Virus genome (UHGV): UHGV-0157529 | Strand: one strand, 5' to 3' | Origin: a virus | Length of the DNA: 46,733 nucleotides | Shown here: positions 1-46,733 of the stretch, one piece after another | How positions within the stretch are numbered: the stretch's first letter is position 1 | How the letters are laid out: each line of letters begins with the position of its first letter | Program-made: the position numbers and the translations under genes | The notes under the pieces: model-generated | The model's database searches: none | What the model saw: the letters and a program-made list of their open reading frames with translations, nothing else | Told to the model about the DNA's origin: nothing

Positions 1-612
1 CCAGCCTCGGACGACCGCCGATGGTCTGCCGCCATGCCGGGAGTGCGGGAGCAACGAGGCAGTGTACAGCCCGTCGCGGATAGCAAAAAAGGACTGGATA
101 TGCAACCAGTGCCTACGCAGACGCCATCGGGCAGCCAAAAAAGAGCGTATTCAACGGGGACAATAGCCGATGTCCAAAAACTCATCAGCGGCTGGGCCGA
201 CCGCACTTTCCCTGATCGAACCATCGGTGAAGCAATCCTCAAGCTTAAAAAGGAGCTGGCCGAGCTTGACACTGCTGGCTACCTTGACGCGGGGGAGTTT
301 GCGGATGTCGCCATACTACTGCTCGATATCGCCCAGCTTGCCGGAATCGACATCGCCACCGCAGTGGCAAACAAGATGACTATCAATGAACGCCGTGTGT
401 GGAAGCGCCTTGAAGACGGCACACATCAGCATGTTGTCGATGGGGGTCGTACTGACGGGGTTGACCCGATTATTAGACGAATCAGTCTTGGAGATGTGGA
501 CCCAGTCAACCACAACGTAGAATCCCATCTCTGTGTCGTCTGCGGACGCAGATTCCCTTCTGAAAGCAGCAGAGCAACCCATTACCAGAACGAACACGGG
601 AGAAAGAAATGA
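1..612 (+). CDS. MazG-like nucleoside triphosphate pyrophosphohydrolase domain protein with a C-terminal C2H2-like zinc finger. The reading frame is open from nt 1 (first in-window ATG at 34; SD-backed ATG at 100), so it is probably 5'-truncated by the window edge and continuous with the ORF at 46461-46733.
   Basis: Translation carries MazG-family motifs (WADRTFPDRT...AILKLKKELAELD...EFADVAILLLDIAQLAGIDIATAV...RRVWKRL). The C-terminus HLCVVCGRRFPSESSRATHYQNEH fits C-x2-C-x12-H-x4-H. No stop occurs between nt 1 and 33 in this frame. Its TGA overlaps the next start (ATGA at 609). Confidence 0.6.
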   Translation, partial: PASDDRRWSAAMPGVREQRGSVQPVADSKKGLDMQPVPTQTPSGSQKRAYSTGTIADVQKLISGWADRTFPDRTIGEAILKLKKELAELDTAGYLDAGEFADVAILLLDIAQLAGIDIATAVANKMTINERRVWKRLEDGTHQHVVDGGRTDGVDPIIRRISLGDVDPVNHNVESHLCVVCGRRFPSESSRATHYQNEHGRKK

Positions 613-1211
613 AGATGACCCCCCGCGACCTGATGCGCGCCCAATATGTGAATCGCTGGCAGATAGTGCCGACATCTCGACCGCAGAACGTAGCGCAGCA
701 CTCATGGGCGGTGGCTATGCTGGCCATGGACCTGTGGTGTCGCCGGACTGGTGGCCAACCCGGCGAGGCAGCCACCGATGTAGAGCTGGGCAGAATAGCT
801 GTTATGGCTCTGTGGCACGATGCCCCGGAGGTCTTCACAGGTGATATCAACACACCGACCAAGATTTATCTAGAAGCAGGCCGCCGACTGGCCAACCTTG
901 AGATGACCGCTGGCCGCGCCTATGTGAACGCTGTAGGCGCTGGCGACACCACGGACGACGAGCATGACTTGTTGGTCCGGGTGGTGAAGATTGCCGACTT
1001 CCTCGAAGCTATGTATTGGCTCATGGAACACGGCGAGGGCCACTACGCCAACGACCAGTTACATGGGCTAAATCAGCGTTTCAACGACTATCTGGAAAAA
1101 CACGCCCCCCTGTGGCGAAACGCAGCCTTGGAGCTATGGAAGGACTTAAGCGACGTGAACGCAGAAACAACCACCTTCCAGCGCGTAAACCGTTTGATGG
1201 CGGGAAGCTGA
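609..1211 (+). CDS. HD-domain phosphohydrolase, YfbR-like 5'-deoxynucleotidase family (DatZ-like dATP/dAMP hydrolase candidate)
   Basis: Motifs QNVAQHSWAVAMLAM and ALWHDAPEVFTGDINTPTKIY match the YfbR H...HD...D signature. It is translationally coupled to the upstream gene (ATGA) and the downstream gene (TGATG). Confidence 0.7.
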   Translation: MKMTPRDLMRAQYVNRWQIVPTSRPQNVAQHSWAVAMLAMDLWCRRTGGQPGEAATDVELGRIAVMALWHDAPEVFTGDINTPTKIYLEAGRRLANLEMTAGRAYVNAVGAGDTTDDEHDLLVRVVKIADFLEAMYWLMEHGEGHYANDQLHGLNQRFNDYLEKHAPLWRNAALELWKDLSDVNAETTTFQRVNRLMAGS

Positions 1212-1636
1212 TGAGAAAAGAAGAACAGAAGATGTGGGACCGCCTCCGCCCGAAGCTCCAAGCGCTCGGGGTGAGGTATGACCGGGTCGAGAGCCCGGCC
1301 ACCGCGCCCGACTTCCCGGACCTCGCTTACACGTGGGGTCGCCGTCACGGGTTCATCGAGCTAAAAGCCACGGAAATCGATGACAAGGGCCGTCTGGACC
1401 TGCGGCATTTCACCGCTGGTCAGCGGCGTTGGCTCCGCAACCGCGCCCCCGGTGGCGCTACGTGGCTCCTCATCAGGGTGTATGCCCCAGATGAGATGTG
1501 GATTGTGCTTAAGGGCACGCTCGCATTTGCAATCTCCGAGCGCCCGACCATGCTCGACCTCGAACCGTTTACCTATCTGACCCTTAATGGAGGAGTGACC
1601 CCCGAATGGCTCCGACAGTGGCTCTTGCAGGCATAG
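1211..1636 (+). CDS. hypothetical protein with a PD-(D/E)xK / VRR-NUC-like nuclease motif
   Basis: Start codon overlaps the upstream stop (TGATG). The sequence PDFPDLAYTWGRRHGFIELKATE resembles the D...E.K nuclease core. Third codon positions are GC-rich. Confidence 0.45.
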   Translation: MRKEEQKMWDRLRPKLQALGVRYDRVESPATAPDFPDLAYTWGRRHGFIELKATEIDDKGRLDLRHFTAGQRRWLRNRAPGGATWLLIRVYAPDEMWIVLKGTLAFAISERPTMLDLEPFTYLTLNGGVTPEWLRQWLLQA

Positions 1637-1935
1637 CCCTATTCCCGGTGGAGGCCGGGAACTTCACCTCACCATCCTCGACGGCTGAGATGGCCACCCA
1701 CACCCCGCTGGCTGACTTCCTGACGTTCTGGAAGGGTATACCTTTGGACGTCGAGAAAGAGCTCCGGGGTATCAGTACCGACTGGGATTCTAAAGGCAGG
1801 CTATATCACCCCACCATCGACGGGCCGGGGACCACTCTGGCGCACGTGATGCCCTTCCTGACCCCCGCTTGCCAAAGCCAGATACATGCTCTGCTAGCCG
1901 TCCACTATTACGGGTTGTTCGGTGCTACGCCATAA
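1606..1935 (+). CDS. hypothetical protein (weak call; overlaps the 3' end of the previous gene by 30 nt)
   Basis: 109-codon ORF preceded by GGAGG about 13 nt upstream. No recognisable motif. Confidence 0.25.
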   Translation: MAPTVALAGIALFPVEAGNFTSPSSTAEMATHTPLADFLTFWKGIPLDVEKELRGISTDWDSKGRLYHPTIDGPGTTLAHVMPFLTPACQSQIHALLAVHYYGLFGATP

Positions 1936-1939
1936 TATA

Positions 1940-1968
1940 TTGACAAAGGGCCCCAACCATGTTATAAT
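1940..1968 (+). promoter_or_regulatory. sigma70-type promoter cassette P1 (TTGACA-17-TGtTATAAT), followed by a GC hairpin (1979-1996) and the GGAGATAGAGAGATG leader
   Basis: Perfect -35 and -10 hexamers with a 17-bp spacer and an extended TGn. The same cassette recurs at least 9 more times in the window. Confidence 0.75.
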
Positions 1969-2021
1969 ATAGTTTCTAGGGGCGAGGCCCCGCCCCAACA
2001 GAGCAACCCGGAGATAGAGAG

Positions 2022-2912
2022 ATGAGCAAAGCAATCGTAGACAACAAGCTGGTGGAAGTGACTATGGTTAACGGCGGCTGGACCACCTACGTGGACCACA
2101 ACGGTGCAACCCGCAAAATCCGCAACAGCCAAGTGAACTCCACCCCCGCTGATGTGGCGGCGCTGGAAGCACTGGCCGAAGCTGGTGACACCAGTGCACA
2201 GGACAAGCTGATTGCGGCATCTGACAAAAACCACCCGGTGCTGGACCTCGACGCGACCTTCAAGTGCGACCGCTGCGAAACCGAATTCCTGTCGCAGGAG
2301 GCCCTCGATGAGCACATCGCCGAACACGACGCACCGAAGCCGCGCAGTTCGATGGTGATGCTGCTGACTGGCGGCAAGAAGTCGGCAGAGGTGCTGGAAC
2401 GCCGCGCCGCAGCGAAGGAGCAGAAACGCATCGAGGAAAACACCAAGAAGCCGCGTATCACCCGCTCCAACCTTGTTGCTGTTACCCGCTGCCCGGAGTG
2501 CGGCGGTGACGTGGCGCACCCTGACGACGGTTTGGCGAATTGCAAAGCGTGTGACTGGGAAGTGGATTTCACCGACAAAGAAGCGAAGATAGTGCCAGAT
2601 ATGACCCGCTACACCGTGGGCAAGGGTACGACTGTGACCGGGCGTAAAACCATCGACATCGACGACTACGTAGCCGACAAGCTGCGCGGTCTCGACCTCG
2701 AAGAGATTTACTCCTATACCGCAGCAGTGCTAGCCGAGCTGGGTGTCGAATACATAGGCACAGGCAGCAAGAAAATGCATTGCGGGCTGGGCGACCTGAA
2801 AGCCCGCTACAACCACCTGAACGTAGGGATGCAGCGTATGAACCTCGGAAACCTGCTCCGTGGCACGATGCGCCGTCTCGGAATGGAAACCCTGCCAGAG
2901 GTAGACGCATGA
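2022..2912 (+). CDS. early protein carrying a classical C2H2 zinc finger and a CxxC...CxxC zinc ribbon (putative nucleic-acid-binding regulator)
   Basis: FKCDRCETEFLSQEALDEHIAEH matches F-x-C-x2-C-x3-F-x5-L-x2-H-x3-H exactly. CPECGGDVAHPDDGLANCKAC is a zinc ribbon. First gene downstream of P1; GC3-rich. Confidence 0.7.
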   Translation: MSKAIVDNKLVEVTMVNGGWTTYVDHNGATRKIRNSQVNSTPADVAALEALAEAGDTSAQDKLIAASDKNHPVLDLDATFKCDRCETEFLSQEALDEHIAEHDAPKPRSSMVMLLTGGKKSAEVLERRAAAKEQKRIEENTKKPRITRSNLVAVTRCPECGGDVAHPDDGLANCKACDWEVDFTDKEAKIVPDMTRYTVGKGTTVTGRKTIDIDDYVADKLRGLDLEEIYSYTAAVLAELGVEYIGTGSKKMHCGLGDLKARYNHLNVGMQRMNLGNLLRGTMRRLGMETLPEVDA

Positions 2913-3235
2913 AAGCAAGAACAACAGAGGGCCAGTTCATGGAGCTGGCCTCCGCTCTGACCAATCAGATGGCCGATGCCGGGGTGTTCTCCGGCCTCAA
3001 CTTCGAGATAGATCCCAAGGTGCGGTCTATCCGGTTCTCGACAAACAATGGGGTGGTGATGTACTACCCAGCATCGAATATCTGGCAATATAAGCAGATG
3101 ACGTTCGAATCCAATATGGCCGATTTCATCGACTGGATGAAAGAATTTTATGGAAACGACCGAATCAAGCGCGACCACCTGCGGGTTGGACCCACTCGCC
3201 GGGAGAGGGAGCGTAAGCGGCAGGGCACTCTCTAA
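2909..3235 (+). CDS. hypothetical protein
   Basis: ATGA overlap with the upstream gene; 108 aa (MKARTTEGQF...). Confidence 0.5.
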   Translation: MKARTTEGQFMELASALTNQMADAGVFSGLNFEIDPKVRSIRFSTNNGVVMYYPASNIWQYKQMTFESNMADFIDWMKEFYGNDRIKRDHLRVGPTRRERERKRQGTL

Positions 3236-3238
3236 ATA

Positions 3239-3267
3239 TTGACAGCGCCCCCAACTTATGATATAAT
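3239..3267 (+). promoter_or_regulatory. sigma70-type promoter cassette P2 (TTGACA-17-TGaTATAAT) plus GC-rich element and GGAGATATAGAGATG leader
   Basis: Consensus hexamers with 17-bp spacer; the spacer carries the shared CCCCCAACTTATG sequence. Confidence 0.7.
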
Positions 3268-3312
3268 AAAATTTCAGGGGGCGGGGGCCCTCGGCAAACC
3301 GGAGATATAGAG

Positions 3313-3570
3313 ATGAACACAGTAAACCTGCACGAAGTGATGACCGAGGATGGCGTCAGCACCGACGTCAATGCATGCGTGGGCCTCCGCCGCGTTGACG
3401 GAAAAGAGTGGCATCATGGTCGTCTGTTCACTGGCGGCTTCCAATGTGTAGGTGACGAGGAAGTCGGATACCACGATATCTACGTGAGCGCAGCGTCCCA
3501 AGCCGAGGACCTCATAGAAAAAATCAAAGCCCGTGGCGTGGTAGACCTGCGCCACTGGGACGAAATCTGA
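3313..3570 (+). CDS. hypothetical protein
   Basis: Start sits at the end of the conserved leader. Followed by a UUCG-tetraloop hairpin (3579-3594). Confidence 0.6.
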   Translation: MNTVNLHEVMTEDGVSTDVNACVGLRRVDGKEWHHGRLFTGGFQCVGDEEVGYHDIYVSAASQAEDLIEKIKARGVVDLRHWDEI

Positions 3571-3607
3571 ACATCAACGGGGCCTTCGGGCCCCAAAGGA
3601 GACCGGA

Positions 3608-3835
3608 GTGGTAATTACTATCAAGGCAAAATCACCGGGCCGCTGGAACGTGTACCGCTCCGAGGGCCTGACAGCTAACGTCGCTGCTGGGCGTATCGTC
3701 CGCACTCAATCGCTGGGCGCGGTTAAAGCATATTACTTCGACCTAGAAGAACGCCGCCACGACCTCGGCTCCCTGCCGCGCGACTGGCCAAACCAAGTGA
3801 AGAAAATCCTCAAAACGGAGAGCAACCATGACTAA
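3608..3835 (+). CDS. hypothetical protein (GTG start)
   Basis: AAGGAG lies 6 nt upstream of the GTG start. Confidence 0.4.
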   Translation: MVITIKAKSPGRWNVYRSEGLTANVAAGRIVRTQSLGAVKAYYFDLEERRHDLGSLPRDWPNQVKKILKTESNHD

Positions 3836-4694
3836 GCAACACGAGTTAATCAAGGCCGTCACTGTGTACGGTCTCATGCAGTCGGTGAGCGAAATCCTGA
3901 ACGATCGCTTTACGTCCAATGGCCGCACCCTCAATGACAATAGCTGGCGCACCTGTAATGCGTACAGCCTCGAAGAGGGTTTCTGGAAGGCCGTACGCGA
4001 CCGCGATTTCGGGTCGGTGCTGACCTACTCCGCCATGCTGGCCGGGCGTGGCCGCAACGTGGCCGATTTAATCATGGATAGCATCGACACACTGTCAGAA
4101 AGAATCGGGAGAATGGAGACCGTAGCCGCCACCAACAGGGATACTATCCGTCTGCAGCGTACCACTATCGAGCAGCATGAAAAGACCATCGCCGACCTGC
4201 GGGCCAAGCTGGGCGGCGATACGGTATCTGCGCCGGGGCCTTATCAACACCTCGGGTGTGGGGTAGCCCTTGAGTCAGAGCGCATCCCAGAACTCTGCTA
4301 TTCGGTCGAGACCGTATGCGGTGAGCTGGTGGAGACCATCGTCATTCAGGGTGACCCGGCGGCGGTGAAAGATTTGGTGCAGGCCGTACGCGCAGAGCAT
4401 ACCACCTGCACGGGGCCGAGCGGCGACGTTAGCGTCACCTTGGATTCATTAAAGACGAAAGAAGACCCGATAATTGCCGGGACGGTGGCCGCTGCGGTGG
4501 CCGATATATACGGCAATAAGCGCATCGATCCTAAGGTAGAGATGGCCAAGGCGTGGCATGGTGGGGAATATGGTGCTGTGGTAAGCGCTATGGCAGCCCT
4601 CCACGACGCCGGGAAGGACCCTGTGGCGTTCATTAAGCGCATGAAGAACGTGGCAGTTCCGCCCGACAACGACGAAGCGGTACGACAGGCGTAA
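3828..4694 (+). CDS. hypothetical protein
   Basis: 288 aa; overlaps the previous stop. A bidirectional terminator follows. Confidence 0.6.
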   Translation: MTKQHELIKAVTVYGLMQSVSEILNDRFTSNGRTLNDNSWRTCNAYSLEEGFWKAVRDRDFGSVLTYSAMLAGRGRNVADLIMDSIDTLSERIGRMETVAATNRDTIRLQRTTIEQHEKTIADLRAKLGGDTVSAPGPYQHLGCGVALESERIPELCYSVETVCGELVETIVIQGDPAAVKDLVQAVRAEHTTCTGPSGDVSVTLDSLKTKEDPIIAGTVAAAVADIYGNKRIDPKVEMAKAWHGGEYGAVVSAMAALHDAGKDPVAFIKRMKNVAVPPDNDEAVRQA

Positions 4695-4707
4695 TCTTTT
4701 GTAAAAC

Positions 4708-4734
4708 GGCGGGGGCTAACGCCCCCGTTCTTGT
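4708..4734. terminator. rho-independent terminator, apparently bidirectional
   Basis: Stem CGGGGGC / GCCCCCG (7 bp) with loop TAAC, flanked by TTTTGTAAAA on the 5' side and TTCTTGT on the 3' side. Confidence 0.6.
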
Positions 4735-4758
4735 AGACGACAACTAAAGGCAATAGGT

Positions 4759-5190
4759 ATGAAACCCATCCGACATATCCAGCAGTGGGACCAGCGCTCG
4801 TGCGTGGCCGCTTGCCTCCTCATGATGACCGATTTGGAGACCATACCGGAGCTTAGGACGGCCATAGACAAATTGTACAAGCGCTCGGGCAATATCCACG
4901 CGTGCTGCAGCCTCCTGAGCATCCCGGCGAGGACCGTGAACTGGCCAGCCGGGCAGTGGATTGAGGAGGGCGGCATCTATCTGGTGTATGCCGTGAAGGA
5001 CACCGAGTTCCACGCCCTCATCGTCGATTGCCGCGGCAGTGAGCCCGTGGTGCATGACCCCGCTCGCGGCTGGGGCGACGGCGAGTTCGTCTGGGACGAC
5101 CCGGAGCCGTGTTCCGGCCAGAGGGTGCTGAAAAACAGCATGTACCTCCCGGCCCTCCGCTTTATGGACAAGAACTGGTACAATCATTAG
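4759..5190 (+). CDS. putative papain-like (C39-like) cysteine peptidase domain protein
   Basis: QQWDQRSCVAACLLMM resembles the Q...C-x-A-C-L-x-M motif of C39 peptidases. A downstream His (EFHALIV) is present. Confidence 0.4.
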   Translation: MKPIRHIQQWDQRSCVAACLLMMTDLETIPELRTAIDKLYKRSGNIHACCSLLSIPARTVNWPAGQWIEEGGIYLVYAVKDTEFHALIVDCRGSEPVVHDPARGWGDGEFVWDDPEPCSGQRVLKNSMYLPALRFMDKNWYNH

Positions 5191-5204
5191 GGTAAAGACG
5201 ACTA

Positions 5205-5233
5205 TTGACTCGGGCCCCAACCTGTAGTATAAT
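5205..5233 (+). promoter_or_regulatory. sigma70-type promoter cassette P3 (TTGACT-17-TATAAT) plus hairpin GGCCCCGCTGTGGGGCC and leader GGAGATACAGAGATG
   Basis: Hexamers with a 17-bp spacer. Confidence 0.65.
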
Positions 5234-5275
5234 GTACGTAAGGCCCCGCTGTGGGGCCAGTGCGGAGATACAGAG

Positions 5276-5644
5276 ATGAAAAGAATAACGGCAATATTGA
5301 TAGCATCGGCGGCTTTCATTGGGTGTTCATATGTAGGCGGTGCTAGCGCAAGAACCCTCCCGGACTGCGAAGCGATAGCTGCCAGCTACTTCGACAAGCA
5401 TCTTGGTGGCAAGTACGCCAGCATCCGGGACTTCATCGTAGACCAAGACGCGGAAGTATGTGGAATGGGGGCGACATTCAAAAAGAGCGGGGCGACCGAG
5501 GCCGAGGCCGCGAAGTTCCTCGACAAGGTGCGTGCTGCGGGTCTCGCGAAGGCGGTAACGAAGCGCGAGATGGACGAGACCGTCGAAGTGATTAACCGTA
5601 AAAGCGTGATGTTCATGGCCGGATTTAGGGGATACGTCGAATGA
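5276..5644 (+). CDS. secreted / lipoprotein-like early protein
   Basis: The N-terminus MKRITAILIASAAFIGCSYVGGASA looks like a signal peptide, with either a lipobox-like FIGC or an SPase I site ASA. Confidence 0.55.
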   Translation: MKRITAILIASAAFIGCSYVGGASARTLPDCEAIAASYFDKHLGGKYASIRDFIVDQDAEVCGMGATFKKSGATEAEAAKFLDKVRAAGLAKAVTKREMDETVEVINRKSVMFMAGFRGYVE

Positions 5645-5964
5645 AAATCCAGAACATCCTCTCCACTCGCGGGAACGACTTCACGGCCAAGATGGTCTGT
5701 GAGTACTGCGGTGCTACCGCTGTACTGAGCGACGGCTATCACGACGCCTTCTACCACAACCACGTAATACCCTGTATCAACTGCCCAGTCTGCGACCAGA
5801 ACCACTACGGGGAGTCTACCGAGCTCGGTGAAGTCCGCAAGCGCCGCGAGCACGTAAATGGTGCAGCCACCCTTAAAGAGGTGATGTCATACAACAAGCC
5901 GCCCCGCGCCGAAGAACGCGAGGACGAAGAAGGCAAACTGCTGAAAAACAGAGGGACATACTAA
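5641..5964 (+). CDS. Cys-rich putative zinc-binding protein
   Basis: CEYCG...CINCPVCDQ motifs. ATGA coupling to the previous gene. Confidence 0.5.
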   Translation: MKIQNILSTRGNDFTAKMVCEYCGATAVLSDGYHDAFYHNHVIPCINCPVCDQNHYGESTELGEVRKRREHVNGAATLKEVMSYNKPPRAEEREDEEGKLLKNRGTY

Positions 5965-6359
5965 TGAGCGAGAAACACAACCCAGTGCTGTACGGCACAC
6001 TCGACCAGACCAACCCGGTCGGCCTACCCGGTGGCACTCCGGCCCTGACGACCCTGCTGTACAGGGTCTGTGACCAGAACAACGATAAGTTCGACGAGGC
6101 TTGCCGCTTAATCTGCCTGTTCCTCGACAAAAAAGCCGAGCTGGACGGCGAGCCGCTCAAGAAGCTGGAACGTTTGATGGGATATGTGCAGAACGGGACA
6201 GACGGTATTATCAGCCTGTTCCAAGACGATGCGACCATGGACTATGGTATAAGTCACCGCGCTCCCGGCAAGGCGACCAACGACTGGACGGCATATGGTA
6301 AATCGCTGACCGGGGCCATCAACAAAGCATATAACGAGCATAAGGATGACTGCGAATGA
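5964..6359 (+). CDS. hypothetical protein
   Basis: 131-aa ORF; TAATG overlap with the previous gene. Confidence 0.5.
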   Translation: MSEKHNPVLYGTLDQTNPVGLPGGTPALTTLLYRVCDQNNDKFDEACRLICLFLDKKAELDGEPLKKLERLMGYVQNGTDGIISLFQDDATMDYGISHRAPGKATNDWTAYGKSLTGAINKAYNEHKDDCE

Positions 6360-6793
6360 AAAAACATAGCGCATGGCAGAAGGACCGCAACCGGGTCCGC
6401 CGCCTCAACCGTGAAGTAAAGGCCATCGTTCGCCGCGACGACGCGCGGGCCGAATGGTTCAACAGCCGCCACGCCTTTATGCTGGAGGAGAACCGTAGGA
6501 ATTGCCTACCCGGTGGGTGTTGGTTTATCTGTCCCGGCCACTATACCGACCAATGGCCAAGCGTAGATGATATGTTTATCGAGGTGACACACGGTGACTT
6601 AGATGATTCCGGAAACTGGGACGTGCCCGAGGGCCTGTATGTGGTGCGCCGTGTGGCCCACGAGAGCCTGTTCGATAAACTACTGAATGTCACCGATGTT
6701 AACACTGGCCACAACTACCATCTGTGGTTCCCACGTCAGGGCCATCGCGTAGTGTCCTGTGGCGAGGTAGGGGAAACACCATGGCTGGATTAA
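6356..6793 (+). CDS. hypothetical protein
   Basis: 145-aa ORF; ATGA overlap with the previous gene. Confidence 0.5.
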   Translation: MKKHSAWQKDRNRVRRLNREVKAIVRRDDARAEWFNSRHAFMLEENRRNCLPGGCWFICPGHYTDQWPSVDDMFIEVTHGDLDDSGNWDVPEGLYVVRRVAHESLFDKLLNVTDVNTGHNYHLWFPRQGHRVVSCGEVGETPWLD

Positions 6794-7245
6794 TGGTAAC
6801 GATCGCCATCATCAAGGTGGTGTGCTATGGTCTAGCGCTTGGGGCGCTGCTCGTTATGGCGCTGCTGGGCCTGACCATGTTGGGCGGCACTCTGGCGCGG
6901 GGCTGGGACATCGTGGTCCAAAGGCTGGTGGTCGCCCTGCAAAAGCTCATCCCGCGCGACTGGGCCAAGGAAAAGCGAAAGGAGGGTATTGTCTTCTGCT
7001 CCGAGGTCTGGTACTATTTGCCAGTGGCCGCCCGGTGGATAACCCTCGACCGTTGGGGCCTAGTCCAGTGCTGGCAGGCTAAGCCGACGTACTGTCCTGA
7101 GGACGGTGAATGGTACAGCCACCAGCTAAACCCTCCACATGATGTGGGTAGTATGAGCGACGAATGGATGGCCCCCTATGCATGGCTGACTGAGCCGCCG
7201 ATACAGGCCCTGCCGGAAGACATCTATGAAATCGACGAAGCGTGA
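6793..7245 (+). CDS. membrane protein (alternative start at 6781)
   Basis: Hydrophobic N-terminal region VTIAIIKVVCYGLALGALLVMALLGLTMLGG. TAATG overlap with the previous gene. Confidence 0.45.
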   Translation: MVTIAIIKVVCYGLALGALLVMALLGLTMLGGTLARGWDIVVQRLVVALQKLIPRDWAKEKRKEGIVFCSEVWYYLPVAARWITLDRWGLVQCWQAKPTYCPEDGEWYSHQLNPPHDVGSMSDEWMAPYAWLTEPPIQALPEDIYEIDEA

Positions 7246-7552
7246 CGCACTCTTTAAACGTGCAGCCGCACCTAAACCAAAATTCGCCCGTGGGACGCGG
7301 GCATCCTTTCAGTCATGCATCGACCCGAACATCAACGGGACGGGGCTGGTGGTGGAAGCGAAATATTTCCCCAAGGACGGGCGTTTCCTTTACACCGTGG
7401 AGCGTGAGGTCGCCGGGTCGGTCCAGCGGTACACGTTCTTCGAGGAGGAGATGGCCAAACCGAGTGACCCTAACTTCAAGGACAGAAGACAAATAACGCT
7501 CGACCTGTGCGAGCACATCTACGACGATCATACCAGAGATTTAGAGATATGA
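7226..7552 (+). CDS. hypothetical protein
   Basis: 108-aa ORF. Confidence 0.45.
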   Translation: MKSTKRDALFKRAAAPKPKFARGTRASFQSCIDPNINGTGLVVEAKYFPKDGRFLYTVEREVAGSVQRYTFFEEEMAKPSDPNFKDRRQITLDLCEHIYDDHTRDLEI

Positions 7553-7752
7553 AACCTGAATACATCGCATATGGCATCTACGTCTACATGATTATTGGCT
7601 TTTGCTTGTGGCTATGGGCCTTTGTTGACGACGCTGTCACCGGGAACCGTCACCGTGGCGGCATAGTAGTGACTATCTCCACGCTGGTGGCCATGCTGCT
7701 AGGCTGGCCGTTCCTTGTGGCGGACCTGACGAAGTCACGGGGGCGAAGATGA
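7549..7752 (+). CDS. small membrane protein
   Basis: ATGA overlap with the previous gene and preceded by GAGATTTAGAGATATG. The translation MKPEYIAYGIYVYMIIGFCLWLWAFV is hydrophobic. Confidence 0.45.
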   Translation: MKPEYIAYGIYVYMIIGFCLWLWAFVDDAVTGNRHRGGIVVTISTLVAMLLGWPFLVADLTKSRGRR

Positions 7753-8546
7753 GCAAGAAAAAGCCTGTCAAGTACGAACATCTTGAGCAATGGGTGAACA
7801 ACCACGACGCCCGAATCACACAGGCCGGGTCCTATCCTGCGCAGGTCGTGTTCATTCTGGAGGAAGACCTCAAAGCGTTCTGCAAGGCCATGGGCCTGCC
7901 TCACATGGGCCCACTGTCTGGCGGTCGCTGCTATCGCATGGCTGGTGACGACTTCTTCGCGGTGGTCCTGTGCTTCAAGCTCGACTCCGGCCAGCTAATC
8001 AGCGCCATCGCCCACGAGTGCTACCATGCGCTAAACTTCATTTATAAGCAGTACGGTTCGCGGCACTCGCTGAGGAACGATGAGCCAGCAGCCTACCTAA
8101 TCGGCCATATGGCCTACTACGCCACCAAATTCATCGAGGAGCAGGGCTATGCACTCATTAACACCGGAGCTATCGGCACAGATGCAACGGATAGCGGAGA
8201 TTTACGGGCAGAGTTATCTAGTCCGCAACAAGGACGGGTCGATGGAAGTGCTGAGCCCGCAACAGGTGCTGGTGGTCCAGTTCCACGGCAAGAGCCCCAC
8301 GAAGAGTCTCCCCGGTTCCTTCCGTGTGGGTGCTTTGGGAGATGCACTGGACACGGCGGCGGACTGACTCACACCTGCCCGACCTGTGGCGAAGAGATAC
8401 CAAATCCGCCAGCATACCACGTGTGCACCCGACCTAGGGGTGCAGCAATGAAGCAATGCGACCGCTGCGGTGTGCAGTATTTCGCCACCCACAAACACTC
8501 ATGCAACAAACACGATATAACGGCTTGGGAGGCCAAACATGAATAA
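7749..8546 (+). CDS. protein with an HExxH metallopeptidase-like motif (N-terminal part) and a C-terminal zinc ribbon. The central 8150-8367 segment looks non-coding in this frame (see findings).
   Basis: AIAHECYHAL is an HExxH motif. The C-terminus carries CPTCG...CDRCG. Between about 8150 and 8367, codon third positions are AT-rich in this frame and GC-rich in the +1 frame. Confidence 0.4.
   Translation: MSKKKPVKYEHLEQWVNNHDARITQAGSYPAQVVFILEEDLKAFCKAMGLPHMGPLSGGRCYRMAGDDFFAVVLCFKLDSGQLISAIAHECYHALNFIYKQYGSRHSLRNDEPAAYLIGHMAYYATKFIEEQGYALINTGAIGTDATDSGDLRAELSSPQQGRVDGSAEPATGAGGPVPRQEPHEESPRFLPCGCFGRCTGHGGGLTHTCPTCGEEIPNPPAYHVCTRPRGAAMKQCDRCGVQYFATHKHSCNKHDITAWEAKHE
8149..8367 (+). CDS. alternative-frame ORF with good coding statistics and its own SD; it is either a separate overlapping gene or evidence of a frameshift or indel within the 7749-8546 gene
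   Basis: GAGGAG lies 8 nt upstream of the ATG. GC3 is high. The peptide ELSAQMQRIAEIYGQSYLVRNKDGSMEVLSPQQVLVVQFHGK looks protein-like. Confidence 0.35.
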   Translation: MHSLTPELSAQMQRIAEIYGQSYLVRNKDGSMEVLSPQQVLVVQFHGKSPTKSLPGSFRVGALGDALDTAAD

Positions 8547-8805
8547 GACCCTTAATACCCAGTTAGTACTCGACCATAAGCTTAACGCCGAGGCGGTGGA
8601 CTTCATCGAACGGCTGGTGGCTGCTGGCCATGAAATCCACCTGACCGACGGCGGACCGCAGCCCATCTTTACTATCGGCGCAGGCAAGACCCCATTCAGT
8701 GGCAAGACGGTGATGGAGATAGCCAAGTGGGCCCCTAAAGAGCATCTGCTGGTGCAGGCTTTCCGTGTGCTGTCCAAAGCCTACCCTAATGGGATGGGGG
8801 CCTGA
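8539..8805 (+). CDS. hypothetical protein
   Basis: 88-aa ORF; ATGAATAA overlap with the upstream stop. Confidence 0.5.
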   Translation: MNKTLNTQLVLDHKLNAEAVDFIERLVAAGHEIHLTDGGPQPIFTIGAGKTPFSGKTVMEIAKWAPKEHLLVQAFRVLSKAYPNGMGA

Positions 8806-8921
8806 TGGACTTTGACATAGGACCATATGTCATCGGCGTGGCTGTCGGTGCGTTGTCCGTGGGCCTTGTGTGGACGCTGACCGTCCTGTTTCCTACTGAT
8901 TGCGACGAAGTGCCGTAGCGC
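8805..8921 (+). CDS. small hydrophobic peptide (38 aa)
   Basis: TGATG overlap with the previous gene. MDFDIGPYVIGVAVGALSVGLVWTLTVLFP is transmembrane-like. Confidence 0.3.
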
Positions 8922-9075
8922 GTGAGCGGGTGGCCGCGACATGGAAGTCGCCCTTCCCCGGCCCGCGCAGCCTGCTAAACTCCGATTACGGGGGTATTGA
9001 CAGGCCGTCATATGATATGGTGTACTAATAGTGGGCATATCTGCCCCAACCCCGCATCTCAATGGAGAGAACCTA

Positions 9076-9434
9076 TGCAACGTCTTATGACCCTAATCGC
9101 AGAACTAACTACGTGGGAGGTGGCTTTTGGTATGGCATTCGCCCTGCTGCTGGCCATGTTCCTCGTACCTATGTATGTCCTGCACTGTACCGGGCGCAAT
9201 CTGCTCAATAGCAACGTCGGGCGCATCGCGCATCGTGAGTGGATGTTAGGCCATACGGTCATTATCTACAGCCGATGGCCGATATCCAAGGGCTGGCAAG
9301 GCTGCAGTGCCCGTAAGAAGACATCGCGATCGTGTATGCTGACTATGGGGACCGTGCAGATTGAGCTTATTCGCCTATGCCGTTCACAGGCCCCCATCTA
9401 CAGGGCAACGTACAACAACGCCAAGAAAGCTTGA
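9076..9434 (+). CDS. small membrane protein
   Basis: GGAGAG lies 6 nt upstream of the ATG. VAFGMAFALLLAMFLVPMYVL is a transmembrane segment. A degenerate promoter cassette lies upstream (TTGACA at 8997). Confidence 0.4.
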
Positions 9435-9459
9435 CCCGGTTGGGCCCGTGTGCTATACT
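9431..9459 (+). promoter_or_regulatory. sigma70-type promoter cassette P5 (TTGACC-17-TGcTATACT). The -10 element is bracketed by a GGGCCC...GGGCCC palindrome (9441-9466).
   Basis: Hexamers with a 17-bp spacer. Leader GAGATAAGAGATAAACAAGATG. Confidence 0.6.
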
Positions 9460-9491
9460 GGGCCCTCCTACTGAGATAAGAGATAAACAAG

Positions 9492-9872
9492 ATGAAAGCC
9501 AAGAAGATAAAAGATATCCATATCTTGCTGCGTAACGGTCGCTGGACAGCTGTATGGCAGGGTGAGGTTTGCCGCATCCAGAACGACAAGAGACGTCGCG
9601 CCCGTGTGGTCCGCCACGCTGATTCCCCCGAGCATGCTCTGGTATCCCTACTTGCCAGTGAGATATTAGAGCCTCAAAAAAGAGGCTACATGCTGGCACA
9701 CGCCGAGTTCATCGTATGGCTTGAGCAAAACGGCCTTATGTCCCTGCGCAGGGCGCTTCTGTTTGCTAAAGGCGACGGCTGGGACGGTCAGAGGAATCTG
9801 GAGGCTGTCAGGGTATATCGGGAATGGCGAAGGGAGCAAACGAGCGGTACTTCTCTTGGCCTCGTAGAATAG
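9492..9872 (+). CDS. hypothetical protein
   Basis: 126-aa ORF, followed by a terminator. Confidence 0.55.
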   Translation: MKAKKIKDIHILLRNGRWTAVWQGEVCRIQNDKRRRARVVRHADSPEHALVSLLASEILEPQKRGYMLAHAEFIVWLEQNGLMSLRRALLFAKGDGWDGQRNLEAVRVYREWRREQTSGTSLGLVE

Positions 9873-9896
9873 CCCCGGTACGTATGTAGCTGGTCG

Positions 9897-9931
9897 GCCT
9901 CTCGATTCAACGGAGAGGCTCCCGTTTTCTA
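9897..9931 (+). terminator. rho-independent terminator
   Basis: Hairpin GGCCTCTCG-ATTCAA-CGGAGAGGC followed by TCCCGTTTTCT. Confidence 0.6.
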
Positions 9932-9948
9932 AAGATGGAGAACAAAAG

Positions 9949-10179
9949 ATGGCAAAAGTAAGACTGACTCTGGAGAGTCTGGGTAGCACTCACCAGATGG
10001 ACCCGGTAGGACAGGGCGAAGCTGTGGACCGCATGGTCGAATATGTAGGCCGTCGCTGGGATATCGACGACGAAGAGCGGGCAGAACTGCAGGTAGTCAT
10101 CGATGCGGTAGTCATCACTGGCGCGCCGCTTGAATATAGCGGGTTGGCCCCGATTTACGTTAAGGTAGAGAAAGCATGA
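9949..10179 (+). CDS. hypothetical protein
   Basis: GGAGAA SD; 76 aa. Confidence 0.45.
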   Translation: MAKVRLTLESLGSTHQMDPVGQGEAVDRMVEYVGRRWDIDDEERAELQVVIDAVVITGAPLEYSGLAPIYVKVEKA

Positions 10180-10457
10180 ACATCACGCGATTCGCAGTAC
10201 ATGTAATCAGCAACGGGGTATTGATGGCCGCCGTCAGTGGTCAGACACACGTGGTCGGTCAGTTCGCACCGCACATAGGCGAACTGGTGTCCGGGTTCGA
10301 AGGCAGCACTATGGGCCCTAGTCTCGCAGACCACGTCATTAACAGCCATATGAAGAACGCCGTGGACCAGAGCGACACCCGGCGAATCGTCATCCCGGCT
10401 GGCCATAAGTTAGAGATAGTCATCACGCCGATGTGCTCGGTCATGGGAGGGGTATGA
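10176..10457 (+). CDS. hypothetical protein
   Basis: ATGA overlap with the previous gene. Confidence 0.45.
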   Translation: MNITRFAVHVISNGVLMAAVSGQTHVVGQFAPHIGELVSGFEGSTMGPSLADHVINSHMKNAVDQSDTRRIVIPAGHKLEIVITPMCSVMGGV

Positions 10458-10714
10458 TGAGCAGACCTGTTTATAATGTAGTCGTCCAGACCGTGTGGCC
10501 GGACGGGTTCAAATCCGAGGTACGGGGCGATGCCATCACCACGACCCGTAAGACGCTGGAGGCCCTGCGCCGGGCGGGGGTCTACTACTACCAGCCAGTC
10601 CCTGCTGCACTGCGCGACGCGACGCAGAGGGTGGCCGCGCGGTATATCCCGGAGGCTACTATTGAAGCTGGTCTCGCCACCCTTAATGTCCGCTGTGCGA
10701 AGGAGGGCGTATGA
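10457..10714 (+). CDS. hypothetical protein (alternative start at 10454)
   Basis: GGGAGGGG SD; TGATG overlap with the previous gene. Confidence 0.45.
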   Translation: MSRPVYNVVVQTVWPDGFKSEVRGDAITTTRKTLEALRRAGVYYYQPVPAALRDATQRVAARYIPEATIEAGLATLNVRCAKEGV

Positions 10715-11034
10715 TACCTATGATTAAAGTAGTCCTGCTGGCTGGCCCGGCACTAATAGCCTCGTACACGGCGCACCCGACCCGCATCAAAGACCCACGG
10801 GGCGGCATCATGCAGGCACTAGAACTGGACCTGATGGACCTGCTCAACCTGTCGGACACGGCCTGTATCCCATCGGTAGTCCACCGCGACCTGACCGAGG
10901 CCATTAGTCGGGTGATTGACGGCGATAGCCCATCCCGTGAGCCTGCAGTCATCGGCCTGTCCCACCACGCGGGGCGACACCCGATGTACAAGGGCGGGGT
11001 GGCTCCGATATCGGTCCGGGTGGTCCGTTGCTAA
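10711..11034 (+). CDS. hypothetical protein with a hydrophobic N-terminus
   Basis: ATGA overlap with the previous gene. Confidence 0.45.
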   Translation: MIPMIKVVLLAGPALIASYTAHPTRIKDPRGGIMQALELDLMDLLNLSDTACIPSVVHRDLTEAISRVIDGDSPSREPAVIGLSHHAGRHPMYKGGVAPISVRVVRC

Positions 11035-11129
11035 ACGTGGGATTGACACCAGCCACACGGATGTGGTATCACGCGCGCGCTTATCACGTGTGTATGCGGA
11101 GCATTGTCGCCCGTCGACACATTCAATGT

Positions 11130-11400
11130 CGATGGAACGGTGGAACGGTGGAACGGTACATAGTACGAACTGCCGTGGACTCTCTCTCTGTCCCCGGAGG
11201 ACGGGGTCTCCGGTTCTCACGTGTGAAAAGAGAGCCGTTCCATGGGCCGTTCCACCGGTGCTAGGTTGGGGTGGAACGGTGGCCCCAACTACGCACGACG
11301 ACCCGGTGCCGCACAATCCCCTCTTTGGGTGTCCGGGAACGTTCCCGGCGTTCCACGTTCCACGCCCCAATCCCCATCTGTTCCGCCATCTGTTCCATCG
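11130..11400. repeat. iteron cluster A: about 10 copies of TGGAACGG / CCGTTCCA in both orientations (three perfect tandem copies at 11133-11156), a GGGAACGTTCCC palindrome (11335-11346) and GTTCCAC GTTCCAC
   Basis: Read directly from the sequence. A diverged copy occurs at 35538-35640. Confidence 0.7.
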
Positions 11401-11422
11401 CTGTGGTACGTGCAAAAGATAC

Positions 11423-11451
11423 TTGACAGCCGCCCCAACTTATGGTATAAT
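11423..11451 (+). promoter_or_regulatory. sigma70-type promoter cassette P6 (TTGACA-17-TGgTATAAT) plus hairpin GGTGGCAACAGGCCACC and leader GGAGATTAGAGATG
   Basis: Full consensus hexamers with extended -10 and an A-rich upstream region. Confidence 0.75.
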
Positions 11452-11498
11452 AAAGTCTCTGGTGGCAACAGGCCACCGAGCAACAGCGGAGATTAGAG

Positions 11499-11720
11499 AT
11501 GAAGACACACAAGACCAAGATGACCTGCACCGCATCCACTAACCCTAACCTGTTCGCAGTAGGCCAGAAGTACGAGGCCGAGGGAAACGCGACCGACGGC
11601 GGGTATATCAAGTGCCGCATCGGGATGGAGCACCGCATCACCCCGACTCACACTATCACGCAGTCGTTGTACGTCCATACTTCCGGTGCTGACCGTTTCA
11701 TCTTCCAGATTAAGGGCTGA
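11499..11720 (+). CDS. hypothetical protein
   Basis: First gene downstream of P6. Confidence 0.55.
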   Translation: MKTHKTKMTCTASTNPNLFAVGQKYEAEGNATDGGYIKCRIGMEHRITPTHTITQSLYVHTSGADRFIFQIKG

Positions 11721-11723
11721 GCG

Positions 11724-12434
11724 ATGGACCTGAACAAAGTAAAAGAGCGCATCGCCAAGCTGCTGGCGATGGCCGAGAACAACGGCAACGAACACGAGGC
11801 CGCCCAAGCGGCGGCCCGCGCCCGTAAGCTGATGGACCAGTACCAGCTAGACCACATGGACGTGGAGCAGGCCGCCTCTGACTTCGGGTATGAATATGCT
11901 GGCGAGTCCTACGCGTTCCAGCCCCGATGGAAAGGATGGCTGGCCACCGCTGTGGCTAAGTTCAACGATTGCCAATGCCGCCTTGTCAGAGTGCCCGGTG
12001 ACGGCCCCCGCAAGCGCTGGCGCACCCGCTGGGAGGGCTACGCAGAAGACGTGACCCTGTGTTTGGCGATGTTCGAGTATTTTACTGCCGTCATCGAGAC
12101 CGCTACGTCCAAAGACCAGTTATGTCGCGGATATAAAAGATATAACGCACGGGTAGGGACCATCTTCAAGGAATATATGGTGACCACCCTCACCCGGCGT
12201 CTGAGTGAGCTGATGGACCAGCGCAAGGCCGAGACCCCAGTGACATCGACGGGCACAGGGCTGGCCGTGTACAAGGCCAATCAGGTGGCGGCCCAGTTCG
12301 GCGAGGCCACCTATAAGCAGCAGAAGTCCAAAGCGGTGGACGACATGACCACCGAAGAGAAACACGCCGCCCTGCGTGGTATTCAGGAGGGCAAAGCGGT
12401 TCACATCAACGCACTGGGGGATAATCATGAGTAA
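11724..12434 (+). CDS. hypothetical protein with an N-terminal DUF2786-like motif
   Basis: KERIAKLLAMAENNGNEHEAAQAAARARKLM resembles the DUF2786 N-terminal helix. Confidence 0.5.
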   Translation: MDLNKVKERIAKLLAMAENNGNEHEAAQAAARARKLMDQYQLDHMDVEQAASDFGYEYAGESYAFQPRWKGWLATAVAKFNDCQCRLVRVPGDGPRKRWRTRWEGYAEDVTLCLAMFEYFTAVIETATSKDQLCRGYKRYNARVGTIFKEYMVTTLTRRLSELMDQRKAETPVTSTGTGLAVYKANQVAAQFGEATYKQQKSKAVDDMTTEEKHAALRGIQEGKAVHINALGDNHE

Positions 12435-12558
12435 ACGTCAGTTAATGATAGACGCATCTCGATTCCGCAACAAGAAAGAGAAGCGCACGTTCATACGAGA
12501 CATGCTGCTCACGCTGGCCGCAGTAGCATTAATCCTGTTAATCCGTTCCCTGTAGGAG
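12427..12558 (+). CDS. small membrane-anchored peptide (43 aa)
   Basis: ATGA overlap with the previous gene. C-terminal LLTLAAVALILLI is a transmembrane segment. Confidence 0.3.
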
Positions 12559-12565
12559 CACCGAT

Positions 12566-12679
12566 ATGTTTATCGAAGCACTGAGCAAAATGAATAAATA
12601 CTCCGCCCGCCGCGTCTGTCTGGTGTATGTCCCGGCAGTGTTCTGGATAGCCGCTGCTGTCGCCCTATATCTCGCATAG
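12566..12679 (+). CDS. small hydrophobic peptide (37 aa)
   Basis: GGAG SD about 7 nt upstream. A truncated duplicate of its 3' end lies at 13040-13075. Confidence 0.3.
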   Translation: MFIEALSKMNKYSARRVCLVYVPAVFWIAAAVALYLA

Positions 12680-12687
12680 CAAAATAC

Positions 12688-12716
12688 TTGACGGGCCCCC
12701 CAACTTATGGTATAAT
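12688..12716 (+). promoter_or_regulatory. sigma70-type promoter cassette P7 (TTGACG-17-TGgTATAAT) plus hairpin and leader GGAGATACAGAGATG
   Basis: About 90% identical over roughly 100 bp to cassette P8. Confidence 0.7.
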
Positions 12717-12759
12717 AAACATATAGGGGCAAGGGGCCCCTCCCAGCGGAGATACAGAG

Positions 12760-13002
12760 ATGAAAGCAATTTGCACACTTACCAAATCAACAATGATGCG
12801 CGGCGGATTTCTGGCTAACGATTCGAATATGGAACTTTTCGCGACCTGCGCAAAAATAGCCAGATCGGAACATGATGCGGATAGGGGGATGTATAGAATC
12901 TGCTTCACTCGTGGGTTGCTTCAGGGGAAAACAGCGTATGCAAAGGACTTTGAAGAACTGAACGTAAAATGTTCCCAGGTCGCTATAGATTTTTTTAACT
13001 AA
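12760..13002 (+). CDS. low-GC moron gene, hypothetical protein (80 aa)
   Basis: Visibly AT-rich (about 43% GC) against a GC-rich background. Flanked by the duplicated P7 and P8 cassettes. Confidence 0.55.
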   Translation: MKAICTLTKSTMMRGGFLANDSNMELFATCAKIARSEHDADRGMYRICFTRGLLQGKTAYAKDFEELNVKCSQVAIDFFN

Positions 13003-13082
13003 CCATCATACCCCACCAGCGCGGGGCCAATAAGTAGGTGCAAAGTCACCGCTGTGGCCCTGTATCTCGTATAACAAAATAC

Positions 13083-13111
13083 TTGACAGGCCCCCCAACT
13101 TATGGTATAAT
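13083..13111 (+). promoter_or_regulatory. sigma70-type promoter cassette P8 (TTGACA-17-TGgTATAAT) plus hairpin and leader GGAGATTAGAGACATG
   Basis: Near-duplicate of P7. Confidence 0.75.
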
Positions 13112-13155
13112 AAACATATAGAGGCAAGGGGCCTCTCCCAGCGGAGATTAGAGAC

Positions 13156-13401
13156 ATGGCACAGTATATCGGCAAATGCACCAAGGCGGAATTCGTAGAA
13201 GGCAATGCGCATCTGGGAGTCCAGAACATTGAACGTCTGGTAGCTCGTTGCGAGGCATTCACCAACCCTGAAGGTGCTCTGTTCATGGCCGGTATGGCAT
13301 ACGACAACGTCTCCGACATGGACAACGACGCAGAGGTCATCGAAAACATGGACAGCATAATCGATAGCCTCGTGAATGCGTTCGGCTTTGAACTGAAGTA
13401 A
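13156..13401 (+). CDS. hypothetical acidic protein
   Basis: 81-aa ORF. Confidence 0.55.
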   Translation: MAQYIGKCTKAEFVEGNAHLGVQNIERLVARCEAFTNPEGALFMAGMAYDNVSDMDNDAEVIENMDSIIDSLVNAFGFELK

Positions 13402-13412
13402 GGAGATTAGAG

Positions 13413-13814
13413 ATGAAAATGACCTACATCGGCATGAACAACGGCAGCATCAAAGAAGCACATCGTCTGCAGGCGGCCCTGCGCGAAACCCGCGACATGC
13501 TCGAAGACTCATACACGGTGGGCAACTATATTGCGGTACGCGAGCTGCACCGCATCGAGCGCGAAGAACTGGCATCCCTCCGCATGGTCATGCGCTGCGA
13601 TGCGGTCCACGCGACCGCCCTGCCGCAGGATGGGCAGCATTCCTACCACTGGCACAAGGCAATGCGCCCGGCCCGTCAGGCATACGTGGCCCAATGTCAG
13701 AGCGCCCGCCCGGCAGCCGACCAGAACGACGAAGAGAATGAGACCCAGCAACACCAAGCATGGCTCATCGAGCAGGGCCACGACTACGCGGTATTCGGTG
13801 GGGTGATTCTGTGA
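13413..13814 (+). CDS. hypothetical protein
   Basis: Preceded by AAGGAGATTAGAGATG, the leader motif without a promoter. Confidence 0.55.
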   Translation: MKMTYIGMNNGSIKEAHRLQAALRETRDMLEDSYTVGNYIAVRELHRIEREELASLRMVMRCDAVHATALPQDGQHSYHWHKAMRPARQAYVAQCQSARPAADQNDEENETQQHQAWLIEQGHDYAVFGGVIL

Positions 13815-13887
13815 GTTCGGTAGAGGCCGTGGCCAGTATCGCGGCCTTCGTCCTGATACTGGTTCTTTTGTCTAAGATGGGGTTGAT

Positions 13888-14040
13888 ATGAGCAAGTCAC
13901 CGACCGGGCGCACCATCGACGAGCGTCAGCCCATCAAGGCGGCGCTAGACCAACAGGCTTTTCTGGTTCGAAAAGAGCAGGAGGGATTAGACCGGGAGGC
14001 CGTCGCGAAGTGGCTGGCGTCCTTCCGGACCCGCCGATAA
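13888..14040 (+). CDS. small hypothetical protein (50 aa)
   Basis: GC3-rich ORF encoding MSKSPTGRTIDERQPIKAALDQQAFLVRKEQEGLDREAVAKWLASFRTRR. Weak SD. Confidence 0.25.
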   Translation: MSKSPTGRTIDERQPIKAALDQQAFLVRKEQEGLDREAVAKWLASFRTRR

Positions 14041-14074
14041 AAAATCGCCCCGTCTCCGAGACCGGAGCGGGGCG
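14037..14074 (-). terminator. hairpin with the T-tract on the minus strand (minus-strand-oriented intrinsic terminator) at the early/late boundary
   Basis: Stem CGCCCCG...CGGGGCG with an inner stem CTCCG/CGGAG. The A-tract ATAAAAAAT lies 5' on the + strand, which is the U-tract 3' on the - strand. Confidence 0.4.
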
Positions 14075-14239
14075 TGTACTGGAAGCTGGAGAATATCCGG
14101 CGAATCACCTGAGTGGACCCCTCCCCCGTAAAGGTTCGGGGTCCGGTGCAGAGCAACCCGCCATTGTATTTGACCACACCCTCATTGTTCTTACAAGCTC
14201 CTCGTGCTTAAATGTTTAGACCAAAGAGGAGCAACCCAC

Positions 14240-14845
14240 ATGGCTAAATCACCAAAGACAATTGACCTCGACTCACCGAAGGGCCATTCCAATCCGGGCA
14301 AAGGACTGGGGCTGGTGGGCAAGGACCCTATTCGATTCAACCCGCTAGCAGTACAGTTCGATATCGAGGACCACGAGGTCGAGTTCGTAGACGCGTTGTA
14401 CGCCGACCCATATAAGAACGCCACCGCTGCGTGGATGCTGCTTCACCCGGCGTGCGACTCCTATCTGTCGGCCAAAGTAAAAGCATCTGAGATGCTCAAG
14501 AAGCCGAACGTACAGAAGTACGCTGAGTATGTGGCCACCGAGCGCGTCAAGCCGACTATGGTATCCCGCGAGTTCGTCATGCTGCGCCTGCGCCACGTGG
14601 CCGAGCGTGCCATGAGCGCGGTTCCTGTGTTCGATAAGGACGGCCAGCCCACTGGCGAATACAAGTCCGACTTCGGAGCGGCTAACAAGGCGCTGGAACT
14701 GCTGGGCAAACAAATGGGCATGTTCAAAGAACAGACTGAGCTCAAGATTAAGGGCGACCGCCCGACCCTTAACGTACAGATTCTCGGGCTGCCGGACCAA
14801 TCTGAGTGTCCGACGGTCATTAACGACCATCTCAAAAAGGAGTGA
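14240..14845 (+). CDS. terS: terminase small subunit
   Basis: GAGGAG lies 9 nt upstream. Resembles the Terminase_2-type small subunit. Sits immediately upstream of the lysis and terL block. Confidence 0.65.
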   Translation: MAKSPKTIDLDSPKGHSNPGKGLGLVGKDPIRFNPLAVQFDIEDHEVEFVDALYADPYKNATAAWMLLHPACDSYLSAKVKASEMLKKPNVQKYAEYVATERVKPTMVSREFVMLRLRHVAERAMSAVPVFDKDGQPTGEYKSDFGAANKALELLGKQMGMFKEQTELKIKGDRPTLNVQILGLPDQSECPTVINDHLKKE

Positions 14846-14849
14846 GTCA

Positions 14850-15347
14850 ATGTTCTACGGTCTTATGCTTAAAGAGGACGCAGTAGTCGCCGCGCGGGCG
14901 GTGTGCGAGATTATCGGTAACGCATCCACGCGCGAGAACGCTGTGGCCCTGCTAGTAGAAACCGCAGCCGCAGAGACCCTGCTGGGCGACCTGCGCGACC
15001 CCACCATGTATGCCGCTGGCACTGGGCTGACGCAGGTGGACAAAGGTACGTTTGACTGGCTCAAGGGCCTGTACGCCAACACGCCTGTGGCCGAAGCCAT
15101 CCAGAAGCGTTTCAACATCGACATCAGCCGGACCCAGTATCAGGAGCTTGAGACGTCTCCCGTGCTGGCGATGATATTCTGCCGCCTCCGCTACCTGCGT
15201 GCGCAGGGCGCAATCCCCGATACGCTGGTGGGCCGGGCCGAGTACTGGAAGAAGTGGTACAACACCTCGGCGGGTAAGGGTACGGTGGCTGGTTATATTA
15301 AAAAGGTGCAAGATTGCGGAGTGGCCGCACTGCTAAGGACGGCATAA
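14850..15347 (+). CDS. putative endolysin, lytic transglycosylase (SLT-like) family
   Basis: VETAAAETLLG...AAGTGLTQV resembles the SLT catalytic Glu and the GAxGLMQ motif. Located directly upstream of the holin and spanins. Confidence 0.45.
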   Translation: MFYGLMLKEDAVVAARAVCEIIGNASTRENAVALLVETAAAETLLGDLRDPTMYAAGTGLTQVDKGTFDWLKGLYANTPVAEAIQKRFNIDISRTQYQELETSPVLAMIFCRLRYLRAQGAIPDTLVGRAEYWKKWYNTSAGKGTVAGYIKKVQDCGVAALLRTA

Positions 15348-15689
15348 ATGAAAAACGGACTGCTGGCAGCCGCTCTATCGTGGGTGGAGATTCTAATCTT
15401 TGTGTTGTTTGCCGCAGTCGGCGGATGCCTTGGATATCTGATGCGCACGTCGGGCAGAAAAGAACAGGCCACCATCGCGCGGACCGTGTTGGAGGGGTTA
15501 TCGGCAGGGTTTTTGGGGATTGTCACCCTGCTGGTATGCCGCGCCTCTGGGCTCGACTGGATTTGGTCGGGCGTCATCGTGGGGATTTTCTCATGGCTAG
15601 GCGCGGAGGCCACAGTGATGGCCGTCATCCGTTTCGTTAAACGTAAACTGGGTATCGATTTGGACCCTAAATCTACCGGAGGTGAGTGA
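15348..15689 (+). CDS. holin candidate (multi-TM small protein)
   Basis: 113 aa with three hydrophobic segments; sits in the lysis cassette. Confidence 0.55.
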   Translation: MKNGLLAAALSWVEILIFVLFAAVGGCLGYLMRTSGRKEQATIARTVLEGLSAGFLGIVTLLVCRASGLDWIWSGVIVGIFSWLGAEATVMAVIRFVKRKLGIDLDPKSTGGE

Positions 15690-16156
15690 TGGTATTCGAC
15701 AAGGTCAAGGAGCTGGTCTTGTCAGGTTTAGGTATTCTGGCGGCCATATCGTGCGGGGCCGCCGTCATCCTATACCTGCAGCTACAGTCCGCAAACGGCA
15801 CAATCACGGCGCAGAGCGGGACGATCACCCGCCTGAACACCATCAACGAAAACAACCGGGAGGCACTGGCCACCCTCCGCTCGGACTTCAATGGCCTCAA
15901 TGCCGCTGTTACCATGCTGATGTCAGACCGCGTGGTCGCCGAGCAGAGACAGCAGGTCATAGAAGATTATCTGCGCCGTCTGGAGAAAAACGATGCGATT
16001 CTTAAAGAGTATCTTGCTGGCAGGCTGCCTGCCTCTGTTGGTAAACTGTTCGTGGAGTCAAAAGCCAACGGAAATACAGGTATTGGAGAAAAAGGTCCCG
16101 GAGTCGTTGCTAACCCAGCTAAAGCCCCAACAGCCGCAGCGGATGGAAAGCAATGA
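15689..16156 (+). CDS. i-spanin (Rz-like)
   Basis: N-terminal transmembrane segment, coiled-coil periplasmic domain, GGAGG SD, TGATG coupling to the holin. Confidence 0.6.
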   Translation: MVFDKVKELVLSGLGILAAISCGAAVILYLQLQSANGTITAQSGTITRLNTINENNREALATLRSDFNGLNAAVTMLMSDRVVAEQRQQVIEDYLRRLEKNDAILKEYLAGRLPASVGKLFVESKANGNTGIGEKGPGVVANPAKAPTAAADGKQ

Positions 16157-16301
16157 CGACTTAGTGCGTTACACCATGTATCTATACTGTCTGGTGTACG
16201 TGACCTATCCACAGCAAATCAACGTCATCAGGGTCAATCAGGGGTATCAGCCCCTCCCAATACTGATGCCGAATACCGCCTTTAAGTGCGAGGACAAATA
16301 A
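15993..16301 (+). CDS. o-spanin lipoprotein (Rz1-like), partly embedded in the Rz gene in the +1 frame
   Basis: Signal peptide with lipobox LAGC, a Pro-rich periplasmic region and a C-terminal Cys. GGAGA SD. Confidence 0.65.
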   Translation: MRFLKSILLAGCLPLLVNCSWSQKPTEIQVLEKKVPESLLTQLKPQQPQRMESNDDLVRYTMYLYCLVYVTYPQQINVIRVNQGYQPLPILMPNTAFKCEDK

Positions 16302-16303
16302 GG

Positions 16304-17773
16304 ATGTACGAAGAGCAACCCGTACTACCCGAGGTTAACCTATCCCTGCAGCCCAAGCAGGGATATGCGTATTTGAGCGCAGCCACCGAGATTCTATATG
16401 GCGGGGCTGCTGGCGGGGGCAAGTCCCATCTGATGCGGGCGCTGGCCATATCGTTCGCTATGAACTGTCCCGGAATCCAGATATATATCTTCCGTCGCAA
16501 CTACGGCGACCTCTATCTGAACCACATGGAAGGTGGCTCGTCATTCCCGGTCATGCTGAACCCGCTGGTAGAGAACAAGCTGTGTCGCATCCTGTCGGAC
16601 AACAAAATAAGGTTCTGGAACGGGTCCACCATCCACCTGTGTCACCTGCAGCACAAAAAGAATCTGATGAAATATCAGGGTGCGGAGATGCACATCCTGC
16701 TGATGGACGAGCTTACCCACTTCCTAGAGTCCGAGTATACGTTCCTGCGCTCCCGTGTGCGTCTGGGCAAATGGGAACCGCCAGCCGAGTTCAAACATAA
16801 GCTGCCGTTCATCCTCAACGGGTCCAACCCCGGTAGCGTCGGGCATAACTGGGTCAAGGCCACGTTCGTCGATTATCAGCCGCACTACCACATCACCCGC
16901 ACCCCGGAAGAAGATGGCGGCATGCTGCGCCAGTATATCCCGGCCAAGCTACAGGATAACCAGATACTGATGCAGAACGACCCCGGATATGAGGCACGTC
17001 TGTCCGGTCTGGGCTCGCCCGAACTAGTTAAAGCCATGAAGACTGGCGACTGGAACATCGTAGCGGGCGGTGCGCTCGACGATGTGTGGAGCGACCGGGT
17101 CATGGTCCCGAACTTCCGAGTGCCGGAGTCGTGGCGTCTATTCCGCACATTCGACTGGGGTTCCACCCACCCATTCAGCTATGGTCTATGGGCGGTGGCC
17201 AACGGTGAAGAGGTCAGGCTCCCGGACGGCTCGTACTTCTCCCCTGCCGCCGGGTCTCTCGTCCGCGTCGCGGAGTGGTACGGCACAGCCAAAATCGGTT
17301 CCAACAAGGGCCTCAAGTATGGGGCAAAACGCGTGGCCGAGGGTATCCTTTCGCGCGACCAAGACTTGTACGAAAACCAGTGGATTGCTAAAATGCCTTA
17401 CACGGGCGTGGCGGATGGCCAGATATTCAACAAGAACGAAGGCGACGACGACCCGAGTATCGCGGACAAGATGGAGGAAGTCGGAGTCTACTGGGAGCGA
17501 GCGAACAAGTCCCCCGGCTCCCGTATCAACGGTCTGCAATTGGTGCGCGATCGTTTCGAGGCGGTACAGAAAGGTGAGGATGAGCCCGGCATCTACGCCA
17601 TGGAACGATGCAACGCGTTCCGTACGACGCTACCGGTGCTGCCGCGCGACCCGACCAAGTTCGACGACGTAGACACCAAATCAGAGGACCACGTATTCGA
17701 TGATGTACGCTATGCGGTCCTGAACGAGAAAGATACCTCTATGGCGGGCGTAGACGTCCGCTTCAAACGATAG
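16304..17773 (+). CDS. terL: terminase large subunit (alternative GTG start at 16286)
   Basis: Walker A GGAAGGGKS, Walker B ILLMDE, and a C-terminal nuclease-like domain. Confidence 0.85.
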   Translation: MYEEQPVLPEVNLSLQPKQGYAYLSAATEILYGGAAGGGKSHLMRALAISFAMNCPGIQIYIFRRNYGDLYLNHMEGGSSFPVMLNPLVENKLCRILSDNKIRFWNGSTIHLCHLQHKKNLMKYQGAEMHILLMDELTHFLESEYTFLRSRVRLGKWEPPAEFKHKLPFILNGSNPGSVGHNWVKATFVDYQPHYHITRTPEEDGGMLRQYIPAKLQDNQILMQNDPGYEARLSGLGSPELVKAMKTGDWNIVAGGALDDVWSDRVMVPNFRVPESWRLFRTFDWGSTHPFSYGLWAVANGEEVRLPDGSYFSPAAGSLVRVAEWYGTAKIGSNKGLKYGAKRVAEGILSRDQDLYENQWIAKMPYTGVADGQIFNKNEGDDDPSIADKMEEVGVYWERANKSPGSRINGLQLVRDRFEAVQKGEDEPGIYAMERCNAFRTTLPVLPRDPTKFDDVDTKSEDHVFDDVRYAVLNEKDTSMAGVDVRFKR

Positions 17774-17781
17774 GACAAGAT

Positions 17782-19296
17782 ATGGCATCCACCAACCCAG
17801 CTACGGTAGAATATGAAAAATCCGACCTCGTACGCGTGAAGCCGCTGTATCGATTCATCCGCGCGTGCCTGTGCGGCCCGCAGGCAGTGAAGGATGGCGG
17901 CGAGGTGTGGCTGCCACACCCCGACCTTGAGACCAAGGGCACGAAGTACGGCGATGAGCGCTACGCGTCTTATAAGAAGCGTGCCCGGTTCTACAACATC
18001 ACCGGAAACACCATTAAGGGTATGCTGGGACAGGTGTTTAGCCGCGACCCGGTCATCAAGCTGCCTGATACCTATAGTATTTTGCTGGAAGACGTGACTG
18101 GTACGGGTGTCGGCCTCGTCCAGCAGGCTAAAGAGGTGACTACTGATGTAATCGGCTTTGGCCGCCACGCCCTCCTGACCGACTATAGTTCGGTCGAAGG
18201 GTCCGCCAGCGCCGCAGATGTGGCTTCCGGTGATGTCCGCCCGTTCATCATGAACTTTAAGCCAGAGGATATCCTCAACTGGCGCGAATCACTGGTGGGG
18301 GATAAACGCCGTCTGACCCTACTGGTCCTGCGCGATGAGGTGGACCGTGGCGGGGATGACACATTCGACGAGTATAAGGAAAAGGGATATCGTGAACTGC
18401 GCCTAATTAATGGCACATTCATGGCCCGCCGCTGGACCACTATCGACGACACGGTCGTGGCAGGTGAGTGGATAACCCCGACCAAGGCGAACGGTGATAA
18501 CTTCTCCGAAATTCCCGCCGTGCTGGTGGGCTCGGACAACAACGACCCCGGCATTGATGACAGCCCTATGGCCGACATCGTCGAACTCAATCAGGGCCAT
18601 TACATCAACAGCGCGGACTACGAAGAGTCGGTATTCCTGCTGGGTCAGCCGACACCTGTGGCCACCGGGCTGGACATTACGTGGGCCAAGGAGATTATGG
18701 GGTCCAAGCCTATTTATCTAGGCTCCCGTGAACTGGTCAAGCTGCCGAAGGGTGCGAGCATCGACCTGTTGCAAATCGAAGGCAACCTCGAAGCCAAGGT
18801 CGCCATGGAGCACAAAGAAAGCCAGATGGTGGCGCTGGGCGCACGCATTGTCCAGAACCGCGACGTTCAGCGTACCGCCAAGGAATACAGCGGCGACCGT
18901 GCTACCCAGACCTCAATCCTCGCCACTATCTCCCGCAACGTGAGCGAGGCATATATGCAGTGCCTGCGCTGGGCCTGCGAATACAGCGGCGACAACCCGG
19001 ACGAAATCGAGTTCGAACTCAACACAGACTTCGACCTCGCCAAGATGTCCCCGGAAGAGGTGACAGCCGTTATGGCGGCATGGCAGGGCAAGGCCATCTC
19101 CTTCACTGAGATGCGGTTCGCGCTCAAGAAAGGCGGCGTAGCGTTCCAAGAGGACGAAGACGCCCGCGCGGAGAATGACAGTGATTCCGCCCTGCGGGAC
19201 CTCGACCTCGACAAGGAAGAAGAGACCGACAACCCGCCGAATGAGAGCGGAAATCAGGGCGGAAATCAGGGTAGCGGCAGCGGGGAGGATGAATGA
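17782..19296 (+). CDS. portal protein
   Basis: 504 aa immediately after terL, with an acidic Gly-rich C-terminus. Confidence 0.65.
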   Translation: MASTNPATVEYEKSDLVRVKPLYRFIRACLCGPQAVKDGGEVWLPHPDLETKGTKYGDERYASYKKRARFYNITGNTIKGMLGQVFSRDPVIKLPDTYSILLEDVTGTGVGLVQQAKEVTTDVIGFGRHALLTDYSSVEGSASAADVASGDVRPFIMNFKPEDILNWRESLVGDKRRLTLLVLRDEVDRGGDDTFDEYKEKGYRELRLINGTFMARRWTTIDDTVVAGEWITPTKANGDNFSEIPAVLVGSDNNDPGIDDSPMADIVELNQGHYINSADYEESVFLLGQPTPVATGLDITWAKEIMGSKPIYLGSRELVKLPKGASIDLLQIEGNLEAKVAMEHKESQMVALGARIVQNRDVQRTAKEYSGDRATQTSILATISRNVSEAYMQCLRWACEYSGDNPDEIEFELNTDFDLAKMSPEEVTAVMAAWQGKAISFTEMRFALKKGGVAFQEDEDARAENDSDSALRDLDLDKEEETDNPPNESGNQGGNQGSGSGEDE

Positions 19297-20360
19297 TAAA
19301 CGACCCGCTTCTCGATATCGTCACGCGTCGGCAGGTGCTCATTGAGCGCCTCAAGGCGCAGACCGGGAAGGATTTCCGCAATAGGGCGCTCAAGCGATTC
19401 GACCGGGCCATTCGGTCGGTTCTGGAATCGCTTGATGACGGTCTCCTCAAAACCTCGGTATCGGTCCGCGAACTGGACGATGCGATCGCCAAGCTTGAGC
19501 CCGCCATGCGGGCTGTTCTGTCTGAGTGGGCTGAGGAGTTCGAGAAGGTCAATAAGGACTTCGCTGGCGAATCGGCATCTTTTGAACACACCACTTTGAC
19601 CACCGTGGCAGAACGTGCTACAATCTCTTCTGTACCCGCATCGGTGGCATGGAAGATGGCCAATGAGGTCCCTATCCAAGCCACCGGGCAGCTCCTTAAA
19701 AGCTTTGTTAAGCACTGGGAGGACTCGGAGGTCGAGGCCGTCCAGAATATCGTAAGGAAAGGGTACTGGTCCGGGATGACCAAGTCCGAGCTTTTAACGG
19801 CCATTCGTGGTACTAAGAAGCAGGGATACCGGGACGGGGCATTGGGTCGGTTCGAACGCAACACGGATACTGTGATTCGGACAGCCACGCAGCACGTGGC
19901 GAATACGTCAAGGATGGCTATGTGGGAGGCCAACGACGACATCGTAACTGGCTACCGCATCGTAGCGACGCTGGACGGGAGAACGTCCACGATATGCCGC
20001 AGTCTCGACGGTAAAGAATACAAGCTCGGGGAAGGGCCATTGCCGCCGTTCCACCCGGGATGCCGAACCACCACCGTGCCAGTGCTGGCTCCACAGTACA
20101 GGTCCAATATGACAGCCGGGACCCGCTCGTCGAAGGACGGGTACGTCGCCGGGAGTACCACCTATTACGAATGGTTAAAAGGCGAGTCCTACCAGTTTAA
20201 GGTGTTGGCACTGGGGCCCACGAGAGCTAAGCTCTTCGAGAAGGGTGGTTTATCCGCTGCCGAGTTCGGCAGGCTTAATCTGGGGCGCAACTTCGAGCCA
20301 ATGACACTCGATGAGATGCGAGCAATAAACCCCACAGCATTCGAGAGGGCTGGTCTGTGA
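19293..20360 (+). CDS. head morphogenesis protein, Mu F / SPP1 gp7 family
   Basis: C-terminal motif YRIVATLDGRTSTICRSLDGKEY...PPFHPGCRTTTVP is typical of Phage_Mu_F. Confidence 0.8.
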   Translation: MINDPLLDIVTRRQVLIERLKAQTGKDFRNRALKRFDRAIRSVLESLDDGLLKTSVSVRELDDAIAKLEPAMRAVLSEWAEEFEKVNKDFAGESASFEHTTLTTVAERATISSVPASVAWKMANEVPIQATGQLLKSFVKHWEDSEVEAVQNIVRKGYWSGMTKSELLTAIRGTKKQGYRDGALGRFERNTDTVIRTATQHVANTSRMAMWEANDDIVTGYRIVATLDGRTSTICRSLDGKEYKLGEGPLPPFHPGCRTTTVPVLAPQYRSNMTAGTRSSKDGYVAGSTTYYEWLKGESYQFKVLALGPTRAKLFEKGGLSAAEFGRLNLGRNFEPMTLDEMRAINPTAFERAGL

Positions 20361-20436
20361 CCAGCTTATTGAGATAGGGCCCGTGGCCCGAAATGTCAAA
20401 ACCCGCGCCCGTGGCGCACAACAGGAGCCGTGCTCT

Positions 20437-21228
20437 ATGAAAAAAGCAACCCGTATCATGCCACTCATGGCGTTCTTCCCGACGCTGGCTGGTGTAGCAA
20501 CCGCCAAGCTCAAGAAGACCGTCACTAATCTGACCGAAGTGCCGGAAGCCTACCGCTCGTTGTACGAGCAGGACGGGTCCGAATACACACTGACCGTCGA
20601 GATCGAGGGGCAGGTGGATGAAACCTCGCTGGAAACCATGCGCCGTGCGCGTGACCACGAGAAGAACGCCGCGAAGGACCTGCGCCAGAAGATTTCCGAC
20701 CTTGAACTGCAGCTGTCGGACCTGCAGAACGACAAGCACCGTGGCAAGGGCGGACCGGATGTAGAAGCGCTCGAAGCGTCTTACAAAAAGCAGATTGCCG
20801 ACCTCAAGGCCGAGCATGAAGGTGCTGTTAAGAAGCTAAAGAGCAGCATCACTAACTTGACAGTGGGGCAGGCTTCTGCTAAGCTGGCAGCAGATTTATT
20901 CACCGTTCCATCCGCGATGGCCCATCACGTGACCTCTCGCCTCTCGGCGGAGATTGACGAAGATGGCAAGACAGTGACACGGGTGCTGGATAAGGATGGG
21001 AACGTGTCGGCCATGACGCTGGAGGACCTCGAAAAAGAGTTCCGCGCAGTGAAAGAATGGGCCCCGTTCCTCAAAGCTAAGGGTGGTTCCGGGATGGGCG
21101 GCCACAAAGGCCCAGGCGGTCAGACCGTTGTCTATACTCGTGACAACGCGAAGGACATGCCGGAGGCCGAACGTGCGCAGCTCCTGAGAGACGACCCTGA
21201 GCAGTTTAAACGACTTTTCGGCCAATAA
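20437..21228 (+). CDS. scaffolding protein (alternative starts at 20383 or 20458)
   Basis: CAGGAG SD 8 nt upstream. Coiled-coil, charged protein between the morphogenesis and capsid genes. Confidence 0.55.
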   Translation: MKKATRIMPLMAFFPTLAGVATAKLKKTVTNLTEVPEAYRSLYEQDGSEYTLTVEIEGQVDETSLETMRRARDHEKNAAKDLRQKISDLELQLSDLQNDKHRGKGGPDVEALEASYKKQIADLKAEHEGAVKKLKSSITNLTVGQASAKLAADLFTVPSAMAHHVTSRLSAEIDEDGKTVTRVLDKDGNVSAMTLEDLEKEFRAVKEWAPFLKAKGGSGMGGHKGPGGQTVVYTRDNAKDMPEAERAQLLRDDPEQFKRLFGQ

Positions 21229-21237
21229 GAGGGCATC

Positions 21238-22332
21238 ATGCAAAAAACTAAGGGCGGCATCTTAATCCCTGACTACATCGCGCCGACGCTGGCGGGTGTG
21301 GCTGGCACAACGCGTCTCACTGACGCATTCATCCCGGACCTGTTTAGCACTTACGCGACCGAAGACACTGCAGAACTGACCGCATTCGCGGAATCGGGCA
21401 TCCTGCGTACTTCGCCGCTCATCAACAACATGGTCCAGAACGGCGGTTCCACTATTACCCTGCCGTACTGGAATGACCTCGATGCTGATGAAGAGCCGAA
21501 CTACTCGAACGACGACCCGGCGGACCTGTCCACTCCGGATAAAATCGATTCGGGCGAGCAGACTGCGCGCGTGGCGTTCCTTAACAACTCGTGGGCGGCT
21601 GCCGACCTCGTGTCCGAACTGGCGGGTTCATCCCCTAACCAGCGCATCGCGTCGCGCATCGACAACTACTGGGCTCGCCAGTGGCAGAAACGTGCTATCG
21701 CGGTAGCGGTCGGCCTGTACAACGACAACGTCGCATCCAACAACTCCGACATGGTTGTTGACGCCACGGCGTACGCTGATGTGGGCGAGCAGATTTTCAA
21801 CGTAAACAACTTCGTTGATGCTGCTTTCACCATGGGTGACCGCGTCGGCGGACTGAGCGTGGTAGCCATGCACTCCATGGTCGCTAAGCGCATCACCAAA
21901 AACAACGAAGTAGAAGAGATTCGTGACTCCGAAGGCAACCTGCTGTACACCGCCTATAAAGGTGCGCGTATCATCCTCGACGACGGCATGCCGACGTTCG
22001 GCTCCGGTCCGACCCGTAGCTATCTGTCGATCATGTTTGGCCCCGGCGCACTGACCTACGGCTACGGCACTCCGCGCGTCCCGGCTGAGACCGATCGCAA
22101 GCCGGATGGCGGCCACGGTGGCGGTATCGAGGTCCTGTACTCCCGTAAGACGTGGTTAATCCACCCGACCGGGTACAAGTTCCTCGCCACCACCCTGACT
22201 GGCAACGGTGCGACCGATGACGGCGTGGCGGTTAAAAACGCCAGCTGGGCGGACCTCCGCCTTGCGACCAACTGGGAACGCCAGCTGGAGCGTAAGAAAG
22301 TCAACATGGCCTTCCTGTTGACTCGCGGCTAA
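21238..22332 (+). CDS. major capsid protein
   Basis: 364 aa downstream of the scaffold gene, followed by a hairpin attenuator. Confidence 0.75.
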   Translation: MQKTKGGILIPDYIAPTLAGVAGTTRLTDAFIPDLFSTYATEDTAELTAFAESGILRTSPLINNMVQNGGSTITLPYWNDLDADEEPNYSNDDPADLSTPDKIDSGEQTARVAFLNNSWAAADLVSELAGSSPNQRIASRIDNYWARQWQKRAIAVAVGLYNDNVASNNSDMVVDATAYADVGEQIFNVNNFVDAAFTMGDRVGGLSVVAMHSMVAKRITKNNEVEEIRDSEGNLLYTAYKGARIILDDGMPTFGSGPTRSYLSIMFGPGALTYGYGTPRVPAETDRKPDGGHGGGIEVLYSRKTWLIHPTGYKFLATTLTGNGATDDGVAVKNASWADLRLATNWERQLERKKVNMAFLLTRG

Positions 22333-22351
22333 TCGGCCCGTCTGACCACCT

Positions 22352-22380
22352 GAGGGGCCCATAGTGGCCCCTCTGTTATA
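22352..22380 (+). terminator. hairpin attenuator / terminator after the capsid gene
   Basis: Stem GAGGGGCC / GGCCCCTC (8 bp) followed by TGTTATA. Confidence 0.4.
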
Positions 22381-22392
22381 GGAGAGTAAAAG

Positions 22393-22575
22393 ATGCCTGA
22401 TTTGGTGCCAAACGCAGTTAACCCGCCGATTAAAACCCTGCTCGGCGAGACCCACACCACCGATATGGCGGTACAGACCGCGATGGCTCTGCGTAAGCTG
22501 CCGTCGCACACTCACACCATCGAGCAAGTCACCGGGCTGCAGACCGCCCTCGACGGCAAGCAAGATAAGGCGTAA
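22393..22575 (+). CDS. hypothetical small head-region protein
   Basis: AGGAGAG SD. Confidence 0.4.
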   Translation: MPDLVPNAVNPPIKTLLGETHTTDMAVQTAMALRKLPSHTHTIEQVTGLQTALDGKQDKA

Positions 22576-22578
22576 CGC

Positions 22579-22719
22579 ATGGCTACTAAAAAAGACGACG
22601 AGAAGACCAAGAAGGACGAGCCGAAACACGAACTCAACGAAGAGCGCGTGGACCTCGGCACTCTGGCGCAGGAACAGCGCGAACTCGACGAGGCCATCCG
22701 CAAGTCTCGTCAAGCGTAA
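22579..22719 (+). CDS. small Lys/Glu-rich protein (46 aa)
   Basis: ORF MATKKDDEKTKKDEPKHELNEERVDLGTLAQEQRELDEAIRKSRQA, followed by the hairpin GGGGGCTATGGCCCCC. Confidence 0.3.
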   Translation: MATKKDDEKTKKDEPKHELNEERVDLGTLAQEQRELDEAIRKSRQA

Positions 22720-22755
22720 TAAATCGGGGGCTATGGCCCCCTACAGGAGACCCCC

Positions 22756-23244
22756 TTGAGCATAATCGTCGAAGACGGCACACTGGTGGAGGGGGCCAAC
22801 TCCTACATCGATGTGGCCTACCTCAAAGACTACGCCTCCGCCCGAGGCATCACCCTTCCAGCGGATGAAGAACTGCCAACCAAGCTTATCTTGGCGATGG
22901 ACTACCTTGACACCTACACCAACCAGTGGCCGGGCACGGCACGTGGTGAACTGCCGTGGCCGCGCAAGGATACCGACTATGAGAACATCCCGGCTAACCT
23001 CAAAAAGGCGCAGGCAATTCTGGCCGTTAAAGCGGCGCAGGGCGTGGCACTGTTCAACGATACGACCAGCAGCACCCGCGTGCTGAAACGCGAGAAAATC
23101 GACGTGATGGAGTTCGAATATGCAGTATCTGATACCAACCCGGAGGTGGCCATCCAGCCGACATTCCCGGAGGTGGACGCACTGCTGGGGTCCCTGCTGG
23201 GCGAGCCGGGTTGGCATGGTCGGACTCGTGTGATGAGGGCATGA
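22756..23244 (+). CDS. head-tail connector / adaptor protein (TTG start)
   Basis: AGGAGA lies 7 nt upstream of TTG. The gp6-like N-terminus is (VEDGTLVEGANSYIDVAYLKDYA). Confidence 0.5.
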   Translation: MSIIVEDGTLVEGANSYIDVAYLKDYASARGITLPADEELPTKLILAMDYLDTYTNQWPGTARGELPWPRKDTDYENIPANLKKAQAILAVKAAQGVALFNDTTSSTRVLKREKIDVMEFEYAVSDTNPEVAIQPTFPEVDALLGSLLGEPGWHGRTRVMRA

Positions 23245-23245
23245 T

Positions 23246-23593
23246 ATGAGCGTATTCACTGATGCGCAACGCAAAGCGACCGAGAAAATCCGGCAGTATG
23301 GCGGGACTCTGCGCGTGGTCCGTACCTCACCCATAGATGAGGTCACTGGTACGGGCGGCGTGGATACCATCGTGGGCTCTGGTAAGGCCATCCAGACCGA
23401 GTACTCGACTCGTGCCATCGACGGCGACAAAATCAAAGTGGGCGATAAACGCCTGCTGGTGGAGGCGTCGGTGGCTCTTCAAGAGGATGATAAGGTCCAG
23501 TTCGGCGGCAAGATTTGGACCGTCAAGCGTATCGAGGAGCTTAACCTCGACGGCGACACGCGGATATTCGCTAAGGTACAGGTGAGAGCATGA
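23246..23593 (+). CDS. head-tail joining / head closure protein
   Basis: Position and size. Confidence 0.45.
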   Translation: MSVFTDAQRKATEKIRQYGGTLRVVRTSPIDEVTGTGGVDTIVGSGKAIQTEYSTRAIDGDKIKVGDKRLLVEASVALQEDDKVQFGGKIWTVKRIEELNLDGDTRIFAKVQVRA

Positions 23594-23973
23594 GTTATGC
23601 CGACCAGCTGAAACGCTTTAAGGAGATGCACGAGAAGGAGGCCACCAAGCAGTGGAGGGCTGCCATGCTCGAAGTCATGACCGGGACCATCATGGACACC
23701 CCGGTACTCGATGGCTATCTGCGCGGCGGCTGGGCAGCCTATCTCGGGACTGCGGGTATTGGCGGACTGGCCCCCGATAAGAGTGGTTCGATAGCCATGA
23801 AACAGGTATCCAGTGCCGTGTCTCGCGCCGTGCTGGGGACCGATGTATGGTTTGTCAACCGCTACCCGTACGCCTACGACATCGAGTATAACGGCCACAG
23901 TCAGAAAGCACCCGAGGGTATGCTGCGGCGCAACCTCGCCCGATGGAATCTACTTATTGAGAATACACGATGA
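23590..23973 (+). CDS. neck / tail-completion protein (HK97 gp10-like)
   Basis: Position; ATGA coupling. Confidence 0.45.
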   Translation: MSYADQLKRFKEMHEKEATKQWRAAMLEVMTGTIMDTPVLDGYLRGGWAAYLGTAGIGGLAPDKSGSIAMKQVSSAVSRAVLGTDVWFVNRYPYAYDIEYNGHSQKAPEGMLRRNLARWNLLIENTR

Positions 23974-24389
23974 GGCAACACGACCTAACTGAATCGACGC
24001 TGCGCGCCCATTGGGTGGCGGGAGCGTTCGGCCTGCCCACGGCATATGAAAATCAGGCATTTAGCAAGCCAGACGATGCGCCGTGGGCGGCTCTTTGGTA
24101 CGTCCCGGCAGACACCCAGCCCGTGACCGCAGGCTCACGAGGACAGGATGAGGTGGTCGGCTTTTTGCAAATCGACCTCAACTATCCGTTGAACAAAGGC
24201 ACAGGCGACACCCGAGAGATGGCCGACAAAATCGCAGACCACTTCCCTGTCGGGCATCCTTTGGTTTATAATGGCTTCGTCGTCAAGCCGACTTATGTAC
24301 ACCGGGGCCAAGGCCGTGAGGTCGATGGCTGGTGGCGGACCCCAATAACTATTGGGTGGTATTCACGACTCAATCGCTTAGGAGCATAA
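23970..24389 (+). CDS. tail terminator protein
   Basis: Sits immediately upstream of the major tail gene. Confidence 0.45.
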   Translation: MRQHDLTESTLRAHWVAGAFGLPTAYENQAFSKPDDAPWAALWYVPADTQPVTAGSRGQDEVVGFLQIDLNYPLNKGTGDTREMADKIADHFPVGHPLVYNGFVVKPTYVHRGQGREVDGWWRTPITIGWYSRLNRLGA

Positions 24390-24391
24390 AC

Positions 24392-25324
24392 ATGTCAAAC
24401 GGCAGCCGCCATGGTCTCTACCTAGTCCCTGAAACGGCCTATGGTACGACCCCGGCAACACCTTCATTTGATTTCTATCGCCACAACACTACCACGTTGG
24501 CTGCGGTTAAAAATACCCTGCAGTCCGAGGAGATTCGCCCCAATCGGCAACTCGCCGACTTCCGCATGGGCACGCAACAGGGCGCGGGCAACGTTGTCTC
24601 CGAATTAGCGTTCGGCTCATTCGACAAAGTCATCGAAGCCCTCATGCTCGGCACATGGGACTCCGACACCGTCAGAATCGGCGCGACCCGCCGCAGTTTC
24701 TCCATCCTGCGTGTGTTCGATGACCTAGATGGCGCGGCCCCTAACAACAAGAAGTGTCAGCTGTTCACCGGTATGGAGGCCAACACGTTGTCGCTGGCGG
24801 TGACTACTGAGGCCATCAACCAAATCACGGTAGGCTGGGTGGGCAAGGGTATGTCTCTGTCCGCCACCCCCCCGGTGGGCGCTACGCTCGGGACCCCCGA
24901 CGACACGGCGGGCATGGATTCCTTCACCGGGACTATCACCGAGGGTGGGCAGGCTATCGCGGTCATTACCGAGATTCAGATTAACCTCGAAAACGGCATC
25001 GAGCCGCGCTACGTGGTAGGATCTCGCAACTCGATTCGCCCGTCTCTCGGTGTGGCGCAGGTGTCCGGTCAGGTGACGGCCTACTTTGAAGACAGCTACC
25101 TGCTTGAGAAGTACATCAACGAGCAGACTTCCAATATCGAGTTCACGCTCACCGATGGTGAAGGCGGCAACGCGTATAAGTTTACGCTGCCTAAAATCAA
25201 GTATACGGGCGGCAACACCGACGTCGGCGGTCAGGGCTCCATCACGATCGTACTGCCGTTTACCGCCACGTATGACGGCGCATCCGACACCACCATGACG
25301 ATTACCCGCATCCCTGATGCATAA
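24392..25324 (+). CDS. major tail (tube) protein
   Basis: AGGAG SD. 310 aa, upstream of the G/GT chaperone genes. Confidence 0.65.
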   Translation: MSNGSRHGLYLVPETAYGTTPATPSFDFYRHNTTTLAAVKNTLQSEEIRPNRQLADFRMGTQQGAGNVVSELAFGSFDKVIEALMLGTWDSDTVRIGATRRSFSILRVFDDLDGAAPNNKKCQLFTGMEANTLSLAVTTEAINQITVGWVGKGMSLSATPPVGATLGTPDDTAGMDSFTGTITEGGQAIAVITEIQINLENGIEPRYVVGSRNSIRPSLGVAQVSGQVTAYFEDSYLLEKYINEQTSNIEFTLTDGEGGNAYKFTLPKIKYTGGNTDVGGQGSITIVLPFTATYDGASDTTMTITRIPDA

Positions 25325-25334
25325 GGAAAAATAG

Positions 25335-25766
25335 ATGGCAGAGCAAACCGCGAAATATAGTATCGATGACTACATGACCGCACAGCGTGCGCAGAATGCG
25401 GTCCAGATGTACCTGACCCTCCCTGATGGGACCAAGACTACCGACTACCTGTTGGTGGTGGGGACCGAATCGGCGGAGTTCCGCTCCGCTAAATACGCGC
25501 AGGAGCAGCGGGCGTTTGAAATCTCCAAGATGGATTCCATGGAGAAACGCATGGAGGCGGTAGAGGACGCCCGTATTAATGTGCTGGCATCCTGTGTAAA
25601 GGGATGGTCGTTCGATATTCCATTTAGTGAGAAAGAGGCCAAGAAACTGCTCAAAGGTGCGCCATATCTGGCCGACGCAGTGGACGTGTTCATCTCACGC
25701 CGTGCACATTTTTTCGCGAAGCCCTCGACGACCTCTTCACGTACGCGGACGCGGAAAAGCAGCTAA
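25335..25766 (+). CDS. tail assembly chaperone (gpG-like)
   Basis: Conserved position between the major tail and tape measure genes; carries the slippery site near its 3' end. Confidence 0.7.
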   Translation: MAEQTAKYSIDDYMTAQRAQNAVQMYLTLPDGTKTTDYLLVVGTESAEFRSAKYAQEQRAFEISKMDSMEKRMEAVEDARINVLASCVKGWSFDIPFSEKEAKKLLKGAPYLADAVDVFISRRAHFFAKPSTTSSRTRTRKSS

Positions 25767-26035
25767 ACAGCATGGTCCCCGGCTCTAAGGGGACCACTTT
25801 CCGCCAGCACTGGGCGCAGATAGAAAAAACGCTCGGTCGTCGACCAAAGGGCGCACCCGACCCCGCCGACCTCCCCCGAGAGGTCGAATACATATGGAAC
25901 ACCTTTATAACGTTGTTCACGGGTCAACCCCTGACCTATCTGGAGATAAAAGCTTATACGGACTTAATGCAAGTGACCCTACGTCCGTTCGAGGTAGAGG
26001 CGCTGATTAAACTTGATAGAATAATGAGGAGCTAG
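25335..26035 (+). CDS. tail assembly chaperone G-T fusion produced by a programmed -1 ribosomal frameshift at T TTT TTC (25709-25715)
   Basis: The -1 frame is open from the slip site to 26035 and encodes a protein-like sequence (FFREALDDLFTYADAEKQLNSMVPGSKGTTFRQHW...). The 0-frame ends soon afterwards in low-complexity sequence. Confidence 0.55.
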
Positions 26036-26038
26036 ACC

Positions 26039-28375
26039 ATGTCGGGCAGCGTAGGCGATTTAATCACCCGGTTCTCATCTACCGGGTACAATACAGTGGC
26101 GGGGCAGATTGATAACCTCGCCAGCAAAGGCACGAAAGCCGAGAAAGCAACCGCCTCGCTGACCGCTAAGCTCGGCGCGGCTGCTGCTGGCTTCCTGTCG
26201 CTCGGCGCTGCGATAAAAGCGGTGAATGCGCTGGTGGAAACCAACCGCCAGTTCGAGAAGCTCCGGGCAGGTCTCGTAACTGCGACTGGCTCTGTGGAGG
26301 GGATGGAACAGGCATGGGGCGCTCTGATGCAGTATGCCATGGACACCCCATACGGCATCGAGCAGGTGACGGCGTCCTTCACAAAACTGATAAACTACGG
26401 TCTGACCCCGTCCGAAGAGGCTATGACCTCCTACGGTGACACCGCCGCCGCGATGTCCAAGTCGCTGGACCAGATGATTGAGGCCGTGGCCGACGCCGCT
26501 ACGGGTGAGTTCGAGCGTCTTAAAGAATTCGGCATCAAGGCTAAAAACAACGGCGACACCATAACTTTTACTTTCCGTGGCGTGGCCACCACCGTCAAAA
26601 ACTCCTCCAAGGAGATAGAGCAGTACCTCATCGATTTAGGGAAAACCAACTTCGGTGGGGCGATGCAGCGCCAGATGAACACACTCGACGGGTCGATAGC
26701 TAACCTGTCGGACACGTGGGAAATCTTCAAGTATAACCTATCTGATGGTATGTTTGCTGACATGGCCAGCGGTGCCATCGGGCTAGTGACTGACGGCATC
26801 GCCGAGCTGAACAACCAGATGGAATCCGGCGCGATGGAGTCTAACCTCGACGCGTGGAGCATGGCGTGGTCCGGGTGGGGCAACGACCTAGACTATTTGT
26901 GGGGTGAAATAGAATCCGCATTCTCCGATATGTTCGGGAACATGGATACCACAGCAGCCGACACCATCGACTCGATAAGCAACTATATCTCCCATTTCCC
27001 CAGCGAACTGCGGTCATATCTGCAGACGGCTATTGCCTATATCAAGTCATGGGCGTCAGAAGCCATGGCGTATGGGGCCGCTGTGGCCGGGGCCCTGAAC
27101 CCATTCGCGGACAACAGGGAAGTGCAGGCTACTCTGGACAACCGCATTAAGACTATCAGACAAGGCCTGCAGGATGAGAAGGATGCCATCGAGTCCGAGC
27201 TAATCTACACCCAAGTGATGCAAGACATCTTTGGCAAACGCGCTCTGGACCAAGCCGAGTCGAACAGGAAGAAGAACGAGCAGAACGAAAAGAACCATCA
27301 GGACCGACTGGCCAAGTTTAAAGTGGGTGGCGACTCCGGAAGCAACAGCACTAGCGACGATAAAGAGGCAAAAAGGGCGGCAAAGGAAGCCGAGCGACTG
27401 GCCAAACAGCGTGAGGCTGAATTCGAGCGCGTAAAGCAGTCGATGGAGTCTGAGACCGAGACCATCCGCCGCGAATACGAAGAGCGCACCCGTATCATCG
27501 AGGAGAATACGACTGCGGGGTCAAAAATCCAAGAGGAGCTGATGGCCAAGTCCAAGGCCATGCGCGACAAGGAGCTGGCCGAGGCCAAGGCGTCGTCTCT
27601 GGCCAAGGTGGAGCAAATCCGTCAGGACCTGCTGAGCGAAGAGGATGCTCTTACCGAGGGCTACGAGCGCCGCCGTAAGCTCATCCTCGAAAACACTGAA
27701 CTGACCGAGAAACAACGGCAGGACCTGCTGCACGCCCTAGGCAATCGATTCAATGAGGAGCAACAGGCCCTCATGCTCAACCAGATTGCCACCACAGCCG
27801 GGTATATGCAGACGTCCCTCGGGACCATGACACAGGCTCTGGCCGACGCAGGCGCTGAGTCCAACATGGTGTTCAAGGCCATGTTTGCGGCACAGAAGGC
27901 CATGGCCATCCCGTCGATGATAGTATCTACCGAAGAGGGCGCAACTAAGGCTCTGGCACTCGGTCCGGTGGCTGGGCCGATAGCGGCGCAGGCAATCCGA
28001 GCACTGGGGTATGCATCTATGGCGACGGTGGCCGGGCAGGCAATCGCGGGTCTCTTTGACCAAGGTGGCTTGATTCCAGCGGGCAAAAGTGGTATAGTGG
28101 GCGAGTTCGGCCCGGAGCTTGTGAACGGACCCGCCGTTGTTACCTCCCGTAAGCAGACGATGTCCAAAGTGGCATCGGCCAAGGAGAACGCGGGCAGCAC
28201 TAAAACATCATCGACGCAGAACATGAATTTCTATATCAATGGCAATGGTGTCGGCGATGCAGCCCTTAGTCAGATGCTTAGACAGGCCGCCCGTCAGGGG
28301 GCCTCTATGGGGTACTCCGAGGTACTTAAGGACGTGTCGGCACGTGGCAACATCAGCAGAAAAATAGGGCGGTGA
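26039..28375 (+). CDS. tape measure protein
   Basis: 778 aa with a coiled-coil, Glu/Lys/Arg/Gln-rich centre, located after the G/GT genes. Confidence 0.85.
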   Translation: MSGSVGDLITRFSSTGYNTVAGQIDNLASKGTKAEKATASLTAKLGAAAAGFLSLGAAIKAVNALVETNRQFEKLRAGLVTATGSVEGMEQAWGALMQYAMDTPYGIEQVTASFTKLINYGLTPSEEAMTSYGDTAAAMSKSLDQMIEAVADAATGEFERLKEFGIKAKNNGDTITFTFRGVATTVKNSSKEIEQYLIDLGKTNFGGAMQRQMNTLDGSIANLSDTWEIFKYNLSDGMFADMASGAIGLVTDGIAELNNQMESGAMESNLDAWSMAWSGWGNDLDYLWGEIESAFSDMFGNMDTTAADTIDSISNYISHFPSELRSYLQTAIAYIKSWASEAMAYGAAVAGALNPFADNREVQATLDNRIKTIRQGLQDEKDAIESELIYTQVMQDIFGKRALDQAESNRKKNEQNEKNHQDRLAKFKVGGDSGSNSTSDDKEAKRAAKEAERLAKQREAEFERVKQSMESETETIRREYEERTRIIEENTTAGSKIQEELMAKSKAMRDKELAEAKASSLAKVEQIRQDLLSEEDALTEGYERRRKLILENTELTEKQRQDLLHALGNRFNEEQQALMLNQIATTAGYMQTSLGTMTQALADAGAESNMVFKAMFAAQKAMAIPSMIVSTEEGATKALALGPVAGPIAAQAIRALGYASMATVAGQAIAGLFDQGGLIPAGKSGIVGEFGPELVNGPAVVTSRKQTMSKVASAKENAGSTKTSSTQNMNFYINGNGVGDAALSQMLRQAARQGASMGYSEVLKDVSARGNISRKIGR

Positions 28376-28376
28376 T

Positions 28377-28967
28377 ATGAATATATTGGAATGGCCAGAG
28401 GACCTGAGACCGTCGTCCATGTCGTGGAGGCTCCTTTCCGCAGGGACCAAGTTTGAGAGCGTATTCAACGGGGCCGTGCAAACTGTACGGTTCCCCGGCT
28501 CTAAGTGGAAGGTATCCATGTCGTTCGACAACGCAGACGACTACGAGGCGAGAGCTATCGAATCCATCCTGTTTCAGTTAGACGGCATGGCCGGGCGCAT
28601 AAGACTGCCTGACTTTGGTCGGTGGGGCGTTCCCCCCACGGGCACACCCGTTGTGTTTGGTGCGGGGCAGCTTGGCGCGAGTATTGTAACAGCGGGCTGG
28701 CTACCAAATAGGATGGTTATCGCGAGGGGGCAATATCTGTCAGTAAACGACGAGATGAAATTCGTAACTGCTGACGTGTGGTCGAACGGGTCGGGGGCCG
28801 CCACCATACCTATCACACCAGTATGGCGCAAACCCCCCGCAGACGGTGCCAATGTTGAGGTGGAGAACCCGAAGTGTGTTTTCATGCTCCTTAACAATGA
28901 GAACGGCCCGGACAGGAAACCCGCGTTCAACAACGACTTCACCATCGACTTTGTGGAGTACATCTAA
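28377..28967 (+). CDS. minor tail protein (distal tail / gpM-position)
   Basis: Position after the tape measure gene. Confidence 0.5.
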   Translation: MNILEWPEDLRPSSMSWRLLSAGTKFESVFNGAVQTVRFPGSKWKVSMSFDNADDYEARAIESILFQLDGMAGRIRLPDFGRWGVPPTGTPVVFGAGQLGASIVTAGWLPNRMVIARGQYLSVNDEMKFVTADVWSNGSGAATIPITPVWRKPPADGANVEVENPKCVFMLLNNENGPDRKPAFNNDFTIDFVEYI

Positions 28968-29551
28968 TGCTGATAGCACATCTGTCGGAAGACGTGGCAT
29001 ATTACCTGTCCCAAGGACATGTGAATCTGGCTATAGCCGCCGAGTTCGAGTTCAATTCCGGCGTGTCCCGAGTGCACAGCGCTACCGGGGACATAGTGAT
29101 AGGCGGCGAGACGTTCACGGGGGCGGGCATGCTCGGGGACTGCTCCGCCGTATCGGAAGAAAACAACACATCCGACCAAGACATCACCCTCACCCTGTGT
29201 GGTCTGGACAACAACCTAATCAATATAGCACTCAATGAAAAGGTAATAGGTAAGAGAGTCACCCTATACATCGTGGTCTTCGATGACGAATACACCGCGC
29301 TGGCGTATAATGTGCTGTATGTGGGGAAAATAAGCCAGACGGCCATGATGGCTGGTTCCCAAGGCTCGATAGCCTATACCGCTGGGAACATTTTTCAAGA
29401 GTGGTCAAAAGGCAAGCCGTATCGCTATACGGACGAATCTCATGCTAAAATGTACCCTAATGATAGGATATTTAGGTATGGCGGCCAGATGTCGGACAGG
29501 TCGATATACTGGGGAAGCAAAAAAGACGCGCCGGGGTTCACATATTCATGA
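28967..29551 (+). CDS. minor tail protein (gpL-position)
   Basis: Position; ATGC overlap with the previous gene. Confidence 0.5.
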   Translation: MLIAHLSEDVAYYLSQGHVNLAIAAEFEFNSGVSRVHSATGDIVIGGETFTGAGMLGDCSAVSEENNTSDQDITLTLCGLDNNLINIALNEKVIGKRVTLYIVVFDDEYTALAYNVLYVGKISQTAMMAGSQGSIAYTAGNIFQEWSKGKPYRYTDESHAKMYPNDRIFRYGGQMSDRSIYWGSKKDAPGFTYS

Positions 29552-29952
29552 GACATATAGATTGGCAGGACAAGCTATTAAAGATAGCCATCGAACGCGA
29601 AAACACCCCCTTCCAGTGGGGGTCATATGACTGCTGCTTGTACGTGGCCGATACTATCGAGGCCATGACTGGCTTTGACCCAGCCGAATGGTTCCGTGGG
29701 AAGTACGACTCCGAAGAGGGGGCTATGGCCCTCATCGAGGAGAAGGGCGGGATGGTCGGGTACATGGATTCTCTGTTCAAGAGCAAGTCGGTGGAGTATG
29801 CGCAGCGCGGCGACGCGGTAGTAGTGGAAACGGACAACGGCCCCACCATGGGGATTATGTGGTCTGGCGGAGCCGTATGGATGCAAAGCGAGACAGGTGT
29901 TAAGCTATTCCCTCGTCTCAAAAAGAAGATAACCCACGTATGGGGGGTGTAA
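29548..29952 (+). CDS. NlpC/P60-like tail protein (gpK-position)
   Basis: FQWGSYDCCLYV resembles the NlpC/P60 Cys motif. Confidence 0.5.
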   Translation: MRHIDWQDKLLKIAIERENTPFQWGSYDCCLYVADTIEAMTGFDPAEWFRGKYDSEEGAMALIEEKGGMVGYMDSLFKSKSVEYAQRGDAVVVETDNGPTMGIMWSGGAVWMQSETGVKLFPRLKKKITHVWGV

Positions 29953-29953
29953 A

Positions 29954-32203
29954 ATGCCAGCAGCCGTCATAGCGGGGGCCGTCGCACTTGGTGCATCGGC
30001 AGCAGCAGTAGCGGGCATATTACCTCTAACTGCAGCGCTGGTTATTTCCACTGCAGCCACCGTAGCGGGTGCCCTCCTAACCAAGACCGATGTACCATCG
30101 CTAACCGGATACCAATCACAGGCCGAAAGAAAGCAAGTGCTGAGGTCATCCAGTGCCCCCAAGGTCTACATATATGGCAGGACAAAAGTGTCCGGCCTGA
30201 TGTTTTTTGCCGAAGAACAATCTGGGGACCAAGTGGATGGCGAGTGGCTGCATCTAGCCATAGCGGTCTGCGCCCACAAGGTACATAACATAGCTGCGGT
30301 ATATCTGGGTGATGATGACATCAGCACTTACGGCGAATATGCCCAGTATCAGGTGCACAACGATTCGACCGATGTGTCGGATATGTTATCCAGAGCACCG
30401 TCATGGAAGCCAGACATGGTAGGCCGTGGCCTCTGTTGGGTTCGTATATCGCTCAAGTTTAATCAGGAAAAATTCCCATCTGGTCTCCCGAATGTGTCGT
30501 TCCTTGTGGATGGTAAAGAGGTATATGACCCACGCAGTGGGGCGACCGTCTATAGTAACAACGCCGCTCTGTGTATCCTCGATTTCTACAGGTCCTATCT
30601 GGGCGTACCGGACTCCGAGCTGCTGATGGACGAATTCATCGAAGCCGCCAATATCTGCGAAGAGAGCATAAACGGAAACGACTACTCCGAGCCGCGTTAT
30701 ACCATCAATGGGTCGTATGATGCCTCCGAAGCGGTGTCGTCCACCCTTGACGACCTACACCTGAGCTGTGCTGGTGAGCCAACATATATTGGCGGGAAAC
30801 ACGGCCTGCTAGTCGGGGCTTATTACGGTCCGGCTAACCTCACCCTCGATGAGAGTCAGATAATCGACGACATCAAGATAGTGCCGGAAACGTCATGGTC
30901 TGAAAGGACCAACGTGGTGAACGGCACGTTCATCGACCCGGAGCAGGGGTATACGGAGGTAGACTTCCCGCCAGTCATCGTGGAGTCGTATATACTGGAA
31001 GATGGGAACGAGTTTACCGATGATATCAAATATCGCTTCGTCACCTCCGAATATCAGGCCCAGAGGCTGGCGCAGATAACCATAAACCGCAAGCGGCTGG
31101 GCAGGACCATCGAAATCCCACTGAACTTCCATGGGTATCAATACCGTCCGGGTAGATATGTCAACGTCAACATACCCAGCCTAGGCATCAACATGCAGGA
31201 ATTCCGCGTCACTAAATGGTCCATATCGCCTAGCGGTGAGGGATGTACTGTGACGGTCAGACAGGAGAACTCCGACGTATGGGGTGATGCGGTTGGGCAG
31301 CCTATCGACAGACCGGACCTGACCAACCTACCGGGCCCATCCGTGCCAGCGCCTACCAACCTAAACTGGTTCCCGGTCGCTTCGAACGCCGAGGTGAACT
31401 ATCAGGGCGTGCTGTCGTGGACTAACCCCACAGATGTAGACTTTACGCAGGTCATCATTCAGGGGGATGGCAAGACCATTGTATCCATGCAATCGTCTGA
31501 GACGTCCATTCGCGTGAACGGTCTGGACCGTGGCATTATGTACACCGCGTACTTGCGCAACTCTGCGAAAGGTGGTATACTGTCGAACATAAGCACCCTG
31601 CAGTTTAGTCTGGCCATCGATTCTAAATATTACGGCGATATCTACGCCATGAATGGGTGGTTTAGGGGCACAGTGTATGCCAACAATATAGTCGGTGATG
31701 TGTACAACAAGATGTCGGGTGGCATACCATATGTCAATGTGTCCGACATCACTGGTGGCGGATTCCCGTGGGCATCGAGCGCTGGTGAGCACGTGATTTG
31801 GTCCATACCGGGGGAGGAGTTCGACAGGACGATGGACTCCAACCTGTACTTGACGTTGACATCCTCTGAAAGGCAATATTTCACCGTACTGATGAGAGCA
31901 CCGGGGCTGCCAGACCAACAGGTGGCGTACATCGATACGGGTAACGACGGGTCGAACTCACCTGCGGTGGTCCAGCTTAACGGGGTGACTGTTCCGGCAA
32001 CTGATAGGGATACCCCGTGTCAGTTAGTATGCGTAGTAGGGACTAATCGGTCGTCGGGGGCGTCGTTCTACACCCCACTGGCGATGCAAACAGTAAAGGC
32101 TGATAGCGGCTCCGGAGCTATGGAGCTTGTGGGTAGGGTGGTTAGAGAAGTACCGTGGGTGGCCTTATATAAAAAAGGTCGCACTCCTGTAATACCTGCG
32201 TAA
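29954..32203 (+). CDS. central tail fibre / host specificity protein (gpJ-like) with a hydrophobic Ala-rich N-terminus
   Basis: 749 aa. The N-terminus resembles a gpI-like hydrophobic tail, followed by a J-like region (KVYIYGRTKVSGLMFFAEEQSGDQ). Confidence 0.65.
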   Translation: MPAAVIAGAVALGASAAAVAGILPLTAALVISTAATVAGALLTKTDVPSLTGYQSQAERKQVLRSSSAPKVYIYGRTKVSGLMFFAEEQSGDQVDGEWLHLAIAVCAHKVHNIAAVYLGDDDISTYGEYAQYQVHNDSTDVSDMLSRAPSWKPDMVGRGLCWVRISLKFNQEKFPSGLPNVSFLVDGKEVYDPRSGATVYSNNAALCILDFYRSYLGVPDSELLMDEFIEAANICEESINGNDYSEPRYTINGSYDASEAVSSTLDDLHLSCAGEPTYIGGKHGLLVGAYYGPANLTLDESQIIDDIKIVPETSWSERTNVVNGTFIDPEQGYTEVDFPPVIVESYILEDGNEFTDDIKYRFVTSEYQAQRLAQITINRKRLGRTIEIPLNFHGYQYRPGRYVNVNIPSLGINMQEFRVTKWSISPSGEGCTVTVRQENSDVWGDAVGQPIDRPDLTNLPGPSVPAPTNLNWFPVASNAEVNYQGVLSWTNPTDVDFTQVIIQGDGKTIVSMQSSETSIRVNGLDRGIMYTAYLRNSAKGGILSNISTLQFSLAIDSKYYGDIYAMNGWFRGTVYANNIVGDVYNKMSGGIPYVNVSDITGGGFPWASSAGEHVIWSIPGEEFDRTMDSNLYLTLTSSERQYFTVLMRAPGLPDQQVAYIDTGNDGSNSPAVVQLNGVTVPATDRDTPCQLVCVVGTNRSSGASFYTPLAMQTVKADSGSGAMELVGRVVREVPWVALYKKGRTPVIPA

Positions 32204-32212
32204 GGATGATAT

Positions 32213-34441
32213 ATGACCGTCATAAGTGGTGTTTTAGTAAACGGGTTTGGCCAACCTATGGCCAACACCCAAATGAGGGCCGTGGCTGCCGAAACGGGAA
32301 CTGCTATTGTAGGGGCCCCCGCTTATGCCAGAACGGACAATAACGGGGCTTATTCTTTTCCCCTAGAAGTCGGTGTGTACTCATTTAGTATATGGTTTGG
32401 CCACCTAGAATGGCAGTATGTGGGGGACATACAGATATTAGAGGGGACCCCGGATTCATCACTCGACCAGCTTCTTGTGATATCTCCGAACACTAAGCCG
32501 ATGGTGCTGGCGAGAGTTTTACAAGCATTGCTGGATGCGGAGGCGGCGGCGGCGAATGCGGCGAATGCCGCCAATCAGGCCGCCGAAGAAGTTAGAGATT
32601 CCCTTACTCCTTTGGGTCTACAATACAAGGATGAGGCGTCAGCCCAAGCAGCCGTAACCGCTGGCGCTATCTCCGATGGGGCCTTTTTCTACGTGAGAAG
32701 TCAGGACAGCTACTCTTTGGCTGATGAGTACCGGAACGTTGGAGGAACGGTCAGCAAGACTGGTAGGCAGATTAACAGCAAGGAATACGTGACGCTAGTC
32801 CAAGAACAGGTGAAATCTGTGGACTCCCGCACAGACGGCCTTAAAACCGTGAAACTGGTAGACGATGTTCTGTTCTTTCTAGCGAAAAACGGGCCGGTTG
32901 TGAGCGTCGACAGTACAGGGCTAGTTCGGGCAATCGAACTAATCGTTCAGAAGCTGAAAGCGGATGATTTCGAGGTCCTGAACTTTCTAGCCACGATTAT
33001 CAAGGCGCAACAGCTTGAAATTGGTGGAAGCACATTATCATCCAGTGCGTTTCCCCTATCCGTAGATGCAAACAACGGCAGCGTTTTGGTTTTAGATGGA
33101 ACCGGTCGGCTGCTGGGTATCGAGCTGGACTTTGAGCAGATTAGGCTTAATGGCGTCGATATTCTGGACATCATTAACGGCCTGACGCCCGCTGAGGTTA
33201 AACGGCTCAAAATGAAGTTCATCACCGGATATAGCCACTTCGCGTTCTATGGGCAATCGCAGGTAATAGGGACCAGTAACGGGACCATCCATTCCACATC
33301 ATTTGACCCGGACAGCCTGATGCTATATGGCGGGTTAAAGTCGTTTGGTACACCGGGATATAACACCTCCGTGCCGGAGTCCGAATACAATAAAGCGCTG
33401 CGCCCAATGTATGAGGTAAACGGCGAGTCATATTGTTCAGGGATGGCCATCACCGCACGTCAATATATCAGTGGTAAGTACCCGAACCGTGATGTAAAAA
33501 ACATCTACACGGTCAACGGCACTGGTGGGTCAACTGTTGATATGCTCAAAAAGGGAACCTCGTCCTACAACCGAATGATTACGCAGCACGTCGCCCTCAT
33601 TAACCTACTAAGCAGCATGGGTGAGGCATACCACTTTCCTGCGTTTGGTTGGTCGCAAGGCGGTAGTGATGATAATGCTGGCACTAACCCCGATGTGTGG
33701 GAGGCAGCAGTAGACAAACTACGCGCGGACTACAACGCTGACATCTTCGCCCAGACAGGCGTGAAAATTGATCCGGCATGGATAACCAATCAAATCAACA
33801 ACTACATGCGTTACCCGGCTTTGAACGGAAAACCGAATATCGGTCTGCGTCAGTATAAGATGGTCACGAACGGTGAAGGAAAATACTTCGGCTCGTGTCC
33901 GACCTATATCTGTGACTTTATTGACGTCGCGCACTGGACAAAAGAGTCTCAGGTAAAGGTTGGGGCATATTTCGAAAAGACGCGGCGCTTCATTCTGGAA
34001 GAAGGGTACTGGGAGCCTGTACACCCTATCCGCATCACTACTGCAGGGAAATTCAGCACAGTGCAGTTTCATCTTCCGCAGAACCGTCCTCTGCAATTCA
34101 ACACCGTGTTCGTTGCCGAAGCCACGAACTACGGGTTCAGCGCCGCGCAAGCTGATGGTACACCTATCGCCATCGATCGCGTTCGACTCGTTTCCGACGA
34201 CACAATTGAGGTTCGATATACCGATGTCCCTCTACCGGGAGCGGTGCTGATGTATGGCCAGACAGGGCAAGTCGGTGATCCTAACGCGTCGGATGGCTCC
34301 GGGTTAGGCCGTACTAACGGTATGCGCGGAAATCTCTGTGATACAGCCGGAGACGACGAAAAGATTTATATTTCAGCTAGTGAACCCGAATATCCGCTGC
34401 ATAACTGGTGCTGGATGTTCACAGAAGACATGGGGGTATAA
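32213..34441 (+). CDS. tail fibre / tailspike protein with a possible SASA/SGNH-type carbohydrate esterase domain
   Basis: 742 aa. FAFYGQSQVIGTSNG resembles the GQSN motif of sialate-O-acetylesterase-like (SASA) domains. GC content is lower than in the neighbouring genes. Confidence 0.55.
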   Translation: MTVISGVLVNGFGQPMANTQMRAVAAETGTAIVGAPAYARTDNNGAYSFPLEVGVYSFSIWFGHLEWQYVGDIQILEGTPDSSLDQLLVISPNTKPMVLARVLQALLDAEAAAANAANAANQAAEEVRDSLTPLGLQYKDEASAQAAVTAGAISDGAFFYVRSQDSYSLADEYRNVGGTVSKTGRQINSKEYVTLVQEQVKSVDSRTDGLKTVKLVDDVLFFLAKNGPVVSVDSTGLVRAIELIVQKLKADDFEVLNFLATIIKAQQLEIGGSTLSSSAFPLSVDANNGSVLVLDGTGRLLGIELDFEQIRLNGVDILDIINGLTPAEVKRLKMKFITGYSHFAFYGQSQVIGTSNGTIHSTSFDPDSLMLYGGLKSFGTPGYNTSVPESEYNKALRPMYEVNGESYCSGMAITARQYISGKYPNRDVKNIYTVNGTGGSTVDMLKKGTSSYNRMITQHVALINLLSSMGEAYHFPAFGWSQGGSDDNAGTNPDVWEAAVDKLRADYNADIFAQTGVKIDPAWITNQINNYMRYPALNGKPNIGLRQYKMVTNGEGKYFGSCPTYICDFIDVAHWTKESQVKVGAYFEKTRRFILEEGYWEPVHPIRITTAGKFSTVQFHLPQNRPLQFNTVFVAEATNYGFSAAQADGTPIAIDRVRLVSDDTIEVRYTDVPLPGAVLMYGQTGQVGDPNASDGSGLGRTNGMRGNLCDTAGDDEKIYISASEPEYPLHNWCWMFTEDMGV

Positions 34442-34442
34442 A

Positions 34443-35231
34443 ATGAGCGGACTGGGGCTAAAATTAAATTTTAATTCAACGCGTATATTGCCTAATATTG
34501 AACTAAAGCATGTAAAGCAATCTGATATGACCTATCTGGGAGTATATGGGGGAACAACGGAGGATACAGTTCTTAATAGATCTAAGGGGGATTTGGTAAC
34601 TCCCACAGTCGGGCAAACAACTCAAAACTGGGTACTTGGGGATAATTACTTATCTTCATCTGCAGACAATCTGTCTGCAGGGATTATTTCTACCGGGCAG
34701 CCTAAGCAACTAGACTGTACATTATTCTCCGTTTTTAATTTACAAGATATCCCTAATACTCCGGGGGTTCTATCTAGTGTAGGTATCCTATCCCTATGGG
34801 GGAATAGTCCAAACCTATCAGGGAATCCAGGACGATTGTCTTTATCTGCAATAATTACAGCCGAGGGGGACAGGTATATTGGAGTACGCTGGGGAACAAA
34901 TGCGGATGTTCCTGCACTATCTTGTGCTGTTCCCTTTGATTGGCGTGGTTTAAGTGAGCCTATTTATGCGATATGCTCAAGAAAGGATTCGGGGGTGCTA
35001 GCTCTAGAAGTTCATTCAGGAGCCACGGTATTAAAACAGACATCTGTAGTAACACCAGTTCCTATCCCTGCAGGATCTACAAACTGGCGAATGTATTCGG
35101 GCCAGCTAAGTACATATCCCATTAGCGGATTGCGTACATACGCAGCGGCTGCTTGGAAAAGTCATTTATCTGCTGAGGAATTGTCCAGTGAATTGGAAAT
35201 TATGAAAATAAATTTATCTTCACATTTCTAA
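34443..35231 (+). CDS. distal tail fibre / receptor-binding module, low-GC
   Basis: Ser/Thr/Gly-rich, beta-type composition. Markedly AT-rich (about 42% GC). Start codon lies 1 nt after the upstream stop. Confidence 0.5.
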   Translation: MSGLGLKLNFNSTRILPNIELKHVKQSDMTYLGVYGGTTEDTVLNRSKGDLVTPTVGQTTQNWVLGDNYLSSSADNLSAGIISTGQPKQLDCTLFSVFNLQDIPNTPGVLSSVGILSLWGNSPNLSGNPGRLSLSAIITAEGDRYIGVRWGTNADVPALSCAVPFDWRGLSEPIYAICSRKDSGVLALEVHSGATVLKQTSVVTPVPIPAGSTNWRMYSGQLSTYPISGLRTYAAAAWKSHLSAEELSSELEIMKINLSSHF

Positions 35232-35384
35232 TTTAAAACTGGTTATCACTAATTATAAATAAGGCAGCTACGGGTGCAAGTGCCCTGTAAAGGATATGAT
35301 GCCGTTCGTCCTATCGACAAGGAACATCGCAGTGCCGTAGTCCGTCAAACGAGAAGTACCTCTCCGGCCCTCCGACAGGGGGGC

Positions 35385-35438
35385 CGCTACGTATATAGCC
35401 CCCGACAACTCCGATTCAACGGAGAGGCTCCCGTTTGC
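35385..35438 (+). repeat. about 50-bp repeat (TACGTATATAGC...GATTCAACGGAGAGGCTCCCGTTT), second copy of the terminator-containing element at 9878-9930
   Basis: A 24-nt perfect match GATTCAACGGAGAGGCTCCCGTTT at 9904-9927 and 35413-35436, plus flanking similarity. Confidence 0.6.
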
Positions 35439-35537
35439 TAAATGCGCATGACGGTCGGCTGCACTAAAGATTCTGTTCTGCTGTTCTCGTATCGTACGCG
35501 AGAGCCGAGGATTGTCGCCGGGCGACAGATATGATAC

Positions 35538-35640
35538 GATGGAACGGTGGAACGATGGAACGGCACAGTTCGAAGCCCCGGAGGACGCGGCACTGAGCGT
35601 TCCACTATGCGTTCCATCACCGCTGGTTTCATGGAACGGT
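35538..35640. repeat. iteron cluster B: TGGAACGG TGGAACGA TGGAACGG in tandem (35540-35563), then CGTTCCA x2 and TGGAACGG, followed by a long imperfect hairpin at 35658-35695
   Basis: Read directly. Homologous to cluster A, including the shared CTCTCTCTGTC and CCCCGGAGGACG segments. Lies 90-240 bp upstream of the primase-polymerase gene. Confidence 0.7.
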
Positions 35641-35780
35641 AGATAGATAGGACTGCCGGGGCCCCTCTCTCTGTCGATGGGCGACAGAGAGGGCCCATCC
35701 CCGCGCGTGAAAGAGGACTGGTGCCGGGCAACGTGCCGTGATATACTAACGGTGAGATATAGAGATAACGAGGACCAAAC

Positions 35781-37337
35781 GTGGAAGAGAAGAACATACT
35801 ACGATTCGCGCAGCTGTTTCGTGGGAACGAACGCTCATTCGGGCAGTTCACGCCCAACGCACCGAGTTCGCGCCACAGTATCACCGTGAAGGAGGCGTAC
35901 ACCTTCGATCATTACGTGAACCACCTCGACGGCAAGAAGGGCCTCGGTCTAGTGCCCATCATGGACGACGGATTCTGTTGGTTCGGGGCTATAGATATCG
36001 ACGCGCATGGTGACGCCGAGGATATCGACCTTATCGAGCTAGAGAGGCTGGTACGCGAACTCGACTACCCGTTGACTGTGTGCCGCTCCAAGTCAGGCGG
36101 TGCCCACCTCTACCTGTTCGGCAACGAGCCGCTCCGGGCGACTGTGGTGCGTAAGGTGCTGGCCAAATGGGCGGTGCAGCTAGGGCACGGCGGGTGCGAG
36201 ATATTCCCGAAGCAGGACGTGTTGCCCATCGAAAAGGACACGGGCGAGCAGCAACTAGGCAACTGGTTGAATTTGTGCTGGTTCGATGCCGAGAACCCCG
36301 AGTGTCTACGCTACACCGTGGAGGGCGGAAAGCAGGTAGACTTCGAGCATTTCCTCGATATCGCTGAATCACGCCGCATCACCCCGGCCATGCTGGTGGA
36401 GAAGGGCGACGGCGAGCATCAGGAGGCCCCGCCGTGCATCCAGCGCATGATAGCTGACGGCGTCGGCAAGGGCCACCGCAACGAAGCCATGTACAACATG
36501 GTCATCTACCTCAAACAGGCTTTCCCGGAGACCTACCGTGACCGGGCGTTCGACATGAATGGGCGTATCTTCACCGAGCCGATGAGCCACGCCGAAGCCA
36601 AAAAGGTCATCAACAGTGCCTCCCGTCGCGACTACCGATACAAGTGCAAGGAAGAACCCTGTAAGAGCCTGTGCCGCTCGTTCGAGTGCGTGACCCGTAA
36701 GTATGGCATCACACCGGAGGAGAAAGGCGAGCTTGAGATGGGTAAGCCGCCAGCGTTCGGACCACTGGAAAAGTACATGACCACGCCCGTGCGGTGGGTG
36801 CTGTACGTGGACGAGGTCCGGCTCAACCTGACCACCCAACAGCTGATGGACTTCAAGGCTATCCGTGAGGCCGTCGCCGACAACCTGACCCGCCTGATAC
36901 CGCCGATGAAGAACGATCGCTGGCAGGTGATATTGCATGGGCTTATGCAGGATGCCAAGTTAATCGAGGCTCCGGAGGAGGCCACACAGGAGGGCGCACT
37001 GTGGTCCCGACTGCAGAGCTTCCTTGCCAAGGCGGACCTCGATTCCAAGGGCGACGACCCCGAGGACCGCGACGCGCTCGCGTACGGGACACCAGTGGTG
37101 CAGATTAAGGACGACAGGCGTGTGGTCTACTTCCGTGGCCAAGACTTCCTCGAATACCTCAAGAAGAACCGCGCCGATGAGTTCAAGGGTTCGGCGGTAT
37201 GGGTGGCCCTCAAGCAGAAAGGGTGCGAGCACACCAAGCTACGCGTCAACAAGATGCCCCTCAATGTATGGTACGTGTCGGTCGATGACCTGACCCGTGT
37301 AGAGATTAAAGCTAAAGAAGTAAGGAGTGAATTCTGA
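35781..37337 (+). CDS. bifunctional primase-polymerase (AEP Prim-Pol domain plus PriCT-1 domain); GTG start
   Basis: IDIDAH and SKSGGAHLYLF match the AEP motifs, and GKGHRNEAMYNMVIYL matches PriCT-1. Confidence 0.8.
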   Translation: MEEKNILRFAQLFRGNERSFGQFTPNAPSSRHSITVKEAYTFDHYVNHLDGKKGLGLVPIMDDGFCWFGAIDIDAHGDAEDIDLIELERLVRELDYPLTVCRSKSGGAHLYLFGNEPLRATVVRKVLAKWAVQLGHGGCEIFPKQDVLPIEKDTGEQQLGNWLNLCWFDAENPECLRYTVEGGKQVDFEHFLDIAESRRITPAMLVEKGDGEHQEAPPCIQRMIADGVGKGHRNEAMYNMVIYLKQAFPETYRDRAFDMNGRIFTEPMSHAEAKKVINSASRRDYRYKCKEEPCKSLCRSFECVTRKYGITPEEKGELEMGKPPAFGPLEKYMTTPVRWVLYVDEVRLNLTTQQLMDFKAIREAVADNLTRLIPPMKNDRWQVILHGLMQDAKLIEAPEEATQEGALWSRLQSFLAKADLDSKGDDPEDRDALAYGTPVVQIKDDRRVVYFRGQDFLEYLKKNRADEFKGSAVWVALKQKGCEHTKLRVNKMPLNVWYVSVDDLTRVEIKAKEVRSEF

Positions 37338-39172
37338 TGTGGGACTTCGCCGTCAAACCGCGCCCCGGTGCGTACATGAATGTAACGATGAACGATAACA
37401 CCGGACGCATGCATATCGAGGCGTCCATCTCGTATAACGACCTAATCCGGGCTTTCCCTAACCGCAAGTTCGAGAAACGCCGCAGCATATGGGTAGTACC
37501 CATTATCCGCCGCAACGCCGAACACTTGCTCAACAACTGCAAGGGAAAGCCGGGCGTCAACATCGCCGAGGATGTAGAGGACCACTGCCGTCAGGTCATC
37601 GAGTCGGCCACCATCACCCGCCGTGAGGTGCTGCCTACGTGGTATGAGTTCAAAACAGAGCCGTTCCCGTTCCAGCGCGACGCGCTCGATTTCGCGTGGT
37701 CATCGCCGCTGGTGGCGTTCTTCATGGAGATGGGGACCGGGAAGTCCAAGACCCTCATCGACCTCGCCTGCGCCAGATTCAAGGCCCGGCTCATTAACGC
37801 CCTCATAGTCTACTGCCCGGTGCCGCTCCGGTCCAACTGGGTGGCCGAATTCGGCATCCATGGCTCGGTCCCGTATGAGACGTTCGTCTGCGACACGACC
37901 ATGAGCGGCTTCGAGAAGAAGGTAAAGGCGTTCAACGACGCTGACTTTGGGTATAACAAGCTTAAGGTATTCATCGTCGGCATCGAGTCATTCAGTCAGG
38001 GCATGAGTAAGGGCAAGGCGTTCGGGGCCACCATGCAATTTGCCCGATCGCATCAGGCCATGCAAGCGGTGGATGAATCCCACAAGATTAAAGGCCACGA
38101 CGCATCACGTGCTATCAACGTCGAGGTGCTGGGCCGCGAGGCCAAGTATAAGGCCATCATGTCCGGGTCTCCGGTGTCGCTAGGGCCCACCGACCTATAT
38201 CAGCAGTTCCAGTTCCTTTCCCCGGACATCATCGGTCTAGGCGACTTCTATAGTTTCCAAGCCCGGTATTGTGAGAAGGGCGGGTTCCAGAACAAGCAGA
38301 CGGTAGGGTATCAGAACATCGATGAGCTGATGGAGATAATTAAGCCGTTCGTGTTCCAAGTCAAGAAGGAAGACGTATTGACCGACCTCCCGGCCAAGAT
38401 GTTCACCAAGGTAGAGGTAGAACTTACCAAGGAGCAGAAGGACTTATACGCCCAAATCAAGAAAGAGCGCTGCGCCGACCTATCAAAACTGCTGGCCTCC
38501 CGCAACGGGGCCATTACTGAGTCGTTCATCGAGCTGGTCTGCGAGAATGTGCTGGCCGCATATACCGCCCTGCAGCAGATTTGTGCCGGGTATGTGTCCT
38601 ATTGGGAGCTTGACGACCCGGAGGACGAGAACAGCAAGCGTCACCGTGAGCGAGTGCGTGTCATCGAGCCCGAGAAGAACCCGAAGATTGCCTATCTGCT
38701 GGAGTTCATCGAGGAGAACAAGGGCCACCCGCTTATCATCTGGGCCAAGTTCCGCCCGGAGATAGCCGACATCGTGGAGGCGCTCACTGCCCGGTACGGG
38801 GAGGACATGGTCTGCCAGTATCACGGGGGTCTCAACCCGGCGGAGCGAGACGAGCAAAAGGCCAAGTTCCTCAACACCGATGCCCAGTTCTTTGTCTCCA
38901 ACCAGCAGACCGGGGGCACGGGCCTGACCCTGAACAAGGCAAGCCGCACGTTCTATATGTCTAACAGTTTCATTCTGGTGGACCGTATGCAGTCGGAAGA
39001 CCGAAACCACCGAATCGGCCAGAAAAACTCCGTTCTGTATGCTGATGTGGTGGCCAAGGGTACGGTAGACGAGACCATCCTGCAAGCCATCCGCGATAAG
39101 AAGGACCTCGCGGCATATGTGCGGGATTGTATGGAGCGCTCCCCTGCTGAACTGTTGGCGCTGTTGGGATAG
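37337..39172 (+). CDS. SF2 helicase (SNF2/DEAD-DEAH box family)
   Basis: MEMGTGKSKT (motif I), DESHKIK (motif II) and QSEDRNHRIGQ (motif VI). Confidence 0.8.
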   Translation: MWDFAVKPRPGAYMNVTMNDNTGRMHIEASISYNDLIRAFPNRKFEKRRSIWVVPIIRRNAEHLLNNCKGKPGVNIAEDVEDHCRQVIESATITRREVLPTWYEFKTEPFPFQRDALDFAWSSPLVAFFMEMGTGKSKTLIDLACARFKARLINALIVYCPVPLRSNWVAEFGIHGSVPYETFVCDTTMSGFEKKVKAFNDADFGYNKLKVFIVGIESFSQGMSKGKAFGATMQFARSHQAMQAVDESHKIKGHDASRAINVEVLGREAKYKAIMSGSPVSLGPTDLYQQFQFLSPDIIGLGDFYSFQARYCEKGGFQNKQTVGYQNIDELMEIIKPFVFQVKKEDVLTDLPAKMFTKVEVELTKEQKDLYAQIKKERCADLSKLLASRNGAITESFIELVCENVLAAYTALQQICAGYVSYWELDDPEDENSKRHRERVRVIEPEKNPKIAYLLEFIEENKGHPLIIWAKFRPEIADIVEALTARYGEDMVCQYHGGLNPAERDEQKAKFLNTDAQFFVSNQQTGGTGLTLNKASRTFYMSNSFILVDRMQSEDRNHRIGQKNSVLYADVVAKGTVDETILQAIRDKKDLAAYVRDCMERSPAELLALLG

Positions 39173-39198
39173 ACAACGGGGGCCCGGTGTGATATACT
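39170..39198 (+). promoter_or_regulatory. promoter cassette P10 (TAGACA-17-TGaTATACT). The -10 is bracketed by the GGGCCC...GGGCCC palindrome (39182-39205); leader CAGGAGATAAGAGATG.
   Basis: Same architecture as P5. Confidence 0.55.
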
Positions 39199-39225
39199 GG
39201 GCCCCTACAATACAGGAGATAAGAG

Positions 39226-39603
39226 ATGACCGATAAACAGCCTAAAGTTTTCGTCGTACAGGAAAACCCGAACCTCAACTACACACCTGCTGAGCGCTAC
39301 GGCGAGGTTGTTTTTCTGACAGCCATCGAATTCAGCCCGATGAAGAACAGCCCACGCAACGCGGCAGTGCTGGAGACCGTCGAGGCGGCAATGAAGCGTT
39401 TCGACCCGAGCAAGGACTACCTCCTGCTGTCGGGCAACCCTATCATCATGGGTTATGTGTTCCACCTCGCCATGACCAAGGCCACAGAGGTCCGTGTGCT
39501 GTGGTGGTCCCGCGATGACCGCAAATACACCGAGGTCCTGTTCAACCCGGACTTCATCAAATCGGTCGGTATCCCGGCCATCCCCGTGACATACAAAAAG
39601 TGA
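39226..39603 (+). CDS. hypothetical protein
   Basis: First gene downstream of P10. Confidence 0.55.
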   Translation: MTDKQPKVFVVQENPNLNYTPAERYGEVVFLTAIEFSPMKNSPRNAAVLETVEAAMKRFDPSKDYLLLSGNPIIMGYVFHLAMTKATEVRVLWWSRDDRKYTEVLFNPDFIKSVGIPAIPVTYKK

Positions 39604-39611
39604 GATTAGAG

Positions 39612-40142
39612 ATGACAGAGCAAACCGTAGATAGAGCAGCGCCAGCGGATAACAGCGTACTGGCCCAGATTGGCCGCACCTCCGAGCAGCTACGCCAGCT
39701 ATGCGAAATGTATCAGGTCGACGCGGTGGCGGACAAGATGCGTACCGCCGACCTCAAGACGCTGGCCATGATTCACCAGAACCTCAATGAACTGACAGAC
39801 CACATCGACGAAAGCCGCAAGATGCTGTCCAAGACATATGACTGGCTGCGTCACAGCCTTATGATTGACAAGATGGATGAGGCCGGACTCGAAGCATTCA
39901 GCGTTCCGGGCGTCGGTCGCGTCTACATCCAGTCAAGTCTGAACGCCTCGATTAAGGCCGGGGCGAAAGACGGCGCATATCTGTGGCTGCAGGACCACGG
40001 CCACGGAGACTTGATTCAGGAGACGGTCAATTCATCCAGTCTCAAGGCTCTGGCCAGAACCAAGCTGGCGGATAACGACCCGCTCCCGGCTGAGCTGTTC
40101 AACGTGTCGCCCAAGCAGTTCGCCGTCATCCAGAAGAAGTGA
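39612..40142 (+). CDS. hypothetical protein
   Basis: Preceded by GTGAGATTAGAGATG. Confidence 0.5.
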   Translation: MTEQTVDRAAPADNSVLAQIGRTSEQLRQLCEMYQVDAVADKMRTADLKTLAMIHQNLNELTDHIDESRKMLSKTYDWLRHSLMIDKMDEAGLEAFSVPGVGRVYIQSSLNASIKAGAKDGAYLWLQDHGHGDLIQETVNSSSLKALARTKLADNDPLPAELFNVSPKQFAVIQKK

Positions 40143-40164
40143 CCCGTTGGGGCAAAAGGCAATA

Positions 40165-40193
40165 TTGTACGCCCGGCCCTGATATGATAGAAT
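40165..40193 (+). promoter_or_regulatory. promoter cassette P12 (TTGTAC-17-TGaTAGAAT) plus hairpin GGCGGGGTGGTCCCGCC; the leader shares AACAGAGCAACC with P1
   Basis: A diverged copy of the P1 cassette. Confidence 0.5.
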
Positions 40194-40251
40194 GAAGTTT
40201 CTGGCGGGGTGGTCCCGCCGACAACCAACAGAGCAACCAGAGGATTTAATC

Positions 40252-40524
40252 ATGGAAAAAGCTACCAAACTGACCATCGTACTGCAGCCGACCAACGTCG
40301 AAGCGTTCAAAAACCGCTCTATCGCTGATTCCGGCGTGCTGGAACTGGCGGCTAAGGTCGTCGAAGCTGGTCAGGAGCATGGCTTTGGCACTGCGTCCGC
40401 ACCGACCATCTTTAAGGTGAACGGTGAGAAGGTGAAAGCGTACACCAATAAAGGCGGCGATGTCACTGTGGCGCTGACTGGCATTCACGCCGAGCCGCCG
40501 AAAAACGCGCCGATCGAGCTGTAA
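40252..40524 (+). CDS. hypothetical protein
   Basis: GAGG SD; 91 aa. Confidence 0.5.
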   Translation: MEKATKLTIVLQPTNVEAFKNRSIADSGVLELAAKVVEAGQEHGFGTASAPTIFKVNGEKVKAYTNKGGDVTVALTGIHAEPPKNAPIEL

Positions 40525-40623
40525 TGCTGGTGGGGGCCTTGTAGGGGCCCCCTAAAAATACCCTACTAGAATCGTGAATCAAGAACCACCCCCCGTGCAA
40601 TCGCACTAATCAATAGATGAGAG

Positions 40624-41394
40624 ATGAACAACATGGCTAAGAAAGATACCGCAGTAGCTACCACCGCAGGTTTCGACGTATCTACCCTGTCCGCAGGTGC
40701 TGTTCCTGACTTCCTTAAGGACAAGATGGGCGAAGGTCGCGGCAACGAAGGCGTATCCTCCGATGACATGACAGTGCCGCGCCTCGAACTGGTGCAGTCC
40801 CTGTCCGAAGTCCGCAAAAAGGCATCCCCGAATTATATCGAAGGCATCCAAGAGGGTGACCTCTACAACAACGTGACTCGCGAAGTGTACGGCGAATCGG
40901 TGTTGTTCGTCCCGGTGACGTTTGTCAAGGAATACCTGCTGTGGCGCGACCAGAAGCAGGGCGGCGGTTTCGGCGGCTCCTTTGCGACCGCAGAAGAAGC
41001 CGAAGGCGTACGCTCCACCATGGAGAAGCCGGAAGAGTGGGAAGTGGTGGACACCCCGCAGCACTTCGGTCTTATCATCTCCGAGTCCACTGGCCAAATC
41101 ACCGAAGCTGTGGTATCCATGGCCAAGTCCAAGGCCCGTGTCTCGCGCAAGTTCAACAGCCTCGTGCGCCTGAACGGAGGCGACCGTTTCTCTCGCATCT
41201 ACCGCATCCGTGGCGTGAGCGACCAGAACAAGGCCGGGCAGGACTTCTTTAACCTCGCCATCGACCCGGTGGCATTCGTCAACGAAGCGCTCTATCGCCG
41301 TGCTGAGAAGTTCTACGACCTGCTGATGTCTGGTAAGGTGGTGGCTGACCGCACGTTCGATGGTGAGACCGTCGAAGACAGCGAAGACATGTAA
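40624..41394 (+). CDS. putative ssDNA-binding / annealing protein with an acidic C-terminus (alternative start at 40634)
   Basis: Preceded by the GAGAGATG leader variant. The C-terminus is DGETVEDSEDM. Confidence 0.35.
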   Translation: MNNMAKKDTAVATTAGFDVSTLSAGAVPDFLKDKMGEGRGNEGVSSDDMTVPRLELVQSLSEVRKKASPNYIEGIQEGDLYNNVTREVYGESVLFVPVTFVKEYLLWRDQKQGGGFGGSFATAEEAEGVRSTMEKPEEWEVVDTPQHFGLIISESTGQITEAVVSMAKSKARVSRKFNSLVRLNGGDRFSRIYRIRGVSDQNKAGQDFFNLAIDPVAFVNEALYRRAEKFYDLLMSGKVVADRTFDGETVEDSEDM

Positions 41395-41464
41395 GGCAGT
41401 ACCAGCGGGACTAATGACCCCCTTCGGCCCCGGAAACGGGGCCGCTACTTAAGAGAGATACAAT

Positions 41465-42940
41465 ATGAACCAATACGTAGCTATCTACGGACCTCCGGGT
41501 ACAGGTAAATCCACCGAGGTTATCCGCCGCTTCTCCAAACTCCTCGACGACGGCGTGGACCCGAACCGCATCGGGTTGGTTTCATTCACCAAGGCCGCAG
41601 CCAAAGAGCTGGCCAACCGCATCGGCATCGACACCCCCAACATCGCCACCATCCACAGCTACTGCTACCGACTTCTGGGCCTGACCAAGCAACAGGTCAT
41701 CGGCTGGTCACACATGAAAGAGTTCGAGAAGGTGGTGGGCATCGAAATCCGTGGCGACAACCCGGACGAAGAGGAAGAACTCTGCGAGGGTGACATCTAC
41801 CTGACCCTGTACGGACTCGCGCATGCTCGTATGACCTCATACGAGGATACCTACGATAACTCGGACCAGCCCGGCTCCCGTGACCGCTTCATCTATTTCG
41901 CACAAACCTATGACAACTGGAAAAACGCATATGGCTACGTTGACTTCTCGGATATGCTTGGCGGCGCTCTTGACGTCCCTGCTCCTCGGCTCGATTGGCT
42001 GTTCGTCGACGAAGCCCAAGACCTCTCCCCTCTACAATGGGCGGTTATTAGACATTGGTCGGGAGCTATTAACAACATCACCATCGCTGGCGACGATGAC
42101 CAAGCCATCTACGTATGGGGCGGGGCGGACCCGGACGGTATGTATCGTTTCGAGCAGGAGTATGGGGCCGAGCGCGTCGTACTCGGACAAAGTTATCGAG
42201 TGCCGCAACTAGCGCACAAGCTGGCCGAGCGTGTCATCACTCTGGTGTCATCACGTGTCGACAAAGAGTACCTGCCGCGTGACGAGGTCGGGGATATCCG
42301 CCACCACAGCGGCCCGCACTCGCTGCGGCTTGAGCACGGTGTCGACACTCTGGTGTTATACCGCAGCCACTATATGCGCAGAGAGGTTGAAGACTACCTC
42401 ATCCAGCGCAAAATCCCGTATGTCACCGATTCGGGCCGTCCGGGCCTAATGCAGGGGACCATCGCCGCCTCGTTGCGCCTCATGAAAAAGATGCGGGAGA
42501 ACATCGAGCACCTCGGCAAGCCAGCCCTGACCGACGCCGAGTTCCGCATCCTGCGCCGGAATATGACCCATCTGGCCATCGCCCACGTGGACGCGGAGAA
42601 GTGGGATAAGCTGGTGGAGCGCCGACCGTGGGACCATCTCAAGCTTGGCGGACCGTGGCTGGCCTATCTGCAAGCCATCGAGAAGAACTACGGTATGGAA
42701 GTCAAGCCGACCATCCACCTGTCCACCATCCATGGCTCAAAAGGCCGACAGGCCGAGCGGGTAGTGTTAATTAACGATGTTAGTGCTAAGACCGCCAGCA
42801 ACATGGATAACCGCGACGGCTTCGATGCCGAGATGCGTACCTTCTATGTTGGCGTCACCCGTACCAAGAACATGCTGGACATCGTCCACGGGGACAACGC
42901 CCTGCCTGTGCTGATGAAGCCCGTACATAAGGACAAATAA
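41465..42940 (+). CDS. UvrD/Rep-family SF1 DNA helicase
   Basis: GPPGTGKST (Walker A), DEAQDLSPLQ (motif II) and the UvrD-like C-terminal motifs. A 5' UTR hairpin with a GAAA tetraloop lies at 41426-41443. Confidence 0.8.
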   Translation: MNQYVAIYGPPGTGKSTEVIRRFSKLLDDGVDPNRIGLVSFTKAAAKELANRIGIDTPNIATIHSYCYRLLGLTKQQVIGWSHMKEFEKVVGIEIRGDNPDEEEELCEGDIYLTLYGLAHARMTSYEDTYDNSDQPGSRDRFIYFAQTYDNWKNAYGYVDFSDMLGGALDVPAPRLDWLFVDEAQDLSPLQWAVIRHWSGAINNITIAGDDDQAIYVWGGADPDGMYRFEQEYGAERVVLGQSYRVPQLAHKLAERVITLVSSRVDKEYLPRDEVGDIRHHSGPHSLRLEHGVDTLVLYRSHYMRREVEDYLIQRKIPYVTDSGRPGLMQGTIAASLRLMKKMRENIEHLGKPALTDAEFRILRRNMTHLAIAHVDAEKWDKLVERRPWDHLKLGGPWLAYLQAIEKNYGMEVKPTIHLSTIHGSKGRQAERVVLINDVSAKTASNMDNRDGFDAEMRTFYVGVTRTKNMLDIVHGDNALPVLMKPVHKDK

Positions 42941-42942
42941 CG

Positions 42943-44820
42943 ATGGCTATCTTTCCGAGATTAGAAAACTACGATGTGGTGGCTATCGATACCGAGACCA
43001 CCGGACTGGACTGGTTCCGTGGGGATAAGCCGTTCGGTGTAGCTATCGCCCTGCCTAATGGGTACAGTGAATATTACGATATCCGTAAGGACCTCGCTGC
43101 ATACCAGTGGCTCCGTGACTCGGTGCATAAGATTCGCCGCCCGGTAAACCACAACATGAAGTTCGATATCCACATGTTGCGTCAGGTGGACGTGATGGTC
43201 AACACCCGTAAGGCTGAGTGTACCCAAATCCGCGCGGCCCTCATCAACGAGCATCTGATGAGCTACAGCCTCGACGCTCTGGCCAAGAAATACCTCAAGG
43301 CCGAGAAGGTCGACGACATCTATGAGGAGCTGGCCAAGCTGTTCGGCGGCCCGGCCACTCGTAAGGCCCAAGCCCCGAACTTCCATCGTGCGCCCGAGTC
43401 CATGATGCGCCGCTATGCCAAGGTCGATGCCGAGTTAGCCCTGCAGCTATGGCAGTGGCAGGAGGAGGAAATCGCCCGTCAGGACCTCGGCGAGGTGTGG
43501 CGTCTTGAGATGCGCCTGCAGCCGCATGTCATCGAGTCAGAACGCGTAGGCATCAGGGTAGACGAGGAGCTGGCGAAGAAGCGTATCAGCGACCTCACCA
43601 AAATCGTGGACCAGACCAGAAAGGAAATCAACCGACTGGCTGGATTCGAGGTCAACCCAAACCCATCGGGGTCCATCAAAAAGCTGTTCGAGCCGTACAA
43701 AGAGGGTGATCAGTGGTATGCCAAGGATGGGACCCCAATCGACACGACCGACGCCGGACAGCCGTCGCTGGGGGCCGATGCCCTCAAGCGCATCAAGCAC
43801 CCAGCAGCTGGCCTTATTCTTAAGTGCCGCAAGATGATAAAGACCCGTGATACCTTTATCTCTGGCCACGTGTTGGGTAATATCGTAAATGGGTACGTGC
43901 ACCCGAACATCAACCAGACCAAGGGCGAGGTAGGCGGGGACAATTCCGGGACCGAGGGTACTGGCACTGGCCGCCTGTCGTATACACGCCCGGCCTTACA
44001 GCAAATCCCGTCACGCGACAAGGAGGTGGCAGCGCTGGTGCGGCCAATCTTCCTGCCCGATGAGGGCCAGCTGTGGACCTACGGCGACCTCGACCAGCAC
44101 GAATTCAGGATATTCGCCCACTACGCGAACCCGAAGAGCCTAATCGAAGCGTACGCCGCAAATCCGGACCTCGACATGCACCAAATCGTGGCCGACATGA
44201 CTGGGATGCCGCGCTCGGCCCCGGCATCGGGCGGTGCGAACGCCAAGCAAATCAACCTCGCTATGGTGTTTAACATGGGCGGTGGTGAGCTGGCGTCCCA
44301 AATGGGCCTCCCATATACATGGGAATCCGCAGTGTTCAAGGACGAGAACGAGGAGCGCCGATTCAAGAAGGCCGGAGAAGAGGCACTCGCGGTCATGGAG
44401 ACTTACTACCGGGCAGTACCGGGTGTGCGTGAGGTGGCTCGCCGGGCCGGGTCGCTGGCGAAGTCCCGAGGATACGTGAAGACCATGTACGGGCGCAAGA
44501 TACGCTTCCCCGGCGGCAAATTCACGTACAAGGCGTCCGGTCTGGTGTATCAGGGTACGGCTGCCGACTTCAACAAGCGCAACATCTGCGAGATAGCGGA
44601 GTATATCGAGTCCGAGTGCCCGCATAACCGCTTCCTCCTCAACATCCACGACGAATATAGTATGTCGATGATGGATGAGGGCGACATCACAGTGAAGCAC
44701 CTGCGCGAGATGAAGCGATTAGTGCAGGACAAGGGTCTGCGGGTCCCTATCCGCATCGACTTTGGGGGACTGGCCCCGAATTGGTGGGAAGCGACCAAGA
44801 TGGACGTCATCACCAAATGA
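42943..44820 (+). CDS. family A DNA polymerase with a 3'-5' exonuclease domain (DpoZ candidate if the genome carries Z-base)
   Basis: Exo I motif AIDTETTGL, motif A DLDQHEFRIFAHY, motif B ANAKQINLAMVFNMGGG, motif C NIHDE. Confidence 0.85.
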   Translation: MAIFPRLENYDVVAIDTETTGLDWFRGDKPFGVAIALPNGYSEYYDIRKDLAAYQWLRDSVHKIRRPVNHNMKFDIHMLRQVDVMVNTRKAECTQIRAALINEHLMSYSLDALAKKYLKAEKVDDIYEELAKLFGGPATRKAQAPNFHRAPESMMRRYAKVDAELALQLWQWQEEEIARQDLGEVWRLEMRLQPHVIESERVGIRVDEELAKKRISDLTKIVDQTRKEINRLAGFEVNPNPSGSIKKLFEPYKEGDQWYAKDGTPIDTTDAGQPSLGADALKRIKHPAAGLILKCRKMIKTRDTFISGHVLGNIVNGYVHPNINQTKGEVGGDNSGTEGTGTGRLSYTRPALQQIPSRDKEVAALVRPIFLPDEGQLWTYGDLDQHEFRIFAHYANPKSLIEAYAANPDLDMHQIVADMTGMPRSAPASGGANAKQINLAMVFNMGGGELASQMGLPYTWESAVFKDENEERRFKKAGEEALAVMETYYRAVPGVREVARRAGSLAKSRGYVKTMYGRKIRFPGGKFTYKASGLVYQGTAADFNKRNICEIAEYIESECPHNRFLLNIHDEYSMSMMDEGDITVKHLREMKRLVQDKGLRVPIRIDFGGLAPNWWEATKMDVITK

Positions 44821-44834
44821 GCAAAAAGGGCCCC

Positions 44835-44864
44835 TTGACCGGGGCCCCAACCGTATGGTATACT
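44835..44864 (+). promoter_or_regulatory. promoter cassette P13 (TTGACC-18-TGgTATACT). The -35 sits in the loop of the GGGCCCC...GGGGCCC palindrome (44828-44847); leader GGAGATAGAGAGATG.
   Basis: Read directly from the sequence. Confidence 0.55.
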
Positions 44865-44896
44865 ATTCCTTTACAGCACGAACCGGAGATAGAGAG

Positions 44897-45223
44897 ATGG
44901 CACAGTACGACAACACCAACCGTGGCGCGTTGTTTATCAACGACCGTAAGACGCCGGGCAGCAAGCAGCCCGACTACAAAGGCAGCATCAACATCGAAGG
45001 CGTCGAGTACTGGGTGTCCGGTTGGGTGAGAGACACGACACGCGGCGAAATCGTATCGATGTCAGTCGAGAGGAAAGAAGGAGGCCCGTCCCGTCCGCAG
45101 CAATCAGCCCCACGGGCCCAAGGCCCTCGCACACTCGGTGGCCACCGCAACCCGACCCCGAACGGCACAAGTCAGGCCCAGAGCGAGCCGCCGATGGACT
45201 TTGACGATGACATCCCATTCTGA
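44897..45223 (+). CDS. small SSB-like protein ending in the canonical SSB C-terminal tail DDDIPF
   Basis: The C-terminus MDFDDDIPF is identical to the gammaproteobacterial SSB tip; the rest is a Gly/Pro-rich disordered linker. Confidence 0.5.
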   Translation: MAQYDNTNRGALFINDRKTPGSKQPDYKGSINIEGVEYWVSGWVRDTTRGEIVSMSVERKEGGPSRPQQSAPRAQGPRTLGGHRNPTPNGTSQAQSEPPMDFDDDIPF

Positions 45224-45275
45224 GAGCGTCACCTATTCAGTAAACCGTACCTTTAATTAACGCAGGAGCAACACC

Positions 45276-46448
45276 ATGAAAGACATTAAGAGCAACCGCC
45301 CGGTAGTAACAGCACCGAAAGCAACCATCGTCGTTGACGCCCAGTTCGGCAGCACCGGTAAGGGCCTCATCGCTGGGTATCTGGCAGAACGCGACCAGCC
45401 CGATGTAGTGATGACCGCATGGAGCGCAAACGCTGGCCACACCTACATCGATGCGAATGGCCGTAAATTCGTGCATTGCATGCTGGCCAACGGCATCGTA
45501 TCGCCGAATCTCGAAACCGTCCTCATCGGGCCGGGGTCACAGATGGATTGGTCGCTGCTGCTGCGCGAAATCGAGTCCTGCGCAGACCTGCTGGCGGGTA
45601 AGAGCATTTTTGTCCACATGAACGCGGCTATTATCACTGATGCCCATCGTGCCGAAGAGCAGGGCCCGATGACCAAAATCGGTTCGACCAAGAAAGGCTG
45701 TGGTGCGGCCATGATTGCCAAAATCCGCCGCAACCCGGATGACCAGAACACAGCGGGGGCGATGCGCTCTGACCTGCTGGCCGAATGGCGCAAGATGCAA
45801 TGTGCTAACCCAGACCTGCAGGTCGTGGAACTGGGTATTGTATCAAACGCCGAATACCTAGATATGGTCTACCGCGCCCGCCGCATTCAGGTAGAAGGCG
45901 CACAGGGTTTCAGCCTCGGCATCAACAACGGCTTTTATCCGTATGTGACCTCTCGTGAGTGCACCCCCGCGCAGGTCTGCGTAGACGTGAACCTGCCGCT
46001 GGCCTTCGTGGATAAAGTAGTAGCCACCATGCGTACCTACCCAATCCGCGTAGCCAACCGCTACAACGACAAGGGCGAGCAAATCGGCTGGTCCGGCCCG
46101 TGCTACCCTGACCAGAAAGAGCTGGACTGGAAGGCCGACCTCGGAATGGAAGCAGAGCTTACTACCGTGACCAAGCTCCCGCGTCGCATCTTTACGTTCT
46201 CCTACGAGCAGACCAAGGCTGCGCTGAGCGTCATCCGTCCGGACGAGGTGTTCCTCAACTTCTGCAACTATATGGAACCGGACGAAGTGGCTGAGGTGGT
46301 GGGCACCATCGAGCGTGCAGCGCATGAGCTGAAAATCCCCGGCCCTATGCCACTGGCCCGTTACTACGGCTATGGCCCGACTGTGACTGATATCTACACC
46401 GAAATGCAGGTACAAGAGCCTGAATTCGGCGGCAACATCAGCGAATAA
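45276..46448 (+). CDS. purZ: adenylosuccinate synthetase-family enzyme with Asp replaced by Ser in the P-loop; candidate PurZ (N6-succino-2-amino-2'-deoxyadenylate synthase)
   Basis: FGSTGKG aligns with PurA QWGDEGKGK (Asp to Ser). SANAGHT aligns with GGHNAGHT. 390 aa, a short archaeal-like PurA length. Flanked by PolA, MazG and HD genes. Confidence 0.6.
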   Translation: MKDIKSNRPVVTAPKATIVVDAQFGSTGKGLIAGYLAERDQPDVVMTAWSANAGHTYIDANGRKFVHCMLANGIVSPNLETVLIGPGSQMDWSLLLREIESCADLLAGKSIFVHMNAAIITDAHRAEEQGPMTKIGSTKKGCGAAMIAKIRRNPDDQNTAGAMRSDLLAEWRKMQCANPDLQVVELGIVSNAEYLDMVYRARRIQVEGAQGFSLGINNGFYPYVTSRECTPAQVCVDVNLPLAFVDKVVATMRTYPIRVANRYNDKGEQIGWSGPCYPDQKELDWKADLGMEAELTTVTKLPRRIFTFSYEQTKAALSVIRPDEVFLNFCNYMEPDEVAEVVGTIERAAHELKIPGPMPLARYYGYGPTVTDIYTEMQVQEPEFGGNISE

Positions 46449-46460
46449 GGGGAAGGGGCC

Positions 46461-46733
46461 ATGACCGGAATCAAGTTTGACCAAGGCAAGGCCCCGCTTA
46501 GTCTGATTGACCCGCGTTTCACCGAGGAGGTGGCGCGGGTTCTGGCTATCGGGGAACAGAAATACGGACGAGCGAACTGGCAAGGACTCAAAGTGGAGCG
46601 CCTGCTAGACGCCGTAAAAAGACACACACTTGAATTAGAGAAGAGCAACGACCATGACGACGAAACTGGACTCCACCACGCAGCACACGCCGCCTCCGGA
46701 CTTATGTTCATCTTCTGGCTCCTCAACAACCGA
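46461..46733 (+). CDS. dATP/dGTP diphosphohydrolase N-terminal-domain protein, 3'-partial. The ORF runs off the window end in frame with the ORF entering at nt 1.
   Basis: KFDQGKAPLSLIDPRFTEEVARVLAIGEQKYGRANW...GLHHAAHAASGLMF resembles the dGTP_diPhyd_N family. There is no stop before the window end. 273 nt equals 91 complete codons. Confidence 0.55.
   Translation, partial: MTGIKFDQGKAPLSLIDPRFTEEVARVLAIGEQKYGRANWQGLKVERLLDAVKRHTLELEKSNDHDDETGLHHAAHAASGLMFIFWLLNNR

Follow-up and report, generated by a model that had tools for sequence, protein, structure and literature searches.

The first and last nucleotides of a viral genome sequence, UHGV-0157529, seem to fall within one gene. We analysed this whole stretch of 46,733 nucleotides (the window). 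An initial annotation read across its two ends and proposed a single enzyme with an N-terminal domain, a MazG domain and a C2H2-like finger. Are the two ends really adjacent in the phage? And what is encoded between the two enzyme domains? The second question proves to matter more than the first. The overall reading for which we argue, and which we hold to be quite probable, is that the window is a complete phage genome of the Z-DNA type, cut within a two-domain mazZ gene, in whose linker an independently initiated zinc-ribbon gene is nested.

The gene that spans the ends of the window

Counted directly from the sequence, the reading frame at the right-hand end runs for 273 nt, or 91 codons, without a stop to the last nucleotide, and frame 1 is open from nucleotide 1 as far as a TGA at 610-612; the 91 open codons and the open frame at nucleotide 1 had been claimed before. 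Joined end to start, they give a single continuous open reading frame, as the initial annotation proposed, of 294 amino acids (885 nt with the stop codon) rather than about 295. The protein reads ...FWLLNNR up to the junction and PASDDRRWSAAMPGVREQRG... beyond it, and a Shine-Dalgarno-like run, GGGGAAGGGG, lies upstream of the ATG. The start that the ORF listing places at the ATG of nucleotide 34 is an artefact of where the sequence was cut; the corresponding codon in relatives is GTG.

An in-frame join is by itself weak evidence, because one join in three would be in frame by chance and the stop-free run beyond the junction is only 11 codons long. A search for exact direct repeats of 8-400 nt at the ends of the window found none. 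What settles the matter is that homology to relatives spans the join. A 3-kb query made of the last 1500 and first 1500 nt of the window aligned in one piece, over 100% of its length, inside Klebsiella phage vB_Kpn_K21lambda1, and over 97-99% of its length to three other phages (VLCpiS6a, PMBT28 and PSA28). Nucleotides 46733 and 1 of the window correspond to adjacent bases in all four, each of which has a single annotated CDS of 873-885 nt at this place, between purZ and datZ; in three of them it is 885 nt, as in the window. It could still be supposed that the window is a fragment, in which a cut-off N-domain gene and an independent MazG gene happen to meet in frame: the frames would match one time in three, and split N-domain and DUF550 genes do occur elsewhere (loci L015 and L031). 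Given the adjacent bases, the 885-nt CDS of three relatives, a protein alignment without gaps at the join and the colinearity of the full circle, we regard such a coincidence as extremely improbable.

The alignment extends around the genome. Window positions 14240-46733 match K21lambda1 1-33236 and window positions 1-13814 match K21lambda1 33237-47223; in all, 42,785 of the 46,733 nt align to this 47,505-bp circle, the largest unaligned block being the tail-fibre or spike module. The window, at 46.7 kb, is close in size to its relatives (46.9-48.4 kb). Since its end bases are adjacent in relatives and the circle is colinear, the window is, on this sequence comparison, a complete siphophage genome of the PMBT28/K21lambda1 type, arbitrarily linearised inside mazZ. 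The earlier proposal of a whole genome thus stands, with one restriction: 'circularly permuted' describes the record, and the DNA in virions may be either permuted (headful packaging) or fixed at its ends.

The domains expected of the joined protein are present. PF18909 (DUF5664) matches residues 3-97 (E=9.1e-25; 87 bits against a Pfam cutoff of 27) over profile positions 4-99 of 99, crossing the junction (46467-46733 and 1-18), and PF04447 (dATP-dGTP_PPHyd or DUF550, MazG-like) matches residues 154-236 (E=2.4e-8; 34.5 bits, cutoff 23). AlphaFold2 (AF2) gives pLDDT values of 78-95 for the part encoded at the right-hand end. Four residues, E176, E179, E190 and D193, are invariant in 19 aligned homologues; we take them to be the metal and NTP active site, from what is generally known of MazG-like enzymes. 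For the C2H2-like finger, the motif itself is there, with pLDDT 82-85 and weak PDB matches to C2H2 fingers, and the zf-met profile stays below its Pfam cutoff (residues 269-287, E=0.011, 16.5 against 21.2 bits). A CxxC...H motif is found in 12 of the 19 aligned homologues, and the third zinc ligand varies.

PF18909 and PF04447 share one reading frame in 62 of 64 database homologues, in keeping with the known two-domain dATP/dGTP pyrophosphohydrolase architecture invoked by the initial annotation. The 62 include the 385-aa protein of Acinetobacter phage SH-Ab 15497 (UniRef: dATP/dGTP diphosphohydrolase), a DUF5664-DUF550 fusion described as a dATP/dGTP pyrophosphohydrolase (PMC12884076); conversion of dATP and dGTP to dAMP and dGMP plus PPi is reported for it in work cited in a passage of that paper. 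By homology the window MazZ probably has the same activity, and would then supply dGMP to PurZ and help to deplete dATP.

mazZ lies between purZ and datZ, beside dpoZ and ssb, an order kept in six annotated relatives, and the datZ start overlaps the mazZ stop (ATGA at 609-612; Table 1). The relatives' annotations name 2-aminooxy adenylosuccinate synthetase for the purZ counterpart (K21lambda1) and DNA polymerase I for the DpoZ-type polymerase, which belongs to the same replication and Z-nucleotide module. Relatives of this phage make 2-aminoadenine (Z) DNA. The purZ-mazZ-datZ cluster of PMBT28 leads to dZ incorporation in E. coli (PMC12944874).

Table 1. Positions of the mazZ gene, the nested reading frame and neighbouring genes in the window
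Feature	Position	Strand	Remarks
DpoZ-type family-A DNA polymerase with 3'-5' exonuclease	42943..44820	+	PF00476 and PF01612
purZ (adenylosuccinate-synthetase homologue)	45276..46448	+	PF00709, E=4e-31; directly upstream of mazZ
mazZ CDS, 5' part	46461..46733	+	codons 1-91; most of the DUF5664 / dGTP_diPhyd_N domain
Nested +1-frame ORF, 5' part	46654..46733	+	ATG 46654-46656; S/T/P-rich N-terminal extension
Junction bases in relatives	46733/1		33236/33237 in OY978848; 14189/14188 in ON602731; 32024/32025 in MG641885; 19419/19420 in MZ089737
mazZ CDS, 3' part	1..612	+	codons 92-294, stop TGA 610-612; completes the 885-nt gene
Nested +1-frame ORF, 3' part	1..166	+	codons from nt 2; stop TAG 164-166
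MazZ inter-domain linker, dual-coding	25..165	+	residues 100-146 in frame 0
DUF550 / MazG-like pyrophosphohydrolase domain of MazZ	157..438	+	PF04447; PDB 7ODY match
C-terminal C2H2-like motif of MazZ	532..597	+	C269-x2-C272-x12-H285-x4-H290
datZ (HD-domain dATP triphosphohydrolase)	609..1211	+	PF12917, E=3e-19; dATP triphosphohydrolase in K21lambda1 annotation

The mazZ genes of PMBT28 (Salmonella; AUZ95523.1), K21lambda1 and VLCpiS6a (Klebsiella) and PSA28 (Pseudomonas) are orthologues of the window's. Their region is 79-89% identical in nucleotides and has the same gene order, and the C2H2 tail is present; they differ in the C-terminal 50 residues, which are variable, and in a 4-5-residue deletion in PMBT28. 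Their records label these genes variously, with 'nucleotide pyrophosphohydrolase' at one extreme and 'endolysin' or 'unknown function' at the other. In SH-Ab 15497, mazZ likewise lies between purZ and datZ, near a family-A polymerase and SSB, and its product (P0032, AUG85482.1) likewise carries PF18909 and PF04447 in one ORF. That protein differs in being only about 42% identical over 77% of the window MazZ and in having another C-terminal extension, without the C2H2 motif. The MazZ of cyanophage S-2L (PDB 7ODY, a MazG-like (d)GTP pyrophosphohydrolase) has a homologous catalytic domain, residues 9-103 of its 111-residue chain matching window MazZ residues 144-237 (E=8.5e-15), but it is a single domain and lacks the DUF5664 N-domain, the linker, the zinc ribbon and the C2H2 tail.

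A two-domain MazZ that spans the junction is therefore ordinary. The contig is complete and mazZ intact, a result that helps annotation and holds no surprise.

Selection on the +1 frame of the linker

The stretch between the two domains is not ordinary protein sequence, as it had been treated: selection there acts on the +1 frame. In frame 0 the linker is stop-free, its amino-acid sequence is unconserved and it is predicted to be disordered (AF2 pLDDT 31-37 with no secondary structure; below 50 at MazZ residues 101-129 and 133-138). In the +1 frame the same nucleotides encode a CxxC-x18-CxxC zinc ribbon, with cysteine codons at 35-37, 44-46, 101-103 and 110-112 (CRECGSNEAVYSPSRIAKKDWICNQC), followed by a basic tail, LRRRHRAAKKERIQRGQ.

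We counted the variable sites among six close genomes by their position in frame-0 codons. Positions 1, 2 and 3 account for 7, 4 and 21 variable sites in the N-domain (third position, 21 of 32) and for 12, 2 and 67 in the MazG domain (67 of 81). In the linker the counts are 17, 4 and 3: 17 of 24 variable sites are at the first position of frame 0, which is the third position of the +1 frame. The comparison with PMBT28 makes the same point. The linkers are identical at 132 of 141 nt, and the nine differences cause nine amino-acid changes in frame 0 (38 of 47 residues kept) and none in the +1 frame (47 of 47).

By tblastn, PMBT28 and K21lambda1 both encode the 54-aa +1 peptide at 100% identity, and the nested peptide is 96-100% identical among PMBT28, K21lambda1, VLCpiS6a and PSA28. 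Across clades the +1 frame of the linker has a mean pairwise identity of 0.37 and five invariant columns, against 0.25 and one invariant column for frame 0. An RNA or DNA element is an unlikely source of this conservation, because a three-base periodicity of substitutions is the signature of protein coding. Purifying selection thus holds the linker nucleotides to their +1 reading, a small C4 zinc-ribbon protein with a basic C-terminal helix, while frame 0 would need only to stay free of stops, keeping both enzyme domains tethered.

Two other features of the locus were set aside as evidence. Codons ending in T are avoided before AA, AG or GA codons (0 of 237, against 67 of 548); we do not count this as independent evidence of selection because it is true by construction for loci picked as fused. 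The length of the nested ORF is not evidence either, since open +1 spans that long occur elsewhere in the genome: 4% of the 82-codon +1-frame spans within its large ORFs lack a stop, and a +1 ATG-initiated ORF of at least 81 aa occurs in 4 of 36 such ORFs.

The zinc ribbon in other phages and the proposed start of its translation

The motif C-x2-C...[FY]-x-P-S-R-x2-K-x-D-W-[IV]-C-x2-C stands at the linker position in all but one of 18 fused mazZ loci. Among the 17 are Providencia phage Kokobel2, Acinetobacter phage SH-Ab 15497, six IMG/VR contigs and four Logan or ENA contigs, whose MazZ proteins have identities of about 37-67%. In SH-Ab 15497 the zinc-ribbon ORF is likewise nested in the +1 frame of a linker that is longer than the window's (76 codons from DDRRW to a W-A-D motif, against 61). 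The exception among the 18, locus L057, has no ribbon in its linker, which shows that MazZ itself can do without one.

Elsewhere the ribbon stands alone. L015 encodes the N-domain, the ribbon (66 aa) and DUF550 in an ORF each; at L023 a 67-aa ribbon ORF follows purZ and no N-domain is present; at L031 a 71-aa ribbon ORF lies upstream of purZ. A word-indexed search with an alignment of 14 zinc ribbons found no match among 5.8 billion proteins. The homologues came instead from an exhaustive phmmer search of 1.84 billion representatives with the window peptide, which returned, at E=4.6e-7 to 8e-4, small called proteins that share the motif; one of them is the 67-aa product of a gene directly after a PolA gene. 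Four stand-alone proteins, P0068, P0066, P0070 and P0071, are uncharacterised and belong to no Pfam family. They share PCRxCG...Y-x-PSRI-x-K-x-DWIC-x2-C and a basic helix with the nested peptide, at 41-49% identity; they differ from it in being encoded by ordinary non-overlapping genes, that for P0068 directly after a PolA gene, and some carry extra C-terminal modules, such as the HNH-like CxxC...HH region of P0066.

Might the +1 ORF nevertheless be silent, the remnant of a gene that was once separate or the mark of some other constraint, and the linker simply a variable tether? The nested ORF is annotated in none of six GenBank relatives, all four gene callers run on K21lambda1 left it unreported, its start signal in the window clade is weak, and the L057 MazZ manages without it. 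A silent relic would hardly have kept all 47 residues while the same nucleotides changed nine in frame 0, nor would the four cysteines, PSR, K-x-D-W and the open frame persist in lineages that are about 40% identical. We consider silence quite unlikely. The dual-coding reading is the better one because three things agree: the switch in periodicity, the conservation of the motif across distant lineages, and the existence of stand-alone homologues with start signals of their own. Expression of the nested protein is accordingly what these sequence patterns suggest.

Where would translation of this frame begin? In the window the only ATG, GTG or TTG in the +1 frame upstream of the first ribbon cysteine is the ATG at 46654, 38 codons before it, with a weak Shine-Dalgarno match (-2.9 kcal/mol); the window clade has no start codon near the ribbon. 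We suggest that this ATG is the start, giving an 81-aa protein (46654..166) whose N-terminal extension is overprinted on the last helices of the MazZ N-domain. Neither the alignment of relatives nor the codon-position counts showed conservation of the extension in its own right. In all 12 enterobacterial, Providencia and Acinetobacter loci, an ATG or GTG 38-56 codons before the first cysteine is followed by an uninterrupted +1 frame. At L009-L015 a likely ribbon ATG lies 5-19 codons before the first cysteine, and ribbon starts in these loci, L023 and L031 have Shine-Dalgarno matches of -5.8 to -11.9 kcal/mol.

The long distance from ATG to ribbon in the window clade, with no other start codon in between, could instead mean that ribosomes reach the +1 frame by programmed frameshifting. 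A +1 (or -2) shift from the N-domain frame, shortly after the DDRRW codons, would yield a protein of about 146 aa, N-domain plus zinc ribbon, beside full-length MazZ, much as in dnaX or the tail-chaperone G/GT pair. Selection does leave frame 0 for the +1 frame no more than about 10 nt past DDRRW. A rare Arg codon (CGA or AGA) occupies the second Arg of DDRR[W/F] in nine of ten fused loci compared, and L012 and L013 read AGA TTT AAA there. Among five further loci, however, a rare codon in the Arg pair occurs at L054 alone, and there at the first Arg, and the DNA around DDRRW in 15 lineages revealed no slippery sequence conserved across them. Ordinary initiation explains L009, L010, L012 and L014, because there a +1-frame stop immediately precedes the first ATG; L012 has a good Shine-Dalgarno sequence as well. 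The stand-alone ribbons of L023, L031 and P0068 have no N-domain upstream, and an in-frame fusion of PF18909 to the ribbon occurs in no database protein. We judge frameshifting improbable, if slightly less so than silence. A nested, independently initiated gene on the mazZ linker is most likely the mechanism.

A separate internal start may exist in frame 0. The ATG at 100-102, preceded by AAGGA, is a start codon in 12 of 15 lineages and CTG in the other three; a DUF550-only isoform made from it is an unproven candidate suggested by the sequence.

Overprinted, out-of-frame genes are familiar from small phages: in phiX174, B lies within A and E within D. The mazZ linker resembles such cases in that two frames share one DNA, one product being constrained and the other tolerant and disordered. 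It differs in that the tolerant reading is the tether between two domains of an enzyme, and in that the constrained reading, here a predicted product, is also a stand-alone gene in related phages.

A possible role for the ribbon

What might the ribbon do? Scans of four zinc-ribbon peptides against Pfam and PHROG gave nothing significant, the best matches being IS1595 or primase zinc ribbons and Lar-like proteins at E>0.005, and a PDB sequence search with a ribbon profile gave nothing below E=0.2. AF2 folds the +1 peptide with a mean pLDDT of 79 from only six sequences. Foldseek comparison of the ribbon with the PDB returned only non-significant matches (E>=0.5); ribosomal protein uS14/eS29 and the Rad14 zinc finger, the proteins matched, are a weak hint of nucleic-acid binding. 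Any function assigned to the ribbon is a guess because Pfam, PHROG, PDB and Foldseek all lack a significant match. Our guess is that it probably binds nucleic acid within the replication and Z-nucleotide module. The more specific proposal, an expressed member of the Z cluster that works as a small nucleic-acid-binding factor with DpoZ, PurZ, MazZ and DatZ, is possible but rather doubtful. If it is true, overprinting on the mazZ tether would lock the ribbon gene genetically to the Z module.

We looked for earlier mention of the ribbon. The word 'zinc' does not occur in three papers on Z genomes (PMC12884076, PMC12944874 and bioRxiv 10.1101/2025.10.22.683976), nor 'frameshift' in the first two, and an ORF overlapping mazZ is mentioned in none of the three; this scope does not extend to the original Science papers of 2021. 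Literature searches on PurZ with zinc, and on DUF5664, found nothing relevant.

The nested ORF adds a conserved, unannotated small protein, which gene callers consistently overlook, to the best-studied gene cluster for a non-canonical DNA, that of Z. It occurs in phages that are used experimentally, SH-Ab 15497 and PMBT28, and if it is expressed, constructs of native 'mazZ' sequence, such as the PMBT28 cluster for dZ plasmids, may carry the ribbon as well. Heterologous expression may be confounded in this way: a native mazZ fragment contains the ribbon ORF and a codon-optimised version would destroy it. The locus also offers a clean natural case in which the inter-domain tether of an enzyme is the out-of-frame reading of another gene. 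Because split, fused, ribbon-less and relocated arrangements persist in related phages, the evolutionary route to this arrangement can be reconstructed.

Contiguity of the window ends and identity of mazZ

The initial annotation proposed that the window edges join in frame as one gene, opened inside a complete genome. The terminal ORF begins with an ATG and reaches the end of the window without a stop, and frame 1 is open from nt 1 to a TGA at 610-612; the joined frame spans 885 nt and encodes 294 amino acids. Because such a join occurs in frame by chance one time in three, it alone is no proof of contiguity. We searched a phage collection with a 3-kb junction query (the last 1500 plus the first 1500 nt). 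It matches the interior of Klebsiella phage vB_Kpn_K21lambda1 in one alignment covering 100% of the query at 87.6% identity, and its coverage is 97-99% in Klebsiella phage VLCpiS6a, Salmonella phage PMBT28 and Pseudomonas phage PSA28. Each of these four relatives has a single annotated CDS at the junction (885 nt; 873 nt in PMBT28), flanked by an adenylosuccinate-synthetase homologue and an HD hydrolase. In all four, nt 46733 and nt 1 map to neighbouring bases (searches with window halves; blastn against full K21lambda1). The window makes one turn of the K21lambda1 circle: 14240-46733 corresponds to 1-33236 and 1-13814 to 33237-47223, with 42,785 of 46,733 nt aligned by blastn. No terminal repeat was found in the window. 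Given the adjacent junction bases and the once-round match, the window is, at the level of sequence, a complete genome, its record cut open within mazZ, as proposed. One segment lacks a blastn match to K21lambda1 and has a G+C content of 0.50-0.53 against about 0.57; since its counterpart is the relative's tail-fibre/tail-spike region, a swapped host-range module is the probable explanation.

The proposed two-domain dATP/dGTP pyrophosphohydrolase architecture agrees with a Pfam search of the joined protein: PF18909 (dGTP_diPhyd_N, formerly DUF5664) covers residues 3-97, across the junction, and PF04447 (dATP-dGTP_PPHyd, formerly DUF550) residues 154-236. A C2H2-like finger, also proposed, is matched at residues 269-287 but below threshold. 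Both domains lie in a single ORF in 62 of 64 database homologues, the SH-Ab 15497 protein among them. For the C-terminal catalytic domain there is a match among crystal structures, cyanophage S-2L MazZ (7ODY, E=8.5e-15). Published work describes the DUF5664-DUF550 fusion as the dATP/dGTP pyrophosphohydrolase found in Z-genome phages (PMC12884076). The PMBT28 purZ-mazZ-datZ cluster, orthologous to that of the window, brings about incorporation of dZ in E. coli (PMC12944874). Here mazZ neighbours a family-A polymerase, an SSB-like gene, purZ and datZ. By its domain content, the joined gene is an ordinary DUF5664-DUF550 mazZ.

Several features surround it. The sequence ATGA contains both the stop of mazZ and the start of datZ, an overlap also present in the four close relatives, which suggests translational coupling. 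Two antisense ORFs opposite mazZ show no sign of being genes. Downstream of the Z cluster, an ORF of "unknown function" in relatives carries two cysteine/histidine motifs, CDRCETEF...H...H and CPECGG...CKAC. In GenBank the VLCpiS6a mazZ orthologue (ON602731.1, 1788-2672) is labelled "endolysin; inhibits RNA polymerase" and that of K21lambda1 "unknown function"; both records list the 142-aa gene that follows datZ as a "DNA helicase". All of these appear to be misannotations.

Features of the mazZ region and of the wider window (window nt)
Feature	Position	Size
mazZ, 5' part (+)	46461-46733	273 nt, exactly 91 codons
mazZ, 3' part	1-612	
MazZ linker	25-165	
Nested zinc-ribbon ORF (start inferred)	46654..46733 + 1..166	81 aa
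Internal frame-0 ATG	100-102	
mazZ/datZ overlap	609-612	4 nt
Antisense ORF (-)	46394-46729	111 aa
Antisense ORF (-)	316-705	129 aa
ORF downstream of Z cluster	2022-2912	296 aa
Probable host-range module	32466-35337	

A second reading frame in the MazZ linker

Translation of the gene in all frames brought out a feature absent from the initial annotation: the +1 frame across the linker reads DGLPPCRECGSNEAVYSPSRIAKKDWICNQCLRRRHRAAKKERIQRGQ, then a stop. The peptide has the CxxC-x18-CxxC pattern of a zinc ribbon, followed by a basic tail. The ribbon is nearly invariant in five relatives, whereas the frame-0 linker is variable. Relative to PMBT28, 9 nt differences in the linker change 9 frame-0 residues and no +1-frame residue (identity 38/47 and 47/47, respectively); by tblastn, the 54-aa +1 peptide is 100% identical in PMBT28 and K21lambda1. 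We counted variable sites among six close genomes at frame-0 codon positions 1/2/3: 7/4/21 in the N-domain, 12/2/67 in the MazG domain and 17/4/3 in the linker. Since position 1 of frame 0 coincides with position 3 of the +1 frame, the linker changes over evolution in the manner of a +1-frame coding sequence. Judged by this pattern of substitution, the mazZ tether is dual-coding, and what it overprints is probably a gene for a small, conserved zinc-ribbon protein; like mazZ, this gene would span the window junction.

Distant mazZ loci (Kokobel2, SH-Ab 15497, and IMG/VR and Logan or ENA contigs) were also compared. Of 18 fused mazZ genes, 17 carry the motif in the +1 frame, in the stretch from DDRRW, where the N-domain ends, to the beginning of DUF550; shared elements are C-x2-C, [FY]-x-P-S-R, K-x-D-W-[IV]-C-x2-C and the basic tail. 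Over the same nucleotides across clades, mean identity is 0.37 in the +1 frame (5 invariant columns) and 0.25 in frame 0 (1 invariant column). A regular-expression scan of about 60 loci found the motif only at this position, apart from three further loci in which it forms an ORF of its own (L015, L023 and L031). Locus L057 (1264-2364) has a fused mazZ with a shorter linker and no ribbon.

Nested gene or frameshift product?

How is the ribbon made? Frameshifting from the N-domain frame would yield it, yet the loci compared share no slippery site near the point where the frame switches, and several loci carry the ribbon as a gene of its own. L015 (1258-2216) has three separate ORFs for the N-domain, a 66-aa ribbon and DUF550; the N-domain stop lies right behind DDRRF, and the ribbon ATG inside the DD codons. 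L023 (1465-1941) lacks the N-domain; its 67-aa ribbon ORF lies immediately 3' of purZ and overlaps an N-terminal extension of DUF550. In L031 (15-230 and 1435-2143) the N-domain and DUF550 genes are split; the ribbon ORF, 71 aa long and served by an AAGGAG ribosome-binding site, is found upstream of purZ. The likely ribbon ATG has a good Shine-Dalgarno match in L009-L015, and the first ATG is immediately preceded by a +1-frame stop in L009, L010, L012 and L014. When the window peptide was run through an exhaustive phmmer search, gene-called stand-alone proteins carrying the motif came up at E=4.6e-7 to 8e-4; among them is a 67-aa gene immediately after a PolA gene. The separate ORFs, the stop-ATG arrangements and the stand-alone proteins favour a nested, independently initiated gene over a frameshift product.

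For this probable nested gene, the sole canonical +1 start before the first cysteine in the window's clade is ATG 46654; it lies 38 codons upstream of that cysteine and its Shine-Dalgarno match is poor. We infer that it is the start because all 12 enterobacterial, Providencia and Acinetobacter loci have a stop-free +1 frame extending upstream as far as an ATG or GTG in that area. Within the linker, a frame-0 ATG preceded by AAGGA 6 nt upstream is built from the last base of the nested gene's Ile codon and the first two of its Cys codon. Since 12 of 15 lineages have a start codon there (ATG, GTG or TTG; CTG in 3), internal initiation of a DUF550-only isoform is possible.

Predicted fold and significance

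AlphaFold2 models fused MazZ as two confident helical domains joined by a linker without secondary structure (pLDDT 31-37). For the +1 peptide, whose alignment held just five homologues, the model has a mean pLDDT of 79 and shows a zinc knuckle, then a long basic helix. Foldseek returned only non-significant likenesses, to uS14/eS29 and Rad14, which are small, nucleic-acid-binding C4 zinc proteins. A faint hint that the ribbon protein may bind nucleic acid comes from its basic tail, the above resemblances and its setting in the replication module. P0066, a 114-aa stand-alone homologue from phmmer, has a C-terminal CxxC...HH...CRKHH region; its likeness to an HNH nuclease motif hints that the ribbon could act as a nucleic-acid-targeting module.

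The nested ORF is unannotated in all six GenBank relatives, one of them annotated with four gene callers, and the zinc-ribbon alignment matched none of 5.8 billion called proteins. The Z-genome literature examined, which leaves the 2021 Science papers outside its scope, mentions no zinc, frameshift or overlapping ORF in mazZ, and further literature searches brought up nothing of relevance; given this scope we call the ORF undescribed only provisionally. MazZ and overprinted phage genes are already known; their combination in a dual-coding mazZ tether would be new. The variants at L015, L031, L023 and L057 form a series for reconstructing the origin of fusion and overprinting. What makes the dual-coding tether matter is its setting, the gene cluster through which Z-DNA is studied and engineered.

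Follow-up and report, generated by a model that had tools for sequence, protein, structure and literature searches.

Strong promoters joined to stem-loops have been described as PeSLs in T4-like myoviruses (RB49/phi1, T4/PST, and KVP40/nt-1; Arbiol et al. 2010, PMC2839356; Comeau et al. 2014, PMC4122927). PeSLs combine strong sigma70-like promoters with polyG/polyC stem-loops that lie before, over, between, or after the hexamers, and they occur in hyperplastic regions 5' of ORFans, where they mediate insertions and deletions (PMC2839356). The 46,733-nt stretch of DNA analysed here (the window) derives from a virulent siphovirus with a 47-kb genome that belongs to the PurZ/DpoZ (2-aminoadenine) clade, and carries repeats (Table 1) that are likely to be compact PeSL-like expression cassettes, read by the host sigma70 RNA polymerase in the non-structural part of the genome. 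The PeSL likeness proposed in a preliminary description is apt, as three of the PeSL stem-loop placements and cassette-bounded gene swaps are found here. Both systems share a strong sigma70-consensus promoter joined to a G-run/C-run stem-loop; a stem-loop that may follow the -10, cover it, or cover the -35; clustering in a genome region that is variable and rich in ORFans, immediately 5' of small genes without known function; cassette edges lying on insertions or replacements between close relatives; and an ORFan between two cassette copies at a site with only one in relatives. They differ in their carrier (here a PurZ/DpoZ-clade siphovirus rather than a T4-like myovirus), in copy number (~11 versus ~50), in the double-GAGAT leader and spacer C-tract, which are absent from the PeSL description consulted, and in the A/T-rich upstream stretch, which is modest here (55% versus 44% genome-wide). 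In addition, terminator activity and mini-circles have been shown for PeSLs, whereas our cassettes are known from sequence alone. Domain searches of this phage detected neither a phage RNA polymerase nor a sigma domain, and our best reading is that it represents a new lineage carrying PeSL-like cassettes expressed by the host polymerase.

Two other systems offer partial parallels. A stem-loop preceded by few unpaired nucleotides at the 5' end of an mRNA can guard against 5'-end-dependent decay (RNase E, RppH), as in the ompA leader; similarly, in seven cassettes a stable stem-loop would start 2-4 nt from the predicted 5' end. Unlike in ompA-type leaders, starts are predicted here, similar hairpins are found behind promoterless genes, and the stem-loop lies 5' of the start in three cassettes. 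The Vibrio phage phiVC8 (NC_027118) has annotated promoter/terminator overlaps, its early-arm intergenic regions holding predicted promoters and overlapping inverted repeats, including at least one promoter TTGACG-N17-TATAAT followed by a hairpin and a Shine-Dalgarno sequence. However, the hairpin repeated there is unlike ours, being a longer palindrome (GGGTGTCGACGTCGACACCC), and phiVC8 lacks the CCCCAAC spacer and the GAGAT leader.

Promoter, hairpin and leader modules

The preliminary description placed cassettes at eleven positions, all of which we found in the sequence, and its view of modular promoter/stem-loop/leader units 5' of small genes is borne out by their sequences, synteny, and non-random occurrence on one strand. 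P1 to P9 are strong sigma70-type promoters, P10 is a tenth promoter dependent on its extended -10 (which reads TATAAT in two relatives), and the copy at 8997 is degenerate, its best -10 (TGTACT) lacking the key A at -11. Each cassette occupies one whole intergenic gap, and the genes behind cassettes are small and without assigned function in domain searches, except for the SSB gene behind P9.

Table 1. Cassettes and other features of the window
Feature	Coordinates	Strand	Promoter elements	Hairpin or inverted repeat	Leader, start and gene
P1	1925..2024	+	A/T-rich stretch; -35 TTGACA 1940-1945; spacer with CCCCAAC; TGt-TATAAT 1963-1968	1979-1996	GGAGATAGAGAGATG; ATG 2022; 296-aa gene without assigned function
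P2	3224..3315	+	-35 3239; -10 3262-3267	3277-3292	GGAGATATAGAGATG; ATG 3313
P3	5190..5278	+	-35 TTGACT 5205; -10 5228-5233 without TG	5242-5258 (GGCCCC/GGGGCC)	leader; ATG 5276
Degenerate cassette	8997..9077	+	TTGACA; 18-nt spacer; TGg-TGTACT	9033-9046; CCCCAAC 3' of hairpin	GGAGAG; ATG 9075
P4	9431..9494	+	-35 TTGACC overlapping upstream stop codon; TATACT 9454-9459	GGGCCC...GGGCCC 9442-9465, bracketing TATACT	GAGATAAGAGAT, 9 nt upstream of ATG 9492
P5	11408..11501	+	-35 11423; -10 11446-11451	11460-11478 (GGTGGC/GCCACC)	GGAGATTAGAGATG; ATG 11499
P6	12644..12762	+	-35 12688; -10 12711-12716	12725-12741	leader; ATG 12760
P7	13039..13158	+	-35 13083; -10 13106-13111	13120-13136 (AGAGGC/GCCTCT)	GGAGATTAGAGACATG; ATG 13156
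P8	39170..39228	+	-35 TAGACA overlapping SNF2 helicase gene end; TGa-TATACT (39193-39198)	13-bp inverted repeat 39178-39206, enclosing TGa-TATACT	GGAGATAAGAGATG; ATG 39226
P9	44828..44899	+	-35 44835, in loop; 18-nt spacer with CCCCAAC; TGg-TATACT 44859-44864	GGGCCCC-TTGACC-GGGGCCC 44828-44847	GGAGATAGAGAGATG; ATG 44897; upstream of SSB gene
P10	40165..40254	+	weak -35 TTGTAC; TGa-TAGAAT 40188-40193	40202-40220 (GGCGGGG/CCCGCC)	leader of different type; ATG 40252
80-aa gene	12760..13002	+			only in this genome; between P6 and P7
Bare GC hairpin	3579..3594	+	none	directly 3' of stop codon	
Further bare GC hairpins	4710-4727, 22352-22373, 22726-22741, 40532-40552, 41425-41444				
Promoterless leader copy	13401..13415	+			GGAGATTAGAGATG; right edge of replaced gene
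Other promoterless leader copies	7536-7551, 39602-39614				
DatZ-like HD hydrolase	609-1211				
MazZ-like pyrophosphohydrolase	spans window ends; C-terminal part 34-612				
DpoZ-type PolA	42943-44820				
PurZ-like adenylosuccinate synthetase	45276..46448	+			

Near-perfect promoters had been claimed for several copies, and four (P1, P2, P5, and P7) do match TTGACA-N17-TATAAT at 12/12 positions, while P3 and P6 score 11/12 and P4, P8, and P9 10/12. Scanning the + strand yields four sites at 12/12 and six at 11/12 or better (simulated means 0.0 and 0.17, respectively, from 100 first-order Markov simulations), versus none at 10/12 or better on the - strand. The TTGACA-like/N17/(TGn) layout attributed to every copy holds for most of them, but P10 has a weak -35 and the copy at 8997 a poor -10. 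TG is present at -15/-14 in 10 of 11 sites, P3 lacking it. The + strand has 12 copies of CCCCAAC (simulated mean 3.9), seven of these inside promoter spacers, and the spacing between CCCCAA(C/T) and the -35 is constant in P2, P3, P5, P6, P7, and P9. The spacer 16-mer reported previously (GGCCCCCAACTTATGG) has five matches at three mismatches or fewer (0.37 expected). Cassettes end in a standard leader, GGAGAT-N1-3-GAGATG; GGAGATAGAGAGATG has six matches at three mismatches or fewer (1.1 expected), and, all gene starts being read, the double-GAGAT leader precedes 13 of ~66, nine of them behind a cassette promoter.

A hairpin downstream of the -10, described previously for each copy, is found in seven cassettes (P1, P2, P3, P5, P6, P7, and P10), where it starts 9-11 nt 3' of the -10, but it spans the -10 in P4 (-17.2 kcal/mol, z -2.1) and P8 (-24.5 kcal/mol, z -5.5) and encloses the -35 in P9 (-18.8 kcal/mol, z -2.0), which has no hairpin downstream of its -10. 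The P4 repeat is retained with another sequence (GGGGC/GCCCC) in three relatives, and of 62 distinct metagenome promoters, about half show the P9 design as well. Compared with dinucleotide shuffles, the downstream hairpins show no individual excess stability (z -0.2 to -2.0), and the argument for these predicted structures rests on position, conservation, and covariation. They are predicted in every orthologue (-7 to -19 kcal/mol), at a constant position, with stem sequences that vary between paralogues. The covariation consists of three double changes in a set of 6-7 close genomes: compensatory or wobble pairs in the P6 (GC:3, AU:2, GU:2) and P5 (UA:4, AU:1, plus one U-G) stems, and a compensatory pair in the P2 stem (GC:5, AU:1). 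A few broken pairs are also seen (P3 in PSA28, P5 in the IMG/VR contig). Fifteen of the 36 perfect hairpins (at least 6 bp) are intergenic, though intergenic DNA makes up 7.5% of the genome. As GC hairpins also exist without a promoter (Table 1), the hairpin is an independent module.

A cassette would thus comprise up to four modules: a moderately A/T-rich stretch with a consensus -35; a 17-bp spacer with the C-tract CCCCAAC, followed by a TRTGn-type extended -10 and TATAAT or TATACT; a GC stem-loop; and the standard translation start. With transcription predicted to begin ~7 nt after the -10, the stem-loop would start at mRNA position +3 to +5 in seven cassettes. A stabilising hairpin at the 5' end of every transcript, as suggested earlier, is therefore possible in these seven of the eleven cassettes but not in the others, and, because six bare hairpins follow other genes, a role at the 3' end of transcripts from upstream is no less likely. 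Like the bare ones, cassette stem-loops probably also block or end transcription coming from upstream, a role attributed to PeSL stem-loops. Early timing of the cassette genes is our guess, from their position.

Conservation and gene exchange

Absence of the cassettes from syntenic positions in related phages would, in the preliminary description, have spoken against it. The four GenBank relatives carry all of them in synteny, including the degenerate one (mean column identity 85%); the P1 layout is identical in five relatives, and eight cassettes are visible in a partly recovered IMG/VR contig. Furthermore, Providencia and Acinetobacter DpoZ phages have the CCCCAA(C/T) spacer, TATGnTATAAT, and the leader as well; the first 3-4 spacer bases vary in them while CCCCAA(C/T) stays. 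Both Kokobel2 (68% DpoZ identity) and vB_AbaSI_2 (63%) keep spacer, extended -10, and leader, a pattern that speaks for constraint on function or for horizontal spread, and not merely recent copying. Duplication and shuffling had been preferred to convergence as the origin of the copies. This holds for the P6/P7 pair, but orthologues from different genomes resemble each other more than do paralogues of the same genome, so that the cassette copies must be old.

Genes change exactly at the cassette ATG at P3, P5, P6, and P7. PMBT28 and PSA28 lack the P3 gene (5276-5644), their copy of its leader being attached to the gene that follows, and an 804-bp gene of the four GenBank relatives is lacking just upstream of P3. 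P5 is followed by four different genes across six genomes. Finally, a 110-nt duplication (89% identity), whose left copy (12644-12753) includes P6 and whose right copy includes P7, copied promoter, hairpin, and leader together; P7 is unique to this genome among those compared. The protein of the 80-aa gene between them is 75% identical to that of a Klebsiella Webervirus KW1 gene, and the two ORFs share their first 20 nt without a mismatch. The gene behind P7 (13156-13401) stands in place of the relatives' MTKFEFYG gene and has a leader copy at its far edge.

As cassettes form 80-110-nt homology islands beside unrelated genes, they may serve as recombination sites, which would account for exchange precisely at the cassette ATG. 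A foreign gene between two cassette copies is the product expected if a circle with a single cassette and a single gene integrated into a resident cassette. About 10 indels or replacements are found in the 1.9-14 kb region, roughly half touching a cassette; with cassettes at ~30% of gene junctions, this is about the fraction expected if events simply fall at junctions, and a general link between cassettes and recombination thus falls short of statistical proof. A specific recombination signature is apparent in the sequence only at P6/P7.

Alternative explanations and the probable 2-aminoadenine context

The hairpins might act only as stops or 3'-end protectors for upstream genes and lie near promoters because gaps are short, in which case the cassette is not a unit. 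We consider this possible but improbable. It would fit the six promoterless hairpins after stop codons, the three Kokobel2 cassettes that have promoter and leader without a hairpin, and the stem-loops of P4, P8, and P9, which cannot be part of the new transcript as they lie partly or wholly upstream of its predicted start; moreover, a PeSL stem-loop has been shown to terminate transcription (PMC2839356). However, the 9-11 nt distance is fixed in seven cassettes although gaps leave room elsewhere, promoter, hairpin, and leader were duplicated jointly in P6/P7, and reading by eye found no U-tract after any intergenic hairpin, so that none is a canonical intrinsic terminator. Alternatively, the C-tract and inverted repeats could be DNA operators for a phage or host protein that switches promoters, rather than RNA structures or relics. 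Sigma70 promoter spacers normally show no sequence conservation, yet here CCCCAA(C/T) keeps its distance from the -35 in six cassettes and is maintained in the Providencia and Acinetobacter phages; the repeats bracket the -10 in P4 and P8, a typical operator position, and the P4 spacer holds GTTGGG, the reverse complement of CCCAAC. We nevertheless regard operators as unlikely: domain searches of ~40 non-structural ORFs revealed no DNA-binding, sigma, or anti-sigma domain, stems differ among cassettes, which argues against a common operator, and G-U intermediates, which can pair solely in + strand RNA, suit RNA pairing. In metagenome promoters, the C-tract pairs with a G-tract 5' of the -35 and the closing pair covaries, indicating a structural origin for the C-tract, and CCCCAAC is found at 28 IMG/VR loci versus 8-18 for permuted spacers, only a ~2-fold excess.

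The preliminary description passed over the PurZ/DatZ/DpoZ nature of this phage. Its PurZ, DatZ, MazZ-like, and DpoZ gene set indicates that 2-aminoadenine (Z) is probably present in the genome. With PurZ, DatZ, and a MazZ-like protein encoded in this DNA, the adenines of the candidate -10 elements are likely to be Z; recognition of these elements on injected DNA is not self-evident, a point against the main reading of promoters used by the host polymerase. A design this close to consensus (perfect -35, 17-bp spacer, and TG) could be a specific adaptation to a Z genome, offsetting poorer -10 recognition or melting, and the absence of U-tracts after hairpins would reflect an rU:dZ hybrid that is not weak. 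Beyond the gene set, the near-universal TG, the missing T-runs, and the Z-genome podovirus phiVC8, which also has TGTGnTATAAT consensus promoters followed by hairpins, are compatible with this explanation. It is nonetheless quite unlikely, given that equally perfect promoters with GC stem-loops are present in phages not known to carry Z (the T4-like PeSLs and Bruynoghevirus MR299-2), and that a canonical-looking hairpin with TTTT is found at 9903-9933. The Z-cluster genes of PMBT28 have been used to make dZ in E. coli (PMC12944874).

Promoters and genomic setting

The phage genome looks complete (46.7 kb) and carries all genes on the + strand. Judging by its sequence, this phage is a member of the 2-aminoadenine (Z-genome) clade, together with PMBT28 and Acinetobacter phage SH-Ab 15497, and the DNA of the group would be expected to carry 2-aminoadenine. 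PurZ-, DatZ- and MazZ-like genes are present, and the DpoZ-type PolA shares 93-99% identity with its counterparts in PMBT28 and relatives, 63% with an annotated DpoZ, and 44% with the phiVC8 polymerase. The Z-cluster genes of PMBT28 lead to dZ incorporation in E. coli (PMC12944874), and its PurZ is listed as characterised (bioRxiv 10.1101/2025.10.22.683976). Among the about 40 non-structural ORFs of the window, we found no RNA polymerase, sigma factor, regulator or DNA-binding domain, so the phage presumably relies on the host polymerase.

Gene modules, Z-genome genes and promoter cassettes (P1 to P10, positioned by the start of their -35 hexamer) in the window
Feature	Position	Strand	Match to TTGACA-N17-TATAAT	Basis
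Replication module	35.8-46.7 kb, running on into 1-1.9 kb	+		comparison with annotated relatives
Small-gene block, about 30 genes	1.9-14 kb	+		comparison with annotated relatives
Packaging, lysis and structural genes	14.2-35.2 kb	+		comparison with annotated relatives
PurZ-type adenylosuccinate synthetase	45276-46448	+		Pfam Adenylsucc_synt
DatZ-like HD-domain hydrolase	609-1211	+		Pfam HD/YfbR-like
MazZ-like pyrophosphohydrolase	34-612, wrapping from about 46461	+		Pfam dATP/dGTP pyrophosphohydrolase
DpoZ-type PolA	42943-44820	+		sequence identity to DpoZ relatives
P1	1940	+	12/12	sequence scan
P2	3239	+	12/12	sequence scan
P3	5205	+	11/12	sequence scan
P4	9431	+	10/12	sequence scan
P5	11423	+	12/12	sequence scan
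P6	12688	+	11/12	sequence scan
P7	13083	+	12/12	sequence scan
P8	39170	+	10/12	sequence scan
P9	44835	+	10/12	sequence scan
P10	40165	+		sequence scan
Degenerate copy	8997	+		

The preliminary description had listed repeated early-promoter cassettes, and our scan confirms that they hold sigma70-type promoters of unusual quality. Four sites on the + strand match the consensus at 12/12 and six at 11/12 or better, and none on the - strand reaches 10/12. As 100 Markov simulations of the window yielded a mean of 0.0 sites at 12/12 and 0.17 at 11/12 or better, an origin of these promoters through chance or base composition is ruled out. A TG at -15/-14 is present in 10 of 11 sites. Eight of the 11 cassettes lie within the small-gene region (1.9-13.2 kb) and none in the structural module, where no comparable promoter site occupies an intergenic position. 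For most genes downstream of cassettes, neither Pfam nor PHROG annotation gives a function. A simple scan also returned terminator-like matches on the - strand (12741, 13136, and 44848), which consist of cassette hairpins and the complement of the A/T-rich promoter; since all genes lie on the + strand, their reading as terminators was dropped.

One more element (35739-35783), absent from the preliminary list, has TGaTATACT without a recognisable -35; after it come the leader-like GAGATATAGAGAT and the primase gene, which starts with GTG. This element may be a promoter that depends on an activator or on the extended -10 only.

Cassette modules and stem-loops

Each cassette takes up nearly all of an intergenic gap (53-110 nt), or sits at the end of a longer one, and comprises four modules: an upstream stretch with the -35, a spacer, a GC stem-loop, and a leader. 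The 20 nt upstream average 55% A+T (44% genome-wide), their last eight being clearly A/T-rich in P1, P2, P5, P6, and P7, and not in P8 or P9. The spacer of P1, P2, P3, P5, P6, P7, and P9 reads CCCCAAC then (C/T)TATGn, the latter part being an extended -10 of the TRTGn type. CCCCAAC has 12 copies on the + strand (simulated mean 3.9), seven of which are located in spacers. The leader, GGAGAT-N1-3-GAGATG, contains GAGAT twice in direct orientation, and the AT of the second copy belongs to the start codon. When all gene starts were read, this double-GAGAT leader turned up at 13 of about 66 genes: nine copies stand behind cassette promoters, one belongs to the 35739-35783 element upstream of primase, and three are promoterless (7536, 13401, and 39602). 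P10 and the degenerate 8997 site carry leaders of other kinds.

The hairpin had been placed downstream of the -10 in all cassettes. This placement is correct for seven of them (P1, P2, P3, P5, P6, P7, and P10), in which the stem starts 9-11 nt past the last -10 base and would begin at +3 to +5, assuming the usual transcription start at the seventh base. It is incorrect for P4 and P8, whose inverted repeat spans the -10 (P8 stem of 13 bp, -24.5 kcal/mol, z = -5.5), and for P9, in which a GGGCCCC/GGGGCCC stem encloses the -35 hexamer (-18.8 kcal/mol, z = -2.0). Stem-loop energies range from -10 to -24.5 kcal/mol across cassettes. Compared with dinucleotide shuffles of the same short G-/C-rich stretches, the seven downstream hairpins show no excess stability (z from -0.2 to -2.0), and stability was thus not used as evidence for them.

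Support for the downstream hairpins comes instead from their presence in every orthologue, from compensatory changes, and from a position that is fixed while their stems show six different sequences. Compensatory pairs are found in P6 (G-C in three sequences, A-U in two, and G-U in two), in P5 (U-A in four and A-U in one, with U-G at another pair), and in P2 (G-C in five and A-U in one). The G-U states are able to pair in the + strand RNA only, and a few stem pairs are broken (P3 of PSA28 and P5 of the IMG/VR contig, two of the relatives described below). Perfect GC hairpins of at least 6 bp are intergenic in 15 of 36 cases, though intergenic sequence represents 7.5% of the genome; six such hairpins sit behind stop codons with no promoter nearby, and no T-run follows the intergenic ones. 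The stem-loop is a module separate from the promoter. Searching the whole window against Rfam at gathering thresholds gave no match.

RNAalifold predicts, at 11452-11495 and 3268-3315, that the bases right behind the -10 (GUCUCU/AUUUC) pair with the leader (GGAGAU/GAGAU). If those bases are transcribed, this pairing would enclose the GC hairpin and possibly mask the Shine-Dalgarno.

Conservation among relatives and gene exchange at cassettes

Megablast retrieved four relatives at 82-90% identity, namely Klebsiella phages VLCpiS6a and K21lambda1, Salmonella phage PMBT28, and "Pseudomonas phage PSA28"; an IMG/VR contig is a fifth relative. Absence of the cassettes from syntenic positions in related phages had been proposed as refuting evidence. 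Instead, every cassette, including those at 8997 and 40165, is syntenic in the four GenBank relatives, except the one at 13083, which is extra in the window, and the IMG/VR contig shows eight cassettes in the two stretches recovered from it. Orthologous cassettes are more similar than paralogous ones; the copies are thus older than the divergence of these phages and have not been homogenised within a genome, which rules out concerted evolution.

Two observations concern individual relatives. The PSA28 record (MZ089737) gives no host; it is 86-89% identical to the window where aligned, and its cassettes are of enterobacterial type, with a layout identical to that of the Klebsiella and Salmonella phages. 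Its assignment to Pseudomonas looks doubtful. In VLCpiS6a, an extra "pyrophosphatase" gene (29714-30064, to be compared with 8903-8919 in the window) has been inserted some 80 nt ahead of the degenerate cassette at 8997, and this gene is absent from the window and K21lambda1.

Recognisable versions of the promoter and leader also occur in more distant members of this polymerase clade. Providencia phage Kokobel2 (DpoZ 68% identical, 47.5% G+C) carries TTGACA-N4-5-CCCCAAC-(C/T)TATGn-TATAAT with GGAGAGATTAGAGATG at four sites, three of them without a hairpin, and Acinetobacter phage vB_AbaSI_2 (DpoZ 63% identical) carries TTGACAaggCCCCCAATCTATGGTATAAT, a downstream hairpin, and GGAGATTAGAGATG. 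In an alignment of 15 sequences, the invariant columns are TTGAC, two spacer C's, the -10 core, and the leader. In the Z-genome podovirus phiVC8, whose record annotates promoters and terminators that overlap, consensus promoters with an extended -10 also precede hairpins, but both the C-tract and the GAGAT leader are lacking. A literature search found no paper on the promoters of DpoZ or PurZ phages.

Genome comparison reveals gene swaps between relatives at the ATG of P3, P5, P6, and P7. Behind P5, there are four unrelated genes among six genomes, and homology ends at the ATG. Behind P3, a 122-aa gene is present in the window and in three relatives and absent from PMBT28 and PSA28, where the same leader joins the next gene; just upstream of P3, the window lacks an 804-bp gene of the four GenBank relatives. 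Behind P6 and P7, two window-only genes replace the MTKFEFYG gene of the relatives, with a leader copy (13401-13415) as right edge. The 12644-13158 stretch, the clearest example, shows a cassette, a foreign gene, and a cassette. The duplicated segment (110 nt, 89% identical ungapped, 87.5% over a slightly longer gapped alignment) includes the entire cassette and the final part of the upstream ORF. The gene between the two copies encodes 80 aa and finds its best match in a gene of Klebsiella Webervirus KW1 (75% protein identity); both ORFs are identical over their first 20 nt, and KW1 has no cassette. By analogy with the model proposed for the promoter-early stem-loop (PeSL) cassettes of T4-like phages, this arrangement is the product that would be expected from an integrating circle with one cassette and one gene. 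Roughly half of about ten events touch a cassette; as about 30% of the gene junctions in the region carry one, this proportion is not by itself above chance, and enrichment at cassettes relative to a gene-junction null model was not significant.

Relation to PeSL cassettes and other intergenic elements

The likeness to PeSL cassettes (PMC2839356, PMC4122927) put forward in the preliminary description is upheld, as PeSL is the closest known system and its defining sequence-level features recur here, the A/T-rich upstream stretch only partly. PeSL promoters are strong early promoters with sigma70 -35/-10 consensus, and those of the window match this consensus in sequence, all on the coding strand. 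The adjacent stable stem-loop, often polyG then polyC, has a variable position in PeSL, and in the window it is downstream in seven cassettes, over the -10 in two, and around the -35 in one. As in PeSL, cassettes are located in hyperplastic regions directly upstream of ORFans, and both cassette-bounded indels or replacements between close relatives and an ORFan between two cassettes are seen. PeSL is also defined by function, its stem-loop terminating transcription and inter-cassette recombination producing mini-circles. PeSL phages are T4-like myoviruses, unlike the present siphovirus-type genome, related to PMBT28, VLCpiS6a, and K21lambda1; PeSL-type cassettes and their link with gene shuffling are thus extended to a small siphovirus lineage. 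Apart from this lineage, the new features are a fixed translation leader within the repeated unit (which can therefore contain a standard ribosome-binding leader), the conservation of spacer and leader across genera, and the occurrence in a Z-genome phage. Such compact, portable expression units could serve the engineering of these phages.

The origin of the spacer C-tract is suggested by metagenome contigs, in which the pattern TTGACA-N3-5-CCCCAAY-N0-1-TATGnTATAAT retrieved 65 loci (62 distinct sequences). About half of the distinct sequences have a G-tract directly upstream of TTGAC, which pairs with the spacer C-tract exactly as in P9, and the pair beside the loop covaries (GC 10, GU 8, AU 7, CG 4, UA 2; score above 499 of 500 shuffles). 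This pairing points to the C-tract as the 3' arm of a stem-loop around the -35, a PeSL subclass. In most window cassettes the 5' arm is missing, and the C-tract is nonetheless conserved across genera. A Bruynoghevirus has a similar GGGG-TTGACAAAAA-CCC promoter ahead of its tRNA genes; blastn of two promoter-bearing metagenome contigs against GenBank phages gave nothing useful. CCCCAAC does not come out as a strongly universal phage spacer motif, as its 28 IMG/VR loci represent only about a 2-fold excess over permuted-spacer controls (18, 15, and 8 loci); single-hit IMG/VR loci have no leader and are probably chance matches.

Two explanations involve the modified base. In injected Z-DNA, -10 elements would read TZTZZT, and sigma factors are sensitive to 2-aminoadenine substitution according to the literature; the maximal promoter design might compensate for Z-containing -10 elements. 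Promoters just as perfect in T4-like and other phages argue against such a Z-specific explanation. The other explanation concerns spacer CCCCAA-C/T and the double-GAGAT leader, which are kept near letter-for-letter in Klebsiella/Salmonella, Providencia, and Acinetobacter DpoZ siphoviruses. It is conceivable, although we consider it improbable, that both are recognition sites for clade-specific factors, either enabling the host RNA polymerase to work on 2-aminoadenine promoters or timing early-mRNA shut-off; if so, these Z-genome phages would possess not just a generic strong promoter but a dedicated gene-expression code. A set of about ten defined, near-consensus sigma70 promoters is now available in a group expected to carry 2-aminoadenine and, given the sensitivity of sigma factors, reading of freshly injected DNA by the host polymerase is directly testable with these sequences.

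Other intergenic elements of the window are repeated as well. A 31-nt element, CGATTCAACGGAGAGGCTCCCGTTT(T/G)CTAAA, forming a hairpin followed by T's, is found at 9903-9933 and 35412-35442 (97% identical), within two stretches of about 100 nt (9837-9935 and 35346-35442). One copy follows gene 9492-9872 and the other the last tail gene; no further canonical-looking intrinsic terminators were seen. The long non-coding regions 11035-11498 and 35232-35780, which precede P5 and the primase gene, respectively, both contain the 8-mer TGGAACGG in arrays of direct and inverted copies (11130-11420 and 35529-35700), and share a 44-nt repeat (11149-11192 and 35632-35675, 82% identical), followed in the second region by a 10-bp hairpin (35667-35691). 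From their sequence, these arrays look like iterons, and would be candidates for a replication origin or a regulator-binding array.

Follow-up and report, generated by a model that had tools for sequence, protein, structure and literature searches.

A tandem of two GAGAU units, which in its RNA form reads GGAGAUAGAGAGAUG, probably serves as a standardised and unstructured translation-initiation region (TIR) placed at the 3' end of promoter-hairpin cassettes resembling the PeSL cassettes of T4-type phages (estimated probability about 0.6). The window, i.e. the whole stretch of 46,733 nucleotides that was analysed, represents a siphophage genome in full (46.7 kb) and belongs to a small group of enterobacterial phages, the PMBT28 / K21lambda1 clade. 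Promoter/RBS cassettes are already known in phages, and the motif is one of their variants, not a system of a new kind. A literature search found no paper describing it, and it is not mentioned in the PMBT28 genome announcement.

The preliminary description had reported a conserved leader in front of at least 12 genes and had written it as GGAGATWNAGAGATG. The repeated start-codon leader is real, since the tandem GAGAT-N1-3-GAGAT occurs in 12 exact copies, all on the + (coding) strand, for a chance expectation of 0.19 ± 0.46. It is carried by 13 of the approximately 68 genes, and two further genes have weak variants, so that the gene count also held. The consensus as written was only partly suitable. 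It has five exact matches on the + strand (2010, 3301, 5264, 12748 and 44885) and none in 100 shuffles; the remaining sites listed at that time correspond to a 14-nt form without the N (GGAGAT[TA]AGAGATG; 11488, 13402 and 39215) or depart from the consensus by one or two bases, such as 39601 (TGAGATTAGAGATG), 7535 (AGAGATTTAGAGAT-ATG) and 13143 (GGAGATTAGAGAC-ATG, a GAGAC variant of the tandem). The tandem is the better description. The leader is 14-15 nt long, with the second unit joined to AUG, and 11 of the 13 copies run directly into ATG. In the phages of the clade it precedes, with little change, nearly all early genes next to a promoter. All copies and variants are listed in Table 1.

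Table 1. Copies and variants of the GAGAU tandem in the window, with the genes and promoters next to them.
Element	Position	Strand	Gene	Promoter	Remarks
Leader GGAGATAGAGAGATG	2010..2024	+	2022-2912 (296 aa)	1940-1968 (12/12), 46 nt upstream; start codon at 54 nt	Fused to ATG; exact consensus match
Leader GGAGATATAGAGATG	3301..3315	+	3313-3570 (gp30.8-like)	3239-3267	
Leader GGAGATACAGAGATG	5264..5278	+	5276-5644	5205-5233	
AGAGATTTAGAGAT-ATG	7535..7551	+	7549-7752		Promoter-less; inside the final codons of gene 7226-7552, ATGA overlap
Displaced tandem TGAGATAAGAGAT-AAACAAG-ATG	9472..9494	+	9492-9872	9431-9459	
Leader GGAGATTAGAGATG	11488..11501	+	11499-11720 (ORFan, 73 aa)	11423-11451	
Leader GGAGATACAGAGATG	12748..12762	+	12760-13002 (ORFan, 80 aa)	12688-12716	
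Variant leader GGAGATTAGAGAC-ATG	13143..13158	+	13156-13401 (ORFan, 81 aa)	13083-13111 (12/12)	
GGAGATTAGAGATG	13402..13415	+	13413-13814		Promoter-less; directly 3' of the upstream TAA stop
TGAGATATAGAGAT	35753..35783	+	Primase, GTG start 35781		Predicted 5' end of the primase mRNA
Leader GGAGATAAGAGATG	39215..39228	+	39226-39603 (Pam3 gp32-like)	39170-39198	
TGAGATTAGAGATG	39601..39614	+	39612-40142 (DUF7307)		Promoter-less; first bases are the upstream TGA stop
Degenerate TAGATGAGAGATG	40614..40626	+	40624-41394 (Pam3 gp34-like)		First unit TAGAT
Single-unit variant AGAGATACAATATG	41454..41467	+	41465-42940 (helicase)		GAGAT is the SD
Leader GGAGATAGAGAGATG	44885..44899	+	44897-45223 (SSB)	44835-44864	

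The proposed link with translation starts was examined by positional enrichment. All 12 tandems lie at most 35 nt upstream of a curated start, against 34 of the 218 GGAG words; as these zones represent approximately 5% of the strand, P is about 3e-16. The 11 starts listed previously, from 2022 to 44897, are all plausible real starts, and the ORFs behind the tandems have homologues or Pfam matches. The motif is confined to early and middle genes, and the late structural module (14240-35231) contains no copy. Because highly expressed late genes, e.g. the capsid gene, do not use it, the motif is not simply the strongest RBS of the phage.

Conservation extends far beyond a GGAG Shine-Dalgarno (SD) sequence, as had been proposed. 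GGAG itself is found in nine of the 13 copies and is absent from the other four, whereas AGAG at positions -4 to -1 is invariant in the fused copies (9/9). Among the 55 genes devoid of the motif, GAG at -3 to -1 is observed only once, namely in the degenerate copy of the 40624 gene, so the genome does not generally favour AGAG. The spacer between the two units is nearly free of C and is composed of A, G and U, and the second codon usually begins with A.

The four variants (9492, 35781, 40624 and 41465) are as first described: two are displaced complete tandems and two are degenerate or single-unit forms. The displaced tandems, at 9473 and 35754, are not fused; 8 and 14 nt, respectively, separate them from the start codon downstream. 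In the first one, the tandem is shifted one unit upstream and its second GAGAT takes the SD position, the orthologues reading GAGATAAGAGAT-TAAAAT-ATG. The second one follows an extended -10 element (TGATATACT, 35739-35747), and the primase leader has its own GAGG SD between the tandem and the GTG start. As tandem and separate SD coexist there, the start-codon context cannot be the whole story. This copy is kept in four relatives and in contig L250; it was not seen at the primase gene of the Providencia phage Kokobel2.

Nine sigma-70-like sites score at least 10/12 on the + strand, and a start carrying the motif lies 28-54 nt downstream of every one of them. At 7549, 13413 and 39612, the reported absence of a promoter was confirmed in each case; these copies lie on or beside the stop codon of the upstream gene. 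The motif is thus independent of any particular promoter cassette, as it is found after promoters of two types and also at three junctions devoid of a promoter. It lies at a constant distance from the ATG but anywhere between approximately 0 and 40 nt from the promoter. For this reason, a sigma-70 pause or -10-like element was discarded.

Long leaders are predicted to start with a GGGGC..GCCCC hairpin; another hairpin, GGGCCCC/GGGGCCC at 44827-44848, has the -35 element within it. The cassettes are paralogous and cross-match in BLAST. One of them is tandemly duplicated (12688 and 13083; the site at 13143 belongs to this duplication), and both duplicates match one single K21lambda1 cassette. 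Between hairpin and motif, the cassettes differ from one another; the motif is nearly invariant, and SD and start codon occupy the 3' extremity of the repeat.

This organisation resembles that of the promoter-early stem-loop (PeSL) cassettes of T4-type phages (Arbiol et al. 2010, PMC2839356; Comeau et al. 2014, PMC4122927), which consist of a sigma-70 promoter, a GGGG..CCCC stem-loop and, at the 3' end, an SD sequence and ATG (PMC2839356). For PeSL, mapping placed the crossovers in the interval from the -10 to the SD, and terminator/attenuator activity of the stem-loop as well as mini-circles arising from cassette recombination were described (PMC2839356). Both systems share repeated intergenic cassettes in which a GGGG..CCCC stem-loop accompanies a strong sigma-70-like promoter and which end 3' with an SD and start codon, a concentration among small ORFan early genes, and a position at the borders of gene insertions, deletions and replacements between relatives. 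However, PeSL belong to the hyperplastic regions of T4-type myoviruses, whereas the window comes from a siphophage (46.7 kb, PMBT28 group). Furthermore, the TIR of the window, with its tandem GAGAU on AUG, is far more stereotyped and also occurs without promoter or hairpin. Terminator activity, mini-circles and crossovers were demonstrated for PeSL; the cassettes of the window would work like PeSL yet fall outside the T4-type set.

Comparison with related phages showed that four close relatives, one metagenomic relative and the diverged Kokobel2 (47.5% GC, 71% capsid identity) have all retained the motif. Independently annotated CDS starts coincide with 12 of 12 copies in K21lambda1 and 14 of 14 in PMBT28, and the copy at 2010 is kept in four relatives. 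Between orthologues, identity rises from 0.69 for the leader to 0.86 for the motif and 0.965 for positions -4 to -1. Both units persist at the SSB and 7549 sites while the spacer between them varies in sequence and length; for the SSB gene, PMBT28 has GGAGAT-AC-GAGATG and Kokobel2 has GGAGAT-TCA-GAGATG. In Kokobel2, the leader around the retained motif is unalignable, and the orthologue of the 39226 gene keeps the motif despite such a diverged context. At 7535, the C-terminus of the upstream protein is RDLEI or REIEI depending on the relative, with the tandem unchanged.

In addition, identical cassettes precede non-homologous ORFs in different relatives, homology stopping at the ATG. Breakpoints adjoining the motif were found at 5280, 7552, 11500-11503 and 12763. 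In PMBT28 and PSA28, the 5264-type cassette is followed by a non-homologous 103-aa ORF, the homology of PSA28 ending at 5280, and VLCpiS6a has a deletion spanning exactly 7552 to 7749. For the site at 11488, homology to the relatives is interrupted from 11500-11503 to 11721-11724, the 11499 locus being occupied in the relatives by unrelated ORFs of 96 or 59 aa. At the 12760 locus, the relatives have an unrelated 56-aa ORF behind this cassette, with homology ending at 12763 and resuming at 13399, just ahead of the copy at 13402. The motif marks the exact junction for gene exchange between relatives. Neither this junction nor the tandem nature of the motif was part of the preliminary description.

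The same description had suggested a translational enhancer. The initiation element stands, but stronger pairing with the ribosome is contradicted. GGAG ends 7-8 nt ahead of ATG, and the predicted duplex energies with the 16S rRNA 3' tail (GAUCACCUCCUUA) range from -2.9 to -9.2 kcal/mol. The predicted SD:anti-SD energy is -6.1 kcal/mol for motif genes and -7.5 kcal/mol for the other genes, a non-significant difference, and an unusually strong SD was therefore rejected, the predicted energies being no stronger than elsewhere. The predicted energy required to open the -15 to +3 region has a median of 3.0 kcal/mol for motif genes versus 4.2 kcal/mol for the others (one-sided Mann-Whitney, p = 0.0007), and when the predicted leaders are folded to minimum free energy, the motif is mostly unpaired and the hairpin forms at the 5' end. 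Lower predicted structure is what sets the motif leaders apart in these models. The ordinary SD sequences of the genome are likewise purine-rich, complementary to the 16S 3' tail and 7-8 nt from the start; in contrast, the other 55 genes have diverse spacers and lack AGAG ahead of the start, with a predicted pairing comparable to or stronger than that of the motif genes and with more predicted local structure.

A similar leader is known in T7. The gene 10 TIR (GGAGATATACATATG) is identical to positions 3301-3315 of the window at 12 of 15 nucleotides, and both have a GGAGAU SD, an 8-nt spacing and a spacer of A, U and purines. T7 also uses GGAGAT-type SDs on the first cistrons after promoters phi1.3, phi2.5, phi4.7 and phi10. 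On the other hand, it has no second GAGAU unit and no tandem anywhere in its genome, and its leader is not one uniform sequence over many genes as in the window; conversely, the window does not contain the epsilon enhancer of T7 (UUAACUUUA). The activity of the gene 10 TIR in expression vectors is established, and it works on host ribosomes alone. Furthermore, the unrelated viral contig L025 (65% GC), which has no detectable protein in common with the window, carries the leader GGAGATAGAGATG at six or more gene starts. This use of the same leader points to the host ribosome and not to a clade-specific regulator. Among the matches listed by word scans of IMG/VR, L025 is the one independent multi-copy user, and an ORF of 40 aa or more begins at 56-74% of the isolated word matches listed.

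The following scheme may thus be proposed. The first unit, (G)GAGAU, lies at the normal SD position, 7-8 nt before AUG, with moderate predicted pairing to the 16S rRNA 3' tail; after an A/G/U spacer, the second GAGAU is fused to AUG. Any ORF placed behind this leader would be offered a ribosome-accessible, unstructured start. Its clients would be the 5'-proximal cistrons of early and middle transcripts initiated at sigma-70-type promoters, and also three stop/start junctions where re-initiation may occur. The leader is the 3'-terminal module of the repeated promoter, G/C hairpin and TIR cassettes, and its uniformity would arise jointly from purifying selection on both GAGAU units and from recombination among cassettes, ORFan genes being gained, lost and replaced exactly at the 3' edge of the leader. 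We infer that the properties of the motif would raise or standardise translation, and that it may assist recombination. The standard SD model gives no account of the invariant AGAG (-4 to -1) or of the need for a second GAGAU, and selection for low structure alone would not impose one sequence at every site.

It is in this respect that a post-transcriptional regulator, although unlikely, deserves the most attention among the alternatives. The tandem would then be the site of a repressor, activator or endoribonuclease, either clade-specific or recruited from the host, that jointly controls all early and middle promoter-proximal cistrons by RegA/RegB-like action without homology. Two conserved units with a free 1-3 nt spacer form a bipartite repeat typical of protein recognition, conservation exceeds the need of rRNA pairing, the late module is spared, the copy in the primase leader is conserved away from the start codon, and most early proteins have no known function. 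As in the T4 RegB and RegA sites, a short conserved element overlaps the SD and/or AUG of many early mRNAs and is restricted to a temporal class, with GGAG in 9 of the 13 copies of the window; four copies lack it. RegA sites are A/U-rich and not tandem. The RegA-type repressor or endoribonuclease suggested initially was not supported by the scan of 40 early and middle proteins, which gave no Pfam match to Translat_reg (RegA), none to REGB_T4 (RegB) at E ≤ 0.01 and no RNA-binding family above the Pfam cut-off. The repeated use of the leader by L025, the near-identical T7 gene 10 TIR and the fact that the primase copy was not seen in Kokobel2 also argue against it. A little more doubtful still is the explicit form of this idea, in which the GAGAU units are the recognition element of a phage early protein, a host protein or an RNase switching the translation or stability of every promoter-proximal early and middle cistron; under a dedicated factor, it is its binding, and not contact with the ribosome, that would depend on AGAG (-4 to -1) and on the copy at the primase mRNA 5' end.

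Alternatively, the extended identity could be historical, the copies being paralogues of one cassette homogenised by recombination or gene conversion, with GGAG alone functional. Such an origin fits the clear paralogy of the cassettes, including the tandem duplication, the location of the exchange junctions at the motif and the PeSL precedent. However, it appears improbable as a sufficient explanation, since the motif is nearly invariant next to a variable hairpin-motif segment, occurs after two promoter types and at three cassette-free sites, and survives in Kokobel2 within an unalignable leader. Moreover, the cassette-free copy inside a coding sequence kept its tandem while the encoded peptide changed.

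A role of the motif as DNA, either as a transcription-factor operator or as the target of a recombinase or nuclease moving gene cassettes, is very improbable: the direct repeats, the gene-swap junctions abutting the motif and the second copy at the 3' junction of one swapped segment (13399) would suit it, but the distance to the promoter is variable and that to the ATG fixed, all copies are oriented like the mRNA, the 3' junction of most swapped segments is devoid of the motif (e.g. 11721 and 7749), and no recombinase or HNH match was found among the early proteins scanned.

Several other candidates were set aside. The motif is not a trait of diaminopurine (PurZ) phages, as two other PurZ contigs (50% and 44% PurZ identity) are devoid of it; a relative with 81% PurZ identity has eight copies. 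Nor do the next structural relatives have it in common with the window: Serratia ZDD2, Stenotrophomonas AXL3 and Salmonella SE2 show 0-1 matches, which is the chance level. An antisense or sRNA partner was set aside because the reverse complement of the motif is absent, the - strand having no tandem and one AGAGATG, and an Rfam scan of the whole window gave no match at the gathering threshold. The second unit does not generally act as the SD of a further start in the same frame, since only 13413 and 40624 have another ATG nearby. Going by their generally known motifs, CsrA (GGA pairs) and Hfq (ARN repeats) appear less suitable: the second unit has no GGA, and no ARN register is maintained.

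If the standardised initiation region is the correct explanation, PeSL-style 'plug-and-play' expression cassettes would not be confined to T4-type phages, and the translation-initiation part of such cassettes could be standardised to near identity, so that any ORF dropped in at the ATG would be expressed. This would help to explain the clean turnover of ORFan early genes in small siphophages. The motif can be used as an accurate marker of start codons and operon starts in the annotation of these phages and, given its compact size and its predicted moderate pairing and low structure, it is a candidate RBS for enterobacterial expression constructs. Finally, the invariance of the second GAGAU raises the question of what, besides SD pairing, is read just 5' of a bacterial start codon.

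With its 46,733 bases, the window represents an essentially complete siphophage genome in circular permutation: one ORF leaves its end and continues at its start (46461-46733 joined to 1-612, 885 nt in total, corresponding to K21lambda1 32964-33848). Every gene is on the + strand. Its early region is 82-90% identical to the Klebsiella phages vB_Kpn_K21lambda1 and VLCpiS6a, 'Pseudomonas' PSA28 and Salmonella PMBT28; for the capsid protein, the next relative is Providencia phage Kokobel2 (71% identity). About 68 + strand genes were curated by a self-trained coding score and inspection of start candidates. The gap of about 390 nt between the gene at 10711-11034 and the promoter at 11423 contained no confidently coding ORF, an 84-aa ORF at 11242-11496 scoring poorly.

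The preliminary description had proposed a conserved 14-15-nt leader ending in the start codon. Its consensus, GGAGATWNAGAGATG, had five perfect matches in the window and none in shuffles, the other sites listed being 14-nt or slightly deviant forms. What recurs is at base a tandem repeat, GAGAT-N1-3-GAGAT, present in 12 copies (0.19 expected), all on the + strand; in addition, site 13143 carries a GAGAC variant, and the sites at 40624 and 41465 are weak variants. The ATG is abutted directly by 11 of 13 copies (GAGATG, GAGAT-ATG or GAGAC-ATG); for those at 9473 and 35754, the start codon follows 8 and 14 nt downstream. Each of the 12 tandems has a curated start no more than 35 nt downstream, which holds for 34 of 218 GGAG words, and every copy in K21lambda1 and PMBT28 coincided with a CDS start from other groups' pipelines. 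The preliminary observation is confirmed.

All nine + strand sites matching at least 10/12 of the sigma-70 consensus are followed 28-54 nt downstream by a motif-bearing start, and a tenth promoter, with an extended -10 at 35739, also has one downstream; the gene under the extended -10 promoter at 40180 has another RBS. Copies without a promoter, already reported in the preliminary description, number three, each at the stop codon that ends the preceding gene (Table). The structural/late module (14240-35231) contains none. The motif is therefore read as signalling the start of those early/middle cistrons that are promoter-proximal, and of a few that lie at re-initiation junctions.

AGAGATG also occurs inside genes, with the ATG in frame, at 4538-4544 and 24215-24221; the former follows AAGGT and may represent an internal start. 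The K21lambda1 homologue of that gene is shorter. A second leader word, GAGCAAC, has 13 copies on the + strand and 0 on the - strand, six of them within 5' leaders, where they precede the tandem or form the spacer of GGAGCAAC(A/C)CC-ATG type RBSs.

Coordinates of the features discussed
Feature	Record	Strand	Position	Detail
Promoter-less copy	window	+	13402	TAA directly before GGAGAT
Promoter-less copy	window	+	39601	TGA forms first bases of TGAGAT
Promoter-less copy	window	+	7549	ATGA overlap
Promoter cassettes	window		1940-2009, 3239-3300, 5205-5263, 11423-11487, 12688-12747, 13083-13142, 44827-44884
ORF behind cassette	window		11499	73 aa; relatives 96 aa or 59 aa
ORF behind cassette	window		12760	80 aa vs 56 aa
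ORF behind cassette	window		5276	122 aa vs 103 aa
GAGCAAC	window	+	2001, 3820, 11478, 14229, 40231, 45266	and 7 others
GGAGAT-type SDs	T7 (L253)		6475, 9158, 13927, 22967
Leader GGAGATAGAG(AG)ATG	L025	+	4185, 4732	examples
Leader GGAGATAGAG(AG)ATG	L025	-	766, 8855, 9877, 10539	examples

Four close relatives carry 12-14 copies each, a metagenomic relative (81% PurZ identity) 8 in 21 kb, and Kokobel2 (47.5% GC) about 8. Virtually all are on the coding strand; the single reverse-strand regex match, in PMBT28, does not represent the motif. Mean pairwise identity between orthologous sites was 0.69 in the leader (-34 to -16), 0.86 in the motif and 0.965 at -4 to -1. As SSB leader, the window has GGAGAT-AGA-GAGATG, PMBT28 GGAGAT-AC-GAGATG and Kokobel2 GGAGAT-TCA-GAGATG, and at the 7549 junction the tandem is kept though the C-terminus of the upstream protein differs (RDLEI vs REIEI). 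These comparisons indicate that both GAGAT units are under nucleotide-level selection, the spacer being free. The next structural relatives, ZDD2, AXL3 and SE2, do not have the motif, and T7 has no tandem; by this sampling of sequences, the motif is clade-specific. A trait of diaminopurine genomes was considered and rejected, two more distant PurZ phages lacking the motif.

In different relatives, non-homologous ORFs stand behind one and the same promoter-hairpin-motif cassette, and BLAST breakpoints coincide with the ATG. Homology stops at 11500-11503 and returns at 11721-11724; it stops at 12763 and returns at 13399, immediately ahead of the following copy of the motif; it also stops at 5280, and in VLCpiS6a a deletion spans 7552 to 7749. 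The promoter-early stem-loops (PeSLs) combine a sigma-70 promoter with a GGGG..CCCC stem-loop and have an SD and ATG as their 3' end; crossovers in them were mapped to the interval between SD and -10 (PMC2839356). The cassettes and ATG breakpoints of the window match these published elements of T4-type phages (PMC2839356; PMC4122927), which points to the motif as the 3' module of PeSL-like cassettes, marking gene-swap junctions.

The cassettes conserve more than sigma-70 requires: the -35/-10 spacer is GCCCCAAC(C/T)(T/G)TATGG and a GGGGC..GCCCC hairpin lies 3' of the -10, while a GGGCCCC/GGGGCCC hairpin at 44827-44848 holds the -35 hexamer in its loop. These PeSL-like features are kept in Kokobel2 too. 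Within 12688-13158 the cassette is duplicated in tandem (12688, 13083), each copy driving a unique small ORF (80 and 81 aa); relatives have a single cassette and a 56-aa ORF.

AGAG at -4 to -1 is invariant in 9/9 fused copies, and among the 55 non-motif genes GAG at -3 to -1 was seen only in the degenerate variant at 40624. Pairing to the 16S 3' tail is predicted to be ordinary (mean -6.1 kcal/mol, against -7.5 in the 55 other genes; p = 0.22). C is almost missing from the motif, and the predicted opening energy of -15 to +3 was lower than in other genes (median 3.0 vs 4.2 kcal/mol, p = 0.0007). In folds of the predicted leaders, a 5' G/C hairpin forms and the motif is mostly single-stranded. 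Second codons are A-initial in 77% of motif genes vs 55% of others.

The T7 gene 10 leader, GGAGATATACATATG, is identical to window 3301-3315 at 12/15 positions, with 8-nt spacing in both. GGAGAT-type SDs with an A/T-rich spacer stand at the first T7 cistron after phi1.3, phi2.5, phi4.7 and phi10, a promoter-proximal use that parallels that of the motif. In IMG/VR, isolated 15-mer and 14-mer copies occur in at least 120 unrelated contigs each, and among the matches listed 74% (15-mer) and 56% (14-mer) stand at the start of an ORF of 40 aa or longer. An unrelated viral contig, L025 (IMGVR_UViG_3300038330_000056, 65% GC), has no protein similarity to the window, and on its two strands six or more starts carry GGAGATAGAGATG; a separate lineage thus shows this style of leader. 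Some of its copies lie downstream of extended -10-like TGnTA..T words. The T7 likeness, the IMG/VR ORF starts and the L025 usage favour recognition of the motif by the host translation machinery.

Taken together, the motif is real, selected and clade-wide and is best read as a standardised translation-initiation region, and we give a probability of about 0.6 that ribosome accessibility and cassette recombination are the whole story. A dedicated factor reading the motif, as first suggested by analogy with RegA-type repressors or an endoribonuclease, seems unlikely. SD pairing does not account for why GAGAU must be repeated, why AGAG never varies, why a copy stands at the 5' end of the primase mRNA or why the distribution is early/middle-only. 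Pfam scans of 40 early/middle proteins gave neither a RegA/RegB match nor any RNA-binding-annotated family above its cut-off. Rfam gave no match, and no sequence complementary to the motif was found in the genome. That the motif reflects ancestry only is slightly less probable again, and a function at the DNA level is very improbable. Literature searches returned no paper describing the motif, which also goes unmentioned in the genome announcement of PMBT28.

Upstream of the primase gene, 550 nt of non-coding DNA (35231-35781) contain iteron-like repeats, ATGGAACG in direct copies at 35539-35564 and 35631 and inverted, CGTTCCATC, at 35610, together with several longer inverted repeats. The stretch is a candidate origin of replication, or else a candidate regulatory region.

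A PurZ-like adenylosuccinate synthetase (45276-46448), an HD-domain DatZ-like dATPase (46461-46733 plus 1-612) and a MazZ-like gene (609-1211) are encoded, the names following annotation in the relatives; papers on dZ-modified DNA include PMBT28. Given these genes, 2-aminoadenine (Z) presumably replaces adenine in the DNA of this clade. If so, near-perfect sigma-70 promoters would be read off a Z-containing template.

Follow-up and report, generated by a model that had tools for sequence, protein, structure and literature searches.

A paired repeat module tied to the primase gene of a 2-aminoadenine siphovirus: a candidate iteron-type origin of replication

Is the cluster of short repeats that lies directly upstream of the primase gene in a phage with a 2-aminoadenine genome the place where replication of its DNA starts? 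The genes for synthesis and incorporation of 2-aminoadenine (PurZ, DatZ, MazZ and DpoZ) are much studied, and the literature that was found on phages with this base holds no account of where or how their replication starts. The locus belongs to a stretch of 46,733 nucleotides (sequence UHGV-0157529), termed here the window. When its ends are joined they form one intact reading frame, thus the window is a complete circular map of 46,733 bp, and the plus strand is the coding strand for all its genes. Three of its features are:

45276-46448, plus strand: adenylosuccinate-synthetase homologue of the PurZ type
frame across the junction, and 609-1211, plus strand: dATP/dGTP pyrophosphohydrolase and HD phosphohydrolase
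42943-44820, plus strand: family-A polymerase

The window phage, which also encodes SSB, a UvrD-type helicase, an SNF2-type helicase and three proteins like gp32, gp33 and gp34 of Pam3, is a virulent, circularly permuted siphovirus with a Z (2-aminoadenine) genome. No recognisable replicative hexameric helicase or loader was found in it, and a tRNA scan gave nothing. Its nearest relatives are the Klebsiella phages K21lambda1 and VLCpiS6a, the "Pseudomonas" phage PSA28 and the Salmonella phage PMBT28; Providencia phage Kokobel2 and the Acinetobacter SH-Ab 15497 group are more distant. Both PMBT28 and SH-Ab 15497 are listed in the literature with characterised 2-aminoadenine phages, and PMBT28 was described as virulent, pac-type and devoid of lysogeny genes (PMC6025938).

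The repeat is a motif of 7-8 bp with the consensus TGGAACG and the degenerate form YRGAACR, found in both orientations, direct and inverted. On the two strands of the window together, TGGAACG is counted 24 times, against 6.96 +/- 2.89 copies expected from shuffles, and none of 100 shuffles reached this number. Fourteen of the 24 copies fall in two patches, 35540-35638 (six copies, cluster B) and 11133-11362 (eight copies, cluster A), and counts of the GGAAC core place the two densest 300-bp segments of the genome at the same clusters; no other repeat cluster was seen in the window genome. The preliminary description of this locus had reported a triple of direct iterons at 35540-35563, followed by inverted CGTTCCA copies and a further direct one, and all of these are confirmed in the sequence. 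The two clusters lie 52% of the circle apart. The profile of GC and AT skew is monotonic and dominated by one-strand coding; because the genes are all on one strand, GC skew shows no inflection at cluster A or B, and the profile gives no signal of an origin.

Cluster B occupies a stretch that had been called non-coding (35232-35780), and this holds: the tail genes end at 35231, the primase gene begins with a GTG codon at 35781, and between them no ORF is conserved, given that single-base indels interrupt the alignment with four relatives and that homology starts only at 35337. The element itself spans about 35470-35718; its start is placed near 35470 because the degenerate repeats at 35473-35488 and the dyad at 35513-35527 belong to it. 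From the end of the tail operon to the primase promoter the parts are:

35344-35442, plus strand: terminator-like structured element ending CCCGTTTGCTAAA, with a second copy at 9838-9933
35473-35488, minus strand: two degenerate inverted iterons, CTGTTCTG and CTGTTCTC, 8 bp apart
35488-35504: left boundary box CGTATCGTACGCGAGAG, partly complementary to the right box
35513-35527: dyad 1, TGTCGCCGGGCGACA (TGTC-N7-GACA), invariant in close relatives
35540-35563, plus strand: three direct iterons, TGGAACGG TGGAACGA TGGAACGG, with a period of 8 bp
35576-35590: GC-rich spacer motif CCCCGGAGGACGCGG, also in cluster A at 11192
35598-35604 and 35610-35616, minus strand: two inverted iterons CGTTCCA, 12 bp apart
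35632-35639, plus strand: single direct iteron TGGAACGG
35640-35653: AT-richer patch TAGATAGATAGGAC of 14 nt, invariant in close relatives
35672-35686: dyad 2, TGTCGATGGGCGACA, the core of a hairpin
35702-35717: right boundary box CGCGCGTGAAAGAGGA (family consensus CRCGYGYGAAAAGAG), abutting the promoter
35719-35747, plus strand: primase promoter with a weak -35 (TGGTGC) and an extended -10, TGATATACT (35739-35747)

The terminator-like element closes the tail-gene operon and forms the left limit of the iteron module, and an equivalent element precedes the module in all relatives examined. The degenerate iterons at 35473-35488, where the repeat variants of the window are CAGAACAG and GAGAACAG, correspond to CGTTCTG CCGTTCC in relatives. 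In Kokobel2 the boundary boxes form an inverted repeat matching at 18/18 positions, 193 nt apart. The last direct iteron and the inverted copy before it make up a further dyad, CGTTCCAT-N13-ATGGAACG. The AT-richer patch that follows is a candidate melting or priming site, and analogous patches stand after the last iteron in other lineages. This patch is the one candidate for an unwinding region in the element, there being no long AT-rich stretch; if 2-aminoadenine is present in the DNA, such a patch may be no less stable for its AT content.

Cluster A (11043-11398) contains the same parts in a slightly changed order:

11080-11092: box
11105-11119: dyad TGTCGCCCGTCGACA
11133-11156: three direct iterons
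11157-11170: AT-richer patch
11190-11202: GTC-N7-GAC
11218-11234: second box
11236-11254: inverted iteron pair
11272-11278: direct iteron
11335-11346: GGGAACGTTCCC palindrome
11349-11362: second inverted pair
11377-11396: two TGTTCC variants
11423-11451: consensus promoter downstream of the cluster, ahead of an early operon

The palindrome, the second inverted pair and the two TGTTCC variants are extra repeats relative to B, and 25 bp separate the end of the cluster from the promoter at 11423. Clusters A and B align end to end, also with both clusters of Kokobel2 and both of SH-Ab 15497, and judged by these alignments they are paralogues and represent a single composite module. In order, it consists of a boundary box, a TGTC-N7-GACA dyad, three direct iterons 8 bp apart, a GC spacer, two inverted iterons, one direct iteron, an AT-richer patch, a second dyad, a box and a sigma-70 promoter. 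TGTC-N7-GACA has three matches in the window, all of them inside clusters A and B (0.57 expected). The pairing proposed at the outset is thereby borne out, and both the pairing and the linkage to the primase hold in relatives with a changed repeat.

How strongly are these repeats kept? Among the window and four close relatives, 41 of the 42 iteron columns of cluster B are invariant, against 138 of 232 (59%) elsewhere in the element (Fisher p ~1e-7); for cluster A the corresponding counts in these five phages are 55/56 and 236/332 (p ~1e-6). Such a pattern indicates that the iterons are under strong purifying selection, of the kind seen at protein-binding sites. An iteron origin is generally expected to hold at least three short non-coding motif copies conserved above background, and here there are six in B and at least eight in A. 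Beyond the close relatives the same layout stands 5' of the orthologous primase gene in all closer relatives examined, i.e., a dyad, two to three direct repeats with a period of 8-9 bp, a GC spacer and inverted repeat(s), then direct repeat(s), an AT-richer patch, a box and a promoter. The repeat word itself varies:

Kokobel2: TGGAACC
SH-Ab 15497: (G)AGCAACC
L093: CCAGAAC(G/A)
L094: TGGAAC(G/A)
L095: TATCAC, 9-bp period
L096 (primase 83% identical): TGTAACG
L097: CCGGAAC mixed with ATGGAAC
L098: GGTAAC
L015 (44% identity): TGGAAC(A/G)
L102 and L103 (AT-rich contigs, 36-38% primase identity): TGTAAC and TGTAAT

Each of the three complete genomes (the window, SH-Ab 15497 and Kokobel2) has two clusters built from its own repeat. 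SH-Ab 15497 has 18 matches to its repeat against 5.4 expected, with clusters at 20960-21067 and 43040-43243, and Kokobel2 has 22 against 5.9, with clusters at 14182-14304 and 39186-39264; the separation is 52% of the circle in the window, 51% and 54.5% in the other two. The array fades with distance: about 140 more distant primase homologues (~30% identity) have no repeat cluster upstream, and scans of metagenomes and IMG/VR returned mostly marine primases of ~30% identity whose upstream regions lack the repeats.

A motif in many copies, with one consensus per genome that differs between lineages, is the signature of sites for a co-evolving phage protein; a shared repeat that varies by lineage is not what RNA helices or a host-factor site would leave in the sequence. 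This bears on a very improbable reading, that the locus acts as a structured RNA, or as folded single-stranded DNA, whose helix arms would account for the direct and inverted repeats. Read by eye, the degenerate repeats at 35473-35488 could pair with members of the 35540-35563 triple if G-U pairs are allowed, and a long-range inverted repeat brackets the module, as such an element would have it. Yet an Rfam scan of the element was empty both at the gathering score and with E relaxed to 1, there are more direct than inverted copies, and all copies at both loci share the motif and change together between lineages, which helices need not do. Moreover, cluster A of SH-Ab 15497 is inverted relative to the genes, so that the orientation to transcription flips, which argues for a site that acts at the DNA level independently of the direction of transcription.

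The hairpin, too, tells against folding. The imperfect stem of roughly 15 bp that had first drawn attention is present at 35659-35696, with the stems GGGCCC/GGGCCC and TCTCTGTCG/CGACAGAGA and a DNA fold of -16.7 kcal/mol (z -3.1), and the sequence that it was said to share with cluster A is indeed common to both, CTCTCTCTGTC at 11182 and 35665. Outside its lineage the stem is not conserved: only a 7-bp core, TCTGTCG/CGACAGA, pairs in K21lambda1, PSA28 and VLCpiS6a, the corresponding region of PMBT28 folds no better than shuffles (z -0.8), and nine other elements, from related lineages and cluster A, give z from -1.6 to +1.6 at the hairpin position. By this comparison the 15-bp stem is lineage-specific and the conserved part is only the short GTC-N7-GAC dyad. 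A role of the hairpin as a conserved single-strand initiation signal was rejected, a stable fold being absent in other lineages, and as the dyad is conserved while the hairpin is not, it is treated as a putative protein-binding dyad. The sequence of dyad 1 is also kept across lineages, and this constancy of the dyads suggests a second, more conserved binder.

Which protein could read the iterons? DnaA-box, LexA, CRP and sigma-54 readings of the motifs were rejected on spacing or sequence, and no DnaA boxes were found. Pfam and PHROG scans of 40 ORFs revealed neither an HTH protein nor another known regulator that binds DNA. The one gene that constantly adjoins the array is that of the primase, with a linkage that extends down to 36% identity:

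35781-37337, plus strand: primase gene, candidate iteron-binding initiator
residues about 1-200: AEP domain
residues about 202-286: PriCT-1-like helical domain
residues C289/C294/C298/C303: four-cysteine zinc site, cysteines invariant
residues 312-518: winged-helix C-terminal region of ~200 residues
37337-39172, plus strand: SNF2-type helicase, directly after the primase
41465-42940, plus strand: UvrD-type helicase, four small genes beyond

The gene had been named as a Prim-Pol/PriCT gene followed by two helicases. The AEP assignment stands (Pfam AEP-TOTE 1.5e-12; Foldseek CAPP Prim-Pol 2e-10), with a fold nearest to CAPP Prim-Pol and the PrimPol of S-2L, and the match to PriCT-1 is weak in the window primase (E 0.038) and was found in 27 of 29 family members; of the helicases, the SNF2-type one follows directly, whereas the UvrD-type one is separated by the four small genes. 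No helicase or P-loop domain was found in the primase. In the structure model (mean pLDDT 84.6) the solved folds nearest to the C-terminal region include an oriT-binding protein and the SaPI Rep initiator; a sequence search of the C-terminal profile against the PDB gave no significant match. Among the proteins identified, the primase alone has a suitable fold according to the model, and its gene is the constant neighbour; this is suggestive but not proof that it binds the repeats.

Lineages with a changed repeat allow this candidate to be examined further. Of the primase positions conserved in the TGGAAC lineages, 3/109 are changed in the CAGAAC lineage L093 within residues 1-200 and 24/177 within residues 201-518. 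The covariation test is weak, and in it the primase had the lowest lineage-specific divergence among the replication proteins; L096, with TGTAACG, has no difference from the TGGAAC group at conserved C-terminal positions. Residues 482-487 form a variable patch that follows the repeat in some lineages, but predictions made from it failed or were only approximate (TGTAACG, not TGGAAC, in L096; GGTAAC, not TATCAC, in L098). A 90-aa protein (40252-40524) showed the top divergence with repeat type and was rejected as the binder, being fast-evolving and without recognisable DNA-binding features. A cluster A contig (L179), probably of the L093 phage, which is 46,017 bp long like the L093 contig and comes from another sample, carries mostly TGGAACG, whereas cluster B of L093 carries CAGAAC. 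It follows that recognition may be degenerate rather than switched, and the first two bases of the repeat may be read loosely (YRGAACR).

A purely regulatory role is the main rival, though itself an unlikely one: the arrays would be control sites through which a DNA-binding phage protein, or the primase regulating its own gene, represses or activates the downstream promoter, with no part in initiation. The primase promoter, which belongs to a sigma-70-type promoter family of the phage, was recognised solely by a pattern specific to that family; a strict consensus scan for promoters and terminators over 34800-36200 gave no promoter at its threshold. Both clusters end within 0-45 bp of a promoter of this type, a position that fits regulation equally well, the last two repeats of cluster A lie 25-45 bp upstream of the -35, as they do in Kokobel2, and the poor -35 of the window primase promoter could need an activator. 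Nevertheless, only 2 of ~11 family promoters carry arrays, and the promoters of replication genes at 39170, 40165 and 44835 have none; in SH-Ab 15497 the flipped cluster A stands ~230 bp from the next promoter. These two facts in particular weaken the purely regulatory explanation. Besides, 6-14 sites over 200-350 bp are far above the needs of an operator, no regulator-type protein was found among the 40 ORFs scanned, and Kokobel2 and SH-Ab 15497 keep the array despite good -35 elements (the -35 of the primase promoter in relatives is TAGACA or TTGACG). As the array borders directly on the primase promoter, it probably also serves autoregulation, beside its proposed role in initiation.

The spacing of the two clusters invites another explanation, in which one or both of them would block replication forks, pair with each other (handcuffing) or be a hotspot of recombination, with initiation elsewhere; in this way they would control copy number or the switch to concatemers, and we hold this to be improbable. 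In its favor is a repeat shared by two clusters about half a circle apart in each of three genomes, and oriR of phage SPP1, which one phage protein binds together with oriL, is proposed to act so, by stalling forks and setting off concatemer synthesis (PMC6316719, PMC3485210). Such a role leaves unexplained why, in relatives whose primase is as little as 36% identical, cluster B still stands directly 5' of the primase gene, and the genome shows no other candidate origin.

Packaging and partition had been named as equal alternatives to an origin. Short-repeat arrays are typical of pac and centromere sites, and in three genomes the gene of the small terminase, the protein that would bind a pac site, follows cluster A at a distance of 0.3-3 kb. 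Cluster B, on the other hand, stands ~21 kb away from the terminase genes, and one site, not two, is what a phage of the pac type, as PMBT28 is, needs. A parS-like partition site is countered by the absence of any ParA/ParB-like domain among the 40 ORFs scanned and by the virulence of the related PMBT28 (PMC6025938). Both are therefore put at a very low probability.

Comparison with known systems places the element more closely. In satellite phage P4, two sites, ori and crr, are bound by the alpha protein, and the iteron is TGTTCACC. P4 had been invoked in the preliminary description, and as a functional comparison this is fair: here, too, there are two separated clusters of an iteron on the scale of an octamer in both orientations, one cluster adjoins a replication gene, and the candidate binder is a primase with a C-terminal winged helix. 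The element is not a member of the P4 system, since alpha joins a Toprim primase to an SF3 helicase, whereas the protein here is AEP plus PriCT-1 with no fused helicase, and TGGAACG differs from the P4 iteron. SPP1 resembles the window phage in being a virulent pac-type siphovirus of ~45 kb with two similar repeat-bearing origins, one of them at the initiator gene. It differs in that its replisome organiser gp38 (G38P) loads a DnaB-type helicase and host primase and polymerases are used, and in that oriL, located within gene 38, includes an evident AT-rich unwinding element. No homology of proteins of the window to SPP1 gp38 or to plasmid Rep was detected.

The C-terminal domain of SaPI Rep was reported to bind iterons that adjoin the rep gene (PMC7581432). 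In the pri-rep-ori segment of SaPIs and in SCCmec (Cch/Cch2) the iterons are bound by a self-loading helicase, whose gene precedes the origin; here, in contrast, the winged helix belongs to an AEP primase without helicase, the array lies upstream, and only the C-terminal fold resembles SaPI Rep. With the iteron plasmids (Rep of pPS10, F, P1, R6K and RK2) the element would share the ori-rep cassette and winged-helix readout, the division of labor in which direct repeats initiate and inverted repeats near the rep promoter autoregulate, and a possible pairing of iteron sets (PMC4980987). Their iterons, however, are 17-22 bp long and helically phased, as against 7-8 bp with a period of 8 bp here, and the candidate initiator here is a primase. 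In the oriV of IncQ plasmids (RSF1010), too, the iterons precede GC- and AT-rich segments and a hairpin, but its ssiA/ssiB hairpins are primed by RepB', whereas the hairpin here is not conserved and there is no opposed ssi pair, and its iteron binder RepC is separate from the primase. The element thus resembles the origins of P4, SPP1, SaPI, SCCmec and iteron plasmids in function and is a member of none of these systems.

On balance, and from sequence comparison, we lean towards reading cluster B, as a site in cis to the primase gene where a nucleoprotein complex would assemble, as an iteron-type origin or an initiator-binding module, probably bound by the primase. Two iteron origins bound by one protein have a precedent in SPP1 (PMC6316719, PMC3485210). 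An initiator site accounts better than the rival readings for several properties: numerous short sites that lie in either direction, the old and close association of the array with the start of a replication gene, its presence twice in each genome, its independence of orientation, and a neighboring gene whose modelled product combines a primase domain with a winged-helix reader. We propose that a phage-encoded, sequence-specific protein, the best candidate being the primase with its winged-helix region 312-518, would bind the iterons, and that a second, more conserved dimeric factor would bind the two TGTC-N7-GACA dyads that flank them. The complex could then distort or open the adjacent AT-richer patch, the AEP domain would make the first primer, and the family-A polymerase, SSB and the SNF2- and UvrD-type helicases would take over. 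Occupancy of the iterons probably feeds back on expression of the primase and helicase, as in iteron plasmids. Cluster A may, more speculatively, be a second origin or a fork-stalling site like oriR of SPP1 that aids the switch to concatemers.

The principle of an iteron origin is itself textbook knowledge. What the element provides is a concrete, conserved and clonable candidate origin, and with it a first handle on the initiation of replication in 2-aminoadenine phages, together with a candidate initiator that comes with natural specificity variants (TGGAACG, TGTAACG, AGCAACC and others) for swaps. If the reading is confirmed, an AEP primase with a winged-helix reader would join the short list of primases that recognise their own origin, and the element would offer a minimal replicon for Z-DNA replication systems in vitro or in E. 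coli.

An element of roughly 100 nt, structured and terminator-like, precedes the iteron module 5′ of the primase gene (cluster B, around 35470-35718) and occurs in two copies:

9838-9933, first copy of the terminator-like element
35344-35442, second copy, before the iteron module

The copies are 76% identical overall and 97% identical in the last 31 nt. The predicted RNA fold (-40.7 kcal/mol, z -2.9) is closed by a long-range stem, CAAACG/CGUUUG, and a counterpart with the end CCCGTTTkmYAAAG was found 5′ of the iteron module in all relatives that were read. The element's role may be that of a complex terminator or of a 3′ RNA element. Just 5′ of the second copy, exactly at position 35337, the match to relatives restarts after the tail-fibre region (29954-35336), where GC content goes down to 0.47-0.53 and the sequence is unrelated to relatives that match at 85-95% elsewhere. 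This looks like exchange of a host-range module whose junction lies on the border of the non-coding region.

At the left end (11043-11093) of the second iteron module, cluster A, lie a promoter-like sequence, TTGACA-N18-TATCAC, and a pair of TATCACG words spaced by 16 bp, all invariant in five phages: the window, the Klebsiella phages K21lambda1 and VLCpiS6a, PSA28 and Salmonella phage PMBT28. In L095, a contig of a related lineage, TATCAC replaces TGGAAC as the tandem repeat upstream of the primase; the shared word may be due to chance or may mark another type of site. Going 3′ from cluster A, the first conserved gene in the Klebsiella/Salmonella group is:

11724-12434, gene of a DUF2786/DUF7168 protein

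Residues 163-214 of its product give a weak match of the Alba-like (Rpp20) kind. In Providencia phage Kokobel2 no gene of comparable size follows cluster A, and in Acinetobacter phage SH-Ab 15497 the small-terminase gene comes directly after it.

Near-consensus sigma-70 promoters form a family, TTGAC-N17-TGnTATAAT with CCCCAAC in the spacer:

1940, 3239, 5205, 9431, 11423, 12688, 13083, 39170, 40165 and 44835, family promoters

Each is followed 3′ by a GC-rich hairpin, a common leader GGAGATAGAGAGATG often lies between promoter and start codon, and two members constitute a 110-nt duplication (12644-12753 and 13039-13148).

The primase contains four cysteines, C-x4-C-x3-C-x4-C, in the stretch that separates the PriCT-1-like domain from the winged-helix region:

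36645-36689, four cysteines (residues 289-303)

They do not vary across 29 homologues and probably make up a zinc site. The PSA28 record (MZ089737) is labelled a Pseudomonas phage, of wastewater origin; it shares about 91% identity with the Klebsiella phages in the region compared, and 98% in the primase, and its host label may be unreliable.

An unbroken reading frame for a MazZ-like dATP/dGTP pyrophosphohydrolase crosses the window ends (46461-46733 and 1-612), and since this intact frame spans both of them, the window represents a whole genome of 46,733 bp, circular or circularly permuted. The 2-aminoadenine (Z) gene set is complete in the window:

45276-46448, PurZ-like adenylosuccinate synthetase
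609-1211, DatZ-like HD phosphohydrolase
42943-44820, family-A polymerase with 3′-5′ exonuclease

In virion DNA, then, Z presumably takes the place of every A in the iterons and promoters.

Follow-up and report, generated by a model that had tools for sequence, protein, structure and literature searches.

The replacement of adenine by 2-aminoadenine (Z) in phage DNA by a set of PurZ, MazZ, DatZ and DpoZ enzymes is an already characterised system, and clusters of the type considered here have been described and annotated. The purZ–mazZ–datZ genes of Salmonella phage PMBT28, alone or together with dpoZ, the helicase and ssb genes, introduce dZ into E. coli plasmids, with a substitution of only 19–53% (PMC12944874; bioRxiv 10.1101/2025.10.22.683976). 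PMBT28 DpoZ raises the dZ content of E. coli plasmids (PMC12944874), and co-expression of the PMBT28 helicase raised dZ incorporation (PMC12944874; bioRxiv 10.1101/2025.10.22.683976). Acinetobacter phage SH-Ab 15497 is a reported Z phage, and both its MazZ, which is a fusion of DUF5664 and DUF550 domains, and its DpoZ have been characterised biochemically (PMC12884076; PMC8599892); the fusion is reported to hydrolyse dGTP and dATP (PMC12884076). The Vibrio phage phiVC8 is a podovirus with no DUF550-type gene annotated in its cluster, its p23 being the small nuclease-like protein and not a MazZ, and cyanophage S-2L has a PrimPol instead of DpoZ and a stand-alone MazZ of 105 aa. The DUF550 type found in S-2L, MazZ-1, is set apart from MazZ-2 in the literature (PMC12884076).

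The window, by which we mean the whole stretch of 46,733 nucleotides analysed here, is a complete, circularly permuted genome of a 46.7-kb siphophage (unlike the podovirus phiVC8), and we put the probability that it carries a Z-genome module of the PMBT28/SH-Ab 15497 type at roughly 0.93. Its gene order and domain architecture, including a DUF5664–DUF550–C2H2 fusion, are those of PMBT28, and the proteins are 88% (helicase), 93% (DpoZ), 84% (SSB), 83% (PurZ), 88% (MazZ) and 78% (DatZ) identical; as annotated, the PurZ N terminus is 23 residues longer than in PMBT28, and DatZ is a divergent allele of 200 aa compared with 194 aa. Identities to the Klebsiella phages vB_Kpn_K21lambda1 and VLCpiS6a are higher for PurZ (97%), DpoZ (99%) and a small nuclease-like ORF (100%), and reach 89% for MazZ but only 77% for DatZ. 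The K21lambda1 record already annotates PurZ and a 'dATP triphosphohydrolase', and lists its MazZ fusion as 'unknown function'. SH-Ab 15497 has the identical order of helicase, DpoZ, SSB, PurZ, DUF5664–DUF550 protein, HD hydrolase and small nuclease-like ORF, with 62% identity for PurZ and 64% for DpoZ, and forms the sister lineage in the PurZ tree; its MazZ fusion of 385 aa ends in a different domain of about 130 aa instead of a C2H2 finger. PurZ of the window is 49–50% identical to the phiVC8 and S-2L enzymes with all ligand contacts kept, its polymerase is of the phiVC8 DpoZ type, its DUF550 domain is a MazZ-1 as in S-2L, and its DatZ keeps the specificity residues.

Genome context and the circular junction

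The nearest genomes are those of K21lambda1 (OY978848) and VLCpiS6a (ON602731), which are collinear with the window at 87–94% DNA identity. This places the window below the usual 95% species line, and its tail-spike region is unmatched. DNA identity to PMBT28 is about 82–85%, and gaps interrupt the alignment in the early genes and the tail region. Phages of this group are frequent in metagenomes, where dozens of near-complete contigs measure about 45–47 kb each.

The fusion gene leaves the window at its 3′ end and resumes in frame at the first nucleotide. K21lambda1 is collinear over this junction (window positions 46733 and 1 fall on positions 33236 and 33237 of its record) and has an 885-nt CDS at the matching position, and the exact 294-aa product of the junction-spanning gene is recorded in public assemblies. 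In an independent 46,788-bp ENA scaffold the gene is uninterrupted, and a stretch of 7,173 bp that includes the junction matches the window at 100% identity. The wrap-around join of the window ends is real, and a co-oriented module of UvrD-type helicase, DpoZ, SSB, PurZ, DUF5664–DUF550 (MazZ-1) pyrophosphohydrolase and DatZ runs across it (Table 1). The genes are present and intact, they stand in the order found in SH-Ab 15497 and PMBT28, they belong to the same families, and the catalytic and specificity residues of their products are conserved.

Table 1 Features of the Z module and its surroundings in the window
Feature	Position	Strand	Basis and remarks
UvrD/PcrA-type helicase, first gene of the replication/Z module	41465..42940	+	Pfam UvrD-helicase E 1.5e-30, UvrD_C
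DpoZ, phiVC8-like family-A DNA polymerase with 3′–5′ exonuclease	42943..44820	+	NF038380, PDB 7PBK, signature features
Promoter-like site TTGACC-18-TATACT, TG extended, in the dpoZ–ssb gap	44835..44864	+	Consensus scan, pattern match only
Single-strand DNA-binding protein	44897..45223	+	phrog_18154 SSB, E 2.7e-36
PurZ, succino-2-amino-deoxyadenylate synthase (predicted)	45276..46448	+	NF038379, PDB, residues, phrog_1211, tree
5′ part of mazZ-like fusion: DUF5664 (dGTP_diPhyd_N), aa 1–91	46461..46733	+	PF18909 E 9.1e-25
3′ part of fusion: disordered linker, DUF550/MazZ-1 aa 146–237, second linker, C2H2 finger aa 267–290	1..612	+	PF04447 E 2.4e-8
DatZ, HD-domain dATP triphosphohydrolase (predicted)	609..1211	+	Pfam YfbR-like E 3.3e-19; start overlaps mazZ stop (ATGA)
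Small PD-(D/E)XK-like protein	1211..1636	+	phrog_2165; alignment keeps E27, P36-D37, E50-x-K52
Perfect sigma-70 consensus TTGACA-17-TATAAT, TG extended, 12/12; marks start of next gene block	1940..1968	+	Consensus scan, pattern match only

A preliminary description of this DNA had proposed a Z cluster made up of a PolA, an SSB-like protein, an adenylosuccinate-synthetase paralogue, an HD hydrolase and an ORF across the junction. All five ORFs lie on the plus strand where they had been placed, and every proposed component tested positive for the features that define the Z-genome families. The span of 45276–46733 then given for the cluster includes PurZ, but only the first 91 codons of the fusion gene.

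DpoZ, the MazZ fusion and DatZ

The family-A polymerase with exonuclease, proposed earlier as a DpoZ candidate, has the hallmarks of DpoZ. It scored 929.5 bits with the NCBIfam model NF038380 (phage_DpoZ_1; cut-off 500) and 182 with the PolA equivalog model (cut-off 720), and it matched phiVC8 DpoZ (PDB 7PBK) at E 8.6e-158 and Klenow at E 1.9e-41. The features described for DpoZ are insertions 1–3, L455, G548, R161 and M165 (M/I/A) of helix E2, and the exonuclease residues D26 and E28 (PMC8599892). All three insertions are present, the first longer by 7 aa, and the signature residues are kept as L439, G533, R140, A144 and exonuclease D16 and E18; the first four correspond to F, N, N and a gap in Klenow. 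The closely similar PMBT28 protein is a named UniProt record (RecName DNA polymerase DpoZ, DPOZ_BPPMB). By analogy with the phiVC8, SH-Ab 15497 and PMBT28 enzymes, the polymerase would prefer dZTP over dATP. The SSB gave no Pfam match.

The gene across the junction had been described as a MazG fusion. It is indeed a pyrophosphohydrolase fusion, but its composition is DUF5664 (PF18909) plus DUF550 (PF04447, MazZ-1) plus a C-terminal C2H2 finger. The tandem PF18909 and PF04447 matches exceed their gathering thresholds (87.0 bits against 27 and 34.5 bits against 23), and the pair is common to all 60-odd homologues; an AF2 model places the DUF5664 module at residues 10–95 with pLDDT of about 80–93. 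The fusion matched S-2L MazZ (PDB 7ODY) at E 8.5e-15 and phrog_801 (dATP/dGTP pyrophosphohydrolase) at E 3e-70. It keeps the MazZ-1 metal ligands E176, E179, E190 and D193 (E35, E38, E50 and D53 in S-2L), the transition-state residue R223 (R83) and the guanine selectors I196 and D200 (I56 and D60). The positions that vary from S-2L MazZ (E34, I16, N20 and A92) are exactly those reported as specific to S-2L. The substrate may be dGTP only or dGTP plus dATP, and the sequence is compatible with either.

The conserved C2H2 zinc finger at the MazZ C terminus would be the only novelty of the window, and a minor one. Its ligands (C269, C272, H285 and H290) are invariant among homologues, and a structure model predicts a beta-beta-alpha fold. 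The finger is present on the MazZ fusion in the enterobacterial PMBT28/K21lambda1/Kokobel2 branch, and the Acinetobacter branch has an unrelated C-terminal domain. A literature search pairing MazZ with zinc finger returned only author-name matches.

For the HD hydrolase, pairwise PDB scores were equal for E. coli YfbR (E 4e-11) and S-2L DatZ (6ZPA; E 7e-11). The NCBIfam YfbR model gave 57.6 against a cut-off of 122, and phrog_7076 (dATP triphosphohydrolase) matched at E 3.3e-55. Reference DatZ binds triphosphate through R19, K81 and K116 and selects base and sugar through W20, I22 and P79 (PMC8065100). The window protein keeps R16, K85 and K127 for the triphosphate and W17, I19 and P83 as base and sugar selectors, as well as the metal residues H31, H70-D71 and D130, and D79. 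Taken together, specificity residues, PHROG family and gene context argue for DatZ, as had been proposed, and not for YfbR.

DatZ is also the least conserved member of the module: the 200-aa protein is 77–78% identical to the K21lambda1 and PMBT28 alleles and has a 7-aa internal insertion, whereas the flanking genes are 89–100% identical to K21lambda1. This divergence, together with the 19–53% substitution obtained on E. coli plasmids with PMBT28 genes, would fit a phage in which one component, with DatZ the candidate, is inactive or substitution is partial, so that virion DNA is a mixture of A and Z. We consider this improbable. All metal, phosphate and base-specificity residues of DatZ are intact, and the 200-aa allele is present on many near-complete phage contigs and is therefore maintained. 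On plasmids, incomplete substitution comes from competition with the host's replication and does not mirror the phage infection, and related phages are described as fully substituted (PMC12884076; PMC8599892).

PurZ assignment and the adjacent ORF

Evidence from curated models, structures, ligand residues and phylogeny agreed in assigning the adenylosuccinate-synthetase paralogue to PurZ, which the preliminary description had been unable to tell from ordinary PurA. The protein scored 397.6 bits with the curated NCBIfam PurZ model NF038379 (cut-off 300) and failed all PurA equivalog models (140 against 368, 114 against 396, 98 against 402, 82 against 445 and 46 against 700 bits). Its best PDB matches were the PurZ structures of phiVC8 and S-2L (6FM1, E 4e-83; 7ODX, E 1.5e-78), with E. 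coli PurA at E 1.5e-15, and it matched phrog_1211 at E 8.8e-99. In the alignment its P-loop QFGSTGKG stands opposite QWGDEGKGK of E. coli PurA, and S26 aligns with PurA D13 and S-2L S23, which bears out the replacement of Asp13 by Ser noted before; according to PMC12884076, 100% of phage PurZ proteins carry Ser at this position.

The residues that form the dGMP pocket, deoxyribose contacts and Asp loop in S-2L and phiVC8 PurZ are N49, A50, T132, R146, Q190, R240-V241 with the insertion that follows, T273–T276 and R280 (PMC8342488). They are kept in the window as N52, A53, T138, R152, Q210, R258-V259 with a ANRYNDKGEQIGW insertion, T296–T299 and R303. Likewise, the adenine-nucleotide donor pocket (reference residues N305, F306, Q308/N297, G335 and P336) is kept as N328, F329, N331, G367 and P368. 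The guanine-binding K331/D333 segment of PurA is lost, with gaps in the PurA 331–333 columns. More generally, the residues that we mapped in PurZ, DatZ, MazZ and DpoZ match those named in PMC8342488, PMC8065100 and PMC8599892. In a neighbour-joining tree of PurA, PurZ and PurZ0 (a small sample of 11 sequences, 300 bootstraps), the protein fell inside the PurZ clade with 100% support, and it grouped with K21lambda1, PMBT28 and SH-Ab 15497, again with 100%. The outcome named beforehand as telling against PurZ, a position inside PurA with the 2′-OH contacts kept, was not seen: the protein lies in the PurZ clade, and PurA R303, the 2′-OH contact, aligns with L301.

These data also bear on a pathway of the PurZ0 (Wayne/Ghobes) type, in which DutZ and DmtZ would control the nucleotide pools. 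PurZ0 proteins likewise have Ser for Asp13 and fall into one superclade with PurZ (PMC12884076), but the window P-loop reads GSTGKG as in PurZ and not GSEAKG as in PurZ0, the PurZ0 structure 7VF6 matched at only E 4.5e-16, and the tree places the protein in the PurZ subclade and outside PurZ0, both with 100% support. DatZ and DUF5664–DUF550 partners are typical of PurZ phages (PMC12884076), and scanned ORFs of at least 120 aa in the non-structural arm contained no dUTPase (PF00692) or NDT (PF05014) domain; we regard this pathway as very improbable. An ordinary PurA acting as an auxiliary metabolic gene that boosts AMP, beside hydrolases doing generic nucleotide house-cleaning, would account for the general Pfam family assignment (PF00709 only) and for the catalytic residues common to PurA and PurZ (K29, H55, Q210 and R303), but is already refuted at the sequence level by the failed equivalog models, the far weaker PurA match, the 100% split from PurA in the tree, Ser26, the change of the Asp loop from GATT to TTVT, L301, and a phiVC8-type N328-F329-x-N331 adenine pocket in place of the guanine-specificity segment.

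The small PD-(D/E)XK-like ORF comes directly after datZ in each of the five distant PurZ phages that we compared. This 141-aa ORF gave no PDB or Pfam match. We considered it as a Z-specific companion and rejected this, as homologues also occur in non-PurZ phages: tblastn found them in Yua/M6-like Pseudomonas, Bordetella and Stenotrophomonas phages, beside a dCMP deaminase, and these phages gave no PurZ match. The ORF is a gene adjacent to the Z module and is associated with the pathway by position only. In promoter and terminator scans, consensus matches were not enriched above shuffled sequences, and the sites in Table 1 mark only tentative operon boundaries.

Proposed pathway and its meaning

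By analogy with characterised orthologues, we propose that the DUF5664–DUF550 (MazZ-1) fusion would strip pyrophosphate from dGTP, and probably also from dATP, to supply dGMP. PurZ would then join dGMP and aspartate, with ATP or dATP, to give N6-succino-2-amino-2′-deoxyadenylate (dSMP), as suggested by the PMBT28 enzyme, which is active in vivo. The scan of ORFs of at least 120 aa in the non-structural arm gave no PurB or kinase domain either. DatZ would hydrolyse dATP to dA and triphosphate, so that A could not compete, and DpoZ, with the adjacent helicase and SSB, would preferentially place Z opposite T. On this pathway virion DNA is expected to be ZTGC-DNA that resists many host restriction enzymes. 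Z is read as A in sequencing data.

Natural deviations from the ATGC alphabet are few, and Z-genomes are one of them; they make phages resistant to restriction and have found use in synthetic biology. With the window, the enterobacterial PMBT28-like group gains a further uncultivated member; GenBank records of relatives already annotate the cluster of this group, which has been validated experimentally. The window opens no new question and is mainly useful as a correctly recognised example. A eukaryote-style beta-beta-alpha finger on a metabolic enzyme of a bacterial virus would be unusual in itself. It is conceivable, if rather unlikely, that the finger tethers the dGTP/dATP pyrophosphohydrolase to DNA or to the phage replisome; dGMP supply and dATP removal would then take place at the replication fork, a local substrate channelling for Z-DNA synthesis. 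For those who use these genes to engineer E. coli for dZ synthesis, the MazZ finger and the existence of two DatZ alleles offer small leads.

A known Z cluster on a complete phage genome

The preliminary description had read the genes at the two ends of the window as a candidate cluster for 2-aminoadenine (Z) genome substitution, and our analysis supports this interpretation, although the system is already known. The orthologous cluster of Salmonella phage PMBT28 has been validated experimentally, and that of Klebsiella phage vB_Kpn_K21lambda1 is nearly identical to the one studied here, with PurZ and DatZ already annotated in GenBank. ORF calls placed the genes of the cluster where they had been described (Table), and the order helicase, DpoZ, SSB, PurZ, DUF5664–DUF550, DatZ and a small ORF is identical in Acinetobacter phage SH-Ab 15497 and PMBT28.

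Every long ORF is encoded on the + strand, and G+C content is 56.3%. Megablast found four collinear phage genomes (Klebsiella VLCpiS6a and K21lambda1, 'Pseudomonas' phage PSA28 and Salmonella PMBT28) with 82–94% identity over most of the window length. The K21lambda1 match is unbroken across the window ends (42943-46733 corresponds to 29435-33236 of the record, and window position 1 onwards to 33237 onwards), so the genome is circular or circularly permuted and these ends adjoin one another. An independent 46,788-bp scaffold shows 100% identity over 7,173 bp spanning the junction. From the collinear relatives and the continuity over the junction we infer that the window is the complete genome of an uncultivated phage in the PMBT28-like group, whose namesake is a virulent siphovirus of the pac type (PMC6025938).

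Exact PurZ, DatZ and DpoZ and the joined 294-aa protein were found in ENA/Logan metagenome assemblies, and at least two public assemblies contain this phage genome (ERZ505748, NODE_182, 46,860 bp; ERZ28624227, scaffold_179, 46,788 bp). The 90%-identity clusters of window PurZ, MazZ and DpoZ hold 57–120 member sequences, many on 45–47 kb contigs. Cluster sizes and assembly occurrences thus indicate that PMBT28-like Z phages are common in sequenced samples and mostly unannotated.

Annotation of the relatives is inconsistent. Several records call PurZ 'adenylosuccinate synthetase', K21lambda1 labels the MazZ fusion 'unknown function', and VLCpiS6a (ON602731) carries an 'endolysin' label under the match. 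The probable source of that label is PHROG families 2252 and 5033, in which the DUF5664 domain also occurs.

Features of the Z module and its surroundings in the window
Feature	Position	Strand	Remarks
Replication arm 5' of the Z module	35781-41394	+	AEP-type primase PF22548, SNF2-family helicase
Three cyanophage Pam3 gp32, gp33 and gp34 family proteins	within 35781-41394	+	PF23992, PF23984, PF23977
Helicase	41465-42940	+	UvrD-like (Pfam)
PolA (DpoZ)	42943-44820	+	ORF call
Small SSB	44897-45223	+	phrog_18154 match
Adenylosuccinate-synthetase paralogue (PurZ)	45276-46448	+	ORF call
MazZ-like fusion	46461-46733, in-frame continuation 1-612	+	294 aa joined
C2H2 finger of MazZ fusion	aa 267-290, ~nt 526-597 (within 1-612)	+	LCVVCGRRFPSESSRATHYQNEH
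HD hydrolase (DatZ)	609-1211	+	ATG overlaps preceding stop
141-aa ORF	1211-1636	+	PD-(D/E)XK-type motif E27, P36-D37, E50-x-K52; directly 3' of datZ
Sigma-70 consensus, extended TG	1940-1968	+	TTGACA-17-TATAAT, 12/12, pattern match only
296-aa protein, no assigned role	2022-2912	+	C2H2-like FKCDRCETEF...H....H (weak Pfam zf-C2H2_6); zinc-ribbon-like CPECG...CKAC

Assignment of PurZ and DpoZ

Pfam assigns window PurZ only to PF00709, a family too general to be decisive, and more specific tests were therefore used. The NCBIfam PurZ model NF038379 scored 397.6 bits (cut-off 300), with all PurA equivalog models far under their cut-offs. The top PDB matches were PurZ of phiVC8 (6FM1, E 4e-83) and S-2L (7ODX, E 1.5e-78); archaeal PurA (E 1e-25), PurZ0 (7VF6, E 4.5e-16) and E. 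coli PurA (E 1.5e-15) followed lower down.

We aligned the protein with those of K21lambda1, PMBT28, SH-Ab 15497, phiVC8, S-2L and Burkholderia phage Bm1, three PurZ0 and E. coli PurA, and mapped residues from the S-2L structure list (PMC8342488), all of which are kept. The P-loop reads QFGSTGKG versus QWGDEGKGK in E. coli PurA, as the preliminary description had claimed, with S26 at the position of PurA D13. Also kept are N52/A53, G136-S137-T138, R152, Q210, Y223/T225, R303, R258-V259 followed by a PurZ-specific loop insertion, an Asp-loop tip (296-299) reading TTVT, and an adenine-donor pocket of N328-F329-x-N331 with G367-P368. L301 aligns with PurA R303, which contacts the ribose 2'-OH, and the guanine-binding K331-D333 segment of PurA is deleted. 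PurZ0 proteins, unlike window PurZ, have the P-loop GSEAKG and other donor-pocket residues. In a neighbour-joining bootstrap tree the window protein pairs with K21lambda1 and is joined next by PMBT28 and after that by SH-Ab 15497, all inside a PurZ clade that has 100% support and is separate from PurZ0 and PurA. Set against placement inside PurA with the 2'-OH contacts kept, the refutation proposed at the outset, tree and alignment favour PurZ.

The polymerase scored 929.5 bits on the NCBIfam DpoZ model (cut-off 500) and matched phiVC8 DpoZ (7PBK) at E 8.6e-158 versus 1.9e-41 for Klenow. Diagnostic features were taken from PMC8599892: all three DpoZ insertions are present, L439 and G533 correspond to the phiVC8 signature L455 and G548, and the protein has R140 and A144 in helix E2 and D16 and E18 in the exonuclease. 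PMBT28 DpoZ, so named by UniProt, is 93% identical.

DatZ and a MazZ fusion with a C2H2 finger

DatZ matched Pfam YfbR-like (E 3.3e-19) and HD, and the PHROGs 'dATP triphosphohydrolase' family (E 3.3e-55); PDB scores were equal for YfbR and DatZ and so do not by themselves discriminate between the two. The specificity residues listed in PMC8065100 are all present: triphosphate-binding R19, K81 and K116 (window R16, K85, K127), ribose-excluding W20 (W17), I22, which excludes the purine 2-amino group (I19), and base-stacking P79 (P83), and the HD metal ligands are kept. The protein is a divergent 200-aa allele, 77–78% identical to K21lambda1 and PMBT28 DatZ (77% to K21lambda1), with divergence at aa ~86-180 and a 7-aa insertion in the TTDDEHD region; its neighbour genes are 89–100% identical to K21lambda1. 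Alleles of 200 and 194 aa both circulate in the PMBT28-like group, a sequence pattern that suggests recombination or faster evolution.

The 294-aa fusion matched PF18909 (DUF5664, 'dATP/dGTP diphosphohydrolase N-terminal', E 9e-25), PF04447 (DUF550, E 2.4e-8) and phrog_801 'dATP/dGTP pyrophosphohydrolase' (E 3e-70), and Pfam gave a weak C2H2 finger match at its C terminus. Its DUF550 part matched the S-2L MazZ structure 7ODY (E 8.5e-15). Metal ligands E35, E38, E50 and D53 of S-2L MazZ correspond to E176, E179, E190 and D193, R83 to R223, and guanine selectors I56 and D60 to I196 and D200; differing positions are those that the S-2L MazZ paper terms S-2L-specific or variable. The DUF5664–DUF550 tandem of SH-Ab 15497 hydrolyses dGTP and dATP, and DUF5664 standing alone hydrolyses dATP, dGTP and dUTP (PMC12884076).

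In an AlphaFold2 model (21 homologues, mean pLDDT 70, pTM 0.36), disordered linkers separate three confidently predicted modules. Residues 10-95 form the DUF5664 domain, which is helical; residues 146-237 form a MazZ-like domain whose helices are followed by two beta-strands; and residues 267-293 make up a beta-beta-alpha unit (pLDDT 82–87). This last unit contains the finger, C-x2-C-x3-F-x8-H-x4-H. Its ligands are invariant in 15/15 close cluster members, and ligands and Phe in homologues down to 48% identity; Kokobel2-like proteins have a slightly longer spacer. S-2L MazZ and the SH-Ab 15497 fusion lack the finger; the Acinetobacter branch carries a different C-terminal domain. The finger is the sole feature of the cluster for which we found no description; speculatively, it may act as a DNA or replisome tether.

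Probable pathway, neighbouring genes and a promoter-like site

In E. coli, PMBT28 purZ–mazZ–datZ gave 19–20% dZ in plasmids (PMC12944874); adding dpoZ gave 29–44%, and helicase and ssb higher still (PMC12944874; bioRxiv 10.1101/2025.10.22.683976). Given these data and the shared gene order, the established Z pathway is most likely the mechanism operating here. MazZ would supply dGMP, and probably degrade dATP too; PurZ would form dSMP, host PurB and kinases would complete dZTP, DatZ would remove dATP, and DpoZ, helicase and SSB would copy the genome as ZTGC-DNA. Enzyme activities and the Z content of the DNA are predictions from characterised orthologues. Domain searches of ORFs of at least 120 aa in the non-structural arm detected neither PurB nor kinase, dUTPase or NDT domains, a result that fits host dependence for the later dZTP steps and excludes the PurZ0 route.

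The position of the 141-aa ORF is common to PMBT28, SH-Ab 15497, phiVC8 (p23) and Bm1, and its 'DNA helicase' label (PHROGs, GenBank) looks like a misnomer. Homologues adjoin dCMP deaminase in Yua/M6-like Pseudomonas phages and in phages of Bordetella and Stenotrophomonas, so the ORF travels with nucleotide-metabolism modules generally and not only with Z clusters.

The gene for the 296-aa protein lies just 3' of the perfect sigma-70 consensus match, which falls in the intergenic gap 3' of ORF 1606-1935. Should the phage carry a Z-substituted genome, these promoter-like hexamers would have Z in place of A on the injected template.
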